A stretch of 64,000 nucleotides of DNA from an uncultured Bacteroides sp. Its GTDB lineage: Bacteria > Bacteroidota > Bacteroidia > Bacteroidales > Bacteroidaceae. The DNA is taken from positions 9,818-73,817 of the forward strand of contig NZ_CAJTSC010000010.1 in assembly GCF_910578895.1 (NCBI RefSeq), written 5' to 3'. Each line of letters starts with the position of its first letter. Within the stretch, counting starts at the first letter, position 1. A model generated the notes under the pieces. It was not told the DNA's origin. It did not search any database and was given only the letters and a program-made list of their open reading frames with translations. Shown piece by piece: positions 1 through 64,000 of this stretch. The position numbers and the translations under genes were made by a program.

Positions 1-124
1 TGGGGTTGACGGCAATCTTCGACAATTCTATTTCATTGATAGAGGAAGAGCCTTCGGTCTGCACCTCGTCCATAGAGAGCAGGGCGTCCAGCCCACGTCC
101 TAATGCATTTCTTTTCTGTACCAT
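1..124 (-). CDS. parB: ParB/Spo0J partition protein, N-terminal fragment (runs off the window start)
   Basis: The reverse-strand ATG at 122-124 reads MVQKRNALGRGLDALLSMDEV...INEIELSKIAVNP, a typical ParB N-terminus. It starts 66 nt after the parA stop. Confidence 0.75.
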   Translation of the reverse strand, partial: MVQKRNALGRGLDALLSMDEVQTEGSSSINEIELSKIAVNP

Positions 125-190
125 CTGTTTGTTGACTATTTTACGGTTTACTATGTTGTAGGTTTATGATTTTGCCATGCGGGGCAATCC

Positions 191-964
191 TTATCCTCTC
201 TTTTCGTTGCGCCCGATTACCTCTTTGGCAAGCGCGATGTGGTTCTTGGCACCGGTGGAGTCGGCATCATACAGGATGGTGGGAAGCCCGTAGCTGGGTG
301 CCTCGCTCAGTTTCACGTTGCGCTGGATAACGGTGCTGAACACCAGTTCCTGGAAGTGGCGTTTCACCTCGTCGTATATCTGGTTCGCCTGCCGCAGGCG
401 CGAATCATACATCGTCAGCAGGAAACCCTCGATTTCGAGTGCGGGGTTCAGCTTGGACTTGATGATTTTGATGGTGTTCAGCAGTTTGCTGATACCCTCC
501 AGCGCGAAATATTCCGCCTGTACGGGGATGATGACCGAGTCGGCCGCCGTCAGCGCGTTGATTGTAATCAGTCCCAATGACGGCGAGCAGTCTATCAAGA
601 TATAGTCAAACTCCTCCTTGAGCGGAGCAAGCACTTCTTTCAGTATTTTTTCCCTGTTTTTCAGGTTGAGCATCTCTATCTCGGCGCCTACCAGGTTGAT
701 ATGGGAAGAGATTACTTTCAGCGTGTCAATCTCGGTGTCATGAATGGCATCGCGTACGTCAGTGCGGTCTATAATACATTCATAGATAGTACAATCCGCC
801 TGCTTGATGTCCACGCCCAGCCCCGACGAGGCATTTGCCTGCGGGTCTGCGTCTACAACGAGCACTCTCTTTTCGAGTGTGGCAAGAGAAGCCGCGAGGT
901 TTATGGTTGTTGTCGTTTTTCCTACACCACCTTTTTGATTGGCCAAAGCAATTATTTTTCCCAT
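191..964 (-). CDS. parA: ParA/Soj chromosome-partitioning ATPase
   Basis: ORF 191..1114, trimmed to the internal Met at MGKIIALANQKGGVGKTTT (deviant Walker A). The protein reads as ParA-like along its full length. Confidence 0.9.
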   Translation of the reverse strand: MGKIIALANQKGGVGKTTTTINLAASLATLEKRVLVVDADPQANASSGLGVDIKQADCTIYECIIDRTDVRDAIHDTEIDTLKVISSHINLVGAEIEMLNLKNREKILKEVLAPLKEEFDYILIDCSPSLGLITINALTAADSVIIPVQAEYFALEGISKLLNTIKIIKSKLNPALEIEGFLLTMYDSRLRQANQIYDEVKRHFQELVFSTVIQRNVKLSEAPSYGLPTILYDADSTGAKNHIALAKEVIGRNEKRG

Positions 965-1247
965 AATTTCAGTGTTTATTGGCAGCGAAATAAGTGATAA
1001 TTCCGAATAGCACCTACTAAAAAAGAGAAAGATTGCAAAAACGGTTGAAAAGTCGCCTGTTTTGTTAATAACTCCCGGGCGTTTATTCCGGCTTTTGCCA
1101 TGAAGATACGCCAAGGTATCCTTTCTCCGTATCGGCTGGCAAATATACGTATTTATCTTGAAATGAAGCGGTTTTTTTATGTCACCTTGCGTAAGATTAA
1201 GATTTATAAAGTGATTGTGGCGGATTTGTAAAACGGTTGTGTTCCCG

Positions 1248-1724
1248 TCACAACAGCGCCGATACGAACTTCCATATGAAGTATCCGCACAGGCTGCATT
1301 TCAGCACCGTGCCGAACAGGAAACCCAGCAGCGAGCCCAATCCGGACTTCAGTGCCCGGCGGGTCTCTCCGCCGCCCATGAGTTCGCCGATGAATGCGCC
1401 GAGGAAAGGACCGAGGATGATGCCCCACGGCATGAAGAACAGCCCGATGACGGTTCCTACGAAGCATCCGCGCGTTCCCCAGCGGGTGCCGCCGATGTAC
1501 TTGCTGCCCAGCATGGGGACGAAATAGTCGAGCACTTGCACGATGACGACAACCAGCAGCCACAGCAACAATTCGGTGCCGGAATATTGCACCTTGTCGG
1601 TAAGATGCAGCAGCAATAAGCCTGCATAGGCTACGGGCGGTCCGGGCATCACGGGCAGGAAACAGCCTATCAGTCCGGCTATCAGGCAAAGGATGCCCAT
1701 TATAATAAGAATGAAGTCTGGCAT
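1248..1724 (-). CDS. DUF456-family small membrane protein
   Basis: ORF 1248..1826, trimmed to MPDFILIIMGILCLIAGLIG. Several glycine-rich TM helices and the FLPVMPGPP motif are typical of DUF456. Confidence 0.65.
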   Translation of the reverse strand: MPDFILIIMGILCLIAGLIGCFLPVMPGPPVAYAGLLLLHLTDKVQYSGTELLLWLLVVVIVQVLDYFVPMLGSKYIGGTRWGTRGCFVGTVIGLFFMPWGIILGPFLGAFIGELMGGGETRRALKSGLGSLLGFLFGTVLKCSLCGYFIWKFVSALL

Positions 1725-1851
1725 ATCTTTGGGGAATATGGTTTCAAAACGATTTTCTTCGTGGCGTTTCACTTCCGGTGAAAGCCCTATCCGGGTGCAA
1801 TATAATGCTTTTTCTGCAAATGGCAAAACCCAGTGTCCTGAAGCGGGGGTA

Positions 1852-2302
1852 CAGCTTTTTCATTTGCAGGAGTTAAAGGGGGGATTAGGAGTTATCTCCC
1901 TTCGGGAGAGGAGTTAAAAGCCGGCAGTTGCCCCAGGGAACACGACCGGAGAGACCGCGCAAACAGACAGGTGCAAACAGACAGGCGGAAGCGGACTAAC
2001 GGAAACGGATCAACGGAAACGGAGCGATGAAGAACAAACGGATAAGAACAGCCCGGCGAAATATTCCCGCCGGATGCTTATTATCAGCGATATACGAGTG
2101 CCAACCGTTTTCTGCATGGTGGAACTCTATTCCCAGTTAACTGGAAACGCATTCCCACCGAATTGGAACTACGTTCCCAATTAACTGGGAACATCTGGGG
2201 AAAAAGAAGCTGGCAGTTACGGGGTTTTCATTTACGGGATTTATCAGGAGTCAGAGGAAGAAGGGGGTAACTCCTCCGGCTCCTGTAAATGAAAGAGCCG
2301 TG
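1852..2302. repeat. Composite family-1 palindromic element (CATTTRCAGGAG termini, GGAGTTA-rich arms)
   Basis: The left end ctttttcatttgcaggagttaaagg and the right end ctcctgtaaatgaaagagccgtg are inverted copies. The interior carries short direct repeats (gcaaacagacagg x2, aacggaaacgga x2) and a hairpin array. Confidence 0.6.
2130..2192. repeat. Array of three short TTCCCA...TGGGAA-type hairpins
   Basis: The three hairpins are ttcccagttaactggaa, ttcccaccgaattggaa and gttcccaattaactgggaac. They are the same type as the array at 34452-34537. Confidence 0.6.
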
Positions 2303-2379
2303 ACCTCTGCCAAATATTATCCATGCCCCGCACTGATATATGGTTCTCTTTTGCTAAATTTGTAGCAAATTTAAGAAGC

Positions 2380-3159
2380 ATGGAATATCAGAGACCTTTA
2401 ATATTGATTTCCAACGACGACGGTGTCGTTGCGAAAGGAATCGGCGAGTTAATCAAGTTTCTCCGTCCGCTGGGCGAGATAGTGGTCATGGCGCCCGATG
2501 CGCCACGCTCGGGCAGTGCATGCGCGCTGACCGTGACAGAGCCTATCCGCTATCAGCTGGTGCGCAAGGATGTGGGGCTGACGGTCTACAAATGTTCGGG
2601 CACGCCTGCCGACTGCATCAAACTGGCTTTTCATACGGTGCTCGACCGCAAGCCCGACCTCGTGGTGGGCGGCATCAATCATGGCGACAACTCTTCTGTC
2701 AATGTGCACTATTCCGGCACGATGGGTGTCGTCATCGAGGGTTGCCTGAAGGGTGTCCCCGCTATCGGCTTTTCGTTGTGCAGCCACGAGCCGGATGCGG
2801 ACTTCGAACCGGCAGGCGGCTATATCCGCGAGATAGCCCGCCGGGTGTTGGAGAAAGGGTTGCCGCCACTCACTTGCCTGAATGTCAACTTCCCCGATAC
2901 GAAAGAGCTGAAAGGGGTGAAAATCTGCGAACAGGCAAAAGGGCAGTGGGTCAACGAGTGGGAGAACTTTGCCCACAGAGGTGGTGCGCATTATTACTGG
3001 CTGACCGGAGAGTTTGAAGCATCGGAGGAAGGGAATGAAAAGAGCGACCGCCGGGCGCTTGACGATGGCTATGTGGCAATTACCCCGACCACGGTAGATG
3101 TCACCGCGTATGGCCTGATAGATGAATTAAAGACTTGGTTCCCAATTCCTAATTCCTAA
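2380..3159 (+). CDS. surE: 5'/3'-nucleotidase SurE
   Basis: Starts at [21 protein letters not shown] (the SNDDG motif). The protein reads as SurE-like along its full length. Confidence 0.9.
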
Positions 3160-3183
3160 TTCTCAATTCCCAATTCCCAATAA
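3142..3183. repeat. Heptamer tandem repeat (YYAATTC) x5-6 spanning the surE stop codon
   Basis: Units read ccaattc ctaattc ctaattc tcaattc ccaattc ccaataa. The last surE codons (PIPNS*) are encoded by the repeat. Confidence 0.7.
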
Positions 3184-3185
3184 AT

Positions 3186-4334
3186 ATGAAGTATTATCTG
3201 ATTGTCGGCGAGGCATCCGGCGACCTGCACGCATCGCACCTGATGAGCGCCTTGAAGGCGGAAGACCCGCAAGCGGAGTTCCGCTTCTTCGGCGGCGACC
3301 TGATGGCGGCTGTAGGCGGGACGTTGGTGAAGCATTATAAAGAACTGGCATACATGGGTTTTGTGCCTGTGTTGTTGCATCTGCGCACTATTTTTGCTAA
3401 TATGAAGCGGTGCAAGGAAGACATTGCAGGCTGGAAACCCGATGTGCTTATCCTGGTGGACTATCCGGGATTCAATCTGAATATAGCCCGGTTTGTCCAT
3501 GCCCGTACGCAAATCCCGGTGTATTATTATATCTCTCCCAAGATATGGGCGTGGAAGGAGTATCGCATCAAGAATATCAAGCGGGATGTGGACGAGTTGT
3601 TTTCCATCCTTCCGTTTGAAGTGGAGTTCTTTGAGGGCAAGCACCGTTATCCCATACATTATGTGGGTAATCCTACGATGGACGAGGTTAGCGCATTTCA
3701 GGCTGCCTGTTCGGAAACGTGGGATGAGTTCCGGCAGGCTAACGGGCTTTCCGCAAAGCCTGTCATCGCCCTGTTGGCGGGCAGCCGCAAGCAGGAAATC
3801 AAGGACAATTTGCCGGACATGATTCGGGCGGCTGCTGCATTCCCCGATTACCAGCTGGTGCTCGCGGGGGCGCCGGGCATTGCTCCGGAGTATTACGAGG
3901 GGTATCTGGGCGGTTCGGATGTGAAGATAATCTTCAACCGTACTTTCTCCTTGCTCAGGCATGCGGATGCGGCGCTGGTTACTTCGGGCACTGCAACGCT
4001 GGAGACGGCACTCTTCCGGGTGCCGCAGGCGGTGTGCTATCATACGCCGATAGGAAAGGTCATCGCTTTCCTGAAGCGGCATGTGCTGAAGGTGAAGTAC
4101 ATCTCGTTGGTCAACCTGATTGCCGATCGCGAAGTCGTGAAGGAGCTGGTTGCCGACACCATGACGGTGGAGCGGATACGGGCGGAGCTTCAACGCATCC
4201 TGCATGATGAGGCATACCGCCGGCAGATGCTCGACGGCTACGAATACATGGCATCCCGCCTGGGCGAGCCGGGAGCGCCTGCGTGTGCGGCACGCAAGAT
4301 GGTAGCTTTGCTTAAAGAGCGTTTTAAAAAGTAG
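3186..4334 (+). CDS. lpxB: Lipid-A-disaccharide synthase
   Basis: 382-aa ORF starting MKYYLIVGEASGDLHASHLM, which matches the LpxB N-terminal motif. The surE-lpxB order is conserved. Confidence 0.9.
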   Translation: MKYYLIVGEASGDLHASHLMSALKAEDPQAEFRFFGGDLMAAVGGTLVKHYKELAYMGFVPVLLHLRTIFANMKRCKEDIAGWKPDVLILVDYPGFNLNIARFVHARTQIPVYYYISPKIWAWKEYRIKNIKRDVDELFSILPFEVEFFEGKHRYPIHYVGNPTMDEVSAFQAACSETWDEFRQANGLSAKPVIALLAGSRKQEIKDNLPDMIRAAAAFPDYQLVLAGAPGIAPEYYEGYLGGSDVKIIFNRTFSLLRHADAALVTSGTATLETALFRVPQAVCYHTPIGKVIAFLKRHVLKVKYISLVNLIADREVVKELVADTMTVERIRAELQRILHDEAYRRQMLDGYEYMASRLGEPGAPACAARKMVALLKERFKK

Positions 4335-4431
4335 GATGATATTTAATTTCTTGTTAAAAGCGATAAGGCCGGTGCAGTAAATGCCCGGCTTTTGTATTTT
4401 CTATACAGAAACAAACGAAAGAACTTTAAGT

Positions 4432-5175
4432 ATGAAAAAGCTACATTGGTTATTTATGGCGGTATGTTTGGCAGTGGTGCCTTTGCTGCAATCTTGTGAT
4501 GATAAAGACGGGTATTCGGTGGGTGATTTCACTCCGCCGCTGTGGGCTACGGTGCGCGTCACCGGAAACGCCTTTTATCTGGACTGTGATGTTTGGGGGA
4601 CGCTTTGGCCTGTGAATACGGATTTGGGGTGGTACGAACCGGTCGACGGGCAGCGTGTGATTACTGTGTTCAATCCTTTGTCCGATGGCTTTCAGGGTTA
4701 CGACCATGCCGTGAAACTGCTGCGCCTGCAAGAGGTGCTGACCAAAGAGGTGGAGACACTGACCCCCGAGACCGAGGAGGAGTTTGGCGACGACCCTGTT
4801 TCGATTTTTAAAGGGGACATCGGCATCAGCGGCGGATATATGAATGTCATTTTCCTGCAGGACCTGCCTGCCAAGACGAAGCATCGCATCAGCCTTGTGC
4901 GCCCGCAGGATGATGCGGAACTGTACGGGGAAGACGGTTACATACATCTGGAACTCCGTTACAATGCCTATGATGATTTGACGGGGCGGCACAGCTTCGG
5001 CGCGGTGTCCTACAATCTGAACAGCCTTGACGTGACGGACGAAACGAAAGGCATCAAGCTGAAGATTAATTCGGAAGTGAACGGTGAGGTGGAATTGACG
5101 TTCGACCTTGTGGTGTCCGATGATAGTGACAAGAATATGCAGGAACTTGACCTGTCGAAGATGCAGTTGAAGTAA
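4432..5175 (+). CDS. Lipoprotein of unknown function (possibly NigD-like)
   Basis: Internal Met gives MKKLHWLFMAVCLAVVPLLQSCDD, a signal peptide with a lipobox Cys. The NigD-like label rests only on my memory of the family. Confidence 0.5.
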   Translation: MKKLHWLFMAVCLAVVPLLQSCDDKDGYSVGDFTPPLWATVRVTGNAFYLDCDVWGTLWPVNTDLGWYEPVDGQRVITVFNPLSDGFQGYDHAVKLLRLQEVLTKEVETLTPETEEEFGDDPVSIFKGDIGISGGYMNVIFLQDLPAKTKHRISLVRPQDDAELYGEDGYIHLELRYNAYDDLTGRHSFGAVSYNLNSLDVTDETKGIKLKINSEVNGEVELTFDLVVSDDSDKNMQELDLSKMQLK

Positions 5176-5292
5176 AGGGTCGCTATGCCGTATGCATAAA
5201 AGAGGCTGTATCAAGATGGAATAGCCCCGTCGGAATATCCCGGTTTATGAGAAAGAGGAACATTTACGGAATGCCCCTCTTTATACGCGACT

Positions 5293-5341
5293 GACGCGGA
5301 CAACACGGATTGGATGAAGAAAAATCTGCGTTGTCCGCGTC
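5293..5341. terminator. Perfect 12-bp stem hairpin between convergent genes
   Basis: Stem gacgcggacaac ... gttgtccgcgtc lies between the lipoprotein gene and cdsA. There is no clear U-tract, so the terminator role is tentative. Confidence 0.35.
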
Positions 5342-5392
5342 ATTCGCGTTTAAACAATGTTCTGATATATGGGTTTGTTCAATGTTTCCTTG

Positions 5393-6232
5393 TCAAATCA
5401 TCGTCACGGCATACAGATAGACCACTGCTGCGGGAATTGCCATTAGCGCACTGTCGAAACGGTCCAGCATCCCGCCATGTCCCGGAAGGATATTGCCGGA
5501 GTCTTTAATGCCCAGTTGGCGCTTCATCAGCGATTCGGTCAGGTCGCCCCAAGTGCCGAAGATGACTACGACGACTGCCAGTCCCGCCCATTGCCACGTC
5601 GTTATGAACGGGAAGAAACGGGCGAATGCAAAGGACGATGCAATGGAGAATACCGCTCCGCCTATGCTGCCTTCCCAGGATTTCTTGGGGGAAATCCGCT
5701 CGAACAGGCGGTGCTTGCCTATCAAAGAGCCTACGCAATAGGCACCCGTATCGCTCAGCCAGATAAATACGAAGATGGAAAGCGGCAGGATGGGGTTGTA
5801 GGACACACTGCTTGTCTCCGGCGAGTTCTGGAAGGCAAGCACATTCAGCAGCGCGAAAGGCAGTGCCACGTACAACTGGCTCAGCATGGTGTATGCCCAG
5901 TTGCCGATGGGGTTTGCCTTTTTCAGATACAGCTCCGTAATCATCAGATAGAGTAACAGCCCCAAGTAGGGGAGAAACACGCGCGCATCGATGGCGGATG
6001 TGCAAAAGCCCATGAGTGCAAGGAACAGGTAGGCTCCGCCCAAAGCGGTAATGGTTTTGTTGATGCCGACCTCGCCGCCCTTGTTTACCAGGTGGGCGAA
6101 TTCATGCACGCTCAATGCGCCGATGATGGTGAACAGGATGCCGAATGAGAGGGGGCTGTAAAGAATACAGCCCACCAGTACGGCTACAAATAGTGCACCT
6201 GTGATAGCACGTTGTATGAAATTATTCTTCAA
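5393..6232 (-). CDS. cdsA: Phosphatidate cytidylyltransferase
   Basis: 279-aa polytopic membrane protein with a C-terminal CdsA signature (SxxKRxxxxKDxGxxxPGHGGxxDRxDS). The apparent start codon is TTG at 6230-6232. Confidence 0.85.
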   Translation of the reverse strand: MKNNFIQRAITGALFVAVLVGCILYSPLSFGILFTIIGALSVHEFAHLVNKGGEVGINKTITALGGAYLFLALMGFCTSAIDARVFLPYLGLLLYLMITELYLKKANPIGNWAYTMLSQLYVALPFALLNVLAFQNSPETSSVSYNPILPLSIFVFIWLSDTGAYCVGSLIGKHRLFERISPKKSWEGSIGGAVFSIASSFAFARFFPFITTWQWAGLAVVVVIFGTWGDLTESLMKRQLGIKDSGNILPGHGGMLDRFDSALMAIPAAVVYLYAVTMI

Positions 6233-6244
6233 GGTCTTTTCGTT

Positions 6245-8326
6245 TTAATGATTGGATTCGGTTGTATCGGAAGCTTCCGCGTTATTGGTCGATACAGTGT
6301 CTTTGGCAACTTCCGTGTTATGCTCCCCTTCTTCTTTCACCTCTTTTTCCGCCTCCTGTGCCTTGACGGCTTCTTTTTCTTCGGCCTCTTTCAGCTCATT
6401 GGAGATTTTGCCGGCGCTGATGATTTCTTCGGAACGGGAAGCCCACGGGCGTTTGCCGAAAATCTCTTCCACATCTTCCGCAAAAATCACTTCCTTGTCT
6501 ATCAGCAGTTGTGCCAGTTTGTTGTGGTTGTCCTTGTTGTCGGAGAGTATCTGCTTGGCACGTTCGTACTGCTCGTTTATCATGCGCTTCACTTCCTCGT
6601 CAATCAGTTCGGCGGTTTTCTCGCTGTACGGACGGTTGAAGGAGTATTCGTCGTTGTTGTAATAGCAGAGGTTCGGCAGTTTGTCGCTCATGCCCAAGTA
6701 GGCAATCATGCCGTATGCCTGCTTGGTGACACGTTCAAGGTCATTCATCGCGCCGGTCGAGATTTTTCCGATAAACAAATCCTCTGCGGCGCGTCCGCCC
6801 AAGGTGGCGCACATTTCGTCCAGCATCTGCTCTTTGGTGGTAATCTGGCGCTCTTCGGGCAGATACCAGGCGGCACCCAGCGCACGTCCGCGCGGAACGA
6901 TTGTTACCTTAATCAGCGGGTTGGCATGCTCCAGCAGCCATGAGATACTGGCATGTCCCGCTTCGTGTATGGCGATGGAGCGGCGCTCCTCTTCCGTCGT
7001 GATTTTGGTTTTCTTCTCCAGACCGCCTACGATACGGTCCACCGCATCCAGGAAGTCTTGTTTTTCTACGAACTTCTTCCCGTGGCGGGCGGCAATCAGG
7101 GCGGCTTCGTTGCAGACATTGGCGATGTCGGCTCCGGAGAAGCCCGGGGTCTGGCGTGCCAATAATTCCACGTCTACCGTATTGTCTATCTTGATGGGGC
7201 GCAGGTGCACGCCGAAGACTTCTTTGCGTTCGTTCAGGTCCGGCAAGTCCACGTGTATCTGGCGGTCGAAGCGTCCGGCGCGCAGCAATGCTTTATCCAG
7301 AACGTCTACACGGTTGGTTGCGGCAAGGATAATGACACCGCTGTTGGAGCCGAAACCGTCCATTTCGGTCAGTAGCTGGTTCAGGGTGTTTTCGCGTTCG
7401 TCGTTGCCACCCATAGCGGCGGCTTTGGCACGTGCGCGTCCCACTGCGTCGATTTCGTCGATGAATACAATGCAAGGCGCTTTCTCTTTCGCCTGGCGGA
7501 ACAGGTCGCGGACGCGGGAAGCGCCTACGCCGACAAACATTTCCACAAAGTCGGAACCTGCCAGCGAGAAGAAGGGTACGTTGGCTTCTCCCGCCACCGC
7601 CTTTGCCAGCAACGTCTTACCGGTTCCCGGAGGACCTACGAGCAATGCTCCCTTGGGTATCTTGCCGCCCAGGTCTGTATATTTTTGCGGCTCTTTCAGG
7701 AACTCTACGATTTCCTCTACCTCCTGTTTGGCTCCTGCAAGCCCTGCCACATCCTTGAAGGTTATTTTCACCGGAGAGTTCTTTTCGAACAGCTGTGCCT
7801 TGGATTTGCCTACGTTGAAGATGCCGCTGCCGCCACCCATGCCGCCGCCACCGCTCCAGCGGCGGGACAGGAATATCCAAAAGCCTATAAGGAATGCGAA
7901 CGGCAATATCTGCCAGAGGATTGCGCCGAAGTAGTTGCGCTTCTTTTCGTAGTTGATGGAGCCGTCAAAGCGTGTCTCGTCCTTCTCTTTCTGCAGGAAG
8001 TCGCCCAGGCTCTCGCGCGAGGGGGCTTCCGTTGTAATCAAGGGGTTCTTGCCTACGCGGCCGGAGTCCGCTTTGAATACATCGGGCACGTATTGCGGCT
8101 TGACGTATGCCTCTACGGAGTTGTCGTCATAACCGGTCACCTTGCTTATGTAGCCGTTGCGCACATACTCCTGAAATTCATCGTAAGGGATGCTTTTGTT
8201 GGCGGCGCCGTCTTCGTTGGCGAGGTACAGTCCCAACAGCATCATGGCTATAATCATATACAACCAGTTCAGGTTGAACTTGGGCATATTGGTTTTAGCA
8301 GGTTTTTTATTGGTATTATTGTCCAT
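6245..8326 (-). CDS. ftsH: ATP-dependent zinc metalloprotease FtsH
   Basis: 693 aa with Walker [14 protein letters not shown], the SRH region, the HEAGHA zinc motif and two N-terminal TM segments. Confidence 0.95.
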
Positions 8327-8335
8327 AAGTCTAAA

Positions 8336-8695
8336 TTAATCGAGGTCGGGGATTTGAGTTAGTTTGGCGTCTGCCCATAGGTGCTCCAGGTTATAGAACT
8401 CACGGGCCTCCGGCAGGAAAACGTGAACCAGTACGTCAGAGTAGTCCATGGCTACCCATTCGGCGCTACGCAAACCGTCTACGGCAACGGGCTTGCAGTT
8501 CGCTCCTTTGCGGGTGAAGTCTTTTACGGAGTCCACAATGGCGTTTACTTGGCTTGGAGAGTTTCCCTGGCAGATAACGAAATAGTTACATATTGTATCG
8601 TCTATTTGGGTAAGGTCTGCTATGACGATTTTTTTCCCTTTTTTATCTTGAATACCTTCTGTTATTTGTTGGATTAGTTTCTTTGCTTCGTTCAT
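8336..8695 (-). CDS. rsfS: Ribosome silencing factor RsfS
   Basis: 119 aa with iojap/RsfS-like sequence (ICNYFVICQGNS...WVAMDYSDVLVHVF). It lies directly upstream of ftsH. Confidence 0.85.
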   Translation of the reverse strand: MNEAKKLIQQITEGIQDKKGKKIVIADLTQIDDTICNYFVICQGNSPSQVNAIVDSVKDFTRKGANCKPVAVDGLRSAEWVAMDYSDVLVHVFLPEAREFYNLEHLWADAKLTQIPDLD

Positions 8696-8853
8696 TACAC
8701 ATTATTATTAAACAGGTGACAAATATACGTTGATTTATCATATCAAACACGCAAAAGGGGAAAAGTCTTTGGTTTTTTGTTTTTTTTTAGGTATATAATT
8801 CTTTCTGTAGAGGTGTCTTATCAGATTTTTAGGAAAAAAATAGCCGAAATTGT

Positions 8854-8882
8854 TTTGAATTATGGAAAACTTTGTATCTTTG
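8854..8882 (+). promoter_or_regulatory. Bacteroides-type promoter (TTTG ... TATCTTTG) for tRNA-Gln
   Basis: TTTG at 8854-8857 and TAnnTTTG (tatctttg) at 8875-8882, about 30 nt before the tRNA 5' end. Confidence 0.55.
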
Positions 8883-8911
8883 CAGCGCAAAACAGAAATG
8901 CAATGCTCTAT

Positions 8912-8982
8912 TGGGCTATGGTGTAATGGTAACACTACAGATTCTGGTCCTGTCATTCCTGGTTCGAATCCAGGTAGCCCAA
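8912..8982 (+). tRNA. tRNA-Gln (anticodon CUG)
   Basis: I folded the cloverleaf by hand. The acceptor stem is tgggcta/tagccca, the D stem gtgt/acac and the anticodon stem acaga/cctgt. The anticodon loop is ttCTGgt (anticodon at 8944-8946). The T arm is cctgg-ttcgaat-ccagg. Confidence 0.85.
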
Positions 8983-9005
8983 CTAAGAACAGCCGATTTA
9001 AGTCA

Positions 9006-9043
9006 AAAACCTTCTAAAACCGCGAGTTTTGGGAGGTTTTTTG
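9006..9043 (+). terminator. Intrinsic terminator after tRNA-Gln
   Basis: Stem aaccttctaaaac / gttttgggaggtt (with G-U pairs), followed by tttttt. Confidence 0.6.
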
Positions 9044-9241
9044 TTGCTTTCCGGCCATGTCCGAAAATTTCGGTGCAGGCATTCCGTGGTCAAAGCGGTG
9101 GTAATTGTCATGATTGCTTCAGTTGCACTTATTGTCATTGTCGGCGTAGTCTATTTCCATTGCGAGAATAAGAAAACACATCAGGCATGAGTCTGGCATT
9201 GAAGCGAGCACCTTGCGGGAACATTACGCTTGGCGGAAAGA

Positions 9242-9300
9242 AAAAAATAAAAAAAGAACCCGAAGCAGCGGTGCGGTGACCGGGCTTCGGGTTCTTTTTT
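9242..9300 (-). terminator. Bidirectional intrinsic terminator downstream of the DUF349 gene
   Basis: 11-bp stem gaacccgaagc / gcttcgggttc, flanked by an A-run upstream and a T-run downstream. Confidence 0.7.
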
Positions 9301-9318
9301 ACTCTTTCTTGTCAATCG

Positions 9319-11172
9319 TTATTCCTGGCTTTTGATGTTCTCGTCCACCACCTTTATCTTTTCTTTCACGAGTTCGATATCAGCTTTCAGCTTTTCCACT
9401 TTGCGGTTGATTTCCGTCAGCAGGCTGTTGCCTTTTTTGGAAGCCGCTGTCAGGAAGCCGAGGTTGTTTTCGTATGTCTGCAACTCGTTCTTCATATTGT
9501 CGTAGGCGCGTGCCAGCTTTTCACGTTCCCGGTAAAGCGCTTGCGGGCTACCTTCCTGGATGGAGCTGATAGACGATTTGAAGTTGCTCAATTTCTTGTT
9601 GGAAGCGCTGATGTTGAAGCGTTCAAACAGTTTGTCTATCCGGCTGTGGTATTGTTTGTATACCTTGTCTTTCTCTTTGAACGGCACATGCCCTATGCCG
9701 TTCCACTCTTTCATGAGTTCGCGAACCGACTGGGTGGCTTCCTCCACTTCCATCGCTTCGTCAATCGCAGCCAGCTTTTCGATGATGGCTTTCTTCTTTT
9801 CCAGGTTCTCCTGTTCGACTGAGCGTTGTGAAGAGGTCGCCTTGTTCTTCTGTTCGAAGAAGTAGTCGCATGCCGAAATGAATCGTTTCCATACGGCGTC
9901 CGAATGTTTCTTGGCAACCGGACCCACCGTTTTCCACTCTTTCTGGAGTTTGCTCAGCGCTTCTGCTGTTGCCTTCCAGTCGGTGCTGTCTTTCAGCGCT
10001 TCCGCTTTCTCGCACAAGGCGCGTTTCTTTTCCAGGTTTTCGTTCATGCCCTCTTTCAGCGCCTTGAAGAACTCGCCTTTCTTCTGGAAGAAATCATCGC
10101 AGGCTTTGCGGAAGCGTTCGAATATTTTCACGTTCATCTTTTGCGGGGCAAAGCCGATGGTTTTCCATTTGTTTTGCAGGGCGATGATTTCCTGTGTCTT
10201 GTTCTCCCAGGCGGTGAAGTTGGCGAGTTCGCCGTAGTCGATGGCTTCGATGATTTCGCAAATCACCGTTTTCTGGTCGAGATTGTGTTGCTCGCTCTCT
10301 TTCAGTGCTTCGAAGTGTTGCTGGTGGCGGCGGTTCACGGCAGTGGAGGCTGTCTTGAAGCGCGTCCATATCTCTTCGCGCAGCTCTTTGGCAACCGGAC
10401 CCGTATCGCGGAACTCCTGGTGCAGCTTCTGCAATTGGTGGAAGGCGGAAACCACATCCGGTTCGGTTGCCAGTTTTTCGGCGGCTTCGCACAGGTGGTT
10501 CTTTATCTCAAGGTTCTTCTTGAAGTCATATTCGCGGAACTCGCTGTTCAGCTTCAGGAGGTCGTAGAATTTTTCAACGTACAACTGGTAGTTCTTCCAC
10601 AGCTCGTTGACCTTGGCTTGCGGCACAAATGTCACCTCGTTCCATTGCTGCTGCAATTTCTTGAACTCCGTATAGTTCTTGTTGGCATCTTCCGGCGACT
10701 CTACCAGTTCTTTCAGCTCCTCGATGATGGAGAGCTTGATTTGCAGGTTGAGTTCCTTCTGCTTCTCTTGCTCTGCATTGAGTGCGCTTCTTTTCTCTTT
10801 GATGACGGACATGGTATTTTTGAATTCATCTTCCAAAGCATCGGCTTGTGGAACAAACTCTTCAATAGTTCCTCCATTTTCAACAAATTGCTTCCTTGCG
10901 GCTTCTTGTTCCGAGTTGTGTAGCTTGTAGAAAGCCTGTTTCAAACCGTCTATCTCCGATTTTGCCACATTCTCCACGTCTGCCATAATCTCTTTGAGTT
11001 TATGCAGGATTTCCTCTTTGGTAAGCTTTTGGACCGGTTCCGCCGGCTTTTCAGTCAAGTTTCCCTCAGCAGGAGTCTCTGTTGCTGCCGGTTCGGAAAC
11101 CTCTGCTGTTCTCTTGTCTTCTTCTAATTCCACCGGTTTGTCGGGGAGATTAGTGTCATGAGTGTCCGTCAT
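9319..11172 (-). CDS. DUF349 domain-containing protein
   Basis: 617-aa charged helical protein with repeated W..F...C..FF units (EIWTRFKTASTAV, IFERFRKACDDFF, AVWKRFISACDYFF). Confidence 0.75.
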   Translation of the reverse strand: MTDTHDTNLPDKPVELEEDKRTAEVSEPAATETPAEGNLTEKPAEPVQKLTKEEILHKLKEIMADVENVAKSEIDGLKQAFYKLHNSEQEAARKQFVENGGTIEEFVPQADALEDEFKNTMSVIKEKRSALNAEQEKQKELNLQIKLSIIEELKELVESPEDANKNYTEFKKLQQQWNEVTFVPQAKVNELWKNYQLYVEKFYDLLKLNSEFREYDFKKNLEIKNHLCEAAEKLATEPDVVSAFHQLQKLHQEFRDTGPVAKELREEIWTRFKTASTAVNRRHQQHFEALKESEQHNLDQKTVICEIIEAIDYGELANFTAWENKTQEIIALQNKWKTIGFAPQKMNVKIFERFRKACDDFFQKKGEFFKALKEGMNENLEKKRALCEKAEALKDSTDWKATAEALSKLQKEWKTVGPVAKKHSDAVWKRFISACDYFFEQKNKATSSQRSVEQENLEKKKAIIEKLAAIDEAMEVEEATQSVRELMKEWNGIGHVPFKEKDKVYKQYHSRIDKLFERFNISASNKKLSNFKSSISSIQEGSPQALYREREKLARAYDNMKNELQTYENNLGFLTAASKKGNSLLTEINRKVEKLKADIELVKEKIKVVDENIKSQE

Positions 11173-11311
11173 TTGTATTTACTTTTTATAAACGGGATAC
11201 CCCGTTCGGGTTACATTAGGCTACAAATTAATGAAATAAAATGATTACTTCATACTTTTTTTGTCTCTTTTTTGTTTTCGGCATGCTCTTTCCTTCTCCT
11301 TTCGTGAAAGG

Positions 11312-12658
11312 CTAAGCCAGCAGCACCGTAATCCCCATATACATCATCATGCCGATAATGTCGTTGGTGATGGATATGAACGGGCCTGTGGCGATGGCGG
11401 GGTCCACTTTCAGCTTTTCGAGGGTCATGGGAACCAGCGTGCCGAATATGGAGGCGAACATGACGACGGCAAACAGGCTGATGGATACCGAATAAGTGAC
11501 CGTTGCCGTGCCGCCGAACCGCACGAAGTTGTATATGTATACCAGCAGGGATATGATAGTGGCATTGATTGCCGCCACTACGGCTTCTTTGGCAACCTGC
11601 TTGAACGTGTCTTTGGCGTCCAGCGAGCTGTTGGCAAGTCCCTGCACGATGATTGCCGATGATTGGGTTCCTACGTTTCCGCCCGTACCGCCGATCAGCG
11701 GGATGTACAGCGCCATTTCGGGATGGGCGGCGAAGGTCGCGTCAAAATTGCCCAGTATCATGGAGTTGCCGATGCCGCCCAGCATGCCGATAAGCAGCCA
11801 GGGCAGGCGTGCTGACGTCTGGCGCATGACGTTATCGTCCGTTTCCACGTCTTGCGACAGACCGGATGCCAGCTGGTAATCGCGTTCCGACTGCTCGCGC
11901 ACCTCGTCCATGACGTCGTCTACCGTAATCTGCCCTACCAGGCGCCCTATGCTGTCTACGACGGGAACCGCCACCAAGTCATATTTCTCGATAATCTGCA
12001 CCACCTCGTCCGTGGGCGTGTCCACATGGACCGAAATGGGATCCTTCCTCATCACGTGCTTCACTTTGGAGACGGAAGGCGAGGTAATCATCTTCTTCAG
12101 CGGGAACACGCCCTGCAGGCGCTCGTCGTCGTCGATGACGTACACGTAATAGATTTCGTCCAGCTGCTCCGCCTGCAGGCGCATTTCCTTCAGGCATTCC
12201 GGCATACTCCAGTTCTCGTTGACGGTCACCATTTCCGTGCCCATCAAGCCGCCGGCGGTGTCTTCGTCATACTTCAACAGGTCCACGATGTCTCCCGCCT
12301 GCTCTATGTCCTCGATGTGCGAGAGCACTTCCTCCTTTTTCTCCTCGTCGAGGTCGCGCATCAGGTCCACGGCGTCGTCCGTGTCCATGTAGTCCACAAA
12401 CCGTTTGGCGATGGTTTCCGAGGGCAGGAGCTCCAGAAATTCCTTCCGGACATCCTCGTCCATTTCCACCAGCACGTCGGCGGCTGTCTCGTTGTCGAGG
12501 AGACGGTACACGAAGCGCGCCTCTTCCGGCGCCAGGTCATTGCACAACTCGGCGATATCCGCCGGATGCAGGTCGATAAGAAGCGCCTTGACGTTTTCCG
12601 CATCTTTTTGGTCTATAAAGCTTTTGACTCTATCTATGTATTCTTCGTCCATTTCCAT
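11312..12658 (-). CDS. mgtE: Magnesium transporter MgtE
   Basis: 448 aa with an N-terminal MgtE-N domain, tandem CBS domains and a C-terminal TM domain (GNVGTQSSAI, PFISITNDIIG). Confidence 0.9.
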   Translation of the reverse strand: MEMDEEYIDRVKSFIDQKDAENVKALLIDLHPADIAELCNDLAPEEARFVYRLLDNETAADVLVEMDEDVRKEFLELLPSETIAKRFVDYMDTDDAVDLMRDLDEEKKEEVLSHIEDIEQAGDIVDLLKYDEDTAGGLMGTEMVTVNENWSMPECLKEMRLQAEQLDEIYYVYVIDDDERLQGVFPLKKMITSPSVSKVKHVMRKDPISVHVDTPTDEVVQIIEKYDLVAVPVVDSIGRLVGQITVDDVMDEVREQSERDYQLASGLSQDVETDDNVMRQTSARLPWLLIGMLGGIGNSMILGNFDATFAAHPEMALYIPLIGGTGGNVGTQSSAIIVQGLANSSLDAKDTFKQVAKEAVVAAINATIISLLVYIYNFVRFGGTATVTYSVSISLFAVVMFASIFGTLVPMTLEKLKVDPAIATGPFISITNDIIGMMMYMGITVLLA

Positions 12659-12732
12659 GACTCATCGTATGTTGGTTTGTTTGCTCCTTCCCTTCCTTGT
12701 CCGTCCGTTTCCCGGTCTCTCTGTGCCTTCGT

Positions 12733-13536
12733 TCACTCCTCCTTCTTTGCCATCCCCTTCAACGCCGCTTCCACCCGGTTGGTCAGCGCTATGAACTGCT
12801 GCACGGACAGTTGTTCGGGTCGTTTGTCGAAGAGGGCGTCTTCCGTCAGCGGGCACTCTTTGCCCAATATCGGCTTTATGGAGTTGCGCAGGGTCTTCCG
12901 GCGCTGGTTGAAGGTGGTTTTCACCACCTGCCTGAACAGTTTTTCATCGCATCCCAGCTGCTGCGTGTCGTTGCGAGTCATGCGGATGACGGCGCTTTTC
13001 ACCTTGGGGGGCGGGTTGAATACATGCTCGCTCACGGTGAAGAGGTATTCCACGCGATACCACGCCTGTATCAGCACACTCAGGATGCCGTACGTCTTGC
13101 TGCCCGGACCGGCGGCGATGCGCTCGGCAACTTCCTTCTGAATCATGCCCGTGCAGCAGGGGATAAGCTCCTTGTTGTCCAGCATCTTGAAGAATATCTG
13201 GCTGGATATGTTGTACGGGTAGTTGCCCGTCAGCACGAAAGGCTGCCCGCCGAAAAGGCGCTGCAGGTTCATCTTCAGGAAATCGTCCTCTATGATGTTC
13301 TCCTCCAATTGCGGGTAGGCTTCCCGCAGGTATGCCACCGATTCGTAGTCCACCTCCACGACTTTTACCGTGCGCTCTTTGGGCAGGAGGAACTGCGTCA
13401 GCACACCCATGCCCGGTCCCACTTCCAGTACCGGAAGCCCGGGGCAGGCGTCTACGGTGTCGGCAATGTCCTGCGCCACTTTCAGGTCCTTCAGGAAGTG
13501 CTGGCCGAGAAACTTTTTAGGTTTAACTAATCTCAT
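12733..13536 (-). CDS. rsmA: 16S rRNA (adenine1518/1519-N6)-dimethyltransferase
   Basis: Starts MRLVKPKKFLGQHFL and has the SAM motif VLEVGPGMGVLT plus NYPYNISSQ. Confidence 0.9.
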   Translation of the reverse strand: MRLVKPKKFLGQHFLKDLKVAQDIADTVDACPGLPVLEVGPGMGVLTQFLLPKERTVKVVEVDYESVAYLREAYPQLEENIIEDDFLKMNLQRLFGGQPFVLTGNYPYNISSQIFFKMLDNKELIPCCTGMIQKEVAERIAAGPGSKTYGILSVLIQAWYRVEYLFTVSEHVFNPPPKVKSAVIRMTRNDTQQLGCDEKLFRQVVKTTFNQRRKTLRNSIKPILGKECPLTEDALFDKRPEQLSVQQFIALTNRVEAALKGMAKKEE

Positions 13537-13647
13537 GTATCAACTAAATCGTTACTTTTGCGGTTCAAAGGTAATCCTTTTCGGCGAATTATTGAAAGTA
13601 CAAACCGCAAATTACGATGTATGCCGGACGAATTTTAAGGGAAAACG

Positions 13648-14634
13648 ATGGATAAGATACTGAAAAAGACATTGAAAATCGTATTGCCCATCCTTCTGGG
13701 TGGTTTTATCTTGTATTGGGTATACCGTGATTTCGACTTTGGGCGTGCCGCGCAAGTGCTTCTGCACGGCACCGACTGGGGGTGGATGCTGGCATCGCTG
13801 TTCGTTGGCGTGATGAGCCATGTGTTTCGCGGATGGCGCTGGCGGCAGACGCTGGAGCCGTTGGGGGCTTATCCGAAGCGGAGCGACTGCGTGGACGCCA
13901 TCTTCATCTCGTACGCCGCCAACCTGGTGCTGCCCCGCGTGGGCGAGGTGTCGCGTTGCGGCGTGCTGGCAAAGTACGATGACGTCTCGTTCTCCAAATC
14001 CCTGGGCACGGTGGTCACCGAGCGGCTGCTCGACACCTTTTGCATCCTCTTGCTTGCGGGGCTGGCTTTCGGGTGGCAGATGCCCGTGTTTCTCCGTTTT
14101 TTTCAGGAGACCGGAACGAAAATACCTTCGCTGGCGCACCTGCTGGGCTCTCCCTGGTTCTATGTCTCCCTGTTCTGCGTCGTCGGCATATCGGTGCTGG
14201 CGTACTACCTGATGCGGATGCTCTCTTTCTTCGAGAAGGTGAAAGGCGTCGTGCTGAATATATGCGAGGGGGTGATGTCGCTTCGCGATGTGAGGAACAT
14301 CCCTTTGTTCGTCCTTTATACCTTACTTATATGGGCATGCTATTTCTATCATTTCTACCTCACTTTCCACTGCTTCTCCTTTGCGGAACACCTCGATGCC
14401 CGGGCTGCGCTGGTGATGTTTGTAGGCGGCACGTTTGCCGTGATAGTTCCCACGCCCAACGGGGCGGGACCGTGGCATTTTGCCGTTATCACCATGATGA
14501 TGCTTTATGGCGTGAACGCCACGGACGCGGGTGTCTTCGCGCTGATTGTGCACGGCATCCAGACGCTGCTGGTCGTGATGCTCGGCATTTATGGCGGGCT
14601 GCACGTCTCGCTGGCAAACCGCACGTCTCGTTGA
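13648..14634 (+). CDS. Flippase-like / lysylphosphatidylglycerol-synthase TM-domain (UPF0104) membrane protein
   Basis: 328-aa polytopic protein with RGWRW and PRVGEVSRC motifs typical of the family. Confidence 0.6.
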   Translation: MDKILKKTLKIVLPILLGGFILYWVYRDFDFGRAAQVLLHGTDWGWMLASLFVGVMSHVFRGWRWRQTLEPLGAYPKRSDCVDAIFISYAANLVLPRVGEVSRCGVLAKYDDVSFSKSLGTVVTERLLDTFCILLLAGLAFGWQMPVFLRFFQETGTKIPSLAHLLGSPWFYVSLFCVVGISVLAYYLMRMLSFFEKVKGVVLNICEGVMSLRDVRNIPLFVLYTLLIWACYFYHFYLTFHCFSFAEHLDARAALVMFVGGTFAVIVPTPNGAGPWHFAVITMMMLYGVNATDAGVFALIVHGIQTLLVVMLGIYGGLHVSLANRTSR

Positions 14635-14950
14635 TGGACCGCATCCTCTCGTCGGAGAACCGCATCTTCTCGTCGGAGAACCGCATGAAATGAGTTGGCT
14701 GCCGCCCTTCCTCGCTGCGGAAGCGGCGCGTTGCTGCCGCCTGTCCCGACATTTTGACAATCTGTATTTTCCAACGCCTTAGAATCGTTTGTTTCCGTCC
14801 CAAGGTGCGGTTGGCGGGAAAAAACGAAACGGGAAACGGTTATCTTGCACACATACAGCCCGATAGCGAAATGCTTACAAACCAACCGGTCGGGAAAAGC
14901 GGCGGAAAACGCCGCCATCGGGCTTCTCTGCCGGTAGGCATTGACACCTG

Positions 14951-15060
14951 TCGCGATAGGCAATAGTGTTTCTCGTGATAGACGGTAGCGTCCCTCGCGA
15001 TAGACAGTAGTGTTCCTCGCGATAAACAGTAGTGTCTGACGCGATAGACATTGGCATCTG
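14951..15060. repeat. 22-bp tandem repeat x5 (TCGCGATAGACAGTAGTGTTCC consensus)
   Basis: Five consecutive units are directly visible. The units abut with no spacers, so this is not a CRISPR array. Confidence 0.8.
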
Positions 15061-15220
15061 TCGGCAGAAACGCCTGCATCCGACTGCCGTAACGCCTGCA
15101 TCCCGCCACCGCAACACCCCGGACCTGCATAAACAGTGCATATCCATCGGAAAAAGGAGCATATTCATGCACGCCCTATGCAATGCTTTTCTATTTCGGA
15201 AGAGAGCGGGAAGGACACAA

Positions 15221-15251
15221 GACAGGAAAAAGGCGGATTTCCTGTCTTTTT
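15221..15251 (+). terminator. Orphan intrinsic terminator
   Basis: Stem gacaggaaa / tttcctgtc followed by ttttt. It lies about 590 nt from the nearest upstream plus-strand CDS. Confidence 0.55.
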
Positions 15252-15256
15252 GATAC

Positions 15257-15634
15257 CACGGCTTTGGGGTTACGGCTCTTTTATTTACGGAGGTTACGGT
15301 TCTTTCATTTACCGGGGGTACGCTTCTTTTATTTACAGGGTCGTGGCTCTTTCATTTGCAGGAGTGGAAGGGGTGTCGGGAGTTATAGGGGCTAAAAGGA
15401 GTTATCAGCCGCCCGGTCGGCTTGGTAGTCAAAGCCGATACTTCTATAACAATGCCATACACAAGCGTATCGGCTCTAATTCCTCTAATTCCTTTAACTC
15501 CTCTAACTCCCTTGACTCCTTTAATTTCTTTAACTCCTCTAACTCCTTTAACTTCTCCTGGCGAAGCGACACGAAAGGATACTCCTCTAACTCCTTTTTT
15601 CCCCCTCTAACTCCCCCGAATGCAAAAGCCGTGT
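15257..15634. repeat. Family-1 palindromic element with a tandemly amplified left terminus
   Basis: It has four ~24-bp terminus-like units (15270-15364). Next comes the central hairpin gccgatac...gtatcggc. A run of TAACTCCTY 9-mers follows, and the right terminus is cccgaatgcaaaagccgtg. Confidence 0.7.
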
Positions 15635-15687
15635 GCCTGTAAACGAAAAAAGCCGTGGACTTTTATGCGTTATTCGGAATAAATGAT

Positions 15688-15695
15688 TATTTTTG
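15688..15695 (+). promoter_or_regulatory. Candidate -7 box (TATTTTTG)
   Basis: Matches TAnnTTTG, 19 nt upstream of the ATG at 15714. I saw no clean TTTG -33 box. Confidence 0.35.
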
Positions 15696-15713
15696 TGTGA
15701 AAGTGAACCATGT

Positions 15714-16538
15714 ATGAGAAACACGATTAAATCCTCGATAGCCGCCGCTGCATTGCTGGCGTTGTCGGTTTGCGCAGATGCACAGTCTTTCCGCCAGGTG
15801 TTGAAGTCCCCTGCCGGCACAATCAGGTCGGAATGGGCAACAGGTGCCGACGGCAACCGGGTGCTGAACTACTACAACGAAGATTATTGCGACTATTACC
15901 TGCACAGGATAAGCGACGACGCTTATCGGCTGAAACCCGGCAAGACAGCCATTGTCAAGAAGGGGGCGGAGTACATCAATGCTTTCAACGGGCCCGCTAC
16001 GTATAGTTATTACCGCGGATACTTCCCGAGAGACTTCAACATCCATACGCCCTACGCGCTTCCGGTGAAGAACGGCACGCGCACCGCGTGGAGGGCAGAC
16101 AGGCGCGAGTCCGTCAGGACCTTGCAGTTCCGCATGGAGCCGGGCGATACCGTCTACGCCACCCGTGGCGGAACGGCGTGCAGCACGGTGCATCCCAACC
16201 TGTTGCTGGTGTGCCATGCCGACCAGACTTTTGCCGCCTACCTCACCCTGAAGGAGAACTTCGTCTTGCCCGGCGAGGCGGTGCGCACGGGGCAGCCCGT
16301 GGGGATAGCTGGTTCGGTAGGTGTGGCCATCTCCTTCTTCTTCCTCGACAAGAACAAGTTCAACGGGCACGAAGCGGTAGGGTATGCCTATTCGCACTTT
16401 ACGCCGGTGTTCCGTACCACGGAAGGCGACGTGAAGCCGGTGGAGAGGAAAATGTACGGCGCCCTTGTCGACGACGGGCTTATCATGCTGGACATGAACA
16501 AGCGCGAACAGAAGAAATACCTGAAAAACAAGCAATGA
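15714..16538 (+). CDS. Secreted M23/LytM-like protein, possibly catalytically degenerate
   Basis: Signal peptide MRNTIKSSIAAAALLALSVCADAQS. The segment GDTVYATRGGT...LLVCHADQTFAAYLTLK...GQPVGIAG follows the M23 core pattern, but I see no HxH. Confidence 0.45.
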   Translation: MRNTIKSSIAAAALLALSVCADAQSFRQVLKSPAGTIRSEWATGADGNRVLNYYNEDYCDYYLHRISDDAYRLKPGKTAIVKKGAEYINAFNGPATYSYYRGYFPRDFNIHTPYALPVKNGTRTAWRADRRESVRTLQFRMEPGDTVYATRGGTACSTVHPNLLLVCHADQTFAAYLTLKENFVLPGEAVRTGQPVGIAGSVGVAISFFFLDKNKFNGHEAVGYAYSHFTPVFRTTEGDVKPVERKMYGALVDDGLIMLDMNKREQKKYLKNKQ

Positions 16539-16539
16539 C

Positions 16540-17322
16540 ATGAGACTTTCATTATTCGTCTGCTGGATGTATGCCTTCTGCTGCGCGGCAGTGGCGCAGG
16601 GTTTGCAGATACGCTATGCCGGCGACCCTCTGCCGGAAAAAGATAAGGCATGGATAGAGCGTTTCCTTGCCTGCGAGATAGAGTTTTATGCACGCTTTGG
16701 GCTGCGCGACACCACCGGTTTGCAACTGACCGTGTTCGAGAAGCGGCAGGATGCCTGGAACTATCTGGACAGCCTGAAAATCCCGTTGTCATCCTTAAAC
16801 ACTTCCGGGATGTACATTCCGCGCAGGAGGGAGGTGGTCATCCTGGGGCGTGAGAAACAGCAGGAGCAGGTTTTGAAGTTCATCGTCCACGAGTTGGCGC
16901 ACCACCTGAGCCGCCGGACCGTGAAGTGGATGCCGGGATGGCTGAGCGAAGGCTTGTCCGAGTATTTCGAGCATTGCCGGCTGGGGAAGAAAGGGCTTAA
17001 GCATACGTTCGGCGACTATGAACTGGGGCGGATACGGACCATGTATATGCTGGGCGAGGTGGACCTGAAACCGTTCGTGGACAATGCCGACGGCGATTTC
17101 CGCCGGAAGCTGCATACCGATGAGTCGTATGCCTATATCCTGTCGCATGCGTTGGTCGCCTTCGGGCTTGAAGTAGCCGAAAAGGAGTTCATGGAAAACC
17201 TGATAGCTATGCTGAACAAGCGGGGACCGGCTGTGCGCTGTTCGCAACTGATAGACGAGGCATACCCCGGAGGTTTCGTGCGGTTTGAGCGGGACTTTGC
17301 CGAATTTTACAATTCCCGTTAG
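16540..17322 (+). CDS. Secreted MA-clan zinc-peptidase-like protein (HExxH + WLSEG)
   Basis: Signal peptide MRLSLFVCWMYAFCCAAVAQG. The motif HELAHH is followed 16 residues later by E in GWLSEGLSEYFE. The ATG lies 1 nt after the upstream stop. Confidence 0.5.
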   Translation: MRLSLFVCWMYAFCCAAVAQGLQIRYAGDPLPEKDKAWIERFLACEIEFYARFGLRDTTGLQLTVFEKRQDAWNYLDSLKIPLSSLNTSGMYIPRRREVVILGREKQQEQVLKFIVHELAHHLSRRTVKWMPGWLSEGLSEYFEHCRLGKKGLKHTFGDYELGRIRTMYMLGEVDLKPFVDNADGDFRRKLHTDESYAYILSHALVAFGLEVAEKEFMENLIAMLNKRGPAVRCSQLIDEAYPGGFVRFERDFAEFYNSR

Positions 17323-17372
17323 GACGATATTGAAAAATAACACGTATATTTGCGAAAACAACTTTTATAATT

Positions 17373-18830
17373 ATGAGTACAATCTTACAGTTGGCTCCAC
17401 AGAATGTGTGGAAGCATTTCTATTCGCTGACTCAGATACCCCGTCCGTCAGGACACATGGAGAGAATAACTGAGTTCCTGATAAACTTCGGTAAGGAGTT
17501 GGGGCTGGAATCGTTTGCCGATGAGGCGGGCAATGTCATCATCCGTAAGCCTGCCACTCCGGGCATGGAAAACCGTAAAGGGGTTATCCTGCAGGTACAC
17601 ATGGACATGGTGCCGCAGAAGAACAACGATACCGTGCACGATTTTGCCACAGACCCTATCCGGACATACATCGACGGCGACTGGGTGAAGGCGGAGGGCA
17701 CTACGCTGGGCGCGGACAACGGCTTGGGCGTGGCGGCCATCATGGCTGTGCTTGAGGCGAAAGACCTGAAACACGGTCCGCTGGAAGCGTTGATTACCAA
17801 AGACGAGGAAACGGGCATGTACGGTGCGTTCGGGTTGAAGCCGGGCACGCTGGACGGTGAAATCCTGCTGAACCTCGACTCGGAAGATGAGGGGGAACTC
17901 TATATCGGCTGTGCCGGCGGCATCGACATCACGGCAACGCTGGAATATAAGGAAGAGGCGCCTGCCGCCGACTTCGTGGCACGCCGGATTACGTTGAAGG
18001 GCTTGCGTGGTGGACACTCCGGACTGGAAATCAATCAGGGACGCGGCAATGCCAATAAGTTGCTTGCGCGCGTGGTGCACGATTTGCTGATGGAGTTCGA
18101 CTGCCAGTTGGCAAGCTTCGAAGGCGGCAATATGCGCAATGCCATCCCGCGCGAGGCGCATGCCGTGCTGGTGTTCAATCCCGAAGATATCGAAGGATTG
18201 GAAGAGTATATCAAGGAGTATGAAGCACAAATCAACGAGGAATATGCTTCGATTGAAGAAGGAATTACCTTGCAGGCGGAAACAGTGGATTTGCCCGCAG
18301 CCGTTGTTCCCGAGGAGATTCAGGACAATATGATCAGTGTACTGATGGCTTGCCAGAACGGTGTGATGCGTATGATTCCTACCGTTCCCGACACGGTGGA
18401 GACCTCTTCCAACCTTGCCATTGTGACGATTGGAAGCGGCAAGGCGGATGTCCGCATATTGGCACGCAGCTCTTGCGACACGATGAAGGATTTCCTGGCA
18501 GACAGCCTGACGGCATGTTTCTCCATGGCGGGTATGAAGGTCGAGTTGAGTGGTGGCTACTCCGGCTGGCAGCCTAATGTGGATTCTCCCATCCTGCATG
18601 CCATGACGTTGTCTTATAAGCAGCAATTCGGCGTGGAGCCGGCCGTGAAGGTAATCCATGCGGGGCTGGAGTGCGGAATTATCGGTGCCAACTGCCCGGG
18701 GCTTGATATGATTTCTTTCGGTCCTACTTTGCGCTCGCCGCATTCGCCCGATGAACGTGCGTACATTCCGTCCGTGACGAAGTTCTACGACTTCCTGGTT
18801 GCGACGCTGGAGCAGACTCCGGAAAAATAA
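17373..18830 (+). CDS. pepD: Aminoacyl-histidine (Xaa-His) dipeptidase PepD
   Basis: 485-aa M20-family protein with PepD-type motifs (IPRPSGH, HMDMV, TKDEETGM, GLECG). Confidence 0.9.
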   Translation: MSTILQLAPQNVWKHFYSLTQIPRPSGHMERITEFLINFGKELGLESFADEAGNVIIRKPATPGMENRKGVILQVHMDMVPQKNNDTVHDFATDPIRTYIDGDWVKAEGTTLGADNGLGVAAIMAVLEAKDLKHGPLEALITKDEETGMYGAFGLKPGTLDGEILLNLDSEDEGELYIGCAGGIDITATLEYKEEAPAADFVARRITLKGLRGGHSGLEINQGRGNANKLLARVVHDLLMEFDCQLASFEGGNMRNAIPREAHAVLVFNPEDIEGLEEYIKEYEAQINEEYASIEEGITLQAETVDLPAAVVPEEIQDNMISVLMACQNGVMRMIPTVPDTVETSSNLAIVTIGSGKADVRILARSSCDTMKDFLADSLTACFSMAGMKVELSGGYSGWQPNVDSPILHAMTLSYKQQFGVEPAVKVIHAGLECGIIGANCPGLDMISFGPTLRSPHSPDERAYIPSVTKFYDFLVATLEQTPEK

Positions 18831-18916
18831 TCTCTTCTATATATAAAAGTAATCTTTTCCATATATAAAGGTAATTTCCTCTATATATAAAAGCAATCTC
18901 TTCTATATATAATAAT
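18829..18916. repeat. 22-bp tandem repeat x4 (AATCTCTTCTATATATAAAAGN)
   Basis: Four units start inside the pepD stop codon. Confidence 0.8.
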
Positions 18917-18921
18917 GTGAA

Positions 18922-18951
18922 AGCAGGGTGCCGGTGCGCCCTGCTTTTTTT
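18922..18951 (+). terminator. Intrinsic terminator of pepD
   Basis: Stem agcagggtg / cgccctgct followed by seven T. Confidence 0.75.
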
Positions 18952-19115
18952 GTTGCTGCCGCTCTTCCCGCTTCGGGCGGCAGGGATTGCCGGGTGCTGC
19001 CCCGCTTTGCCCTCTCTTGCCCCTGTGGTCTGGCAGAAAATTGATGTAGGTCAAGAAATATGCTGTAAAACATGTTTTTTAGGGCAAAAATGCTTCCGTT
19101 CTTGAACAAAGGCTC

Positions 19116-19123
19116 TATTTTTG
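19116..19123 (+). promoter_or_regulatory. Candidate -7 box (TATTTTTG) upstream of the small-ORF cluster
   Basis: Matches TAnnTTTG, but I found no well-spaced TTTG -33 box. Confidence 0.3.
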
Positions 19124-19146
19124 TGTTGTAAAACATATAAATGATT

Positions 19147-19197
19147 AGGATAACAGGTTATTTTTAAGGATAACAAGATTGATTTAGGAGGATAACA
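19147..19197 (+). promoter_or_regulatory. Three direct AGGATAACA repeats in the leader of the small-ORF cluster
   Basis: Copies lie at 19147-19155, 19167-19175 and 19189-19197, spaced 20 and 22 nt apart. The third copy overlaps an AGGAGG motif at 19186-19191. Confidence 0.5.
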
Positions 19198-19199
19198 AA

Positions 19200-19274
19200 A
19201 TGAAAAAGTTGAGAAAATTGTTCAGACATTTCGGCGAGGCCGATAAGAACATCTGGGGTTATGTAATGCTTTGA
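19200..19274 (+). CDS. Small ORF 1 (24 aa) MKKLRKLFRHFGEADKNIWGYVML
   Basis: ATG lies 8 nt after AGGAGG. It is a weak paralogue of small ORFs 2 and 3 and is below the ORF-track cutoff. Confidence 0.4.
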   Translation: MKKLRKLFRHFGEADKNIWGYVML

Positions 19275-19295
19275 GCATGCAGCCCCATTGCAAGA

Positions 19296-19329
19296 GCCTG
19301 TTTAAATCTTCTTCAAGATTAAAGCAGGC
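19296..19329. repeat. Minimal family-2 hairpin (termini only)
   Basis: The sequence gcctgtttaaatctt-cttc-aagattaaagcaggc resembles the two family-2 termini joined head to head. Confidence 0.55.
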
Positions 19330-19379
19330 ACTAAGAGAGAGAGATTGTTTTTTTAAGTATCAGTTTAATTTTTAAGGTT

Positions 19380-19472
19380 ATGAAAAGAAAGATTATGAAT
19401 TCATTCAGACGTATTCTCGCAGAGGTAGGTCGTAATGAGATGTTGATGATGGGATATACCATCAAGAAGTAA
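19380..19472 (+). CDS. Small ORF 2 (30 aa) MKRKIMNSFRRILAEVGRNEMLMMGYTIKK
   Basis: About 40% identical to small ORF 3. Conserved residues show synonymous codon differences (tca/tcc, ttc/ttt, ctc/ctt, gca/gcc). Confidence 0.5.
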   Translation: MKRKIMNSFRRILAEVGRNEMLMMGYTIKK

Positions 19473-19502
19473 GAAAGAGAAGTTTTCAGGGTATTAGTTC
19501 AG

Positions 19503-19673
19503 AGTCAGTTTGAATTTTCTTCAGAAAGTATTTTTCAGCTTCTTTTGAGCCTCTTTCCGGTCTGTTTTTCCTCTTTTTATTCGTTGCATAGCCCGCTATG
19601 CTCCTCATGAAAATAGAAAAACATCCTCGGAAAGAATTCTCGAAACAATGCCGGACAAAATTTAAACAGGCTC
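19503..19673. repeat. Family-2 MITE-like element (GCCTGTTTRAATTTT termini)
   Basis: Left end gtcagtttgaattttcttcag and right end aaaatttaaacaggctc are inverted copies. The conserved core is cggtctgtttttcctctttttattcgt-catagcccgctatgctcctcatgaaaa. Confidence 0.7.
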
Positions 19674-19689
19674 TTAATTGTTTAAGATT

Positions 19690-19785
19690 ATGGGAAAAAA
19701 GATTGTAACTTCCTTTAAAAGCATTCTTGCCAAAGCCGGTGAGAATTGGATTGAGGCAATGAAGTATTATAACTACCCGAGATAA
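19690..19785 (+). CDS. Small ORF 3 (31 aa) MGKKIVTSFKSILAKAGENWIEAMKYYNYPR
   Basis: Paralogue of small ORF 2. A strong terminator follows 25 nt downstream. Confidence 0.5.
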   Translation: MGKKIVTSFKSILAKAGENWIEAMKYYNYPR

Positions 19786-19810
19786 GGGTGGCAATTGGTA
19801 AAAGACGGAA

Positions 19811-19843
19811 GGGTACATCGCATTCGGGCGGTGTACCCTTTTT
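19811..19843 (+). terminator. Intrinsic terminator closing the small-ORF cluster
   Basis: Stem gggtaca / tgtaccc followed by ttttt. Confidence 0.7.
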
Positions 19844-19871
19844 GCTTGTCCGGCGGCACTTTGTCCGGCGT

Positions 19872-20060
19872 CACGGCTTTTTCATTTGCAGGAGTTGGAG
19901 GAGTTAAAAGGAGGCATCGCTCTCCGAGCTGAGGAGCCAAAGCCGATACTTCTGTAACAATGCCATACACAAGCGTATCGGCTCCAACTCCTTTAACGAA
20001 CTCCTGACGAAGCGATGCGAAGGGATAACTCCTCTAACTCCCCTAAATGTAAAAGCCGTA
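19872..20060. repeat. Family-1 palindromic element
   Basis: Left terminus cacggctttttcatttgcaggagttggagg, central hairpin gccgatacttctgtaacaatgccatacacaagcgtatcggc and right terminus cccctaaatgtaaaagccgta. Confidence 0.75.
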
Positions 20061-20184
20061 ATCGGCATATAATTCTCTTTGATTTCGCTAACTGCCGCTA
20101 ACTCCCGATAGCTCCCGTAGATGAAGCCGTGATGTTTTTTCTATATTTTTCTGAAAATCCGATACAATGTAGCTGTTAATTTGT

Positions 20185-20192
20185 TATTTTTG
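20185..20192 (+). promoter_or_regulatory. Candidate -7 box (TATTTTTG) for the A2M gene
   Basis: Matches TAnnTTTG about 70 nt upstream of the ATG. I saw no clear -33 box. Confidence 0.3.
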
Positions 20193-20260
20193 TTTTTAGC
20201 CCCCGATGGCTTGGGGGTACAGATGCTTTCCCATAAAAACAAAAACCAATAATAATAAGA

Positions 20261-23200
20261 ATGGCTATGAAGAAATTCCAAAGATTTTGCACTTTGTTTC
20301 TGCCGATGCTCGTGATGTGCTTTTCTACCTTGTACGCCCAGTCCTACAACAGCCTGTGGCGGCAGGTGGAGCAAGCCGAAAAGAAAGGTTTGCCGCAGAC
20401 CGTAGTGAAGCTGGCGGAAGAAATCTGCCGTAAGGCAGAGCGGGAGAAGAACGCCCCGCAGTTGCTCAAGGCATACTTCTGCCGGGACGCCTATCAGGAA
20501 AAGTTGACGCCGGACAGCCTCTACACCCACCTGCCGAACCTGGAGCGTTGGGCAAAAGAGGAGCAGGACACGGTGAGCAGGGCTATCCTGCACTCCCTGC
20601 TTGCCCGCAAGTATGCGGATTATATGCGTTACAATTGGAAAACACTCTCGCAAGCTCCGGCTTTGGACATGGACGAGGCTCCTGCCGATATCCGTGAGTG
20701 GAGCTACAACCTTTTCGCTGCCAAGATAGACGGGCACTGCCTTGCTTCGTTGCGCGACGCCCGCCGTTTGCTCGAAGTCTCTTCCCGGGAGTACGCGCCT
20801 TTTGTGGTGCAAAAGGACGGAAGCCGTTTCTACGGGCACGATATGTATCACCTGCTGGCACGCCGGGCGATAAATACCTATCTTCCGCTGCATGACGGCA
20901 GGATAGATTCGTTGCGCCGTGTACGCATCGACGGCATCTATAGGAACATGATTGACGCTTACCGGCACCGTGCCGGAGCGGAAGACGCCGTGGTGCTGGC
21001 AACGCTCGATTATTGGAATTGGAAGAAAGACGAAGGCGTAAGCAGGGAACCGGACGCTACTTATATGGAGCGGAAAGCGCAGTTCGACAAGGAATATCTC
21101 GAGGCGTTGGACGGTCTGATACGTGAGTACGGCGCACGCGAAATCTGTGCGGAAGTCTACATCTGCAAGGCAAACCGGCTTCACGACATGGGGGAAACCC
21201 GTGCGGACGAGGTTTTGCAGGTGTGCGATGAGGGAGTGAGACGCTATCCTGCCTGTAAGCGCGCCAATGAATTGCGCAACATACGGGAAAGGCTCCTGCT
21301 TCCTTACCTGGGTGTTGATGTCGGGGAGAGTGTTTATCCCGGCGATTCGCTGAGGCTGAGCATGAGCTATCGCAACCTGAAAGGCTATACGCTGAACCTG
21401 TATCGCACGGATTTGCCCGAGGTGCCCTGGATGGATGCCGAAATAGACAAGGCTTTCTACCGGAAGCATGCCCGTAAATTGTCCTCAACCCATTTCGACC
21501 TTGACTATCCGGCTGATAAAGACGGAAAGCCCGCAAACGTAGGGAGCATTGTGCGGCATAAGGTTATGAAAATAAGCGGTGTTGATAGCACAGGTGTCTA
21601 TATCTTGCAAGTTGTGCCGGATGCTGCGGAAGCCCATACGGCAGAGCAGTTTCTTGTTTCCACCCGCTTCAAGGTGCTGACGCTGTCGTTGCCGGATGAC
21701 AATATGGAACTGGTCGTGGTAGACGGCCGTAGCGGACACCCCGTTCCCGATGCGGAGGTCTGTTTCTACTCCACTTACAGAGAAAATGAACGTAGTTTGG
21801 TGCAAAACGTCGTTACTGATGCCGATGGCAAAGCCGTTGTGAAGTTGAATAAGTTTATCAGCAGTTATGCGGTACGCAAGGGGACGGATATCGCCATGAC
21901 GCCCCAACGGGTTTATTGGGATAACTATTACGAACGCGGCGATTCGCGTCCGAAAGAGCGTGTCACCCTGTTGACAGACCGCTCCGTGTATCGTCCCGGT
22001 CAGACCGTCTACGTCAAAGGCATTTCTTACTTGCAGAAAGCCGACAAGGCGCACGTCCTGGCAAGAAAGGAGTACCGGGTCCGCCTGCTGGATGTGAACA
22101 GGAAAGAGCTGCTGCGGAAAACAGTCACTGCCAACGAATTCGGCTCTTTCACCACGGAACTGCCGCTGCCCGCCGCCTGCCTGAAAGGCAGCTATACGGT
22201 GGAGGTGGAAGACAAGGCTTCCGTCTCCGTGCGGGTGGAGGAGTATAAGCGCCCCACTTTCGAGATTATCTTTAATCCCGTGAAACAGGCTTACTCCCTG
22301 GGAGATACGGTGGTGGTCACCGGAAAAGTCAAGGCATACAACGGCATGGCGGTTCAGGATGTGCCGTTGGCATACACCGTTATCCGCTATCCCTATAATA
22401 TATATGTGGACGGAGACCTCGTGCCGTTCTCTTCGGACACGGTAAGGCTGGATGCGGAAGGCAACTTCTCCATTCCTGTTTTCCTGAAGCCGGGCAATGT
22501 TTCGGATGATATACGCTGGGACCGGCTCGCTTATCATGTGGAAGCGACGGTGACCGATGAGGCAGGCGAAACGCAAACCGAACGGTATAAACTGTATGCC
22601 GGCCGTCGGGCATGCTTCTTTAGTGTGACCGGCATGGACGGGCCTTTGTGCAAGGAAAATGCCATCACGGCGGAACTGATAGTGACGAACGGCAACGATG
22701 AGACGTTGCCCGTAAAGGGAACATGCCGCCTGTACTCCGTCATCGATGCCAAAACGAAAAGGATGTCGGACAGCCCCGTTTATGAGGGCACCTTCATGTC
22801 GGGCGAGACGAAAGACTTCGCTGTATGGAAGCAGTTGCCGTCGGGAGAGTACCGCCTTGTCCTGTCAGCATCGGGCGATGACGGCAGGAAAACCGGCGAC
22901 GACGGCAAGAAAACCGGTAGTGGTAAAGATACGATAGACATTGTGTTGTTCTCCTTGGCAGACCCGCGTCCGGTTGTGTTCTCGGAGACTTTCCTTTATA
23001 AAAAGAACGTGGAGTTCGATGCCGGTCATCCGGCAGAGTTCTATTTCGGTACCTCCGTGAAAGATGCCTACGTCCTGGTGGACGTCTTCGGAAGCAAAGG
23101 CAGGCTGGAGAGCGGCGCGATATTGTTGAGCGACTCGATTGTCCGTATGGAATATCCTTATCGGGAGGAGTATGGAGAGGGCGTTTCCGTACAGTTCACC

Positions 23201-26098
23201 TTTGTAAAGAACGGCGAGCGGTCCGGCTGTCGGGTGGAGCTGCGGAAACGCTTGCCCCGGCGGACGCTGGATATGAAGTGGGAAGTCTTTCGCGACCGCC
23301 TGCGTCCGGGGCAGGAGGAAGAGTGGAAGCTGGTGGTCAAGACCCCGCAAGGCCATCCTGCCGCAGCCGAGGTGCTGGCAATGATGTACGATGCTTCATT
23401 GGACAGGATTTGTAAGCACAACCAGTCGTTGGGTGTGTATTACTACCCGTATATTCCGCATTACAACTGGCATCTTGGCTACAACGCCACACGGCATTGT
23501 GCCCCTCACTTCCCCATGAAGTCGTGGGAAGTGCCCGTTTGGCGGTTCGATCATCTTTGGTCTTCTTACTATAATGGAGTGGACGAAGCCCTGTATGGCA
23601 GGCCCAGAGCCACTCTGACCGGGTCTGTAAATGGAATGATGGTAAAGAGGTCGGCGGCTGCCAAAGGGGGTCAGATAGAATATGTCTCGATGGCGGATGA
23701 AGAAGAGCCGGAAGAACATAGCCTGTACGAGACGATAATACCCCCGCCCTCGGAGCAGATATTGCCGCCTATGGCGGAACTGCGTACCGACTTTTCCGAA
23801 ACGGCTTTCTTCTACCCGCAGTTGCGCACCAACGCGCAGGGAGAGGTGGCTTTCTCCTTCACCATGCCGCAAAGCCTGACGCGCTGGAATTTCCGCGGCT
23901 ATTCCCACACCAAGGAGATGATGACGGGGATGCTCCATGCCACTGCCGTCACCGCCAAGGAGTTTATGCTCACTCCGAACATGCCGCGCTTTGTGCGGGT
24001 AGGCGATAAGACGCAGATTGCCGCCGGCATCGCCAACCTGTCGGACAAAGCCGTGAAAGGCACAGCCGTGTTCACCCTCTTCGACCCGATGACGGAGAAG
24101 GTTATCTCCGTGCAACGCCGTAAATTCTCGGTGGAAGCCGGAAAGAGGGCGACGGTCGTTTTCCCGTTCGATGTAACGGACCGTTGCGACCTGCTTGGCG
24201 TCCGCATGGTGGCGGACGGCGGCGCATTCAGCGACGGCGAGCAGCACCTGTTGCCTGTGCTGGGCAACAAAGAGTACATCACCGAGGCGATTGCCATGCC
24301 CGTGCGTGGCGAGGAGGCCCGCACTTTCTCCTTGGAAAGGCTGTTCAACGGCAACAGCCGCACGGCAACCGACCGCCGCCTGACAGTGGAGTTCACAGGC
24401 AATCCGGCATGGTATGCCGTGCAAGCCCTGCCCGCCCTGAGCCAATCCGTTGCGGATAATGCAATTTCACGCGCTGCCGCCTTCTATGCCAACAGCCTGG
24501 CAGGCCATATCGCCGATAGCCGGCCGCGCATCAAGGCGGTGTTCGACAACTGGCGTTCGTCGGGCGGCACCAAAGAGACTTTCCTCAGCCAACTGGAGAA
24601 GAACCAGGATGTGAAGAATATCCTCTTGGACAACTCCCCCTGGCTGCTCGAAGCTACCACCGAGGCGGAACGGCACCAGCGCATCGCCACCTTGTTCGAT
24701 GTAAATCAATTGAATTACCGTAATATGGAATCCCTGCTCAAACTGAAAGAGTTGCAGGGCGAAGACGGTGCTTGGAGCTGGTTCGGTGGCATGTCCGGCA
24801 GCCGTTACGTCACAAGCTATGTCACAAGGCTGCTTGTCCGCCTGTCCCTGCTCACGGGCAAGGCGTTGCCGGAAGAGGCGGAGGCGATGAAAGGCAAGGC
24901 ATTCGGCTATCTCAACAAGCAAGCATTCGAAGAATACCGTCTCCTTCGCAAGGCGGAGAAGAACGGAGCCAAGGTTGCCGGCGTGTCGGGTGCCGCTATG
25001 GACTATCTGTATTTGGTGACCCTCGCTTCGGAAAAGCTTTCCGGTGAGTATGCAAAGGCATTCGATTATTTTCTTGGCAAGTTGGGGCATAACCCTGCGA
25101 ACGGCACGATGGTTGGCAAGGCGCAGACCGCCGCTATCTTGCAGAGAGTGGGGCGCAAGGCGGCAGCGGACCAATTGATGGCCTCTGTCAAAGAACATCT
25201 GGTGCAGACGGACGAGATGGGAGCGCATTTCGCTTTCCATGACGGTCCGTACAACTGGGGCATGCTTCCGGTGCCCGCCCACGTGGCCGTGATGGAAGCC
25301 CTGCGCGAGGCGGGCGGCAACGATGCTTTGGTGGAAGAGATGAAACTCTGGCTGCTGAAACAGAAGCAGGCTACAAGCTGGAACTCTCCGGTTGCCACCG
25401 CCGATGCTGTTTACGCCCTGCTGTGCCAAGGCGACAACCTGCTGGAGAGCCAAGGAGATGTCCGCATCACGCTAGGCAGCAAGGTGTTGGAGACCGGTTC
25501 TCCGGCACAGGCCGCCATGCCGGGATTGGGCTATGTCAGGGAAACCTTTGCACAAGGCGCTCCCGAACTGAAAGCAACGTCCGTCACCGTAGAGAAGCGG
25601 GATGCGGGCATCGCGTGGGGAGCCGTCTATGCGCAATACCTGTCGCCCCTGTCCGATGTGAAGCAGCAGGGCGGCGGGCTGAATATCGAGAAGAGACTCT
25701 TCGTAGAGCGTATCTCCGCCAACGGGCAGAAGTCCCTGCAACCCTTGACGGATGCCGGTCCGCTCTCCGTAGGCGATAAGGTCATTGCCCGGCTGACTCT
25801 CCGTCTGGACCGCGCCATGGACTTTATCCAGCTGAAAGACCAACGCGGGGCATGCTTCGAACCGATAGGATCGCTTTCCGGCTATCGCTGGAGCAACGGG
25901 TTCGGGTTCTACGTGGAAGTGGAAGATACCGGCGCCAACTTCTTCTTCGACCACCTGGGCAAAGGTGTCTATGTATTGGAACACAGCTACCGCGTGGCTC
26001 GCGGCGGCACGTACGAAACCGGGCTTGCCACCGTGCAGTGCGCTTATGCACCCGAATATGCTTCGCATACTGCGGGCGGAACGGTTGTAATCCGGTAG
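20261..26098 (+). CDS. Alpha-2-macroglobulin family protein (giant, no thioester)
   Basis: 1945 aa with a signal peptide (MAMKKFQRFCTLFLPMLVMCFSTLYAQS), MG-domain-like repeats and a helical TED-like region. The C-terminus is receptor-domain-like (IQLKDQRGACFEP). The usual CGEQ site reads SDGEQ at 24230-24244. Confidence 0.85.
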   Translation: MAMKKFQRFCTLFLPMLVMCFSTLYAQSYNSLWRQVEQAEKKGLPQTVVKLAEEICRKAEREKNAPQLLKAYFCRDAYQEKLTPDSLYTHLPNLERWAKEEQDTVSRAILHSLLARKYADYMRYNWKTLSQAPALDMDEAPADIREWSYNLFAAKIDGHCLASLRDARRLLEVSSREYAPFVVQKDGSRFYGHDMYHLLARRAINTYLPLHDGRIDSLRRVRIDGIYRNMIDAYRHRAGAEDAVVLATLDYWNWKKDEGVSREPDATYMERKAQFDKEYLEALDGLIREYGAREICAEVYICKANRLHDMGETRADEVLQVCDEGVRRYPACKRANELRNIRERLLLPYLGVDVGESVYPGDSLRLSMSYRNLKGYTLNLYRTDLPEVPWMDAEIDKAFYRKHARKLSSTHFDLDYPADKDGKPANVGSIVRHKVMKISGVDSTGVYILQVVPDAAEAHTAEQFLVSTRFKVLTLSLPDDNMELVVVDGRSGHPVPDAEVCFYSTYRENERSLVQNVVTDADGKAVVKLNKFISSYAVRKGTDIAMTPQRVYWDNYYERGDSRPKERVTLLTDRSVYRPGQTVYVKGISYLQKADKAHVLARKEYRVRLLDVNRKELLRKTVTANEFGSFTTELPLPAACLKGSYTVEVEDKASVSVRVEEYKRPTFEIIFNPVKQAYSLGDTVVVTGKVKAYNGMAVQDVPLAYTVIRYPYNIYVDGDLVPFSSDTVRLDAEGNFSIPVFLKPGNVSDDIRWDRLAYHVEATVTDEAGETQTERYKLYAGRRACFFSVTGMDGPLCKENAITAELIVTNGNDETLPVKGTCRLYSVIDAKTKRMSDSPVYEGTFMSGETKDFAVWKQLPSGEYRLVLSASGDDGRKTGDDGKKTGSGKDTIDIVLFSLADPRPVVFSETFLYKKNVEFDAGHPAEFYFGTSVKDAYVLVDVFGSKGRLESGAILLSDSIVRMEYPYREEYGEGVSVQFTFVKNGERSGCRVELRKRLPRRTLDMKWEVFRDRLRPGQEEEWKLVVKTPQGHPAAAEVLAMMYDASLDRICKHNQSLGVYYYPYIPHYNWHLGYNATRHCAPHFPMKSWEVPVWRFDHLWSSYYNGVDEALYGRPRATLTGSVNGMMVKRSAAAKGGQIEYVSMADEEEPEEHSLYETIIPPPSEQILPPMAELRTDFSETAFFYPQLRTNAQGEVAFSFTMPQSLTRWNFRGYSHTKEMMTGMLHATAVTAKEFMLTPNMPRFVRVGDKTQIAAGIANLSDKAVKGTAVFTLFDPMTEKVISVQRRKFSVEAGKRATVVFPFDVTDRCDLLGVRMVADGGAFSDGEQHLLPVLGNKEYITEAIAMPVRGEEARTFSLERLFNGNSRTATDRRLTVEFTGNPAWYAVQALPALSQSVADNAISRAAAFYANSLAGHIADSRPRIKAVFDNWRSSGGTKETFLSQLEKNQDVKNILLDNSPWLLEATTEAERHQRIATLFDVNQLNYRNMESLLKLKELQGEDGAWSWFGGMSGSRYVTSYVTRLLVRLSLLTGKALPEEAEAMKGKAFGYLNKQAFEEYRLLRKAEKNGAKVAGVSGAAMDYLYLVTLASEKLSGEYAKAFDYFLGKLGHNPANGTMVGKAQTAAILQRVGRKAAADQLMASVKEHLVQTDEMGAHFAFHDGPYNWGMLPVPAHVAVMEALREAGGNDALVEEMKLWLLKQKQATSWNSPVATADAVYALLCQGDNLLESQGDVRITLGSKVLETGSPAQAAMPGLGYVRETFAQGAPELKATSVTVEKRDAGIAWGAVYAQYLSPLSDVKQQGGGLNIEKRLFVERISANGQKSLQPLTDAGPLSVGDKVIARLTLRLDRAMDFIQLKDQRGACFEPIGSLSGYRWSNGFGFYVEVEDTGANFFFDHLGKGVYVLEHSYRVARGGTYETGLATVQCAYAPEYASHTAGGTVVIR

Positions 26099-26116
26099 GC
26101 GGCTTGCATTGCAAGG

Positions 26117-26255
26117 TTGTCTCATTTAAGGGAGTTGAAGGAGTTATCGGGAATTAAAGGAGTTATATGCCGGTAGTATCGCCATACATCGACAGGGCTA
26201 TCGGCTTCTGACTCCTCAGCCCGAAGGGTGCTCCTGTAAATGAAAAAGTTGTGTG
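26117..26255. repeat. Family-1 palindromic element (diverged copy)
   Basis: Left terminus ctcatttaagggagttgaaggagtt and right terminus ctcctgtaaatgaaaaagttgtg. Confidence 0.6.
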
Positions 26256-26267
26256 TGGGACATATAG

Positions 26268-26369
26268 ATGCGTCGCGAGAGACATATAGATGTATCGTGT
26301 GGGATATATAGATCCGTCAGGTGGGATATATATGTCCCACACGATACATCTATACATCCCTCGCGACGC
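26268..26369. repeat. Long imperfect hairpin (about 36-bp arms) built from GGGAYATATAGATG repeats
   Basis: The left arm gcgtcgcgagagacatatagatgtatcgtgtggga pairs with the right arm tcccacacgatacatctatacatccctcgcgacgc. Confidence 0.75.
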
Positions 26370-26387
26370 CCTTTATTTTTAAACGGT

Positions 26388-26529
26388 TATCCGTATAACT
26401 CCCCGATTGGCATGGCATTGCCGCAGCTTGCATGAAAAAGCCGCGGCAGTGCCATGCTTACAGTTAATAGATTGGCATTGATTTCCTATGTGCATGGCAG
26501 TAGGCTAATCGGAGAGTTATGCGGATGAT
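26388..26529. repeat. Nested palindrome
   Basis: Outer arms are ttatccgtataactccccgatt and aatcggagagttatgcggatga. Inner arms are gcatggcattgccgc and gcggcagtgccatgc. Confidence 0.75.
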
Positions 26530-26634
26530 TTTCTCTTTTTATTCGTCACATAGCCCGCACTATGCTCTTCATAAAACAGAAAAACATTCCCAAAGAGAAC
26601 TCTCAAGATAATACTGAACAAAATTTAAACAGAC
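26530..26634. repeat. Family-2 element, right half only
   Basis: It carries the core ttctctttttattcgtcacatagcccgcactatgctcttcataaaacagaaaaaca and the right terminus aaaatttaaacagaccc. There is no left terminus. Confidence 0.65.
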
Positions 26635-26712
26635 CCTAAAAAACGGAAAGAAAACCTGTGTATCTCGCTTAAAAACTTTACATTTGCCACAACTAATTTA
26701 GAAACAATATAA

Positions 26713-27783
26713 ATGAGACGCAGTTTTATCACTCTATATGCGCTTGCAGCTACGGCGTTGACAGCCGTGGCGCAACCGCGTTTTACCTCCAATACGGAAA
26801 TGTACGATTTCGGGCAGATTGAATGGAAGCAACCGGCAACGGTGCAATACTCCATTACAAACACCGGAGACCGGCCTTTGGTGCTTACCGGGGTGGAACC
26901 GGATTGCGCCTGTTCCGTGGCGCGGTGGACAAAGACACCCATCGCCCCGGGAGCCAAGGGGGTGATTGATGTCACCTTCGATGCCCGTATGCTGGGGCAT
27001 TTCAATAAATCCGTAGCCGTCTACAGTAATGCCAGCCCCCATCTTGCCTATTTGAAGTTCAATGGCGAAGTGGTGCGCGAGATAAAGGACTTCACCAAAA
27101 TCCACCCGTACCTCATCGGGCAGATACGCATCGACAAGAACAGTCTCGACTTTCCCGATGTGCAAGCCGGCGAGAAGCCCGTGATGCGCATAGGAGTCGT
27201 GAATTTGTCGGACCGTTCGTACGAACCGGTGCTGATGCATCTGCCGCCCTACCTGCAGGCGGAAGCGGAACCCGCTGTCCTGCAAAAAGGCGAGAAGGGT
27301 GTCGTCACCGTCACGTTGGACTCCGAACGGTTGACAGGCTTCGGGCTGACGCAGGCCTCTGTCTACCTGTCGCGCTTTGCCGGAGACAAGGTGGGGGATG
27401 AAAACGAGATACCCGTTTCCGCCATTCTGCTGCCGGACTTCTCGGGCATGACCGAAGCGGAAAAGGCGAATGCGCCCGCTCTCAGCCTTTCTGCCAAGAA
27501 CATTGATATGAGCGCCGTGCTGGCAAAGAAGCCGAAGGCTCGCCAGGATATCATTATAACGAATACCGGCCGCTCTCCTTTGCAAATCAGCAAACTCCAG
27601 GTGTTCCACCCCGCTGTGGGTGCCAGCCTGAAGAAGGGCATGCTGCAACCGGGCGAGAGCACCCGCCTGCGCGTGACGGTGGTGAAGCACAACATCGGGA
27701 AGAAACGCCGCCATCTGCGTCTGCTGATGATTACGAACGACCCTATGCAGCCGAAAGTGGAAATCAATATCAAAGCTGAATGA
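26713..27783 (+). CDS. DUF1573 domain-containing protein
   Basis: Signal peptide, then FDFGQI...NTGDRPLVLTGVEPDCACSVARWTKTPIAPGAKGVIDVTFD, the DUF1573 hallmark. A second similar domain lies C-terminal. Confidence 0.75.
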   Translation: MRRSFITLYALAATALTAVAQPRFTSNTEMYDFGQIEWKQPATVQYSITNTGDRPLVLTGVEPDCACSVARWTKTPIAPGAKGVIDVTFDARMLGHFNKSVAVYSNASPHLAYLKFNGEVVREIKDFTKIHPYLIGQIRIDKNSLDFPDVQAGEKPVMRIGVVNLSDRSYEPVLMHLPPYLQAEAEPAVLQKGEKGVVTVTLDSERLTGFGLTQASVYLSRFAGDKVGDENEIPVSAILLPDFSGMTEAEKANAPALSLSAKNIDMSAVLAKKPKARQDIIITNTGRSPLQISKLQVFHPAVGASLKKGMLQPGESTRLRVTVVKHNIGKKRRHLRLLMITNDPMQPKVEINIKAE

Positions 27784-27784
27784 A

Positions 27785-27877
27785 TGGGGATTTGGATTTC
27801 AGATTTATGATTTCAGATTTTAGAACTTTGAAATCATAAATCTGAACTTTGAATTCTGAAATCTAAAATCTGAAATC
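27785..27877. repeat. A/T-rich heptamer-repeat palindrome (family 3) filling the DUF1573-meaB spacer
   Basis: Units gatttca/gatttat/gatttca/gatttta are followed by their inverted copies (gaaatcataaatctgaa, ttctgaaatctaaaatctgaaatc). The tract abuts the meaB ATG. Confidence 0.75.
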
Positions 27878-28975
27878 ATGGAACATCCTGAAAATAGCGC
27901 GGAATACAAAGGACTGGTTGTCAATGCAGGCATTGAACAGCCTTCGTCCGTCAATCCTTATCTGAAGCGGAAGCCGAAAAAGCGCCAGCTCTCCGTTGCG
28001 GAGTACGTAGAGGGCATTGTAAAAGGCGATGTCACGGTCTTAAGCCGTGCGGTGACGTTGGTGGAAAGCCTGAAGCCCGAACATCAGGCGGTGGCACAGG
28101 AGGTGATAGAAAAGTGCCTGCCATACTCCGGCAACTCTGTCCGCATAGGCATCAGCGGTGTGCCCGGAGCCGGCAAGAGTACGTCTATCGACGTATTCGG
28201 GCTGCACGTATTGGAGAAGCACGGCGGCAAACTGGCGGTGCTTGCCATCGACCCCAGCAGCGAGCGTAGCAAAGGCAGCATCCTGGGCGACAAGACCCGT
28301 ATGGAGAAACTCTCCGTCCATCCCAAATCCTTTATCCGCCCCAGCCCTTCGGCGGGTTCGTTGGGCGGCGTGGCACGCAAGACGCGTGAAACAATCGTGC
28401 TTTGCGAGGCAGCCGGCTTCGACAAGATATTCGTAGAGACGGTGGGCGTGGGGCAGAGCGAGACGGCGGTGCATTCCATGGTAGATTTCTTCCTGCTTAT
28501 CCAGCTTGCCGGTACGGGCGACGAGCTGCAAGGCATCAAGCGCGGCATCATGGAGATGGCGGACGGCATTGTCATCAACAAGGCGGACGGCGACAACCTG
28601 GAGCGTGCCCGGCTGGCTGCCACCCAGTTCCGCAACGCGCTGCATCTTTTCCCCGCCCCGGAGAGCGGCTGGACGCCGCAGGTGCTGACCTATTCCGGCT
28701 TCTACAACCTCGGCGTGCAGGAGGTGTGGGACATGGTGTACAAGTACGTCGACTTCGTGAAAGACAACGGCTACTTTGAGTATCGCCGCAACGAGCAGAG
28801 CAAGTACTGGATGTACGAGACCATCAATGAGCAGCTTCGCGACAGCTTCTACCAGAACCCCGAGATTGAAGCGATGCTTGCCGGCAAGGAAAGGCAAGTC
28901 CTGGAAGGCAACCTCACTTCCTTTGTCGCTGCCAAGAGCTTGCTGGACACTTATTTTGCGGGACTGAAAAAATAG
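27878..28975 (+). CDS. meaB: Methylmalonyl-CoA mutase-associated GTPase MeaB (ArgK family)
   Basis: 365 aa with P-loop GISGVPGAGKST, ETVGVGQSE and INKADGDN motifs. Confidence 0.85.
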   Translation: MEHPENSAEYKGLVVNAGIEQPSSVNPYLKRKPKKRQLSVAEYVEGIVKGDVTVLSRAVTLVESLKPEHQAVAQEVIEKCLPYSGNSVRIGISGVPGAGKSTSIDVFGLHVLEKHGGKLAVLAIDPSSERSKGSILGDKTRMEKLSVHPKSFIRPSPSAGSLGGVARKTRETIVLCEAAGFDKIFVETVGVGQSETAVHSMVDFFLLIQLAGTGDELQGIKRGIMEMADGIVINKADGDNLERARLAATQFRNALHLFPAPESGWTPQVLTYSGFYNLGVQEVWDMVYKYVDFVKDNGYFEYRRNEQSKYWMYETINEQLRDSFYQNPEIEAMLAGKERQVLEGNLTSFVAAKSLLDTYFAGLKK

Positions 28976-28987
28976 TGCCCTCTTGCT

Positions 28988-29077
28988 CACGGCTTTTGCA
29001 TTTAAAGGAGTTATTACTTCGTTAGGAGTTAAAGAAGTTAGAGAAGTTAAAGCCGATACTCTTGTGTATGAGAGGCG
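28988..29077. repeat. Family-1 element, truncated (left arm plus half of the central hairpin)
   Basis: Reads cacggcttttgcatttaaaggagttatt...ggagttaaagaagttagagaagttaaagccgatactcttgtgtatg. There is no right arm. Confidence 0.6.
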
Positions 29078-29151
29078 CTTGACCGTTCCCCGACCGAACC
29101 GGAACAGTTCCGCCGGGCGATGCATTTTCTCTTCCGTTTGTCAAGAAAAAG

Positions 29152-30066
29152 CTACACTTCCTTTCCCTCTCTCTCGAAGTCCTTGCGCGATTTGCTTTGC
29201 GTGACGATGTACACGCCGAGAAACACCAGTGCGATGGCAATCCCTTTCTCAAGATTGAACGTAGCCATGCCGATGACGACCGTAACGACGGACGCCACGA
29301 TTGGCTGCATATAGTTGTACATGCTCACCACCGTGGGGCGCAACAGCCGTTGTGCCGTCATGATGCAGATATATGCCAGGAAACTGCCGCCCACCACCAC
29401 GTAGCCTATCTGCCACAGTGCCGGGGCGGAGACCTCTTCCCAACGGATTGCCGCCACATCGTGGTAGGAGAAAGGAATGTAGCACATGGAGGCATAGACA
29501 AACATCCATTTGTTCAGCGTGATGGGCGAGTACTTCTGCGACAACCCTTTGAACACGGTGAGGTAGATGGAGAAACTGACCTGCGCGATGAGACACAGCA
29601 GGTCGCCTACGATACTGCCGTTGCTGCCCTTGCCGGTGCCTTGGCTGCTCATAATCAGTATCAACGCGCCCATTGCCCCCACGAAGATGCCCAGTACCTT
29701 CTTGTTGGTGACGGGCTCTTTCAGGTAGACAGCCGCTACAATCATGGTGACGATGGGCAGGGTTGTGGTGACGATAGAAGCGTCGATGGGGGAAGTCATG
29801 GACAGCCCGAAGATAAAGATTCCCTGGTTGAACACCAGCGCAAAAAGTGCGGCAAAGAATATCTTCAGCATATCCCGGTGGTCTACCTGCTCGCGTTTGC
29901 AGCACAGCGAGAGCAGCCAGAAACAGCCCGCCGCACCCACCATGCGGAAAGTGGTGACGGACAAGGGAGAAAATTCCGCCAATGCGGATTTGCCGATAGG
30001 AGCCATCAGCCCCCACAGGATGTTGGCGGTCAGGGCAAACAGATGCCCTTGCAGGTTCTTGTTCAT
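29152..30066 (-). CDS. DMT-superfamily (EamA-like) transporter
   Basis: Trimmed to MNKNLQGHLFALTANILWG. About ten TM helices in two EamA-like halves. Confidence 0.8.
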   Translation of the reverse strand: MNKNLQGHLFALTANILWGLMAPIGKSALAEFSPLSVTTFRMVGAAGCFWLLSLCCKREQVDHRDMLKIFFAALFALVFNQGIFIFGLSMTSPIDASIVTTTLPIVTMIVAAVYLKEPVTNKKVLGIFVGAMGALILIMSSQGTGKGSNGSIVGDLLCLIAQVSFSIYLTVFKGLSQKYSPITLNKWMFVYASMCYIPFSYHDVAAIRWEEVSAPALWQIGYVVVGGSFLAYICIMTAQRLLRPTVVSMYNYMQPIVASVVTVVIGMATFNLEKGIAIALVFLGVYIVTQSKSRKDFEREGKEV

Positions 30067-30218
30067 AGTGCGAAAATACAGGTATTGATGGTTAGACAAT
30101 ATATCGAATAAGGTTTCAGGGCGCTGATTTCCGGTCGTCCTGTTTCCTGTTCGGTATAAACTCCATTGATTGTCGTGAAAAACGCCGCAAAGGTAACTAA
30201 ATTCCCAATCTCTTTCTT

Positions 30219-30226
30219 TATATTTG
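30219..30226 (+). promoter_or_regulatory. Candidate -7 box (TATATTTG) upstream of the ATPase gene
   Basis: Matches TAnnTTTG, 26 nt before the ATG at 30252. I saw no clear -33 box. Confidence 0.3.
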
Positions 30227-30251
30227 TGACACGAATATATAGAGACACACT

Positions 30252-31094
30252 ATGGAAGTACAAGCCAATTACATCAAACGCATCGAGATATACGGATTGT
30301 GGCATCGGTACGACATCGCCTGGGAGCTGCGCTCCGATGTCAACATACTTTCCGGCATCAACGGAGTAGGGAAGACCACCATCCTGAACCGCTCGGTGGG
30401 CTATCTGGAACAGACCACTGGCGAGGTGAAGAGTGACGAGAAGAACGGCGTACGCATCTTTTTCGATAATCCCGAAGCTACTTTCATCCCTTACGATGTA
30501 ATCCGCAGCTACGACCGTCCCCTCGTCATGGGCGACTTCACCGCCCGCATGGCAGATCCCAACGTCAAGTCCGAACTGGACTGGCAACTCTATCTGCTTC
30601 AGCGCCGCTACCTCGACTACCAGGTGAACATCGGCAACAAGATGATTGAGCTGCTGAGCGGCGACGAGGAGCAGCGCAGCCTTGCCCCGATGCTGTCCGT
30701 GCCGAAACGGAAGTTTCAGGACATGGTTGACGAACTGTTCGGCTATACCCGCAAGAAGATAGACCGCAAGAGCAACGACATCGCCTTCTTCCAGGACGGC
30801 GAACGTCTCTTGCCCCATAAACTCTCGTCCGGCGAGAAACAGATGCTCGTAATCCTGCTGACGGTCCTTGTGCGCGATGGCGACCGCTGCGTGCTCTTCA
30901 TGGACGAGCCGGAAGCTTCCCTGCACATCGAATGGCAGCAGAAGCTTATCGGCATGATACGCCAGCTCAACCCGAACGTGCAGCTCATCCTCACCACCCA
31001 TTCGCCCGCCGTAATCATGGAAGGCTGGCTCGATGCGGTGACCGAAGTGGAAGATATCTCAACCGCCATCCCCTGCCCCCCAAAAAAAGAATAA
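30252..31094 (+). CDS. Compact ABC-type (AAA_21/OLD/RecF-like) ATPase, AriA/AbiLi-like
   Basis: Walker A GINGVGKTT, signature LSSGEKQ, Walker B LFMDEPEASLH and H-loop TTHSP. There is no transporter partner. Confidence 0.75.
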   Translation: MEVQANYIKRIEIYGLWHRYDIAWELRSDVNILSGINGVGKTTILNRSVGYLEQTTGEVKSDEKNGVRIFFDNPEATFIPYDVIRSYDRPLVMGDFTARMADPNVKSELDWQLYLLQRRYLDYQVNIGNKMIELLSGDEEQRSLAPMLSVPKRKFQDMVDELFGYTRKKIDRKSNDIAFFQDGERLLPHKLSSGEKQMLVILLTVLVRDGDRCVLFMDEPEASLHIEWQQKLIGMIRQLNPNVQLILTTHSPAVIMEGWLDAVTEVEDISTAIPCPPKKE

Positions 31095-31139
31095 TTCAAA
31101 ATTCACAATTCAAAATTCCTTTTCCCCTTCTCTTCTCCC

Positions 31140-32144
31140 GTGGCAACAACCCTACGACATAACCTGACTTCCGCCTACCTGGACGCCGCCCGTAAATTCT
31201 CCTCGCAGAAAAGGCGCAGGCGCATTGTGGCGTATGTGGAAAGCTATGACGATATCGCCTTCTGGCGTACTCTCCTGGCCGAGTTTGAAAATGAGGAGCG
31301 CTATTTCCAGGTGATGCTTCCCTCCGCCACCTCGTTGGCGAAGGGCAAGAAGATGGTGCTGATGAACACGCTCAATACCGCAGAGCTGGGGCGTAGCCTG
31401 ATAGCCTGTGTGGACAGTGATTACGACTTCCTGTTGCAGGGCGCCACCGATGTGTCGCGGAAGATAAACCGCAACCCTTACATTTTCCAGACCTACGGAT
31501 ACGCCATCGAGAACTTCCATTGCTTTGCCGAAAGCCTTCATGAGGTGTGCGTGCAGGCAACGCTGAACGACCGCTCCGTCCTCGACTTCCCCGCTTTCCT
31601 GAAGCGCTATTCGCAAATCGCCTATCCGCTGTTCCTGTGGAACGTGTGGTTCTACCGCCTGCACGACACGCACACATTCCCCATGTACGATTTCCACTCC
31701 TGCGTCCGTTTGCGTGAGGTGAACCTGCGGCATCCCGACGGTGCTTTGGACGCCATGCAGCGTGCGGTGTCCGCCAAGCTGTCCGAACTGGAAACCCGCT
31801 TTCCGCAGCACATCGAGCATGTGGACCGGCTGGGAGAGGAGTTGCGGAAGTTGGGGCTGATGCCCGACAACACTTATCTGTATATGCAGGGGCATCACAT
31901 CATGGATTGCGTGGTGCTGAAGTTGCTGATACCCGTCTGCACGTTGCTTCGCCGCGAGCGCGAGCAGGAGATTAAACGCCTGGCAGGGCACGACGAGCAG
32001 TTGCGCAACGAGCTGACGGGTTATGAGAACAGCCAGATTGACGTAGGCGTCATGCTGAGGAAAAACAGCGGCTACAAGAACCTCTATCTTTATCAATGGC
32101 TGAGGGAGGATATACGGGAGTTTCTTGAGAGGGAGAGGCTCTGA
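31140..32144 (+). CDS. DUF4435-like Toprim-type protein, AriB/AbiLii-like
   Basis: 334 aa with an apparent GTG start. It carries AYVESYDDIAFW (Glu) and ACVDSDYDFLL (DxD), the acidic Toprim signature. It lies 45 nt after the ATPase gene. Confidence 0.6.
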   Translation: MATTLRHNLTSAYLDAARKFSSQKRRRRIVAYVESYDDIAFWRTLLAEFENEERYFQVMLPSATSLAKGKKMVLMNTLNTAELGRSLIACVDSDYDFLLQGATDVSRKINRNPYIFQTYGYAIENFHCFAESLHEVCVQATLNDRSVLDFPAFLKRYSQIAYPLFLWNVWFYRLHDTHTFPMYDFHSCVRLREVNLRHPDGALDAMQRAVSAKLSELETRFPQHIEHVDRLGEELRKLGLMPDNTYLYMQGHHIMDCVVLKLLIPVCTLLRREREQEIKRLAGHDEQLRNELTGYENSQIDVGVMLRKNSGYKNLYLYQWLREDIREFLERERL

Positions 32145-32207
32145 CGCTCTTTGCCTGAAAGGAAAACGCGGCACTCTCCTCTACACTTTATGGAACAGTG
32201 TCATGCC

Positions 32208-33023
32208 TTACACTCCGCTGAAAGCACTGAATCCGCCGTCGATAGGCAGCAGTGCGCCTGTAACGAAGCTGGCGGCATCGCTGCACAGGAACTGTACGGC
32301 TCCGTTCAGCTCGTTGATGTCGCCGAAGCGCTTCATCGGGGTCTTTGCCAATACCTTCTTGCTGCGGTCGGTCAGTGAGCCGTCCGGGTTGATGAGCACG
32401 GCGCGGTTCTGGTCGCCGATGAAGAAGCCCGGGGCAATGGCGTTGACACGGATGCCGTCGCCGTATTTCAGCGCCAGTTCGCTTGCCAGCCACTGCGTGA
32501 AGTTGGCAACGGCGGTCTTGGCTGCCGAGTAGCCCGGAACGCGGGTGATGGCACTGTAAGCCGCCATCGACGATACGTTGACGATACATCCCTTGCCCTG
32601 CTTTGCCATCACTTTGCTGAATACCAAAGAGGGATAGACGGTGCCGTTCATGTTCAGGTTGGTCACCTTTTCCCAGCAGGCGATGTCCATGTCGTAGAAG
32701 TGCTGGTCGGGAGCCAGCGTGGCGCCCGGCATGTTTCCGCCGGCAATGTTCAGCAGGATGTCGATGCGTCCCCACTTTGCCACGATGTCGTCGGCAAGCT
32801 GCTCAAGGCTGGCGATGTCCAGCACGTTGCCCACGATGCCGATAACGTCTTCACCATATTCCTTCAGTTCTTCCACACGCTTGTCCAGCTGTTCCTGGCG
32901 GATGTCTACCGCCACCACTTTGGCGCCTTGCTGCATGAAACTCTTGGCAATGCTGCCGCCCAGCACACCACCTGCTCCGGTGATGACCGCTACTTTACCT
33001 GCAATACTGAATTGTTCGTTCAT
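32208..33023 (-). CDS. SDR-family oxidoreductase (probable D-mannonate oxidoreductase, given its uxuA neighbour)
   Basis: Contains GKVAVITGAGGVLGG (TGxxxGxG) and YSAAK (YxxxK). It lies immediately downstream of uxuA. Confidence 0.7.
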   Translation of the reverse strand: MNEQFSIAGKVAVITGAGGVLGGSIAKSFMQQGAKVVAVDIRQEQLDKRVEELKEYGEDVIGIVGNVLDIASLEQLADDIVAKWGRIDILLNIAGGNMPGATLAPDQHFYDMDIACWEKVTNLNMNGTVYPSLVFSKVMAKQGKGCIVNVSSMAAYSAITRVPGYSAAKTAVANFTQWLASELALKYGDGIRVNAIAPGFFIGDQNRAVLINPDGSLTDRSKKVLAKTPMKRFGDINELNGAVQFLCSDAASFVTGALLPIDGGFSAFSGV

Positions 33024-33059
33024 AGTTTTCTTTCTCCTTTCTTGCTTATTTATTAGAGT

Positions 33060-34238
33060 TTATATACGGTTCCCCAATTCATCCTGTACCACCGCCATCA
33101 TGCCTTCCACCTGTGCCAGTGCCAGCATGCGTCCGTGGAACGAATAGCCGGGATTATATCCCTTGTCCTCGTCGCCCAGCATCATCCGTCCGTGGTCCAC
33201 GCGCATCGGCAGGGCGGGGTTCTCCTTCTCGAAGATGCGGATAAGGTCGATGAGGTGCCCGCGTCCCGTCAGGTGCGAACTCTCTATGAAGTTTCCGCCC
33301 GGCATGGCTGCGGTGCTGCGCAGGTGCACGAAGTGGGTGCGCGAGGCGAACCGGCGGGCAAGCTCGCGGGTGTCGTTATGCTCTCCCGCGCTGAGCGAGC
33401 CGGCGCAGAAGGTCAGCCCGTTGTGCGGATTGTCCACGGCATGAAGGAACCATGCGATGTCCTCTTCGTTGGTGACGATGCGCGGCAGTCCCAATACCTG
33501 GAAAGGCGGGTCGTCGGGGTGCACGCATAGGTTCACGCCATACTCCTCGCACACCGGCATCACGGCGGCAAGGAAATGGCGCATGTTTTCGCGCAGCGCG
33601 TCGCGGTCGATGCCCTTGTACAGTGCCAGCAGGCGCTTGAAGATGCTTACCGGGTTCTTGTCCCCCTCCTTGATGTTGCCGTTCACGAAGCCCTGCGTCT
33701 TTACGATAATCGTGTCGATGAGGTTCTCTTTCTCGGCTTCGGTGATGGTCTTGTCCAGCTCCGCCACCTTGGCAAGCTCTTCTGCCGAATAGTCCTGTTC
33801 CGCTCCCTCGCGTTGCAGGATGCGCAGGTCGAAATAGGCGAAGCGTATCCGGTCGAAGTAGAGCGACGAGGTGCCGTCCGCCCAAGGGTGTTGCAGGTCG
33901 GTGCGTATCCAGTCGATGACGGGCATGAAGTTGTAGCACACGGTCTTTATGCCGCACTTGCCCAGGTTGGCAAGGCTCACCTTGTAGTTCTCTATCAGTT
34001 GTTCCCGTTCCGGTCCGGCATACTTGATTGCCTCGCACACGGGCAGGCTCTCCACGACCGACCATCGCAAGCCGTGCGACTCGATGTAACGCTTCAGGTC
34101 GCCGATAGCCTCTTCGGTCCATACTTCGCCGTTGGGCACATCGTGCAGGGCGGTGACTATGCCTTCCACGCCGATTTGCCGGAGCATATCGAGCGTTATC
34201 TTGTCTTTCTTGCCAAACCATCTCCAGGTCTTTTCCAT
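33060..34238 (-). CDS. uxuA: Mannonate dehydratase
   Basis: 392 aa starting MEKTWRWFGKKDKITLDMLRQIGVEGIV, the canonical UxuA N-terminus. Confidence 0.9.
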   Translation of the reverse strand: MEKTWRWFGKKDKITLDMLRQIGVEGIVTALHDVPNGEVWTEEAIGDLKRYIESHGLRWSVVESLPVCEAIKYAGPEREQLIENYKVSLANLGKCGIKTVCYNFMPVIDWIRTDLQHPWADGTSSLYFDRIRFAYFDLRILQREGAEQDYSAEELAKVAELDKTITEAEKENLIDTIIVKTQGFVNGNIKEGDKNPVSIFKRLLALYKGIDRDALRENMRHFLAAVMPVCEEYGVNLCVHPDDPPFQVLGLPRIVTNEEDIAWFLHAVDNPHNGLTFCAGSLSAGEHNDTRELARRFASRTHFVHLRSTAAMPGGNFIESSHLTGRGHLIDLIRIFEKENPALPMRVDHGRMMLGDEDKGYNPGYSFHGRMLALAQVEGMMAVVQDELGNRI

Positions 34239-34451
34239 ACTTCTTTCGTATTAATGATTTAAAATGATTGTTTACCGCAAAGATAGCCACTAAAACGCTT
34301 CGCATGTGAACGGATATTTGCAGGATGTTTGCGGATATTTGCATATATCGGGCAGTTCTGCCGGTCATGCACGGCTTTTTCATTTGCGGGAGTAGCCGGT
34401 CTGAAGTGTCATGCCACAGTGCCGGCGGAAAGGGCGGCGGGAGTTTCTTTT

Positions 34452-34537
34452 GTTCCCAACAAGCTGGGAATTTGTTCCACACTTGTTGGAACTGCCTTCC
34501 CAAAGGGTTGGGAAATCGTTCCCGGCTTGCCGGGAAC
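34452..34537. repeat. Array of four adjacent 19-20-nt hairpins (GTTCC..N..GGAAC type)
   Basis: The hairpins are gttcccaacaagctgggaa, gttccacacttgttggaac, cttcccaaagggttgggaa and gttcccggcttgccgggaac. The stems differ in sequence but pairing is preserved. Confidence 0.7.
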
Positions 34538-34548
34538 ACTTGGAGTCC

Positions 34549-34848
34549 TTTACATAGTCCGCTATGCTTCTCATGAAAACTGAAAAACATCCTTGCTAAG
34601 AAACTCTCACGGCTTTTTCATTTACAGGAATTAAGAGGAGTCATCACTTCGCATCGCTTCATTAGGAGTTAAGGGAGTTAGAGGAGTTAGAGCCGATACT
34701 CTTGTGTATTACATCGTTGCAGAGGTATCGGTTTTAACTTCTAACCCGGTTTGGCGGCTGATAACTCCCTTTAACTCCTCTAACTCCTGTAAATGAAAAA
34801 GCCGTGAAGAACCCTCAAAATAATGCCGGATAAAATTTAAACAGGCTC
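34549..34848. repeat. Family-2 element interrupted by a family-1 element
   Basis: The core catagtccgctatgcttctcatgaaaactgaaaaacatcc...aagaaactctca sits left of the insert. To its right are aagaaccctcaaaataatgccggataaaatttaaacaggctc. Confidence 0.7.
34608..34806. repeat. Family-1 palindromic element, best-preserved copy (199 bp)
   Basis: The 22-nt termini are perfect inverted copies (cacggctttttcatttacagga / tcctgtaaatgaaaaagccgtg). The arms are GGAGTTA-rich and the central hairpin is gccgatac...gtatcgg. Confidence 0.85.
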
Positions 34849-34912
34849 TTATTATTCGTATCTTTGGGCGGCGGGCAGGCAGATGTGCGCCGCACCCGCA
34901 TCAGGCAGCGTT

Positions 34913-35788
34913 ATGAGACAGTTAATAAACGAACAACTTCAGATTTCGGAGTCCAACCCGATAAAGGCGCGTCGCTACGACTACGACCGCTTCTCCTATC
35001 CCTGGCACTTCCACAGCCAGTACGAGATAATCTATGTGGAGAAAAGCGGCGGGCTTTGCTTCGTGGGCGACTGCATCGAGCGCTTCTCCGAGGGGGATGT
35101 GGTGCTGCTTGGTCCCAACCTGCCCCATTACATGCGGAGCGACGATGCTTATCAGGGCGGCAATCCCCTGTTGCGGGTGCAGGGCACCATCATCCAGTTC
35201 GAGGAGAACTTCATGCAATACTCTTTCGACCGCTATCCGCAGTTCCGCCAGATACGGCTGCTGCTGGAGGAAGCCAAGCGGGGGGTACTCTTCCGTGCCG
35301 CTGCCGAAGCCGGCGACACGGTGCGCCGCCTGCTGTCCGCCTTTCCCGGACTGAAGGGCTTCTGCCAGCTGACCGGATTGCTGGAACTGCTGCAGGCGAT
35401 GGCGGTGTCTGCCCCGAAGAAACTACTGGCAAGCCCCTGCTACTACGAAAAGTTTCCCACGGCGGGCAACAAGCGGATTGATAAGATTATCTCTTTCATC
35501 AACAGCAATTACACCCGTCCCCTCAGGCTTGACGAGATGGCGGAAATGGCGAATATGAACAGCAGCGCCTTCTGCCGTTTCTTCAAGGAAGCTACGGAGA
35601 AGACCTTCCTGCAATATGTGGCGGACATGCGCATAGGCTACGCGTGCAAGCTGCTCGCCATCGGCGACATGGAGGTGGCGCAGATAGCCGTGGAGTGCGG
35701 GTTCGATGCCATTTCGCACTTCAACCGCACCTTCAAGCAACTGACGGGGATGACGCCTACGCAGTACAGGAGCCAGATCATGAAATAG
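34913..35788 (+). CDS. AraC-family transcriptional regulator (cupin + HTH)
   Basis: N-terminal cupin-like segment (WHFHSQYEIIYV). C-terminal AraC HTH (MNSSAFCRFFKE...ECGFDAISHFNRTFKQLTGMTPTQYR). Start trimmed to MRQLINEQ. Confidence 0.8.
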   Translation: MRQLINEQLQISESNPIKARRYDYDRFSYPWHFHSQYEIIYVEKSGGLCFVGDCIERFSEGDVVLLGPNLPHYMRSDDAYQGGNPLLRVQGTIIQFEENFMQYSFDRYPQFRQIRLLLEEAKRGVLFRAAAEAGDTVRRLLSAFPGLKGFCQLTGLLELLQAMAVSAPKKLLASPCYYEKFPTAGNKRIDKIISFINSNYTRPLRLDEMAEMANMNSSAFCRFFKEATEKTFLQYVADMRIGYACKLLAIGDMEVAQIAVECGFDAISHFNRTFKQLTGMTPTQYRSQIMK

Positions 35789-35789
35789 C

Positions 35790-37229
35790 TTACATCCCGA
35801 ACGCAACCTTCCCGATTGCCTGGTACACCCCGCCGGCTATGCTCAGCAGCACGATGCCCAGCGTGCAGACGGCAAGTCCGGCACGTGTGTAATTGTCGCT
35901 GCGGAAAGCGGGGATAGGTTCATCGCTCTTGTTGATGTACATTGCCTTTACCACCTTCAGGTAGTAGTAGAGCGACAGCACCGTGTTGACCAGCGCGATG
36001 AACACCAGCAGGTGGAAACCACTTTGGAATGCCGCCGCAAAGATGAAGAACTTCGAGAAGAAGCCCGCGAACGGCGGGATGCCTGCCAGCGAGAACAAGG
36101 AGAGCGTCAACAGGAAAGCCACTTTGGGATTGGTGGCATACAGTCCGTTGTAGTCTTCCAGCGTGAACTTGTGGGCGCGCAACGCCACTATCGTGATGAC
36201 GGTGAAGACGGCAAGGTTGGCAAACAGGTAAATCAGCACATAATACACCAGCGATGTCATGCCCAGCGACGTCCCGCTGATGACACCCAGCATGATGTAT
36301 CCCGCCTGCGAAATGCTGGAGAACGCCATCAGCCGTTTCAGGTTCTCCTGGCGCAGCGCAAAGAGGTTGGCAAGCGTGATGGAGGCGATGATGACCCAGT
36401 AGAGCGTTTCCTGCCATTGTGCCGCCATCGGTGCGAACACCTTGTAGAGGATGGTCATCAGCACGAACGCCGCAGCGCCTTTGGATATGACGCTCAGATA
36501 GGCGGTTACCGTGCTCGGGGCGCCTTCGTAAACGTCTGCCGTCCACAGGTGGAAGGGCACCAGCGAGATTTTAAATCCCATGCCCGAGAAGAAGAATACG
36601 AACGCCATGACCTGCAACGGGTTGCCGTCCAGATGTGCCGGGATGTCGGCAAAGTAGAGCGTGCCTGCCGTGCCGTATATCAGCGAAATGCCGTAGAGCA
36701 GCAGCCCGCTGGAGAAGAGTGCGGTAAGGATGTACTTGGCACCCGCTTCGGCAGAGTGGTGGCGGTACTTATCGAACGCCACCAGCGCCGCCATCGGGAT
36801 GCTGGCTGTCTCCAGCCCGATGAAGAACATCAGGAAGTGACCGGCGGAAATCATCAGATACATGCCTAAGAGCGTGGAGAGCGTCAGCACGTAGAACTCG
36901 CCCTGCTTGATTGCCGTATCGGGAAGACGCATCCACTCGTGCGCCATCAGGAAGACGATGAGCGTGCCCACGCTGAGAATGGACTTGACGATGCTCTGTA
37001 TCGGCTGGTTGTGGTACATGCCGCCGAAAGCGTCGGCTGCCTCGCCGGGGACAATGGTGATGAACGTATGGATGATGAGCAGGGCGATGGGCAGCATGGT
37101 GTTCAGCACCGGCTTGCCGTCATTCTTATGCGCGTCCGGACTCATGAAGAGGTCGGCTACGAACAGGATAACGATAACGGCTATCAGCGACAGCTCTTCT
37201 TTCATTAGGAGAAATTGGGAGTAATCCAT
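35790..37229 (-). CDS. nuoN: NADH-quinone oxidoreductase subunit N
   Basis: 479-aa antiporter-like polytopic protein, last gene of the nuo cluster. Confidence 0.9.
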
Positions 37230-37266
37230 GGGTGTGAATTATGAATTGTGAATTTTGAATTATGGG
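37230..37266. repeat. Short heptamer tract (TGAATTN) in the nuoM-nuoN spacer
   Basis: Reads gtgtgaattatgaattgtgaattttgaattatggg. Confidence 0.6.
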
Positions 37267-38748
37267 TTATTGGAAGAGGGTGGTTATGGGGAGGACGCTC
37301 TCTCCGATCATGTTGCTTATCCACAGCGGGGCGATGCCCAGGCATGCCACGCAGGCGATAAGGATGATGACGGCGGTGCGCTCGTCCCAGGTGGCGTCGG
37401 TCAGCGCCAGGTGGTGCTTGTCGGTGCATGTGCCGTAGAGGATTTTGCCCACAAGGCGGAGAATGTAGACTGCGGTAATCACGATGCTTGTGCAGGCAAT
37501 GACGGTCCATGCGCGGTGGAAGGTGTCGGGATGCTGGAAAGCGCCGTTGAAGATGGTCATTTCGGCAACGAAACCGCTGAGCCCCGGCAGCCCGAGGTTG
37601 GCAAGTCCGGCAATGACGTAAGACACCGCCAGGAAAGGCATGACCTTCATCAGCCCGCTAAGCTCGCGCACGTCCCGCGTGTGTGTCCGTCCGTAAATCA
37701 TGCCGATAAGGGCGAAGAACAGGGCGGTCATCAGCCCGTGCGACAGCATCTGCAACACCGCGCCCGTGCAGGCGGTGCGGTTCATCATCAGGATGGCAAA
37801 AAGCACCAGTCCGCAGTGCGACACGGAGGAGTAGGCGTTGATGTATTTCAAGTCGGTCTGCACGCAGGCGGAGAGCGCGCCGTACACTACGGAAATGCCC
37901 GTCAGCACGAGGAATATCCAGCCAAGCTCCTGTGCGGCTTCGGGCATCAGGTACATGGCGATGCGGAAACATCCGTATCCGCCCAGTTTCATCAGTACGC
38001 CGGCATGCAGCATGGATACGGCAGTCGGTGCGGATGCGTGGCCGTCGGGGCTCCAGGTGTGGAAGGGGAACAGCGCGCCCAGCACGCCGAAGCCGAGGAA
38101 GGTGAGCGGGAACCAGATGCGTTGCTGCTCGACGGGGATGCTGTGCAGCCGGGCTATCTCCAACAGGTTCATGGTGGTGGCGCCGCTGCCGAAGTAGATG
38201 CCCAGGATGCCGATGAGCAGGAAAGCGGAGCCGCCCATCAGCATCAGCGTCAGCTTCATGGCGGCGTACTCCTTGCGTCCCGAACCCCATACGCCAATCA
38301 GCAGGTACATCGGGATGAGCGCCACCTCGTAGAACATGAACATGGTGAACAGGTCGGTGGAGATAAAGAAACCGAATACGCCCATCGACAGCAGGGTGAA
38401 CCACAGGAAATACTCTTTGGTGAGCGGTTGCAGGCGCCAGGAGGCGAACGTTCCCGTAAAGACGATGATGGCGGAGAGCAGCAGCATGGCTACCGAAATG
38501 CCGTCTACGCCTACGGAGTAGTGGATGTTGAGCGCCGGATACCAGGCGGTGTCCGCACGGAACAGCATTTCGTCCGCGGCTCCGCCCTGGCGGGCTTGCA
38601 GGTAGGCGACGGTCAGCCCCACGGCGGCAACGAGCAATGCCGATGCGCCGGTCACCATCACCGCACGTATCTGCGCGATGTTGCGGCTGAGCCAAAGCCC
38701 CAATAGCATCAGCAGGGGAATGAATACAAATATGGATAAGAAGTTCAT
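37267..38748 (-). CDS. nuoM: NADH-quinone oxidoreductase subunit M
   Basis: 493-aa antiporter-like subunit in the conserved nuo order. Confidence 0.9.
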   Translation of the reverse strand: MNFLSIFVFIPLLMLLGLWLSRNIAQIRAVMVTGASALLVAAVGLTVAYLQARQGGAADEMLFRADTAWYPALNIHYSVGVDGISVAMLLLSAIIVFTGTFASWRLQPLTKEYFLWFTLLSMGVFGFFISTDLFTMFMFYEVALIPMYLLIGVWGSGRKEYAAMKLTLMLMGGSAFLLIGILGIYFGSGATTMNLLEIARLHSIPVEQQRIWFPLTFLGFGVLGALFPFHTWSPDGHASAPTAVSMLHAGVLMKLGGYGCFRIAMYLMPEAAQELGWIFLVLTGISVVYGALSACVQTDLKYINAYSSVSHCGLVLFAILMMNRTACTGAVLQMLSHGLMTALFFALIGMIYGRTHTRDVRELSGLMKVMPFLAVSYVIAGLANLGLPGLSGFVAEMTIFNGAFQHPDTFHRAWTVIACTSIVITAVYILRLVGKILYGTCTDKHHLALTDATWDERTAVIILIACVACLGIAPLWISNMIGESVLPITTLFQ

Positions 38749-38890
38749 GATGATTTCAGATTTATGATTTCAGATTTCAGAATTATCAATTGTCAACTAC
38801 TAATTGTGAATTACTAACTGTCAGCTACTAACTGTCATTTATCAACTGTCAGCTGTTGACTGTCATTTACCAACTATCGACTATTAACTA
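38749..38890. repeat. About 20 consecutive A/T-rich heptamers filling the whole nuoL-nuoM spacer
   Basis: Units read atttcag atttatg atttcag atttcag aattatc aattgtc aactact aattgtg aattact aactgtc agctact aactgtc atttatc aactgtc agctgtt gactgtc atttacc aactatc gactatt aactatc aactgtt. Confidence 0.8.
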
Positions 38891-40795
38891 TCAACTGTTA
38901 AGTAGCAGCAGTATCAGCACCAGCGTACCCAGCAGGAATACGAACGTGTATTGCTGGATGCGTCCGCTTTGCAGCCCGCGTATCTCGTCGCTGGCGGCGT
39001 TGGCACCCCAGGCAAGGAAATCGAAGAAGCCGTCCACCACATGACGGTCCCACCACGCGATGGGGCGGCTGATGCAACCGAAGATGATGCGGTGGGTGAT
39101 GAACTGGTAGGCTTCATCGAGGTAGAACCGGTGATAGGCGGCAGTCCACAAACCGTTGAAACGGCGGGCAAGCGCATCGGCAACCGGTTGTTTCTCGCCC
39201 TTATACATGTAAGTGGCACACGCTATGGAGACCACGGCAACGGCAATGCTTGTACCGGCAACGCCCCAATCGAGGTGGATGGCGTATGCCTCGCCGTTGG
39301 AACTGACGAAGTGTCCGAAGGGAATAAATCCGGCAACCACCGTCACTGCGGCAAGGAACATCAGGGGGAGGGTCATTGCCAACGGGCTTTCGTGGGGCGT
39401 GTGGCTGTGGCGGCTCTCACCGTCCGCCAGCTTCGCTTCGCTTCCCCAGAAGATGCCGTAATACAACCGGAACATGTAGAAAGCGGTCATTGCGGCAATC
39501 ACTGTCATAATCCAGCCCATCGCGGGGCTGAACCGGAAGCATGCCGTCAGTATCTCGTCTTTGGAGAAGAAGCCCGAGAACGGGGGGATGCCGGCAATGG
39601 CAAGGCAGGCTATCAGGAAAGTGATGTGCGTGACCGGCATGTACTTGCGCAGCCCGCCCATGGCGGACATTTCGTTGCTGTGTACCGCATGGATGATGCT
39701 GCCCGCACCGAGAAACAGCAGCGCCTTGAACATGGCGTGCGTAAACAGGTGGAACATGCCTGCCATATAGCCCAATCCGCCTTCGTGCGGGTCGGTGGAA
39801 GTGCATACGCCGAGCGCCACCATCATAAAGCCTATCTGCGAAATGGTGGAGAAGGCAAGCACGCGCTTGATGTCGCTCTGCACGCACGCCACAGCGGCGG
39901 CATAGAGTGCGGTGAACGCGCCTACGTATGCCACGAGGTGCAGCACTTGGGGGGCATAGCCGATGAACAGCGGAAACATGCGCGCCACCAGATATACGCC
40001 TGCCACCACCATTGTGGCGGCATGAATCAGTGCGCTGACCGGCGTAGGACCTTCCATGGCATCGGGCAGCCAGATGTGCAGCGGGAACATGGCGCTCTTG
40101 CCCGCACCGCCGATGAACATCAGTCCCAACGCCAACGGAATCATGGCGGCACCGCCTTTCAGCAGCGCCATTTCATCGGGCTGGAAGGTATACGTTCCGG
40201 CGTAGTAGCCATAGACCAGGATACCTATCAGGAAGCCCAGGTCGGCAAAGCGGGTCACGATAAACGCTTTCTTGCTGGCGGCGATTGCCGCGGGTTTCGT
40301 GTAGTAGAAACCAATCAGCAGGTAGGAAGAGACGCCCACCAACTCCCAGAACAGGTACATCTGGAAGATGTTGGTTGCCACCACCAGCCCGAGCATGGAC
40401 ATCGTGAAGAGCGAGAGGAAAGCATAATAGCGTTGGAAGCCGCGCTCACCTTTCATGTAGCCGAAGGAGTAGAGGTGCACCATGAATGAAACGGTGCTGA
40501 TGACAATGAGCATCATCACCGATATGGGGTCGAGCAAGATGCCCAAATCGATGCTGAGCGACGGCGTGAAAGGTAACCATGTGCAGTTGTAGGGCATCAG
40601 CACGGCATACGTGCCGTCTGCCTGCCGGGGTGCGGTGAAATATTGTATGGCGGTGAGGTAGGAGAGCATCGCCACTACACCCAGCGCAGCCGTACCGATA
40701 AGTCCGGCGGTGCGGTGCGACATCCATTTGCCGCCCAGTCCCAGCACAAGGAACGAGAGCAAAGGAAGAAGAAGGATTAGAATCGTATATTCCAT
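38891..40795 (-). CDS. nuoL: NADH-quinone oxidoreductase subunit L
   Basis: 634-aa antiporter-like subunit with a long C-terminal extension. Confidence 0.9.
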   Translation of the reverse strand: MEYTILILLLPLLSFLVLGLGGKWMSHRTAGLIGTAALGVVAMLSYLTAIQYFTAPRQADGTYAVLMPYNCTWLPFTPSLSIDLGILLDPISVMMLIVISTVSFMVHLYSFGYMKGERGFQRYYAFLSLFTMSMLGLVVATNIFQMYLFWELVGVSSYLLIGFYYTKPAAIAASKKAFIVTRFADLGFLIGILVYGYYAGTYTFQPDEMALLKGGAAMIPLALGLMFIGGAGKSAMFPLHIWLPDAMEGPTPVSALIHAATMVVAGVYLVARMFPLFIGYAPQVLHLVAYVGAFTALYAAAVACVQSDIKRVLAFSTISQIGFMMVALGVCTSTDPHEGGLGYMAGMFHLFTHAMFKALLFLGAGSIIHAVHSNEMSAMGGLRKYMPVTHITFLIACLAIAGIPPFSGFFSKDEILTACFRFSPAMGWIMTVIAAMTAFYMFRLYYGIFWGSEAKLADGESRHSHTPHESPLAMTLPLMFLAAVTVVAGFIPFGHFVSSNGEAYAIHLDWGVAGTSIAVAVVSIACATYMYKGEKQPVADALARRFNGLWTAAYHRFYLDEAYQFITHRIIFGCISRPIAWWDRHVVDGFFDFLAWGANAASDEIRGLQSGRIQQYTFVFLLGTLVLILLLLNS

Positions 40796-40799
40796 ATTA

Positions 40800-41108
40800 T
40801 TACCATTTGAGTTCGTCCAGCTTGTTTACCTGGATGGAACGTATGTTACGATAGATGTTGATCATGATGGCGATTGCCACCGCTGTTTCGGCTGCCGAGA
40901 TAGCAATGGAGAACAGGGAGAAGAAATAACCTTCCAGTCCGCCGGGAAACAGAAAACGGTTGAATACCGCGAAGTTGATGTCCGTGGCGTTCAGTATCAA
41001 CTCGATTGAAATCAATATCGCCAACGTGTTGCGGCGGGTAAAGAACCCGTAGATGCCGGCGAAAAACATGATAGCAGAGACTATCAGGTAGTATTCCATG
41101 TGAATCAT
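40800..41108 (-). CDS. nuoK: NADH-quinone oxidoreductase subunit K
   Basis: 102 aa with three TM helices. An alternative Met start lies at 41099. Confidence 0.9.
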   Translation of the reverse strand: MIHMEYYLIVSAIMFFAGIYGFFTRRNTLAILISIELILNATDINFAVFNRFLFPGGLEGYFFSLFSIAISAAETAVAIAIMINIYRNIRSIQVNKLDELKW

Positions 41109-41374
41109 GTGGAGAAGAAGTTTTAAATTTCAGATTTCAGATTTTAGATTTCAAACTTTAGAACCTTATAATTTTAGATTTCTGGAGTTCAGATTTCAGA
41201 TTTCAACTTTCAACTTTCGACTTTTGACTTTCGACTTTCGACTTTCGACTTTATGATGCCGTACATATATTCTATTATTCAATATGTACTCTATGTGGCT
41301 GTTATATACAGCCGGTTCACACAGCGTAGCCAAATCAGAAATCTAAAATCTGAACTCTGAAATCCTGAAACTCT
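41109..41374. repeat. 266-bp heptamer-repeat spacer between nuoJ and nuoK, including (TTTCRAC) x7
   Basis: ATTTYAR heptamers run from 41127 to 41161. At 41201-41249 the units are tttcaac tttcaac tttcgac ttttgac tttcgac tttcgac tttcgac. Inverted aaatcagaaatctaaaatctgaa lies near 41335-41370. Confidence 0.8.
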
Positions 41375-41887
41375 TCATCGTTTACGTGCTATTAACAGTC
41401 CGCCTACGATGCATGCCAGCAACAGGATGCTGACGGCTTCGAAAGGCAGCAGGTATCCGTATTTGTCGCCGCTCAGCATGTGGTGCCCGATGGTCTTGAT
41501 GTTGACTTCGAGGGGCTCTACATCGGTGGTGGCGATGAATTTATGTTTCAGGGTTATGAACAGTACGATGACGGCCCCTGCTATGGTGGTGCCCAGTCCG
41601 GCAAGGAACTTGCTGCGTTTCAGTTTTCCTGCCATGTCGCCTTCGCCGCTGGTGAGCAGGATGGAGAACACGTAGAGCACGACGATGCCCCCTGCATACA
41701 CCATAATCTGCACGGAACCGAGGAAAGTGTATCCCAGCAGGAAGTAGATGCCTGCCGTGCCGAACAGTACGAACAGCAGGTAGGTGGCGGAGCGTACCAT
41801 GCGCTGGGTGGTTACCGTCAGTATGGAGAAGACGGTGATGAAAGCCGCAAGGAAGTAAAATACTATTGTTTCAAGATTAAATTCCAT
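41375..41887 (-). CDS. nuoJ: NADH-quinone oxidoreductase subunit J
   Basis: 170-aa five-TM protein in the conserved position. Confidence 0.9.
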   Translation of the reverse strand: MEFNLETIVFYFLAAFITVFSILTVTTQRMVRSATYLLFVLFGTAGIYFLLGYTFLGSVQIMVYAGGIVVLYVFSILLTSGEGDMAGKLKRSKFLAGLGTTIAGAVIVLFITLKHKFIATTDVEPLEVNIKTIGHHMLSGDKYGYLLPFEAVSILLLACIVGGLLIARKR

Positions 41888-41919
41888 GTTGTTGATTGCT
41901 GTTGGTTATAAGTGATTGG

Positions 41920-42423
41920 TTACTTGACCGCTTCGGGCTGCGGAGCGGCGGGTTTCTTCTTCTCTTCTACACGGCTGCCCGGACGGTTCAGGGTCAACAC
42001 CAGTTTGCTGCGGTCGAACACGGCATGCTCGAAGTTACGGTCGAAGGTGATGGCTCCGTGCGGACAGGCGTTGACGCAAAGCTGGCAGAACATGCACGAG
42101 CCGAGGTCGTATTCGTACGTGGCAAGTATTTTCTTTTTCTTGCCGTCTTCCGTTTCTATCGTCCGGCTTGTCACCTTGATGGTGTCGTTGGGGCAAGCCG
42201 TCTGGCACAGACCGCAGGCAATGCAGTGATGCTCGTTCTGCCCGTTGTGGGGCATTGCCAGCGTGCCCCGGAAGCGTTCGGAGAGTATCAGCGTCTTCCG
42301 GTTTTCGGGATACTGTTCGGTGGTTTTCTTCCGGCAGAAAACGGCCATCGTGGTTTTCATGCCCGTCAGCAGGGATGCGATGCCGTGTACAAGGCTGCCT
42401 ATGTAAGAGTTGTTGTCTTTCAT
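41920..42423 (-). CDS. nuoI: NADH-quinone oxidoreductase subunit I (2x[4Fe-4S])
   Basis: ORF 41920..42957 trimmed to MKDNNSYIGS. Contains CIACGLCQTACP and CMFCQLCVNACP ferredoxin motifs. The upstream part of the ORF overlaps nuoH in another frame. Confidence 0.88.
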   Translation of the reverse strand: MKDNNSYIGSLVHGIASLLTGMKTTMAVFCRKKTTEQYPENRKTLILSERFRGTLAMPHNGQNEHHCIACGLCQTACPNDTIKVTSRTIETEDGKKKKILATYEYDLGSCMFCQLCVNACPHGAITFDRNFEHAVFDRSKLVLTLNRPGSRVEEKKKPAAPQPEAVK

Positions 42424-42482
42424 TGCTTTTGTCTTTATTGAGTTTATCCGTAGGAAAGTCCTGTTCCGGTGCTGTGCCGGAT

Positions 42483-43559
42483 TTAGAAATGCAGTTCCAA
42501 TACTACGGTCAATACCATTAAAATCAGGTTCACCATGCTGATGGGGACCAGGTATTTCCATTCGAGGTTCAGAATCTGGTCGATGCGCAGGCGGGGGAAT
42601 GTCCACTTTATCCACATCAGCAGGAATACCACGAAGAATGCCTTGCCGAAGAACCACACAAAACCCGGAATGTAGTCCATTGCCGCGTTGAAGCCGTCCA
42701 GCCCGGCAATGTGCAGCGGCATCCAGCCACCCAGGAAGATGGTGGAGGCTATGCCTGCCACGATGAACAGGTTCAGGAACTCCGCCAGGTAGAAGAAACC
42801 GAAACCCATGCCGGAGTATTCCGTATGGTAACCCGCTGTCAGCTCGCTTTCCGCCTCGGGCAGGTCGAACGGGCCGCGGTTGGTCTCCGCATTGCCTGCA
42901 ATCAGGTAGATGATGAAAGCTATCGCGGCGGGGATGTGTCCTTTGAAGATGAACCATCCGTCGGCTTGCGCGGCTACGATTTCGGAGAACTGCATCGTGC
43001 CCATCAGCACCACCATTGTCAGGATGCTCAGTCCGCAGGATAGTTCGTAGCTGATGATTTGCGCGCCGCTCCGCATGGCTCCGATAAGCGAGAACTTGTT
43101 GTTGGAGCTCCAGCCGGCAAGCAGGATGCCTACCACGCCGATGCTCGAAGCGGCAAGCAGGAAGAAGACGCCCACATTGAAGTCCAGCACTTCCAGCCCC
43201 TTGCTGACGGGCAGGCAGGCAAATGTGAGGAACGAGGCGATAATGACCATGAAGGGCGCCAGGTTATAGAGAAGCCTGTCGGAGAATTTCAGGTCGATGA
43301 TTTCCTTGGTCAGCATCTTAATGACGTCGCAGGGCACTTGGAGCAATCCCCATTTTCCTACGCGCATCGGGCCGAGGCGGCATTGGAAGAAAGCGCATAT
43401 CTTGCGCTCCATGTAGATAAGGATGATGGCAAGCACCGCATACATCAGGATGATGCATACGCCTATCGCCACACATTCGAGAAACACCGCCAACCCTTCC
43501 GGCATGAGAGAGGTCAGCAGCCGGTGAATCCAATTGGTTACTATACTAAAGTCAAACAT
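42483..43559 (-). CDS. nuoH: NADH-quinone oxidoreductase subunit H
   Basis: 358-aa NuoH/ND1-like protein ([13 protein letters not shown] motif). Confidence 0.9.
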
Positions 43560-43609
43560 AATCTTGTTTTTAATGTGTTAATGCACATTCATCTGCACAT
43601 AATTGGTCA

Positions 43610-45202
43610 TTATCTGTCGATATCCGGCACTACGTAGTCCAAGGTTCCGCCGATGGCGATAAGGTCGGCAATCTTTGCGCCGCGGCATATCGTGTCTACG
43701 GTAGACACCAGCGGAAGCCCCGTGCTGCGGAAGTGCAGGCGGTAGGGCGTTTTGTCGCCACGGCTTTCAAGGAACACGCCGAACTCGCCGCGGCTGCCTT
43801 CTACGGCGGCGTAGTAGCTGCCTTCGGGCACGCGGATAATCGGTTTCGTCTTCTCTTGGTATGCGCCTTCGGGGATGTTGTCTATCAGCTGCTCGATGAT
43901 TTTCAGGCTTTCCATGATTTCATCCATACGGATGAGGTAGCGTGCCCAGGAGTCGCCCTCGTTGCGTACAATCTCTTTGAAGTCCGTCTTGCCATATACG
44001 CCGTAAGGCATGCGCTTGCGCACATCGCACGCCCAGCCGCTGGCACGGCCTGTGCCGCCGGTGGCGCCGAAAGCTATGGCGTCTTCGCGTGACAGGATGC
44101 CTACGCCCTTCAGGCGTTGCTGCGCGATGATGTTTCCCGTAAACACATCGTGATATTCGTGCAGGATGCCGCGCAGGTAGGGAATGAATGCTTTTACTTT
44201 CTTCTGGAAGTCGGGAGCGATGTCGGCTTGCACGCCGCCAATCGTGTTGTAGTTCATGATGAGCCGTCCGCCGCAAGTCCCTTCAAAGATATCCAGGATT
44301 TTCTCGCGGTCGCGGAAGCCGTAGAAGAATGCGGTCAGCGCGCCGAGGTCCATTGCCAGGCAGGAGTAGAAAAGCAGGTGGGAGTCTATGCGTTGCAGCT
44401 CGTCCATGATGGTGCGGATGTACTGCACGCGCTCGCTCACCTCTATGCCCATGGCCTTTTCGATGCACATGCACAGGGCATGGCGGTTCTGGTGGGCGCC
44501 CAGATAGTCCAGCCGGTCGGTCAGCGCCAGCGTCTGCGGGTATGTCAGGCTTTCGCACATCTTCTCGATGCCCCGGTGGATATATCCGCAATTGGCATCG
44601 ATTTTCTCGATGGTCTCGCCTTCCAGCGATACGCGGAAGCGCATTACGCCGTGGGTTGCGGGGTGTTGCGGTCCGATGTTCACCACATATTCATCGTCGC
44701 CGAAGAGTTGCGACTCTTTGTTCCTTACCGTTCCGTCCGGGTTGAGTTTCAACTCGGTAGTGGTGTCGATGGTCTCCTCATTGTCCATGCGCAGCGGGTT
44801 CTGTGCTTCCGGGTCGTCGTCTTTGCGCAGCGGGTGGCCCACCCAGTCGTTGCGCAGGTAGAGGCGTCGCATGTCGGGATGCCCGATGAAAACCACGCCG
44901 TAGAAGTCGAATACTTCACGCTCCAGGAAGTCGGCGGCTTTCCAGATATCGCACACGGAGGGGATTTCGGGGTGTTCGCGGTCGAGGGTGGCGGTACGTA
45001 CCGCAATCCGCCTGCCGGTGACCGTAGACTCCAGCTGATAGACCGCGCCAAGCCCGCGGGGAGTATCGGGAGTGTCTTTGTCGGCGTCAGGTTCGCCCCA
45101 GTCCATGCCGGTAAGGCATTCCAGGAAGTCCATCTGTTCTTCTTGCCGCAGGCGCAGCATTTCGTCGTGCAAGGCTGCGGGTTCTATATATCTTATTTCC
45201 AT
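43610..45202 (-). CDS. nuoCD: NADH-quinone oxidoreductase subunit C/D fusion
   Basis: 530 aa with an N-terminal NuoC-like part and a C-terminal NuoD-like part (GPQHPATHGV ... DIDR). Confidence 0.9.
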   Translation of the reverse strand: MEIRYIEPAALHDEMLRLRQEEQMDFLECLTGMDWGEPDADKDTPDTPRGLGAVYQLESTVTGRRIAVRTATLDREHPEIPSVCDIWKAADFLEREVFDFYGVVFIGHPDMRRLYLRNDWVGHPLRKDDDPEAQNPLRMDNEETIDTTTELKLNPDGTVRNKESQLFGDDEYVVNIGPQHPATHGVMRFRVSLEGETIEKIDANCGYIHRGIEKMCESLTYPQTLALTDRLDYLGAHQNRHALCMCIEKAMGIEVSERVQYIRTIMDELQRIDSHLLFYSCLAMDLGALTAFFYGFRDREKILDIFEGTCGGRLIMNYNTIGGVQADIAPDFQKKVKAFIPYLRGILHEYHDVFTGNIIAQQRLKGVGILSREDAIAFGATGGTGRASGWACDVRKRMPYGVYGKTDFKEIVRNEGDSWARYLIRMDEIMESLKIIEQLIDNIPEGAYQEKTKPIIRVPEGSYYAAVEGSRGEFGVFLESRGDKTPYRLHFRSTGLPLVSTVDTICRGAKIADLIAIGGTLDYVVPDIDR

Positions 45203-45237
45203 AATTTATAGCGTTTGATGGGGGTGGCGGGTGCCGG

Positions 45238-45828
45238 TCACTCGTCACCGTTTTTCTCTTCTTTTCGGTTTACTCCACCAAAGTATTTCTCTATTTTTAC
45301 TTTGCGTTGCAACTGCATCATTCCGTAGTAGAATGCTTCGGGGCGGGGAGGACATCCCGGGATGTATACGTCTACCGGCAAAATCTTGTCCACTCCGTTG
45401 ACAACGTGATAGGATTTCTTGAACGGACCGCCGCTGACGGCGCAACCGCCTACGGCTACCACATACTTGGGGTCCGCCATCTGGTCGTACAGGCGCTTCA
45501 GCACCGGTGCCATCTTGTTGGTGATTGTTCCGCACACCATAATCATGTCTGCCTGGCGCGGACTGGCGCGGGCTACTTCGAACCCGAAGCGCGCCATGTC
45601 ATAACGCGCCGCGCCGAGGGCCATGAATTCGATACCGCAACAGCTTGTTGCAAACGTAAGCGGCCACAGCGAGTTGCTGCGTCCCCAGTTGACGAAATCG
45701 TCCAGAACGCCGAGAGCCACATTGGCGCCTTCGGCGTTAAGCTCCCGGACCAGTTTCTCCAACGTCTCGTTGTCTGTAAACTCCTCATAAGGGATGGATT
45801 TTATGTTGGGTTTCTTCGTTACTTCCAT
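45238..45828 (-). CDS. nuoB: NADH-quinone oxidoreductase subunit B
   Basis: ORF 45238..46047 trimmed to MEVTKKPN. Contains the CCGIE...GCPP cluster-N2 motifs. It overlaps the nuoA 3' end by 10 nt. Confidence 0.88.
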
Positions 45829-46169
45829 TCCAAAGCTCCTTTCCTCCAGGCGTATGCAAGGCCCAGAATCAATATGACAAGGAAAAACAAAATGCTGAAA
45901 AGCCCGGCTGCCCCGAACTCGCGTGTGATGACTGCCCACGGAAACAGGAATACCGTCTCCACCTCGAACATCAGAAACAGGATGGCAAACAGATAGTAGC
46001 CTACCCGGAACTGCATCCATGATTTGCCGCGCGTGGGGATGCCACATTCGTACGGCTCCATCTTCTGTGTGTTGTACGAACGGGGAGCTATCGCATTGGA
46101 CAATGCGATGACGATGCCCACGAACGCAATTGCCGTCAACAGGACGACTACTAACAACGTAAAGTTCAT
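45819..46169 (-). CDS. nuoA: NADH-quinone oxidoreductase subunit A
   Basis: 116 aa with three TM helices. First gene of the cluster. Confidence 0.9.
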
Positions 46170-46304
46170 AAATCCGATAAGATTTTAGATAAGTATATAT
46201 TTACAATCAGTTTATAAGATAATTAATCATCAGTACTTATATAAATATAGGCGCACTGCAACAAATGCGGTGATAAAGTGGCAGGATGTGTCGCTTTCGG
46301 GGTG

Positions 46305-46312
46305 CAAAGATA
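46305..46312 (-). promoter_or_regulatory. Candidate -7 box (TATCTTTG on the minus strand) for the nuo operon
   Basis: The plus-strand caaagata is the reverse complement of TAnnTTTG, about 135 nt upstream of nuoA. The only -33-like motif is imperfect (CTTG). Confidence 0.35.
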
Positions 46313-46577
46313 TAACAACTCTCTCTCAAGCTGCTATCTCCACATGACAAAAAAAGGTAGTTTTTACACTTTTTATACTTAAGAGCCTGTCCCGAGTTAT
46401 GCGGACAATCATTCGCGATTTTCTTCGGAAAGGCTCTTGTCCGCCTCACGTTTTTTTCATTTAAACACTGCACTCCCCGTGTCGGCTTCCGGTTCCGGGC
46501 ACGAAAGGCGATAGCTTCCTCTGACTCCTCCTGATTCAAACTTCCGGCTTATGGCTCTAACCGCGACCGGTCGCGCG

Positions 46578-48029
46578 TCAGTTCCGCTTCCAGAACTCAG
46601 GGGTGAACAGGAGCAGGACGGTGAACAGCTCCAGGCGTCCCAGCAGCATGAGGAATGCCAACAGCCACTTTGCTGCATCGGGCAGGGCGTTCCATGAGTA
46701 TGCCGGTCCCGTCTCACCCAGTCCGGGACCCATATTGCTGATGCTGGATATGACACAGCCCACAGACTCTTTGGTTCCTATCCCCATTTCCATCATTATC
46801 AATATGCTGACGATGCTGATAATGGCGTATAAGAAAAAGAATGCCAGCACGGTGGAGACGATGGAAGGGGATATCACCTGTTTGTTTACGCGCACCGGCA
46901 ATACGGCGTTGGGGTGGAGGATATGTTTGAACTCGTTGCGCGATACTTTGGCAAGGATAACCATCCGGATACATTTTATTCCGCCGGTGGTGCTGCCCGC
47001 GCATGCCCCCATCAGCATCACCACGGTCAGCAATCCCCAAAGCATGGGCGTCCACAGCATGTAGTCGTCTGTGGCAAAACCGGTGGAGGTGTGCAGGGAT
47101 ATGACCTGGAACAACGCTTTACGGAAAGCCTCTTCCACACCCACCGCACTGGTATGATAGAGGATAACGGTGATGATGGCGGTAAAGCCGGCTACCGACC
47201 AGAAATACCATTTCAACTCGGCATTGTCGATAATCTTTTTGAATTTCCGGTTGACGAAGAACAGTAGCAGCGTAAAGTTGATGCCGGAAATGAACATGAA
47301 CAGCGAGATAACGTATTCTATGTAAGGGGAATTGTAGTGCGCTATGCTCGCCTGTTTGGTAGAGAACCCTCCGGTTCCCGTAGTGGCAAAGGCATGGCAT
47401 ATACTATCGAACCAGTTCATGCCGCCCAGCATCAGCAGGGCTACAAGGATAAGCGTAAGTCCGGTATAGATGCTCCATATCCATTTGGCTGTGATGCCGA
47501 TGCGCGGGTGCACCTTGTCGTGTGTGGGACCGCTTGCCTCGGCGGCAAACACCTGCAGCCCGCTCACCCCGAAGATGGGCAGCACCGCGATGGTAAACAG
47601 GATAATCCCCAGTCCGCCTATCCATTGCGTCATGTTGCGCCAAAACAGCAGTCCGGGAGGCAATGTCTCTATGTTGTCCAGTATGGTGGCTCCTGTGCTG
47701 GTAAAGCCGGATATGGTTTCGAAGAAAGCATTCGTGATGTCGGGGATGTGCCCGCTAAGATAGAAAGGCAGCATGCCGAAAATAGAGAAAATCACCCACA
47801 CAAGGCTGACCAGCACATAGCCGTCGCGGCGGGTCAGCTGCTTGTCGCTGCCTTTTCCGGCGATAACCATAAGCATGCCCGCTCCCGCCGTGATGCCTGC
47901 CGATTTCCAGAAGTCCAGCAGCGCATCGTCGTTATAATAGAGCGATATTGCCGAGCATGCCAGCAACATGACTGTTTCCAGCAGCAGCAGGATGCCGATA
48001 ATCCGTATGATTGTCTTAAACTTGATCAC
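46578..48029 (-). CDS. trkH: Trk-type potassium uptake protein TrkH
   Basis: 483-aa polytopic protein with TrkH-like pore-loop repeats (SGFTSTGAT, TTGTGGFST, HTSTGFAT). The apparent start codon is GTG (48027-48029). Confidence 0.88.
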   Translation of the reverse strand: MIKFKTIIRIIGILLLLETVMLLACSAISLYYNDDALLDFWKSAGITAGAGMLMVIAGKGSDKQLTRRDGYVLVSLVWVIFSIFGMLPFYLSGHIPDITNAFFETISGFTSTGATILDNIETLPPGLLFWRNMTQWIGGLGIILFTIAVLPIFGVSGLQVFAAEASGPTHDKVHPRIGITAKWIWSIYTGLTLILVALLMLGGMNWFDSICHAFATTGTGGFSTKQASIAHYNSPYIEYVISLFMFISGINFTLLLFFVNRKFKKIIDNAELKWYFWSVAGFTAIITVILYHTSAVGVEEAFRKALFQVISLHTSTGFATDDYMLWTPMLWGLLTVVMLMGACAGSTTGGIKCIRMVILAKVSRNEFKHILHPNAVLPVRVNKQVISPSIVSTVLAFFFLYAIISIVSILIMMEMGIGTKESVGCVISSISNMGPGLGETGPAYSWNALPDAAKWLLAFLMLLGRLELFTVLLLFTPEFWKRN

Positions 48030-48196
48030 AGTTGTTTGAATTATGAATTTTGAATTATGAATTTTGAATTGCCTTTCGGATTATTATCTTTCAGATTATT
48101 GCTTTTCAGATCATTATCTTTCGAATTATTGCCTTTCATATTTATTCCCCTTCGAACAGCGCAGCCCATTCAAAATTCAAAATTCATAATTCAAAA
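48030..48196. repeat. Heptamer-armed palindrome in the trkA-trkH spacer, with a 15-16-bp x4 tandem repeat in the loop
   Basis: Arms are ttgaattatgaattttgaattatgaattttgaattg and cattcaaaattcaaaattcataattcaaaatt. The loop repeats are attattatctttcag/attattgcttttcag/atcattatctttcga/attattgcctttcat. Confidence 0.8.
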
Positions 48197-49537
48197 TTAA
48201 TTAAAGTACTTCTCTATTTTCTTAATCATCATGCCCAAGCAGAACACCACCACATGGTCGCCGGGCAATATTTGCGTGTTACCCATAACCACCACACCTT
48301 CGCCGTTGCGTATCAGTCCGCCGATTGTGGTTCCTTTGGGTAGTCCGAGGTCTTTCACCTGGTGTTTGGTTATCTTTGAGCCGGGCTTCACGGTAAACTC
48401 CGCCACGTCGGCGTTGGCAAAGGTCAGGCATTTCACGTTGCTCACGTCGGCATCCAGCATCATCTGGTAGATATGGCTGGCGGCAATCATCTTTTTGTTG
48501 ATTACTGTTCCGATGTCAAGGCTTTCCGCCATGCCTATGTAGTCTATGTTCTCTACTTCCGCCACGGTCTTGCTTACCCCCATGCGCTTTGCCGCCAGGC
48601 AGGCGAGGATGTTTGTCTCCGAGTTTCCGGTCAGTGCCACGAAAGCCTCGGTGTTCTTCAGCCCTTCCTCGATAAGCAGGTCCATGTCGCGCCCGTCTCC
48701 GTTGATAATCATTGTTTTATCATCCAACAGCTCGGTCAGGCGGTTACACCGGTTCAGGTCGTTGTCCACAATCTTCACCTGCATGTAGTCGGGGACGTAT
48801 TGTGCCGTGCGCACGGCGATGCGGCTTCCGCCCATAATCATTACATTGCGCACATCGGCATAATCTTCCTTGCCCGCTATCTTGCGGATATACGGGACGA
48901 ACTTGCGGGTAGTGGTGAAATAGACAATGTCGTGCAGCTTTATCACATCATCGCCGCGCGGTATCAGGGTTTCGCTTGCGCGTTTGATGGCTACCACGTG
49001 GTAGGGCAGTTCCGGTCCGCCCAGCTGGTGCAGGGGGATGTTCAGGATTTCCGCTTTCTCGCGCATCTTGGCACCTATCAAAATCAGCGCGCCGCCGCAG
49101 AACTCCCACCATTGGCGCACCCAGCTCATGCGGATGGAAGACACAATCTCCTTTGCCGCAAGCATTTCCGGATAGATGAGCGAGTCCACTCCCAACTTCT
49201 GGAAGAACTCCTTGTTTTTGGGCAACAGGTATTCGTAATTGTCGATGCGCCCTACGGTCTTTACCGCACCGAGATTGGTGGCGAGCATGCATGCAGTGAT
49301 GTTCCGGCTTTCGTCGGGCGTCACGGCGATGAAGAGGTCGGCTTCTCCTGCTCCCACTTCCTTCAGTCCCTTGATGGAAGTGGGCGATGCGGTGACGGTC
49401 ATCAGGTCGAAGTTGTTCCCGAGCGTGCTCAGCCGTTCTTCGTTGTCGTCCATTAATATGATGTCCTGTTTCTCGCGGGACAATAGCTTTGCCAAGTGTG
49501 TGCCTACTGCGCCGGCACCTGCAATGATTATCTTCAC
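48197..49537 (-). CDS. trkA: Trk system NAD-binding protein TrkA
   Basis: 446 aa with two Rossmann/RCK units (MKIIIAGAGAVGTHLAK and VMIMGGSRIAVRTA). The apparent start codon is GTG (49535-49537). Confidence 0.9.
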   Translation of the reverse strand: MKIIIAGAGAVGTHLAKLLSREKQDIILMDDNEERLSTLGNNFDLMTVTASPTSIKGLKEVGAGEADLFIAVTPDESRNITACMLATNLGAVKTVGRIDNYEYLLPKNKEFFQKLGVDSLIYPEMLAAKEIVSSIRMSWVRQWWEFCGGALILIGAKMREKAEILNIPLHQLGGPELPYHVVAIKRASETLIPRGDDVIKLHDIVYFTTTRKFVPYIRKIAGKEDYADVRNVMIMGGSRIAVRTAQYVPDYMQVKIVDNDLNRCNRLTELLDDKTMIINGDGRDMDLLIEEGLKNTEAFVALTGNSETNILACLAAKRMGVSKTVAEVENIDYIGMAESLDIGTVINKKMIAASHIYQMMLDADVSNVKCLTFANADVAEFTVKPGSKITKHQVKDLGLPKGTTIGGLIRNGEGVVVMGNTQILPGDHVVVFCLGMMIKKIEKYFN

Positions 49538-49551
49538 GGTTGTTTTTTTAA

Positions 49552-49636
49552 TTTTAAATTTTGAATTCTGAATTTTGAATTGCCCTGCGGAACAAGCGCA
49601 GCTAATTCAAAATTCAAAATTCATAATTCCAAATTG
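49552..49636. repeat. Heptamer-armed palindrome spanning the dxs stop codon
   Basis: Arms are ttttaaattttgaattctgaattttgaattg and taattcaaaattcaaaattcataattccaaatt. The loop carries its own ctgcg/cgcag stem. The right arm encodes the last dxs codons (WNYEF*). Confidence 0.8.
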
Positions 49637-51521
49637 ATTGATAAATACCTTCTTCATCCATCCCGCACAGCCGATACAGTTCCTGCACCGTGCCGTGCTC
49701 TATAAATGCGTCGGGCACGCCGATGCGCGCCACGTGCGGAGTGTAATTGTTGTCCGCCATGAATTCCAGCACGGCGCTTCCCATGCCGCCTTCCCGTACG
49801 CCGTCCTCTATGGTGACGATACGCCTGAAGTTGCGTCCCGCCTCGTGCAGCAACTCCTCATCCAGCGGTTTGAGGAAGCGCAGGTCGTAGTGGGCTATGG
49901 AGAGTCCTTTCTCCGTTTCCATCCGCTTGATGGCACGTGCGGCAATGTTCCCTATCGGGCCGAGGGTGATGACGGCAAGGTCTTTGCCGTCTTTCAGTTT
50001 GCGTCCTTTGCCTACGGGAATCTCTTCCAGCGGACATTTCCAATCCGCCAGCACGCCCCGTCCGCGCGGATAGCGGATGACGAACGGGCCTTTGTCCGGC
50101 AACTGTGCCGTATACATCAGGCGGCGCAGTTCATGTTCGTCCATAGGCGAGGATATGGTCATGTTCGGGATGGGACGGAAGTAGGCAAGGTCGTACACGC
50201 CGTGATGCGTAGGCCCGTCTTCGCCCACCAGTCCGGCGCGGTCCAGGCAGAGCACTACCGGCAGCCTCAGCAGGGCGATGTCGTGTATCACGTTGTCGTA
50301 AGCCCGCTGCATGAAAGACGAATAAATGTTGCAGAACGGTTGCAACCCCTCTTTTGCCATGCCGCCGGAGAATGTGGCTGCATGCCCTTCGGCAATGCCT
50401 ACGTCGAACGCCCGGTCGGGCATGGACTTCATCAATATGTTCATGGAGCATCCTGTGGGCATGGCGGGAGTCACCCCCACTATCTTCGGATTCTTCTCGG
50501 CAAGCTCCACCAACGTCTCGCCGAATACGGTCTGGTAGAGGGGCGGCAGGTTGCCGGTGTCGGCAGTGATGCGCTCTCCGGTTTCGGGGTCGAACCTGCC
50601 CGGTGCATGCCAGGTGCCCGGGTCTTTCTCGGCAGGTGCAAAGCCTTTGCCCTTTACGGTATGCAGGTGGAGTATTTTAGGTCCTTGCAAATCTTTTATG
50701 TCCCGCAGGATGCGTGCAAGGTTCTTTACGTCGTGTCCGTTTATAGGACCGAAGTACCGTATGTTCATCCCCTCGAAGATATTCTGCTGCTGGGCGGCGA
50801 TTGACTTCAGGCTGTTCGCAAAGCGAATCAGCGCCTTGCGCCTGTCTTCATTCAGCACGCCCATCCTGAACAGCATCTTCGATGCCTTGAAGCGCAGTTG
50901 GTTGTAGCGGTTGGAGGTTGTCAGGTTGAACAGGTACTGCTTCATGCCGCCTACGCTGCGGTCTATCGCCATGTCGTTGTCATTGAGGATAATCAACAGG
51001 TTGTTGGCGGTGGACGAAACATTGTTCAGCCCCTCGAAGGCAAGGCCGCCGCTCATGCTTCCGTCGCCGATGACCGCCACTACACGGCGCTCTGTCTCCC
51101 CTTTCCTGGCTGCGGCAACGGCCATGCCCAGGGCTGCCGATATGGAATTGGAAGCATGTCCGCAGGCAAAGGTATCGTAATCGCTCTCCGCCGGAGTGGG
51201 GAAGGGGCGTATGCCTTTGAACTTCCGGTTGGTGCAGAACGTCTCGCGGCGTCCGGTCAGCATCTTATGCCCGTATGCCTGATGTCCCACGTCCCATACG
51301 ATGCGGTCGTAGGGCGTATTGTAGACATAGTGCAGCGCAACGGTCAGTTCCACCGTGCCCAAACTGGCAGCGAAATGTCCCGGGTTGCGCGAAAGTTCCT
51401 GGATGATGTCTTGCCTTAATTCTTCGCAAACCTCCGGGAGTTGCTCCACACTCAGTCTGCGCAGGTCTTCCGGATAGGAAATGGAATCAAGCAAGTTATA
51501 TGTTGTTGCTTCTGTTTTCAT
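49614..51521 (-). CDS. dxs: 1-deoxy-D-xylulose-5-phosphate synthase
   Basis: ORF trimmed to [23 protein letters not shown]. Contains the TPP-binding GDGSMSGG motif and reads as Dxs-like along its full length. Confidence 0.9.
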
Positions 51522-51822
51522 CACTGTGCTGAAGATTACAAGATGCAAAAATAACAAAAGAAAACGGATTGCGATAAAAAGACCTGTAAATTCCTTGTAC
51601 TTTTTACTGTAAATTCATGTGGCATTATATTAAAATCTTCTCGTACTTTTTTGTAGTCGTGTCCTCATGTAGCCTATTCCTCTTCTAACTTTACCAGTTG
51701 CCATATATAAAATTTCCTGCCCATATACAGTGATATAAGCAGGAAATCATTTTAACTGTAATTATCTTGATTCGGGAGTGTTTTATCAAAATTGCAGTTG
51801 TTTCATAAATTACCTTATCTGA

Positions 51823-52236
51823 TTAGGGGTCAACAACGAAACTTATAACTCTACCATCATTTTTCCTGATTTCTATATAAACTGTGCGTCCTCCCCAAAT
51901 TATGCCTTCTTTTGTGGTTATAGGGTCAGGAAAAGAACTCATGATATACCAAACACTATCAACCTGGTTAATTCTGAAAGGCTTTTGGTTATTCATTTCC
52001 TTTTCCCCTAAGAATTCTTTTATCATAGGTTCCACTACTTTGTATGCTATTTCCGCAGTGGGAACTTCATCACCGGACCAATGTTTTGGAATATAAGTCG
52101 AAAGAGAATCAAAAACTTCAGGATAATACCTTGTGAGTGTAGTGTCCACAACGTAGTCGGAAGGGGTATTACTCCCTTTTCTTGAACAGCTTACCATCAG
52201 TAAGAGTAGCAATGCGACAAATAAAAGTTTCTTCAT
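51823..52236 (-). CDS. Lipoprotein, candidate immunity protein for the Rhs C-terminal toxin (Imm-NTF2-like)
   Basis: Starts MKKLLFVALLLLLMVSCS (lipobox). The segment AEIAYKVVEPMIKEFLGE...WYIMSS...GGRTVYIEIRKNDGRVISFVVDP resembles NTF2-fold immunity proteins. It begins 4 nt after the toxin stop and is AT-rich. Confidence 0.55.
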   Translation of the reverse strand: MKKLLFVALLLLLMVSCSRKGSNTPSDYVVDTTLTRYYPEVFDSLSTYIPKHWSGDEVPTAEIAYKVVEPMIKEFLGEKEMNNQKPFRINQVDSVWYIMSSFPDPITTKEGIIWGGRTVYIEIRKNDGRVISFVVDP

Positions 52237-52240
52237 ACGT

Positions 52241-55200
52241 TCAAAATAGATTTTTAATAACATTATACAATTCCTCTAAAATATTCTTCTGGTCATCTAT
52301 TGTTTGTTGCAACTTAATGTTATCCTGCGGTTCTATCCTATTCTTACGTGAGGGGGCGTTAGGATCACTTGGCAATCCCGTAGAAATAACATCTATTTTA
52401 TCTGTTTTAGGATTATGCTCTAACAAACTTCCATTGGGAGTGGCTAAAAAACCTGTCATTTCTTTTTGCCTATTATTGGATAAATCCGAATGAGAAAAAA
52501 TGTTATCCTTCACATATTTTATTTTTCCATCTTTATCTAAAAAAGTCCCGTCGTAATTCCCATGAGAGTGAATTGTTGCCACAATCTTTTCACCGTTAGA
52601 GGGTCCGCTTACTGTGGTCTGATGTCCATCCGAAATGTTTGCTTCCGAATATGAATATCCTTCCAGCGTACCTTTTTTTCTGACTTCATAAATGGAAGAT
52701 CCCATTTCCCTTTTCCGGATGATGGATGCTCCGTTATAATACATGCCCCAATCTTTAGCCGCTTCCTTGGGAGTCTTGAACAAATCACCGGGACCGAAAT
52801 CCATCCCGCTTTTATCAATAAAGAGTATCGGATTGTTTCCGCAATACGTATACGGGCTTATCTGATAATATTTCTCCGCCATCGGGTCAACCGTCGTAAA
52901 TCTTCCCAACGCCGCATCATAATGCCGTGCTCCGTAGTCGTACCAGTTCAGCCCGTTTTTCGTATCAAGTTCCTTGCCGTTGTATTTGTAAGGCTGCACA
53001 CTGTTACTTGAAGATGCGAAGATACCACCGAACGGATAGTAGTGATTTGTCTCTTCCACCGTACCGTTTTGGTCTACCACCACCCGGTTATTTCCCTGAT
53101 GGTCCTTCACGTAATAGTGGTAAACATTGTCCGAAAGCGTCACATAACCCACTTCCGTCAGCAGCAGTTTGGCAATACCGTTTTCATAGACCACATTCCC
53201 GCAATAGTCCGTTGTGGTGACTGCACCGCCTATTGTATGCACCGTACGGAGTTTCGTTCCGTCCGCGGCATACACGTAACTGATGGTGTTCCCGTCACCA
53301 AACGTGACCTTGCTTGACAAATTTAAACAATTATATTGAATATCAGCAATATTCCTGTTTAAATCTTTGGTTAGATTTCCGTTCGCATCGTAGGCGTATT
53401 CATTTGCTTGCTTCGCGCCGTCTCTGAACTCGAAGCCGCCGTTGTAAACGGAATCGGTCACAGCATCATCCACACGGCTCAACCGGTTGCCGTTCAGCGT
53501 GAAAGTCAGGTCGTCAATCATGCCGTATCCCGATGCAGAAGTCTGTCCGTAACGTTGCAACCCCTTGATATTACCGTTTTTGTCATAACCCGTCACCCTC
53601 TCAGTAAAGAAATTCGGATTACCGTTTATGGAACTCCCTTCTCCATACTCGGCTTCCGTCAAACGGTCCAGCCCGTCATAAGCGAACTTGTATCCTCTTA
53701 TCATACCGTCTTCCGTACCCACCTGCCACGTCATACTGCTTATATTCCGTTGTAACAGGGAGTCCCATAGCCGTCCGTATAGTATAGGCTCTGCGCAAAC
53801 TTTCCGGCATCCACGCCCGTCAGCAGGGAGCGGGTATTGTAGCTGTACGTCGTGTTGCAAGCCGAGCCGTGGAAGATGCCGGTACGTATTCTTCCCAATT
53901 CATCGTAGCTGTTTTTCAATAACACCACTTCGGGAAGCGCATTCAGTTGGTGGCGTACCTCGGTCACCCGCTCCGCATGGTCGTAGGCATAGCTGTACAC
54001 TTCCGTCTGTGCAGTCCCGCCCGCGGTGGTCTGCGTGTGCTTGTGTTTTAGCGTCTGCCCGCTGAAGGAGTAAACGAAGCAGTCCGTGTCAATGCCGCCC
54101 AACAAGTTGCAGGCGCGTTGCTGCACCAGCCGCCCCTCGGCATCGTAATACAAGGCGGAGGAAAGGGATACTGTGGGAATTGTTTTCGATACAGTTTTCG
54201 ATGCAACTCCCGATGCTACTTCTGATGCCGCTCCCGCGACAATTCCCGCTCCGAAATCCCTTGTCCCCGTCAATCGCCCTTTCCCTGCGGAACTCCCGTC
54301 AAACCGTGCGTCATACCCCTCTTCCGGGGCATACGCCAGCCCCAAGGGCACGCCGTCCAGTCTTAAAAACAGGTAATTGTCGTAGTAGTTCACTTTCAGC
54401 AGCTGCGCGCCCTCTTCCGTGATGTCCATTCCGCTGACGTCATACCCGCTGCCGAGGAAACCGCCCGTCCCGCAGAACACGGCGTTCGCTGTAGAAGACT
54501 GCACGGACGTCTCGTCGACCATCCCGATACCTTCCACCGTCACCCTTCCCTGCGCGTCATAGAACGTAAACACCCACTTGCCTTGCGCGCGGAGCATCCC
54601 GTCCTGCTGCAGCACGGGACGGTCCGCCTCGTCATGGCATACATATACCTATACCCCGGCAGTTTGTATTCCGTACACAGGTTCCTGCCATTGTAGGTGT
54701 ACAGGAAGGCATATTTCTCCAATTCGTCTCCCGATGGTGAGACGGATACCTCGGGCGGAAGCACGCAGCAAAGGTTGCCCCGTGCATCGTACACATACCG
54801 CGTGTCATGCACCACCGTCCCGTCCTCGTAATCGCCCGCATAAACGGGAGTGTTCCCCGCAATGCCTGTATGCAGTTGCGTATGTATGCGTTGTCCGAGG
54901 ACGTTCCCAATTGCTCCACGATGTCTGTCCCCAACGCGGCGCAGACATCCGCATAAGCGGCGCCTTTTATTTCCGCCACGGGATACCGGTTGCCATACCT
55001 CCACAGGTAGGTTGTCACGGGCAGGTCGTTGGCGTCCCGCTGCACGATGTTCCCGGCAGCGTCATAAACTAACGCATACTTCTCGTAATACCCTTGTGGA
55101 ATGCGGAAACCGTCCATGTCCGAACTTCCCGAATAGCCGCCGGACTCCAGCCTGTACACGGCTTTCACCAGTGCCGGGTTTTCCGTATCGAATATGTTTA

Positions 55201-57937
55201 TGCTGCCCGACACCTTTGTGTTGCCGTCTTCCGTCACGCGTTCGGTCTCCACCTGTATCGGCACTCCTACCATGTGCCGTTTTTCCATGGCATCCACGAA
55301 GTCGCCGGAGCATTGGGCGGCATAGTGGGTCACGGTCTTTTCCGTCTCTCCTTCGGGATAGGTCACCGTGACTGTGGTGGGCTGCAATAGCGCGTCGTAT
55401 TCGTATCCGGTCACTGTAACCAGCTTTTTCCCGCCGGCATACACGGTGTCGGTTACCTCCACGGGCAGCACGTCGCCGGTGGCGGCTCCCTGGTCGTAGG
55501 TCGCCACCAACTGGGGTATGTCCATGTTGCGCAGGGTGTACGGGTCGCTTATCTCGCTGTAGGTATAGCGGTCGTACTCGTCGCCACTGTCATAAACACC
55601 CATGATGATCCCTTTCTTATAACAGAGAAACGTGTTTATCACGTGCTCGTTCTTGCGGAATGTCTGATACCGGTATCTTTTGGCGCTTACAGGCACGAAA
55701 TTCCCGTTTTCGTATCTGTACACGTTCTCCTGTTCCATTTGTCCGTTCCGCCACTCTTCGGTAAACTCCAACAGGTTGGTATCCTCTATTTTGCGGCGCA
55801 TGGAGAAACCAAAGGCGTTGGGGTCGGTATAAATGAACTCCTTTTTCCCGTTCAGCCCGTCCGTGTCGTAGTCATATTCCGTCACTTTGGTGTAATAGAC
55901 GGGAGAGCCGTTGCCGTAGAACAGGCTTTCAAGCGGGTAGGCAAGATAGGTGGTACGCGTTTCGGAACTGCGTGCCTCGGCACTGTCGTCCGACAACGAG
56001 TCGTCGTCTCCGAAAAAGGGGTTGACAAGATAGTTCACCGTCTGCTTGTAGCAGAAAACCTCGTCGATGTCCGGAGTGTTATAGTAGTACAGCCCGTTGG
56101 GGATGCCGCCGACCCAGCGGGTGTCGCCGTAGACGAACTTCTTGCGCGTCAGCAGGGTGCCGTCGCTGTCGTGGTTGCTGATGTCCGTTACGCGCAGCCC
56201 GCCGCACAGGAAGGGGGCGTAGTTCATTCCCCGCTGCTCGCCGACATTGTTCTCGAAGCTGAACCGGGTATATCCGCCCGTGGGGTAGGTTATCTTCTCG
56301 AGCTGTCCCATAAGGGCGTATTCGGGGTCTATCCAGTCGTTCATTTCGTTCAGGTACTCGTGCGTGCCTCCTATCCAGGTCCAGAAATCCTCCGTGTAAG
56401 CGGAAGGGGCATCTGCATAATAGTGTTTTGCCTGTACCATCATGGCAGGAACCGTTATTCCGCAGGATAGGTCCATGCGGCAGGTTTGCCTGTTTACCCC
56501 GCCCCATGCGTCAAATCCTTTCAGGAAGTTTGAGAAGGCATATTTTGCCGTGTAGGCAAAGTGGTAAGTTTCCGCTGTGTGGTCGCTGCCGTCTTCTATC
56601 GTGATGGCATCCAGGTAGTTGGTGCGGCTCGTGTTCGCCACCGAGGTCCGTTTGCCGGTTTTCGACTGGTCCAGTCGTATACGGCGGACGATTGTCCCGT
56701 CCTGTCGTTTTACGCGGATTTCCGTCATGCAGCTTTCATTGTCATACAAGAAATCAATCCGATTGCCGTTTAGTGTTATCCCCGAAATGCCCATCCGGGT
56801 TTGTACCAACAGTTTTGCCTGTTCGCGTGAAGTCTCGTAGAAGTCAAAACGTATGCCATCCTCCGCTTCGGGGTCCTCGGTGTAGAGTTCCAATCCGGAG
56901 CCTTGCCCGAAAGAGTGGTACACCGTGCGGGGCACGTTCAGTTTGTCGAAACGGAAGAGGTTACGTACCCGTTCAAGGGTCTGCTGCGATTTCGGGATAG
57001 CTTCGTCGATGTCTTCCGGAAAATAAGTGCTACGTCCGGAGATACCCCCGTGGGCGCCTGCAAGGTCTTCATAGAACTCCATATATTCCCCCGACAGATA
57101 CGTCCCCCGCTCCTCCAGGCTTTGGTAGTCGATATGCAGGGTCTCGCCGCCCGAGGGGGAGACAATGCGGCTGCACTTCCAGGCGGATTGTGTTTCTGCG
57201 CCGCTGGACAGGTAGGGATACAGGCGTTGCCGTTCGGAGAAGGTGTACTCATACCGTGTCCCGTCCGTATCGGTGATGCGGAAATTCACATCGTTCCGGT
57301 TGCCGGTAGGGAAGCACTCTATCTTTATGCCGTTGTAGGGCACCGGGACGAAGTACTTGCCCTTGTCGTTCTTCACCAGGTAGAAGCAGCCCGATTTCTC
57401 CGGAAGCCTGTAATAGAATTTGTCGGGCTGCGTGTCCATCGTCCCGTTGGCTATGGAGAGCAGGTTGATGGGGTCGTCCAGCAGGCTGCCGTCGTAGGCG
57501 TGGCTGTTATAGTGATAACAGAACGGGTTGTAATACAAACCTTTGTACAGTCTGTAGCCTTCTGCGTTCAGGAAGTCGTCCCCGCCTTTGATTTCGCGTG
57601 TAATCTGCAGGTCGCACCCCAGCGTCCATCCCATGCCCGTGCAGGGAGCCTGCTCGCGTGCCTTGAAGCCGCCGGCATGGTAGTTCAGCACAATGGGTAC
57701 GGACAGTTCGCGCCCCTTGAACTCGTAGAGGGGGATGCTGATGGACGGCACGCCGCTGTTGTATCCCACGGGATAGTTGATTGCCTTTACCAGCGTCGCC
57801 GCTTCGGGCGAGACCGTGTTTGCCACCGGAAAACCCGGCTGTTCCTGTTGCGCGTATGCCGTTCCCGCGCAAAGAAGCGGCAGGAGCAGTATGCATCTTA
57901 TTCTTTTTATGGTTTGTGATAGGTTTCTTGTCTTCAT
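52241..57937 (-). pseudogene. Rhs/YD-repeat polymorphic toxin disrupted by three frameshifts
   Basis: The gene starts at MKTRNLSQTIKRIRCILLLPLLCAGTAYAQ (57937). Its reading frame continues through ORFs 54632..58060, 54540..55004, 53740..54615 and 52241..53860. YD repeats include YVYDARGNL, YTYNGRNL, FTFYDAQGR and YAYDANGNL. The Rhs core ends at YDYGARHYDAALGRFTTVDP...PYTYCGNNPILFIDKSGM. Frame switches fall near 54885, 54635 and 53750. Confidence 0.65.
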
Positions 57938-58040
57938 CGTGTTTCTTGTTTTTGTTTCGGTTCGGATAAAAAAAGACCTTCCGGCAGGAAGGGGCGGCAG
58001 AGCCCGTTGTGTCCTGCCGGAAGGTGGTTGCGCTCTTCTG

Positions 58041-58145
58041 CTACAATACGCTTGTGCCATGTGTTCCCAGCGCCCCGGCCAAAGCCGACACCGCCGCGAT
58101 GATCACTTTCAGGATGATATCCCAAACGGATTTCTTGATTGCCAT
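58041..58145 (-). CDS. 34-aa small hydrophobic protein (smalltalk-like) MAIKKSVWDIILKVIIAAVSALAGALGTHGTSVL
   Basis: ATG at 58143-58145 lies 10 nt downstream of a perfect AGGAGG (58156-58161). One predicted TM helix. It resembles my memory of the Bacteroides smalltalk small-protein family. Below the ORF-track cutoff. Confidence 0.5.
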   Translation of the reverse strand: MAIKKSVWDIILKVIIAAVSALAGALGTHGTSVL

Positions 58146-58250
58146 AGTTCTTACACCTCCTTTCGAATAGTTTAGTGCCTGCCCGGAATTCCCTTCCTGG
58201 AGCAATGCCGTGCGAAACGCCGGGACAGGCTGTCAGTCAGTTGTTTTTGT

Positions 58251-58350
58251 CTTGTGCCCGGTTCACTCCTTGTGTCCGGTCCGCTTCTTGTGTTTGTGCG
58301 TGCTTTATGTCTGCACGTGTCTTGTGTCTGTTTCAGTCTTTGTGTCTGTG
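58251..58350. repeat. Periodic CTTGTGT motif (ACACAAG on the coding strand), 5 copies
   Basis: cttgtg(t/c) or ctttgtgt begins near 58251, 58269, 58287, 58321 and 58338, with spacings of about 17-18 or 34 nt. The tract lies in the HU-to-small-ORF spacer. Confidence 0.6.
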
Positions 58351-58401
58351 TGTGCTTTGCCGTGTCCTGTGCGTGGTGCTGCGGTCATCCCGCGCCAATC
58401 A

Positions 58402-58887
58402 TCAGCCCAGCGGATCCGTCTCCTCCTCGCCGCCGTTTCCGCCCGGTCCGTTTCCGCCCTCTCCGGGCGCATTCTCCTCTTTCTGGTAAGGCACGCATTT
58501 CACCCCGGTAATCAGCGCGCGGGTAGCCACCGTGCGGTCCTGGTTGCGGGTGGATGCGGGCGTGAAGCGCACCAGCAATGTGGATTGCGCGGCGCTCACT
58601 TCCTTGGCTGTGGCGGCGCCTTTGCCGCGCGAGCGCATGATGAGGCTGAAAGTGCCCAAGCCGTCCACTGTCACCGACTCCGAGGCTTGCAGGTGCTTGG
58701 TCATTACGGTGACCATGTTGTCTATCGTGTTCTTCACGTCGCCGGTGGAGAGGGAAGAGTATTCGGCGATTTCTTTCGCCATCTGTGCGCTGTCTATCGT
58801 GGCGATGTGTACGGCACGGGGATGAAAAAGCTTCATTCCGTCCTTGTTCTCTTTGGTAGATTGAATAGTTTTGTAAAGTACTGCCAT
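58402..58887 (-). CDS. HU-family DNA-binding protein (Bacteroides long type)
   Basis: Trimmed to MAVLYKTIQSTKENKDG. The HU-like core reads IAEYSSLSTGDVKNTIDNMVTVMTKHLQASESVTVDGLGTFSL. The tail is Gly/Glu-rich. Confidence 0.75.
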   Translation of the reverse strand: MAVLYKTIQSTKENKDGMKLFHPRAVHIATIDSAQMAKEIAEYSSLSTGDVKNTIDNMVTVMTKHLQASESVTVDGLGTFSLIMRSRGKGAATAKEVSAAQSTLLVRFTPASTRNQDRTVATRALITGVKCVPYQKEENAPGEGGNGPGGNGGEEETDPLG

Positions 58888-58949
58888 AATTGTAAGTTTT
58901 TTTAGATGTTGATAATTCTGTGTTCTGTGTCTTAAGCTTAACCACATTG

Positions 58950-58977
58950 CAAAGATAATACTCATTTTGAAAACAAA
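58950..58977 (-). promoter_or_regulatory. Bacteroides-type promoter for the HU gene (TTTG-N16-TATCTTTG on the minus strand)
   Basis: Plus-strand caaagata at 58950-58957 and caaa at 58974-58977. The -7 box lies about 60 nt upstream of the HU ATG. Confidence 0.55.
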
Positions 58978-59066
58978 CGGATTCTTTTCGCGAAACCGTT
59001 CCACGAAATGAAAATCTTTTGCGGGCTTCCTCTCGCGGATTGCCTGTCACAGGTCCGGGTTGCCTG

Positions 59067-60089
59067 TCAGATGCCCGGTTTGCACAGGCTCAGCAGGTAG
59101 CGTCCCGGCTGGCGTATCTTGCCGCGGCTTTCGCGCAAGGCGTAGAAACCCTTCCAGAGCGGATGGCCGATGACCCCGAAATTGCTCTTGACGATAATGG
59201 CATACTGCTCCTGAGGGGTGATGCGCAGCTGTCGCAGGTTGAATATCAGCCCGTCCAGGTTGCGCTTCATGCCGTCCTGAGGGGGAACCAGCGACTCTAT
59301 CTTTCGAAGATAAATCTCCTCTGCGGACATTTTGTCCGCATCTTCAGTTCCCACGTTTCCGGGGGAACTATGGAGGAGGGGATTTTCTTTTCTCTGCTTT
59401 GCTATGCTTTCCTTTGCTATGCTTTGTGTACCCGGCGGCTCTTTTTGGCTGTTTTCATATTGAAATGTATCCGCTATGCCGTTTTCCGTTGCATCTTGAT
59501 GCCGGGCAGCGGGCTCGTGTCGGTGGTCGGCGGGTTCGTGCAGGCAGGCGGCAGGCTCGTGTCGGTGGTCGGCAAGTTCGTGCAGATTGTCGGCAGGCTC
59601 GTGACGGCAGGCGGCGGACTCGCGGGGATGTGCGGCACCGTCGGCGGGTGCGTGCGTTTCGGTTGCCGGGGTGGTCTCGGCGGCGGTGGCAGCCGCTTCC
59701 GCGGGCAGCAGGGCGTAGCGCGGGTCTATCGTGCTGGAGTTGCGGCGTTTGGTGATGAAGAGAAACTGGCGCTGGATGTCCGCCGAGGTCAGCACCTGGC
59801 ATTCGCTGAAGAGGCGGGCATCGAAAAGCCCGTACTCCACGGCAAGGCGGACGATACGCTCCACGTCTGCGGGTTCCTGCTGGTAGAGGGTGTCGGCAAG
59901 GTCGTCATAGAACAGCGCGTCCGCCGTCACATAATATCCCTCGCCGGAATAGATGCTGCAAAGCGTCTGGAGCAATACGGCGAGCGAGGCGTCTCCCTCG
60001 CGTTTCAGGATGCGGCGCACCAGGCGGTTGTGCATGAAGTCGGTGTTGATGGGGAAATAGTCGAGTCCCCGTTTTTTGATTCTGGACAT
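59067..60089 (-). CDS. DUF4373 (Lin1244/DnaD-like, phage-type) domain protein
   Basis: The N-terminus MSRIKKRGLDYFPINTDFMHNRLVRRILKREGDASLAVLLQTLCSIYSGEGYY is the DUF4373 hallmark. A low-complexity repeat region sits in the middle. Confidence 0.7.
   Translation of the reverse strand: MSRIKKRGLDYFPINTDFMHNRLVRRILKREGDASLAVLLQTLCSIYSGEGYYVTADALFYDDLADTLYQQEPADVERIVRLAVEYGLFDARLFSECQVLTSADIQRQFLFITKRRNSSTIDPRYALLPAEAAATAAETTPATETHAPADGAAHPRESAACRHEPADNLHELADHRHEPAACLHEPADHRHEPAARHQDATENGIADTFQYENSQKEPPGTQSIAKESIAKQRKENPLLHSSPGNVGTEDADKMSAEEIYLRKIESLVPPQDGMKRNLDGLIFNLRQLRITPQEQYAIIVKSNFGVIGHPLWKGFYALRESRGKIRQPGRYLLSLCKPGI
59512..59617. repeat. In-frame 42-bp tandem repeat x2.5 inside the DUF4373 gene
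   Basis: Units read ggctcgtgtcggtggtcggcgggttcgtgcaggcaggcggca / ggctcgtgtcggtggtcggcaagttcgtgcagattgtcggca / ggctcgtgacggcaggcggcgg. They encode HEPA-rich 14-aa repeats. Confidence 0.8.
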
Positions 60090-60107
60090 GTCGTTGATGT
60101 GTTTAAG

Positions 60108-60324
60108 GGCCTGTTTGAATTTTCTTCAAAAAGTTTTTTCTTCAGCTTCTTCCCAAGTTTCTTCCCGGTCTGTTTTCCTCTTTTTATCCGTCACATAGCC
60201 CGCTATGCTCCTCGTAAAAACAGAATGACATCCTCGAAAAGAACGCTCAAAAAACTATACCTATATCAAATAGGTAAAAAATGTTTTGAGCGAAGCTAAT
60301 GCCGGACAAAATTTAAACAGGTTC
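60108..60324. repeat. Family-2 MITE-like element, full copy (217 bp)
   Basis: Termini ggcctgtttgaattttcttc and aaaatttaaacaggttc are inverted copies. The core cggtctgttttcctctttttatccgtcacatagcccgctatgctcctcgtaaaaacag is shared with 19503-19673. Confidence 0.8.
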
Positions 60325-60351
60325 TGAAAGGGTTGGATGAAAAAAAAGAAG

Positions 60352-60795
60352 TCACTCCAAGCAGTCGCTTTCGCGCTGTTTGCGCCGTTTGCGTTCCACG
60401 CTTTCGCGTACCGTCTGCAAGGCTTTGAGGATGAGGTGCAGGCGCACGTCCCGTTGCCGGATGTCGGTTATCACCGGATACCGGCGCGGGCAGGCTTCCC
60501 GTTCCTCACGGCCGTTTCCGGCTTTGCGCCTGATGCGGTTGGCGGCTTTGCGGCACTCCTTGCAGTAGCTGTCGGGGCGCTGCTGCCTGTCTCTTGTGTA
60601 GAAGGCGTCGGCAGGCAGCTCTTTGCGGCAGCGCAGGCATTTTCTGACAGGTTGCAGCGGGGGATGACAGACACCGGAGTCTGTCCTGCCGGACACTGGT
60701 GTCTGTCGCGTCGGGCACTGGTGTCTGTCGGGTTGGATACTGGTGTTGATGGCGACAGACGCCAGTGTTGAATTTTGTCTTTGCATGTTTTTCAT
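60352..60795 (-). CDS. Small Zn-ribbon protein (CxxC...CxxC), function unknown
   Basis: CLRCRKELPADAFYTRDRQQRPDSYCKECRK forms a four-Cys ribbon. It has a promoter-like box upstream. The opposite-strand ORF 60337..60771 has no features of its own. Confidence 0.55.
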   Translation of the reverse strand: MKNMQRQNSTLASVAINTSIQPDRHQCPTRQTPVSGRTDSGVCHPPLQPVRKCLRCRKELPADAFYTRDRQQRPDSYCKECRKAANRIRRKAGNGREEREACPRRYPVITDIRQRDVRLHLILKALQTVRESVERKRRKQRESDCLE

Positions 60796-60820
60796 AATTC
60801 CGTTCTCTTTAATTTGCGTT

Positions 60821-60885
60821 TATAAAACAAATGATTATTTTTGTCCCGGCAAAGATAGATTTGTTTTCATAAATAAAACAAACGG
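60821..60885. promoter_or_regulatory. Three AAAACAAA(T) motifs (one inverted), candidate operators in the divergent region
   Basis: The motifs are tataaaacaaatg (60821-60833), the inverted atttgttttcat (60859-60870) and aaataaaacaaacgg (60871-60885). They overlap the promoter boxes. Confidence 0.4.
60850..60882 (-). promoter_or_regulatory. Bacteroides-type promoter for the Zn-ribbon gene (TTTG-N21-TATCTTTG on the minus strand)
   Basis: Plus-strand caaagata at 60850-60857 and caaa at 60879-60882. The -7 box lies about 55 nt upstream of the ATG at 60795. Confidence 0.5.
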
Positions 60886-60982
60886 TTCGGGAAATAAATT
60901 TTCTTATTCCTTTTAATCGTTTGTAAATGAAAGATTGACGTGTTTTGAAAACTTTACATGTAAAACATAAAGACTGTTGATT

Positions 60983-61705
60983 ATGGAAAATGACAAGGAT
61001 AGGCTGTTCTGCGTGGCGGATATCGTGAAACGCGCCAAGCGGGTGCTGAACTTCAAGACCGATTCGGATCTGGCGGGCTACCTGGGCGTATCCCGCTCCA
61101 CGCTGAGCAACTGGATTGTGCGCAACAGCATCGACTTCCCGTTGTTGCTGGGCAAGCTGAGCGAGGTGGACTACAACTGGCTGCTCACCGGCAAGGGAAG
61201 CCCCAAGCCGCAGCAGAAGCGGTGCGACAGCGAGTGGGTGAGGGGAGAGGTAGAGATACTTCACAATCCTAAAACACCCGACGCGGTGGACGACCGCAGC
61301 GTGGCGCTCTACGACATTGCCGCCGCCGCCAACCTGAAGACGCTGCTGGCGGACAAGCGGCAGTATGTGGTGGGGCGGATACAGATACCGAGCATACCCG
61401 TGTGCGACGGCGCGCTCTACATCAGCGGCGACTCGATGTATCCCATCCTGAAATCGGGCGACATCGTGGGCTTCAAGGAGATAAACAGCTTCAGCAACGT
61501 CATCTACGGCGAAATGTACCTGGTGTCGTTCGTCATCGACGGCGACGAGTATCTGTCGGTGAAGTACGTCAACCGCTCCGACAGGGAAGGGTGTCTGAAG
61601 TTGGTGAGCTACAACCCGCACCACGAGCCGATGGACGTGCCGCTGGAGGCCATCAACGCCATGGCAATCGTGAAGTTCTCCATCCGCAAGAACATGATGA
61701 TGTAA
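60983..61705 (+). CDS. CI/LexA-like repressor (N-terminal HTH + S24 peptidase domain)
   Basis: The first ATG gives MENDKDRL. The HTH reads DSDLAGYLGVSRSTLSNWIVRN. The S24 domain has GDSMYP (Ser nucleophile) and a downstream Lys (LSVKYVN). Confidence 0.75.
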   Translation: MENDKDRLFCVADIVKRAKRVLNFKTDSDLAGYLGVSRSTLSNWIVRNSIDFPLLLGKLSEVDYNWLLTGKGSPKPQQKRCDSEWVRGEVEILHNPKTPDAVDDRSVALYDIAAAANLKTLLADKRQYVVGRIQIPSIPVCDGALYISGDSMYPILKSGDIVGFKEINSFSNVIYGEMYLVSFVIDGDEYLSVKYVNRSDREGCLKLVSYNPHHEPMDVPLEAINAMAIVKFSIRKNMMM

Positions 61706-61720
61706 GCAAGGGGGGGAGCG

Positions 61721-62716
61721 ATGATGATGGATTTGTATACTTCCGTCGAGCTGCCCGGCGGCCTGCCCCGCCTGCGGCACGACCACCGCCTGCTGCTGCT
61801 CGGCTCGTGCTTTGCCGCCCATATCGGCGCCAGGCTGGCGGACGCCAAGTTCCGCTGCGACGTCAACCCCTACGGGGCGCTCTACAACCCGCTGTCCGTC
61901 TCCGCCGCCCTGCGCGAAATCGTACTCGGCAAGGTGTATGGCGGGGAAGACCTCTTCCGTCACGGCGGCTGCTGGCACAGCCCCATGCACCACGGCGACT
62001 TCTCGGCGCCGTCGGCGGAGGAGGCGCTGGAGAAGATAAACGGACGCATCGCCCGCGCGCACGAGGGGATTTTCCGTGCGGACCGCCTGCTGCTGACCTT
62101 CGGCACCGCGTGGGTGTACGAGCAGCGGCAGACGGGGCGCATCGTGGGCAATTGCCACAAGCTGCCCGACGGGGAGTTCGTGCGCCGCCGGCTGACGGTG
62201 GACGAGATTGTGGCGGACTACACCTCGCTGCTGTCCGGGCTGCTGGCGCGCAACGGGGGGCTGCAGGTGGTGTTCACCGTCAGCCCCATCCGCCACGTGC
62301 GGGACGGGCTGCACGCCAACCAGCTCAGCAAGGCGGTGCTGCTGCTTGCCGTGGACCGCCTGTGCCAGGCTTTCCCCCGCCATGTGTCCTACTTCCCCGC
62401 CTACGAACTGCTGCTGGACGAGCTGCGCGACTACCGTTTCTATGCCGAAGACATGGTGCACCCCTCCGGCGTGGCGGTGCGCTACGTGTGGGAGCGTTTC
62501 GCCGCCGCCTGCTTCGAGGAGGAGACGATGCGGATTGTAGAGCAGTGCGAGGACATCCGCAAGGCTTTGGCTCATAAGCCCTTCCGTCCGGAGTCGGAAG
62601 AGTATAAGCGTTTTTTAGGACAAATTGTGTTAAAAATAGACCGACTTAACGGAAAATACCCGTACTTAGATTTCGAAAAGGAGAAAGAATTATGTCATAT
62701 ACGATTGAAGAGATAG
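61721..62716 (+). CDS. GSCFA family protein
   Basis: Contains the LLLLGSCFAAHIG motif that names the family. 331 aa. Confidence 0.8.
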   Translation: MMMDLYTSVELPGGLPRLRHDHRLLLLGSCFAAHIGARLADAKFRCDVNPYGALYNPLSVSAALREIVLGKVYGGEDLFRHGGCWHSPMHHGDFSAPSAEEALEKINGRIARAHEGIFRADRLLLTFGTAWVYEQRQTGRIVGNCHKLPDGEFVRRRLTVDEIVADYTSLLSGLLARNGGLQVVFTVSPIRHVRDGLHANQLSKAVLLLAVDRLCQAFPRHVSYFPAYELLLDELRDYRFYAEDMVHPSGVAVRYVWERFAAACFEEETMRIVEQCEDIRKALAHKPFRPESEEYKRFLGQIVLKIDRLNGKYPYLDFEKEKELCHIRLKR

Positions 62717-64000
62717 CCCGCATCATCGGCGCGCGCCGCATAGGCGACGTGCCGGCGGCAATCGGATGGCTGCTGACGGACAGCCGTTCGCTGAGTTTTC
62801 CGGAAGAGACCCTGTTTTTCGCGCTCGCCACCAAGCGGAACGACGGCGCACGCTACATCGGCGAGCTGCATGCGCGCGGCGTGCGCAATTTCGTGGTGGG
62901 CGAGGAGAGCCTTAAGGCGGTGGACACGGACGCCCTGCAACCGGCGTGCAACCTGCTGGTGGTGCCCAACCCGCTGAAGGCGTTGCAGAAACTGGCGGAA
63001 CAGCACCGCGCCGCGTTCCAGGTGCCGGTCATCGGCATCACGGGCAGCAACGGGAAGACCATTGTGAAGGAGTGGCTGCACCAGCTGCTCGGCGCGGACC
63101 GCGTCGTCACCCGCTCGCCCCGCAGCTACAATTCGCAGATAGGCGTGCCCCTGTCCGTGTGGCAGATGAACGAGCGCACGGAGCTTGCCATCCTGGAGGC
63201 GGGCATTTCCGAACCGGGAGAGATGCGCGCCCTGCAGAACATCATCAGGCCCACCATCGGCATACTGACCAACATAGGCGGGGCGCATCAGGAGAATTTC
63301 TTCTCCCTGCAGGAGAAGTGCATGGAGAAGCTGGCGCTCTTCAAGGATTGCGACGTGGTGATTTACAACGGCGACGACGAGTTCATCACCAACTGCGTGG
63401 GCAGGTCGATGCTTGCCGCCCGCGAGATAGCGTGGAGCAGGACGGACATGGAGCGCCCGCTATATATAAGCAAGGTGGAGAAGCGTGACGACTCCACCGT
63501 GATTTCCTACCGCTACCTGGACATGGACAATACGTTCACGCTGCCCTTCATCGACGACGCTTCCATCGAGAACTCGCTGAACTGCCTGGCGGCGTGTCTT
63601 TATCTGATGCTGCCCGCCGAACGGATTACGGAGCGCATGGCGGCGCTGGAGCCGGTGGCGATGCGCCTGGAGGTGAAGGAGGGCAAGAACGGGTGCCTGC
63701 TGATAAACGACAGTTACAACTCGGACCTCGGCGCGCTGGACCTTGCGCTCGACTTCCTCTACCGCCGCTCGCAGAGCAAGGGGCTGAAGCGGACGCTTAT
63801 CCTCTCGGACATACTGGAGACGGGGCAGAACACGCCGACGCTCTACCGCCAGGTGGCGCAGCTGGTGCACAGCCGGGGCATAGAGCGCATTATCGGCGTG
63901 GGTGGCGAGATATCCTCGTGCGCCGCGCGGTTCGACATCGAGAAGGCTTTCTATCCCAACACGGCGGCGCTTGCCGAGGCGATAGGCAAGGGCGCGCTCC
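62692..64000 (+). CDS. murF: UDP-N-acetylmuramoyl-tripeptide--D-alanyl-D-alanine ligase, 5' part (probably the Bacteroides MurF-Alr fusion); runs off the window end
   Basis: I read the frame by hand, and it stays open from the ATG at 62692 to the window end. The translation reads MSYTIEEIARIIGARRIG...GITGSNGKTIVKEWL...NDSYNSD. It is absent from the ORF track because it has no stop in the window. It overlaps the GSCFA gene by 25 nt. Confidence 0.8.
   Translation, partial: MSYTIEEIARIIGARRIGDVPAAIGWLLTDSRSLSFPEETLFFALATKRNDGARYIGELHARGVRNFVVGEESLKAVDTDALQPACNLLVVPNPLKALQKLAEQHRAAFQVPVIGITGSNGKTIVKEWLHQLLGADRVVTRSPRSYNSQIGVPLSVWQMNERTELAILEAGISEPGEMRALQNIIRPTIGILTNIGGAHQENFFSLQEKCMEKLALFKDCDVVIYNGDDEFITNCVGRSMLAAREIAWSRTDMERPLYISKVEKRDDSTVISYRYLDMDNTFTLPFIDDASIENSLNCLAACLYLMLPAERITERMAALEPVAMRLEVKEGKNGCLLINDSYNSDLGALDLALDFLYRRSQSKGLKRTLILSDILETGQNTPTLYRQVAQLVHSRGIERIIGVGGEISSCAARFDIEKAFYPNTAALAEAIGKGAL

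Follow-up and report, generated by a model that had tools for sequence, protein, structure and literature searches.

A conserved predicted operon of three microprotein genes upstream of the A2M gene in Bacteroides and related genera

Organisation of the locus

The window, meaning the whole 64-kb stretch of Bacteroides DNA that was analysed, contains three small open reading frames (sORFs p1, p2 and p3) in tandem, followed by a large gene (20261-26098) that encodes an A2M/MG2/bMG10 protein. An earlier note, made from the sequence alone, had described a trio of paralogous sORFs, separated by a hairpin and a full repeat element, closed by a GC-rich stem with a T5 tail and located in front of an A2M gene. 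The three frames lie exactly where it had placed them, and the hairpin, the repeat element, the terminator and the A2M gene were likewise found. From 5' to 3', the features are:

19041-19054, CRP/FNR-type palindrome TTGATGTAGGTCAA (TTGAy-N4-rTCAA), centre about 82 bp upstream of the predicted start
19060-19073, palindrome O1 (ATGCT-GTAA-AACAT), 14 bp, ATGTT-N4-AACAT in most species, conserved across genera
19116-19123, plus strand, Bacteroides-type -7 box TATTTTTG (consensus TAnnTTTG), conserved in the upstream alignment
19123-19136, palindrome O2 (GTGTT-GTAA-AACAT), 14 bp, overlapping the predicted transcription start
19147-19197, plus strand, 5' leader with three AGGATAACA repeats, the last inside the Shine-Dalgarno-like TAGGAGGATAACAAAATG
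19200-19274, plus strand, sORF p1, 24 aa, MKKLRKLFRHFGEADKNIWGYVML, conserved core ADKNIWGYVML, 43 intact orthologues
19293-19330, solo palindromic hairpin in the p1-p2 spacer, -16.6 kcal/mol, z = -3.3, strain-specific insertion
19346-19379, plus strand, conserved A/U-rich initiation region before p2 (..AGTATCAGTTTAATTTTTAAGGTT, then ATG), present also in the in-frame translations of mis-called fusions
19380-19472, plus strand, sORF p2, 30 aa, MKRKIMNSFRRILAEVGRNEMLMMGYTIKK, conserved core ILAEVGRNEMLMMGY, 42 intact orthologues
19482-19499, plus strand, conserved intercistronic motif GTTTTCAGGGTATTAGTT, directly before the p3 initiation region in relatives
19500-19675 (approximate limits), dispersed intergenic repeat element of about 176 bp in the p2-p3 spacer, not an ancestral part of the operon
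19690-19785, plus strand, sORF p3, 31 aa, MGKKIVTSFKSILAKAGENWIEAMKYYNYPR, conserved core G(K/E)NW(M/I)EAM(K/R)YY
19809-19843, plus strand, intrinsic terminator, 13-14 bp GC-rich stem, 6-nt loop, U5 tail, -26.4 kcal/mol
20185-20192, plus strand, -7 box TATTTTTG of A2M, a separate promoter downstream of the sORF terminator

Conservation and coding capacity

One to three sORFs occupy the same site in 58/80 species-level genomes (Bacteroides, Mediterranea, Caecibacteroides). These 80 genomes are species representatives from a scan anchored on the dipeptidase gene pepD, with matches of at least 80% PepD identity, and B. thetaiotaomicron, B. fragilis and Phocaeicola lie outside this presence count. 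The frame itself is preserved: 123 of the 124 copies detected by tblastn are intact from ATG to stop, the positions of both codons are conserved, and every gap in the alignments comprises whole codons. Variation is 3-periodic and concentrated at third codon positions (codon-position entropy of 0.59/0.35/1.10 for p1), pN is 0.21-0.26 against a pS of 0.64-0.76, and dN/dS is about 0.1-0.17 with dS saturated. Judged by this pattern of substitution, the sORFs are under purifying selection across Bacteroides and its closest genera.

The similarity of the peptides is not explained by DNA repeats, an objection that the earlier note had raised against its own proposal. The coding parts have no second copy elsewhere in the 64-kb window, and the repeat elements are insertions in the spacers, both of them strain-specific and missing from the closest relatives; in this strain the two insertions hit the spacers between the sORFs only. 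The hairpin in the first spacer matches the terminal inverted repeat of a dispersed repeat family, and the element in the second recurs at 60113-60321, 34553-34851 and 26533-26632. On this comparative evidence, p1, p2 and p3 are genuine genes, neither chance ORFs nor copies of a DNA repeat, and it is very probable that these are real protein-coding genes that form their own operon of three genes at bases 19041-19843. The frame and repeat checks together support the description of the locus in the earlier note as a small-protein operon of unknown role.

The relationship among the three peptides is uneven. p2 and p3 are identical at 12 of 30 ungapped positions, and their shared Ser8, Phe9, Leu13 and Ala14 are encoded by the synonymous pairs tca/tcc, ttc/ttt, ctc/ctt and gca/gcc, as had been claimed. 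This similarity exceeds chance (z = 6.9; none of 2000 shuffles reached the score) and is also evident from a profile-profile comparison (P = 4e-7). For p1, profile comparison detects a weak relation to p2 (P = 0.008) and none to p3. The paralogy proposed for the whole trio is therefore firm for p2 and p3 and plausible for p1. Since lineages keep different subsets of the paralogues, these look partly redundant.

Genomic neighbourhood

The neighbours of the sORFs are pepD, A2M and the genes for DUF1573 and MeaB. The same synteny recurs at about 200 loci, which makes this a fixed core-genome site across genera. Wherever A2M is present at the site, the sORFs lie directly upstream of it on the same strand (42/42 loci), and the gap from the last of them to the start of A2M is typically about 130-260 nt. 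Co-occurrence with A2M is not strict: in 16 genomes with sORFs, the flanking sequence that was fetched contains no A2M, and in 12 of these it extends over 1.5 kb or more. Where DNA has been inserted after pepD (loci L005 and L014-L016), the sORFs remain with A2M; where A2M is absent or displaced (L003, L013, L029, L031, L046, L055, L066, L067 and L081), they remain with pepD; and in L051 the sORF cassette is inverted. The near-constant place upstream of A2M could reflect a functional tie to this gene. The statement that no transporter or modifying enzyme is adjacent can be extended from the window to about 200 loci, none of which has one.

Predicted control of transcription

The -7 box is preceded, at a distance of 19 nt, by a degenerate -33 element that reads GCTTC in this strain and GCTTG in relatives. 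By the Bacteroides promoter consensus, which is established knowledge and was described by Ryan et al. 2020 (PMC7366714), transcription would start near 19130. The promoter would be framed by three palindromes, the CRP/FNR box at about -82 and the two ATGTT-N4-AACAT sites O1 and O2, whose centres are 63 bp apart. TTGATGTAGGTCAA is the sole CRP/FNR-type match within the 64-kb window; its TTGA and TCAA half-sites are invariant among 41 distinct upstream sequences and resemble the consensus of FNR/DNR and HcpR, TTGAT-N4-ATCAA or TTGAC-N4-GTCAA (PMC1274295). This 14-bp palindrome would lie at an activating distance, the value of about -82 being relative to the predicted start. The family of transcription factors that would recognise the palindromes is assigned by resemblance to consensus sequences. 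In the alignment of the 41 sequences, the palindromes, the -7 box and the AGGAGGA before p1 are invariant (a gapped row, L080, reads GAGGA in place of AGGAGGA), at a divergence at which synonymous sites are saturated. With three conserved palindromes around the promoter, expression is probably conditional, with activation by a CRP/FNR-family factor and repression by a second factor.

The transcript of the operon would end at the hairpin and U5 tail at 19809-19843. A hairpin with a T-run, its sequence varying by lineage, and then a conserved TAnnTTTG-type A2M promoter follow the last sORF in 23/23 loci examined. The stop codon of p3 lies 23 nt 5' of the terminator stem, and folding gives no evident alternative pairing with the terminator. 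Because a separate conserved promoter would serve A2M, the sORFs are unlikely to be a leader of this gene.

Initiation of translation

The three leader repeats of AGGATAACA begin at 19147, 19167 and 19189, and the AGGAGG at 19186-19191, 8 nt before the ATG of p1, was confirmed together with them. The whole window contains 5 copies of AGGATAACA against 0.25 expected; the two outside the leader, at 52318 and 52501, fall within a toxin gene by coincidence. Folding of the leader revealed no significant structure (z = -0.3).

Bacteroidia sequester the anti-Shine-Dalgarno (anti-SD) sequence of their ribosomes, and strong Shine-Dalgarno sequences (SDs) have been reported mainly on ribosomal-protein genes such as rpsR, rplE, rplF and rplI, with a presumed role in translational control (PMC7797042, PMC9976891). 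Among the long ORFs of the window (100 aa or more), no ATG start has GGAGG 4-12 nt upstream. p1 carries a strong SD at functional spacing, as do the SD-dependent genes of Bacteroidia, and its AGGAGGA is invariant in the alignment bar the GAGGA of the gapped row. Such an invariant SD is unusual for a class whose ribosomes largely ignore these sites. p1 would be initiated from this SD, and p2 and p3 from A/U-rich initiation regions of the Bacteroides type. In this strain, the repeat insertion separates GTTTTCAGGGTATTAGTT from the initiation region of p3.

Properties of the peptides and searches for relatives

The three peptides have a net charge of +4 to +6, a GRAVY of -0.39 to -0.45 and an N-terminal helix with a hydrophobic moment of 0.6-1.0, and no hydrophobic span was found in any of them. 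AlphaFold2 models p3 as a single alpha-helix (residues 2-27, pLDDT 80), and the natural p2-p3 read-through fusion P0001, modelled with regard to packing, as one continuous helix, which is uninformative. Each peptide is predicted to form a single, cationic, amphipathic alpha-helix. The last 9-11 residues are near-invariant (ADKNIWGYVML in p1, GRNEMLMMGY in p2, GKNWMEAMRYY in p3) and occupy every face of the helix. These C-terminal halves are aromatic and rich in Met; the N-terminal halves keep their charge and hydrophobic pattern alone.

The earlier note recognised no described family in the peptides, and the searches bear this out: Pfam and NCBIfam (both at E <= 10), PADLOC and PHROGs gave nothing significant, and sequence searches of the PDB, ribosome chains included, no match. 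Rfam at E <= 10 returned chance matches alone, driven by the terminator. Public annotation of the sORFs ranges from none to 'hypothetical protein'. A profile search of 1.84 billion representative proteins yielded 28 clusters, most of them the same p2/p3 family, and places the sORF family in few genera. It gave no distant informative relative, a comparison from which P0036 (1066 aa) was left out; P0045 (191 aa) was rejected as a spurious repetitive match. A profile of the concatenated trio retrieved solely mis-called read-through or extended ORFs, all unnamed. Neither the p3 motif nor a homologue was detected in viral contigs. Full-text searches of the literature for the peptide sequences and for A2M, Ribo-seq or small proteins in Bacteroides returned nothing relevant, and no peptide or DNA motif of the operon occurs in the supplementary data published with MetaRibo-Seq or with the B. 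thetaiotaomicron transcriptome. Sequences from Ryan et al., followed as a lead, look like tmRNA in our reading and are unrelated.

Comparison with known systems

The psm-alpha locus of Staphylococcus aureus offers a close parallel in layout. Like the sORFs, it consists of tandem paralogous genes of about 20-30 codons in one short transcription unit, belongs to the core genome and was long unannotated; it encodes amphipathic helices without a signal peptide and is under direct control by a transcription factor, two properties that are predicted for the sORFs. The phenol-soluble modulins come from another phylum, however, and have no sequence relationship with p1-p3, for which a Pfam match is absent at E <= 10. 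The sORF peptides are more hydrophilic and cationic, they have a sequence-specific invariant C-terminus, and no counterpart of the Pmt-type exporter adjoins their genes. Leaderless bacteriocins such as aureocin A70 and enterocin L50 likewise come from tandem genes, which encode two to four related peptides that are cationic and about 30-44 aa long. Their loci are accessory or plasmid-borne, patchily distributed and equipped with transporter and immunity genes, whereas the sORFs are chromosomal, fixed between pepD and A2M and without such genes.

The smalltalk protein (NCBIfam NF033879) shares with p1-p3 the restriction to Bacteroidales, a length of about 30 aa and an MxxKK N-terminus. The NF033879 HMM (cut-off 24.7 bits) matches none of the three even at E = 10, while the smalltalk gene that the window itself contains (58041-58145, minus strand), as a positive control, scores 45.9 bits. 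Smalltalk differs in its hydrophobic, membrane-like C-terminal half and in its genomic context, as it heads a polymorphic-toxin locus. The smalltalk gene of the window also has a strong SD.

Leader-peptide attenuators resemble the locus in that short ORFs precede a large gene on the same strand and are followed by a terminator hairpin. In contrast to attenuators, there are three sORFs, purifying selection on the peptide is strong, A2M has a promoter of its own (intervening in the 23 examined loci) and the sORFs persist without A2M. Type I toxins have a transmembrane helix of about 18-20 residues, which p1-p3 lack, and the fetched loci contain no co-located modifying enzyme, protease or exporter of the kind that accompanies precursors of ribosomally synthesised, post-translationally modified peptides (RiPPs). 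Finally, p1 has a rare, strong and conserved SD in common with rpsR, rplE, rplF and rplI of Bacteroidia and rpsU of Flavobacteriales. Those genes encode ribosomal proteins, whereas the sORFs encode microproteins that are restricted to certain lineages and have no known connection with ribosomes.

Proposed role and alternatives

The reading preferred here is that of an autonomous, conserved operon of trans-acting, partner-binding microproteins, a statement that, taken as a whole, we consider about as likely to be right as wrong. The products would act in trans as peptides and not as cis-acting leaders. Near-invariant C-termini on every helical face point to a specific macromolecular partner, which would be a protein or a ribonucleoprotein, rather than to generic membrane binding. 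Among the roles suggested in the earlier note, a membrane-inserting toxin is disfavoured because the peptides have no hydrophobic segment. A regulatory leader is disfavoured as well, because a terminator and a separate promoter precede A2M in 23 loci and the sORFs persist without an adjacent A2M. For signalling peptides, the third suggestion, the evidence weighs neither way. A specific version of the leader idea is that the sORFs act in cis, their translation setting the expression of A2M through control of read-through at the 19809-19843 terminator. The sORFs do lie directly upstream of A2M on its strand in all 42 A2M loci, typically within about 130-260 nt and with a terminator in between. 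Against this stand the conserved Bacteroides promoter between terminator and A2M, the distance of 23 nt from the p3 stop to a stem for which alternative pairing is not evident, the 16 genomes whose sORFs have no A2M beside them in the flanking sequence fetched (1.5 kb or more in 12) and the one inverted cassette. Leader peptides, moreover, conserve regulatory codons and not whole peptides at a dN/dS of about 0.1, and cis action is distinctly improbable. That the ORFs are incidental to a non-coding RNA or to plain conserved intergenic DNA appears close to refuted: the leader and spacers also hold conserved non-coding motifs, but substitution is 3-periodic with saturated synonymous sites, the ATG and the stop codon are conserved in position and 123/124 copies are intact, Rfam offers no family match and the leader structure is not significant.

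Other alternatives accept the peptides as products. In the manner of short hydrophobic pheromones, of leaderless bacteriocins such as aureocin A70 or of the staphylococcal phenol-soluble modulins, they may be exported without a signal peptide and act outside the cell on membranes or a receptor, the conserved C-terminal part being the active one. Tandem genes of 24-31 codons, each with its own start, between one promoter and one terminator would suit this, as would the predicted cationic amphipathic helices and an apparently strongly regulated promoter, and conservation concentrated at the C-terminus is equally expected of an exported mature peptide. Export is nevertheless unlikely: pepD, A2M, DUF1573 and MeaB stand where transporter, immunity or receptor genes would be expected, the core-genome site is fixed across genera, unlike patchy bacteriocin loci, viral contigs hold no homologues, and the peptides are hydrophilic overall (GRAVY about -0.4) with invariant residues on all faces of the helix, a constraint that generic membrane activity would not impose. 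A role as ribosome- or translation-associated factors, whose synthesis the p1 SD would couple to the state of the ribosomes, is improbable. The AGGAGGA is kept at optimal spacing in 41 lineages bar one gapped GAGGA row, in a class with a sequestered anti-SD and strong SDs mainly on ribosomal-protein genes (PMC7797042, PMC9976891), but it could be kept as the third AGGATAACA copy and not as an SD. Bacteroidia ribosomes carry small basic extras of similar size, namely a 30-aa bS22 homologue and bL38; ribosomal microproteins are more basic than p1-p3, however, ribosome chains in the PDB give no match and the family is limited to few genera. Very improbable, finally, are RiPP precursors served by enzymes encoded elsewhere in the genome. 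Their size, the tandem paralogues and the conserved aromatic motifs WGY, MGY and KYY would fit, and some radical-SAM enzymes cross-link aromatic motifs of this kind. Yet a modifying enzyme, protease or exporter is adjacent at none of about 200 loci, a Cys-, Ser- or Thr-rich core is lacking, and a variable N-terminus with an invariant C-terminus is the reverse of a conserved leader with a variable core. An isolated case is locus L206, where a B12-binding radical-SAM/DUF4080 gene on the opposite strand converges on a distant p3.

Beyond the preferred reading of trans-acting, partner-binding microproteins, the operon may belong to a class of SD-led small ORFs of Bacteroidales that would be translated efficiently solely by ribosomes with an exposed anti-SD, with environmental input added by the CRP/FNR-type promoter. 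The window contains two SD-led sORFs, p1 and the unrelated smalltalk sORF, and membership in such a class is decidedly unlikely. As SD-led sORFs would need anti-SD-exposed ribosomes, the output of the helical microproteins would report on ribosome state and perhaps feed back on it, and the promoter would supply a redox or NO input.

Significance

B. uniformis and B. cellulosilyticus rank with the most abundant bacteria of the human gut, and the small proteome of Bacteroides is, to our knowledge, almost unexplored. The locus described here is a deeply conserved microprotein operon with signs of regulated expression, strong selection and no characterised relative. It provides a genetically tractable entry point to the roles that conserved bacterial microproteins shorter than 35 residues play in gut commensals, and to the purpose of rare conserved SDs where ribosomes hide the anti-SD. 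Its constant position beside A2M is also a lead on the use of a poorly understood envelope-defence protein in Bacteroides.

Layout of the locus

The three small open reading frames (sORFs) p1, p2 and p3 lie between pepD and a giant gene of the macroglobulin (A2M) family:

17373-18830: PepD dipeptidase (Peptidase_M20 and M20_dimer domains)
18919-18948: pepD's own terminator, 3' of the gene
19200-19274: p1, 24 aa
19380-19472: p2, 30 aa
19690-19785: p3, 31 aa
19809-19843: terminator, 14-bp stem with a U5 tail (-26.4 kcal/mol)
20261-26098: 1945-aa A2M/MG2/bMG10 protein

PepD is 94-95% identical to its counterparts in a B. stercoris MAG and B. propionicigenes. The sORF positions given by the earlier note are exact, and the accompanying elements that it described, including the terminator and the A2M gene beyond it, were all found: an AGGAGG 8 nt ahead of the p1 ATG, three AGGATAACA repeats in the leader (five in the window against 0.25 expected), a palindromic hairpin 3' of p1 (-16.6 kcal/mol) and, between p2 and p3, a dispersed element of about 176 bp with further copies at 26533-26632, 34553-34851 and 60113-60321.

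Other repeats occur nearby. A 22-nt unit (TATATATAAAAGyAATCTyTTC-like) is repeated four times in tandem from the pepD stop codon to just before the pepD terminator (18823-18910). A second dispersed palindromic family, with arms ACGGCTTTTTCATTTGCAGGAGTTGGAGGAGTTA and their complement, occupies 19873-20059, downstream of the sORF terminator and ahead of the A2M promoter; this copy is missing from the closest relatives examined, and related copies lie near 1854, 2280, 15345, 26120-26250 and 34607-34807.

Coding status of the sORFs

With the peptides as tblastn queries, intact homologues turned up at the corresponding site in Bacteroides, Mediterranea and Caecibacteroides. Among 80 species-representative loci fetched with PepD as anchor, HMMs built from these homologues detected at least one sORF in 58: p1+p2+p3 in 20, p1+p2 in 17, p2+p3 in 6, p1+p3 in 4, p3 only in 9 and p1 only in 2. 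The integrity of the frames was assessed on the tblastn sites at E < 1e-3, which do not presuppose an ORF. The frame was conserved in 123 of the 124, with the expected ATG, no internal stop and a stop near the expected place; the exception is a truncated p3 (L048).

Codon alignments of distinct nucleotide versions (40 of p1, 33 of p2, 39 of p3) contain only whole-codon gaps. Column entropy at codon positions 1/2/3 is 0.59/0.35/1.10 for p1, 0.74/0.56/1.24 for p2 and 0.68/0.51/1.14 for p3. With pooled values of 0.21-0.26 for pN and 0.64-0.76 for pS, the latter saturated, dN/dS is about 0.1-0.17 or lower; dN is biased downward at motif residues because the sequences were picked by motif patterns. 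Codon periodicity and the unbiased integrity count are independent of that selection.

The DNA repeat families do not account for the similarity among the peptides: each coding segment is single-copy in the window, and no additional family member occurs elsewhere in the 64 kb. Alignment shows that the three closest relatives have neither the hairpin 3' of p1 nor the 176-bp element; both are insertions specific to this strain, and they sit only in spacers, leaving the ORFs and about 19 nt ahead of each ATG free. The 176-bp element interrupts a conserved intercistronic motif, GTTTTCAGGGTATTAGTT|TAATTTTTAAGATT (19482-19499 and 19676-19689), and thereby parts the p3 start from the motif's upstream half in this strain, which might change p3 expression here relative to other species.

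On this comparative evidence, p1, p2 and p3 are real genes, and the core reading of the earlier note, a small-protein operon, is supported: they are very probably protein-coding genes in an operon of their own. That the region is non-coding is scarcely credible.

Relationships and known families

The claim of a paralogous trio holds clearly for p2 and p3 and less well for p1. The former share 12 of 30 positions, four via synonymous codons (alignment score z = 6.9; profile-profile P = 4e-7). p1 aligns with p2 over the latter's C-terminal 25 residues (..G.ADKNIWGY against ..GRNEMLMMGY; profile-profile P = 0.008) and shows no significant profile-profile similarity to p3. Apparent intermediates between the subfamilies occur in other lineages, namely ..IGENEEKAWGLL (L053, L066) and a p3 ending in ..NWMTAMGYY (L203), and shared ancestry of all three is plausible from their sequences.

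No significant match was found in Pfam, NCBIfam, PADLOC, PHROGs, PDB or Rfam, and no paper mentioning the family was found. Public records exist, some unnamed and others entered as "hypothetical protein" or "Uncharacterized protein", for example R9HRU6_BACUN (B. uniformis) and TCO89263.1 (B. heparinolyticus) for p3, K9EHI1_9BACE and ALJ61209.1 (B. cellulosilyticus) for p2. The name "tRNA splicing ligase" on one family record is evidently spurious. Among 1.84 billion representative proteins, a profile search picked up only 28 clusters, mostly of p2/p3 type; they include one spurious match of repetitive sequence (P0045) and one cluster left out of inspection (P0036, 1066 aa). The family is thus narrow and lineage-restricted.

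The "several putative sORFs" in the long 5' UTR of BT_4401 (sORF_00378-00381; Ryan et al. 2020, Supplementary Data 3, PMC7366714) are unrelated; by eye, they look like B. thetaiotaomicron tmRNA (ssrA). The closest curated Bacteroidales small-protein family is smalltalk (NF033879), which p1, p2 and p3 do not match. As a positive control, the window holds a smalltalk sORF (58041-58145, minus strand; 34 aa, MAIKKSVWDIILKVIIAAVSALAGALGTHGTSVL; 45.9 bits) with a perfect extended Shine-Dalgarno (SD) sequence, AAAGGAGGTGT, 10 nt ahead of its ATG. Downstream of it lies an apparent polymorphic-toxin locus (51823-58060, minus strand), visibly AT-rich in its 3' part:

54632-~57930, minus: ~1100-aa protein, no Pfam match
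52241-53860, minus: YD/RHS-like protein with a terminal DUF4329 domain
51823-52263, minus: Imm-NTF2-2 immunity lipoprotein

Upstream region and Shine-Dalgarno site

The 160 bp 5' of the first sORF are strongly conserved across 41 distinct sequences, while the synonymous sites of the ORFs are saturated. Four predicted elements are conserved in this alignment:

19041-19054: palindrome TTGAy-N4-rTCAA, its sole match in the window
19060-19073: 14-bp palindrome ATGTT-N4-AACAT, first copy
19116-19123: Bacteroides -7 box TATTTTTG, 19 nt downstream of a -33-like TTG
19123-19136: 14-bp palindrome, second copy, across the predicted start at ~19130; centre-to-centre distance to the first copy 63 bp

The TTGAy-N4-rTCAA palindrome fits both the consensus of FNR/DNR, TTGATnnnnATCAA, and that of HcpR, TTGACnnnnGTCAA (PMC1274295). 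Start site, promoter and factor binding are predictions from the DNA. The leader, likewise conserved, carries one to three AGGATAACA units followed by a terminal TAGGAGGATAACAAAATG, and no significant RNA structure was found in it (z = -0.3).

The AGGAGGA before p1 is invariant in the 41 sequences, except in one gapped row (L080, GAGGA). Bacteroidia ribosomes sequester their anti-SD, and strong SDs are rare; most of those reported belong to genes for ribosomal proteins, with a suspected role in translational control (PMC7797042; PMC9976891). No long ORF in the window (at least 100 aa) has GGAGG 4-12 nt ahead of its ATG; from the cases listed, p1 and the smalltalk sORF appear to be its only intergenic GGAGG-ATG starts. 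Given this rarity, the invariance calls for explanation. AGGAGGA may be a functional SD for ribosomes with an exposed anti-SD; alternatively, it may belong to the AGGATAACA repeats as one of their units and be recognised by some other factor.

Neighbouring genes

Scanning metagenome contigs with the p3 core, back-translated to DNA, gave 120 loci, mostly B. uniformis, which carries only p1 and p3. Nearly all that were long enough have the order pepD - sORFs - A2M - DUF1573 - MeaB. Across the 80 genomes, sORFs lie upstream of A2M in 42 of 42 loci with A2M at the site. They also occur without A2M in the fetched flank at 16 loci (flank at least 1.5 kb in 12), most clearly in L081 and L082 (pepD - p1' - p3' - DUF1573 - MeaB). 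Where DNA is inserted 3' of pepD (L005, L014-L016), the sORFs remain beside A2M; where A2M is missing or displaced, they remain beside pepD; in L051 the orientation of the cassette is reversed. It therefore behaves as an autonomous module, and its association with A2M is strong historically and possibly functional. A divergent p3 (MKMNVKNELTRIIKKAGTNWMESMRYYSLQM) lies on a single short contig (L206; Logan SRR23925016, 35-130). The genes converging with it encode a B12-binding radical-SAM/DUF4080 protein and a thioredoxin; A2M is not adjacent.

In 23 of 23 loci examined, the last sORF is followed by a GC-rich hairpin and T-run, variable in sequence by lineage, and then, before the A2M start, by a conserved block that resembles a promoter (TTTG .. 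TTnCTTTG or TAnnTTTG). This arrangement points to sORFs and A2M as separate tandem transcription units; that the sORFs are a cis-acting leader for A2M is quite improbable. The Rfam match "Phe_leader" in the A2M 5' UTR is weak and spurious, caused by a long hairpin (20187-20245). The A2M protein has a signal peptide and lacks the CxEQ thioester motif, and so may be a thioester-less, MagD-like bacterial macroglobulin.

Possible function

The peptides are cationic (+4 to +6) and hydrophilic overall (GRAVY about -0.4), with a helical hydrophobic moment of 0.6-1.0 over the N-terminal 11-18 residues; none has a signal peptide or membrane-spanning stretch. AlphaFold2 models p3 (16-sequence alignment) as one helix, residues 2-27, at a mean pLDDT of 80; for a naturally occurring read-through fusion of p2 and p3 it likewise gives one long helix. 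Only a basic/hydrophobic pattern is conserved in the N-terminal half. The C-terminal 9-11 residues (ADKNIWGYVML, GRNEMLMMGY, GKNWMEAMRYY) are near-invariant on every helical face, which suggests a putative surface for binding a specific partner rather than a general affinity for membranes.

Trans-acting microproteins, each with a binding partner, would fit this block, and that reading, ranked highest, has about an even chance of being right. Next come exported peptides, a possible but unlikely role; in architecture, the locus most resembles the psm-alpha operon and the leaderless multi-peptide bacteriocins. A ribosome-linked factor, which the SD site brings to mind, is improbable; it ranks above the leader reading, itself followed by RiPP precursors, which are very improbable, and by a non-coding region. 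Whatever the role of its peptides, the sORF operon is autonomous and conserved across a major gut genus and, judging from its upstream region, is probably tightly regulated.
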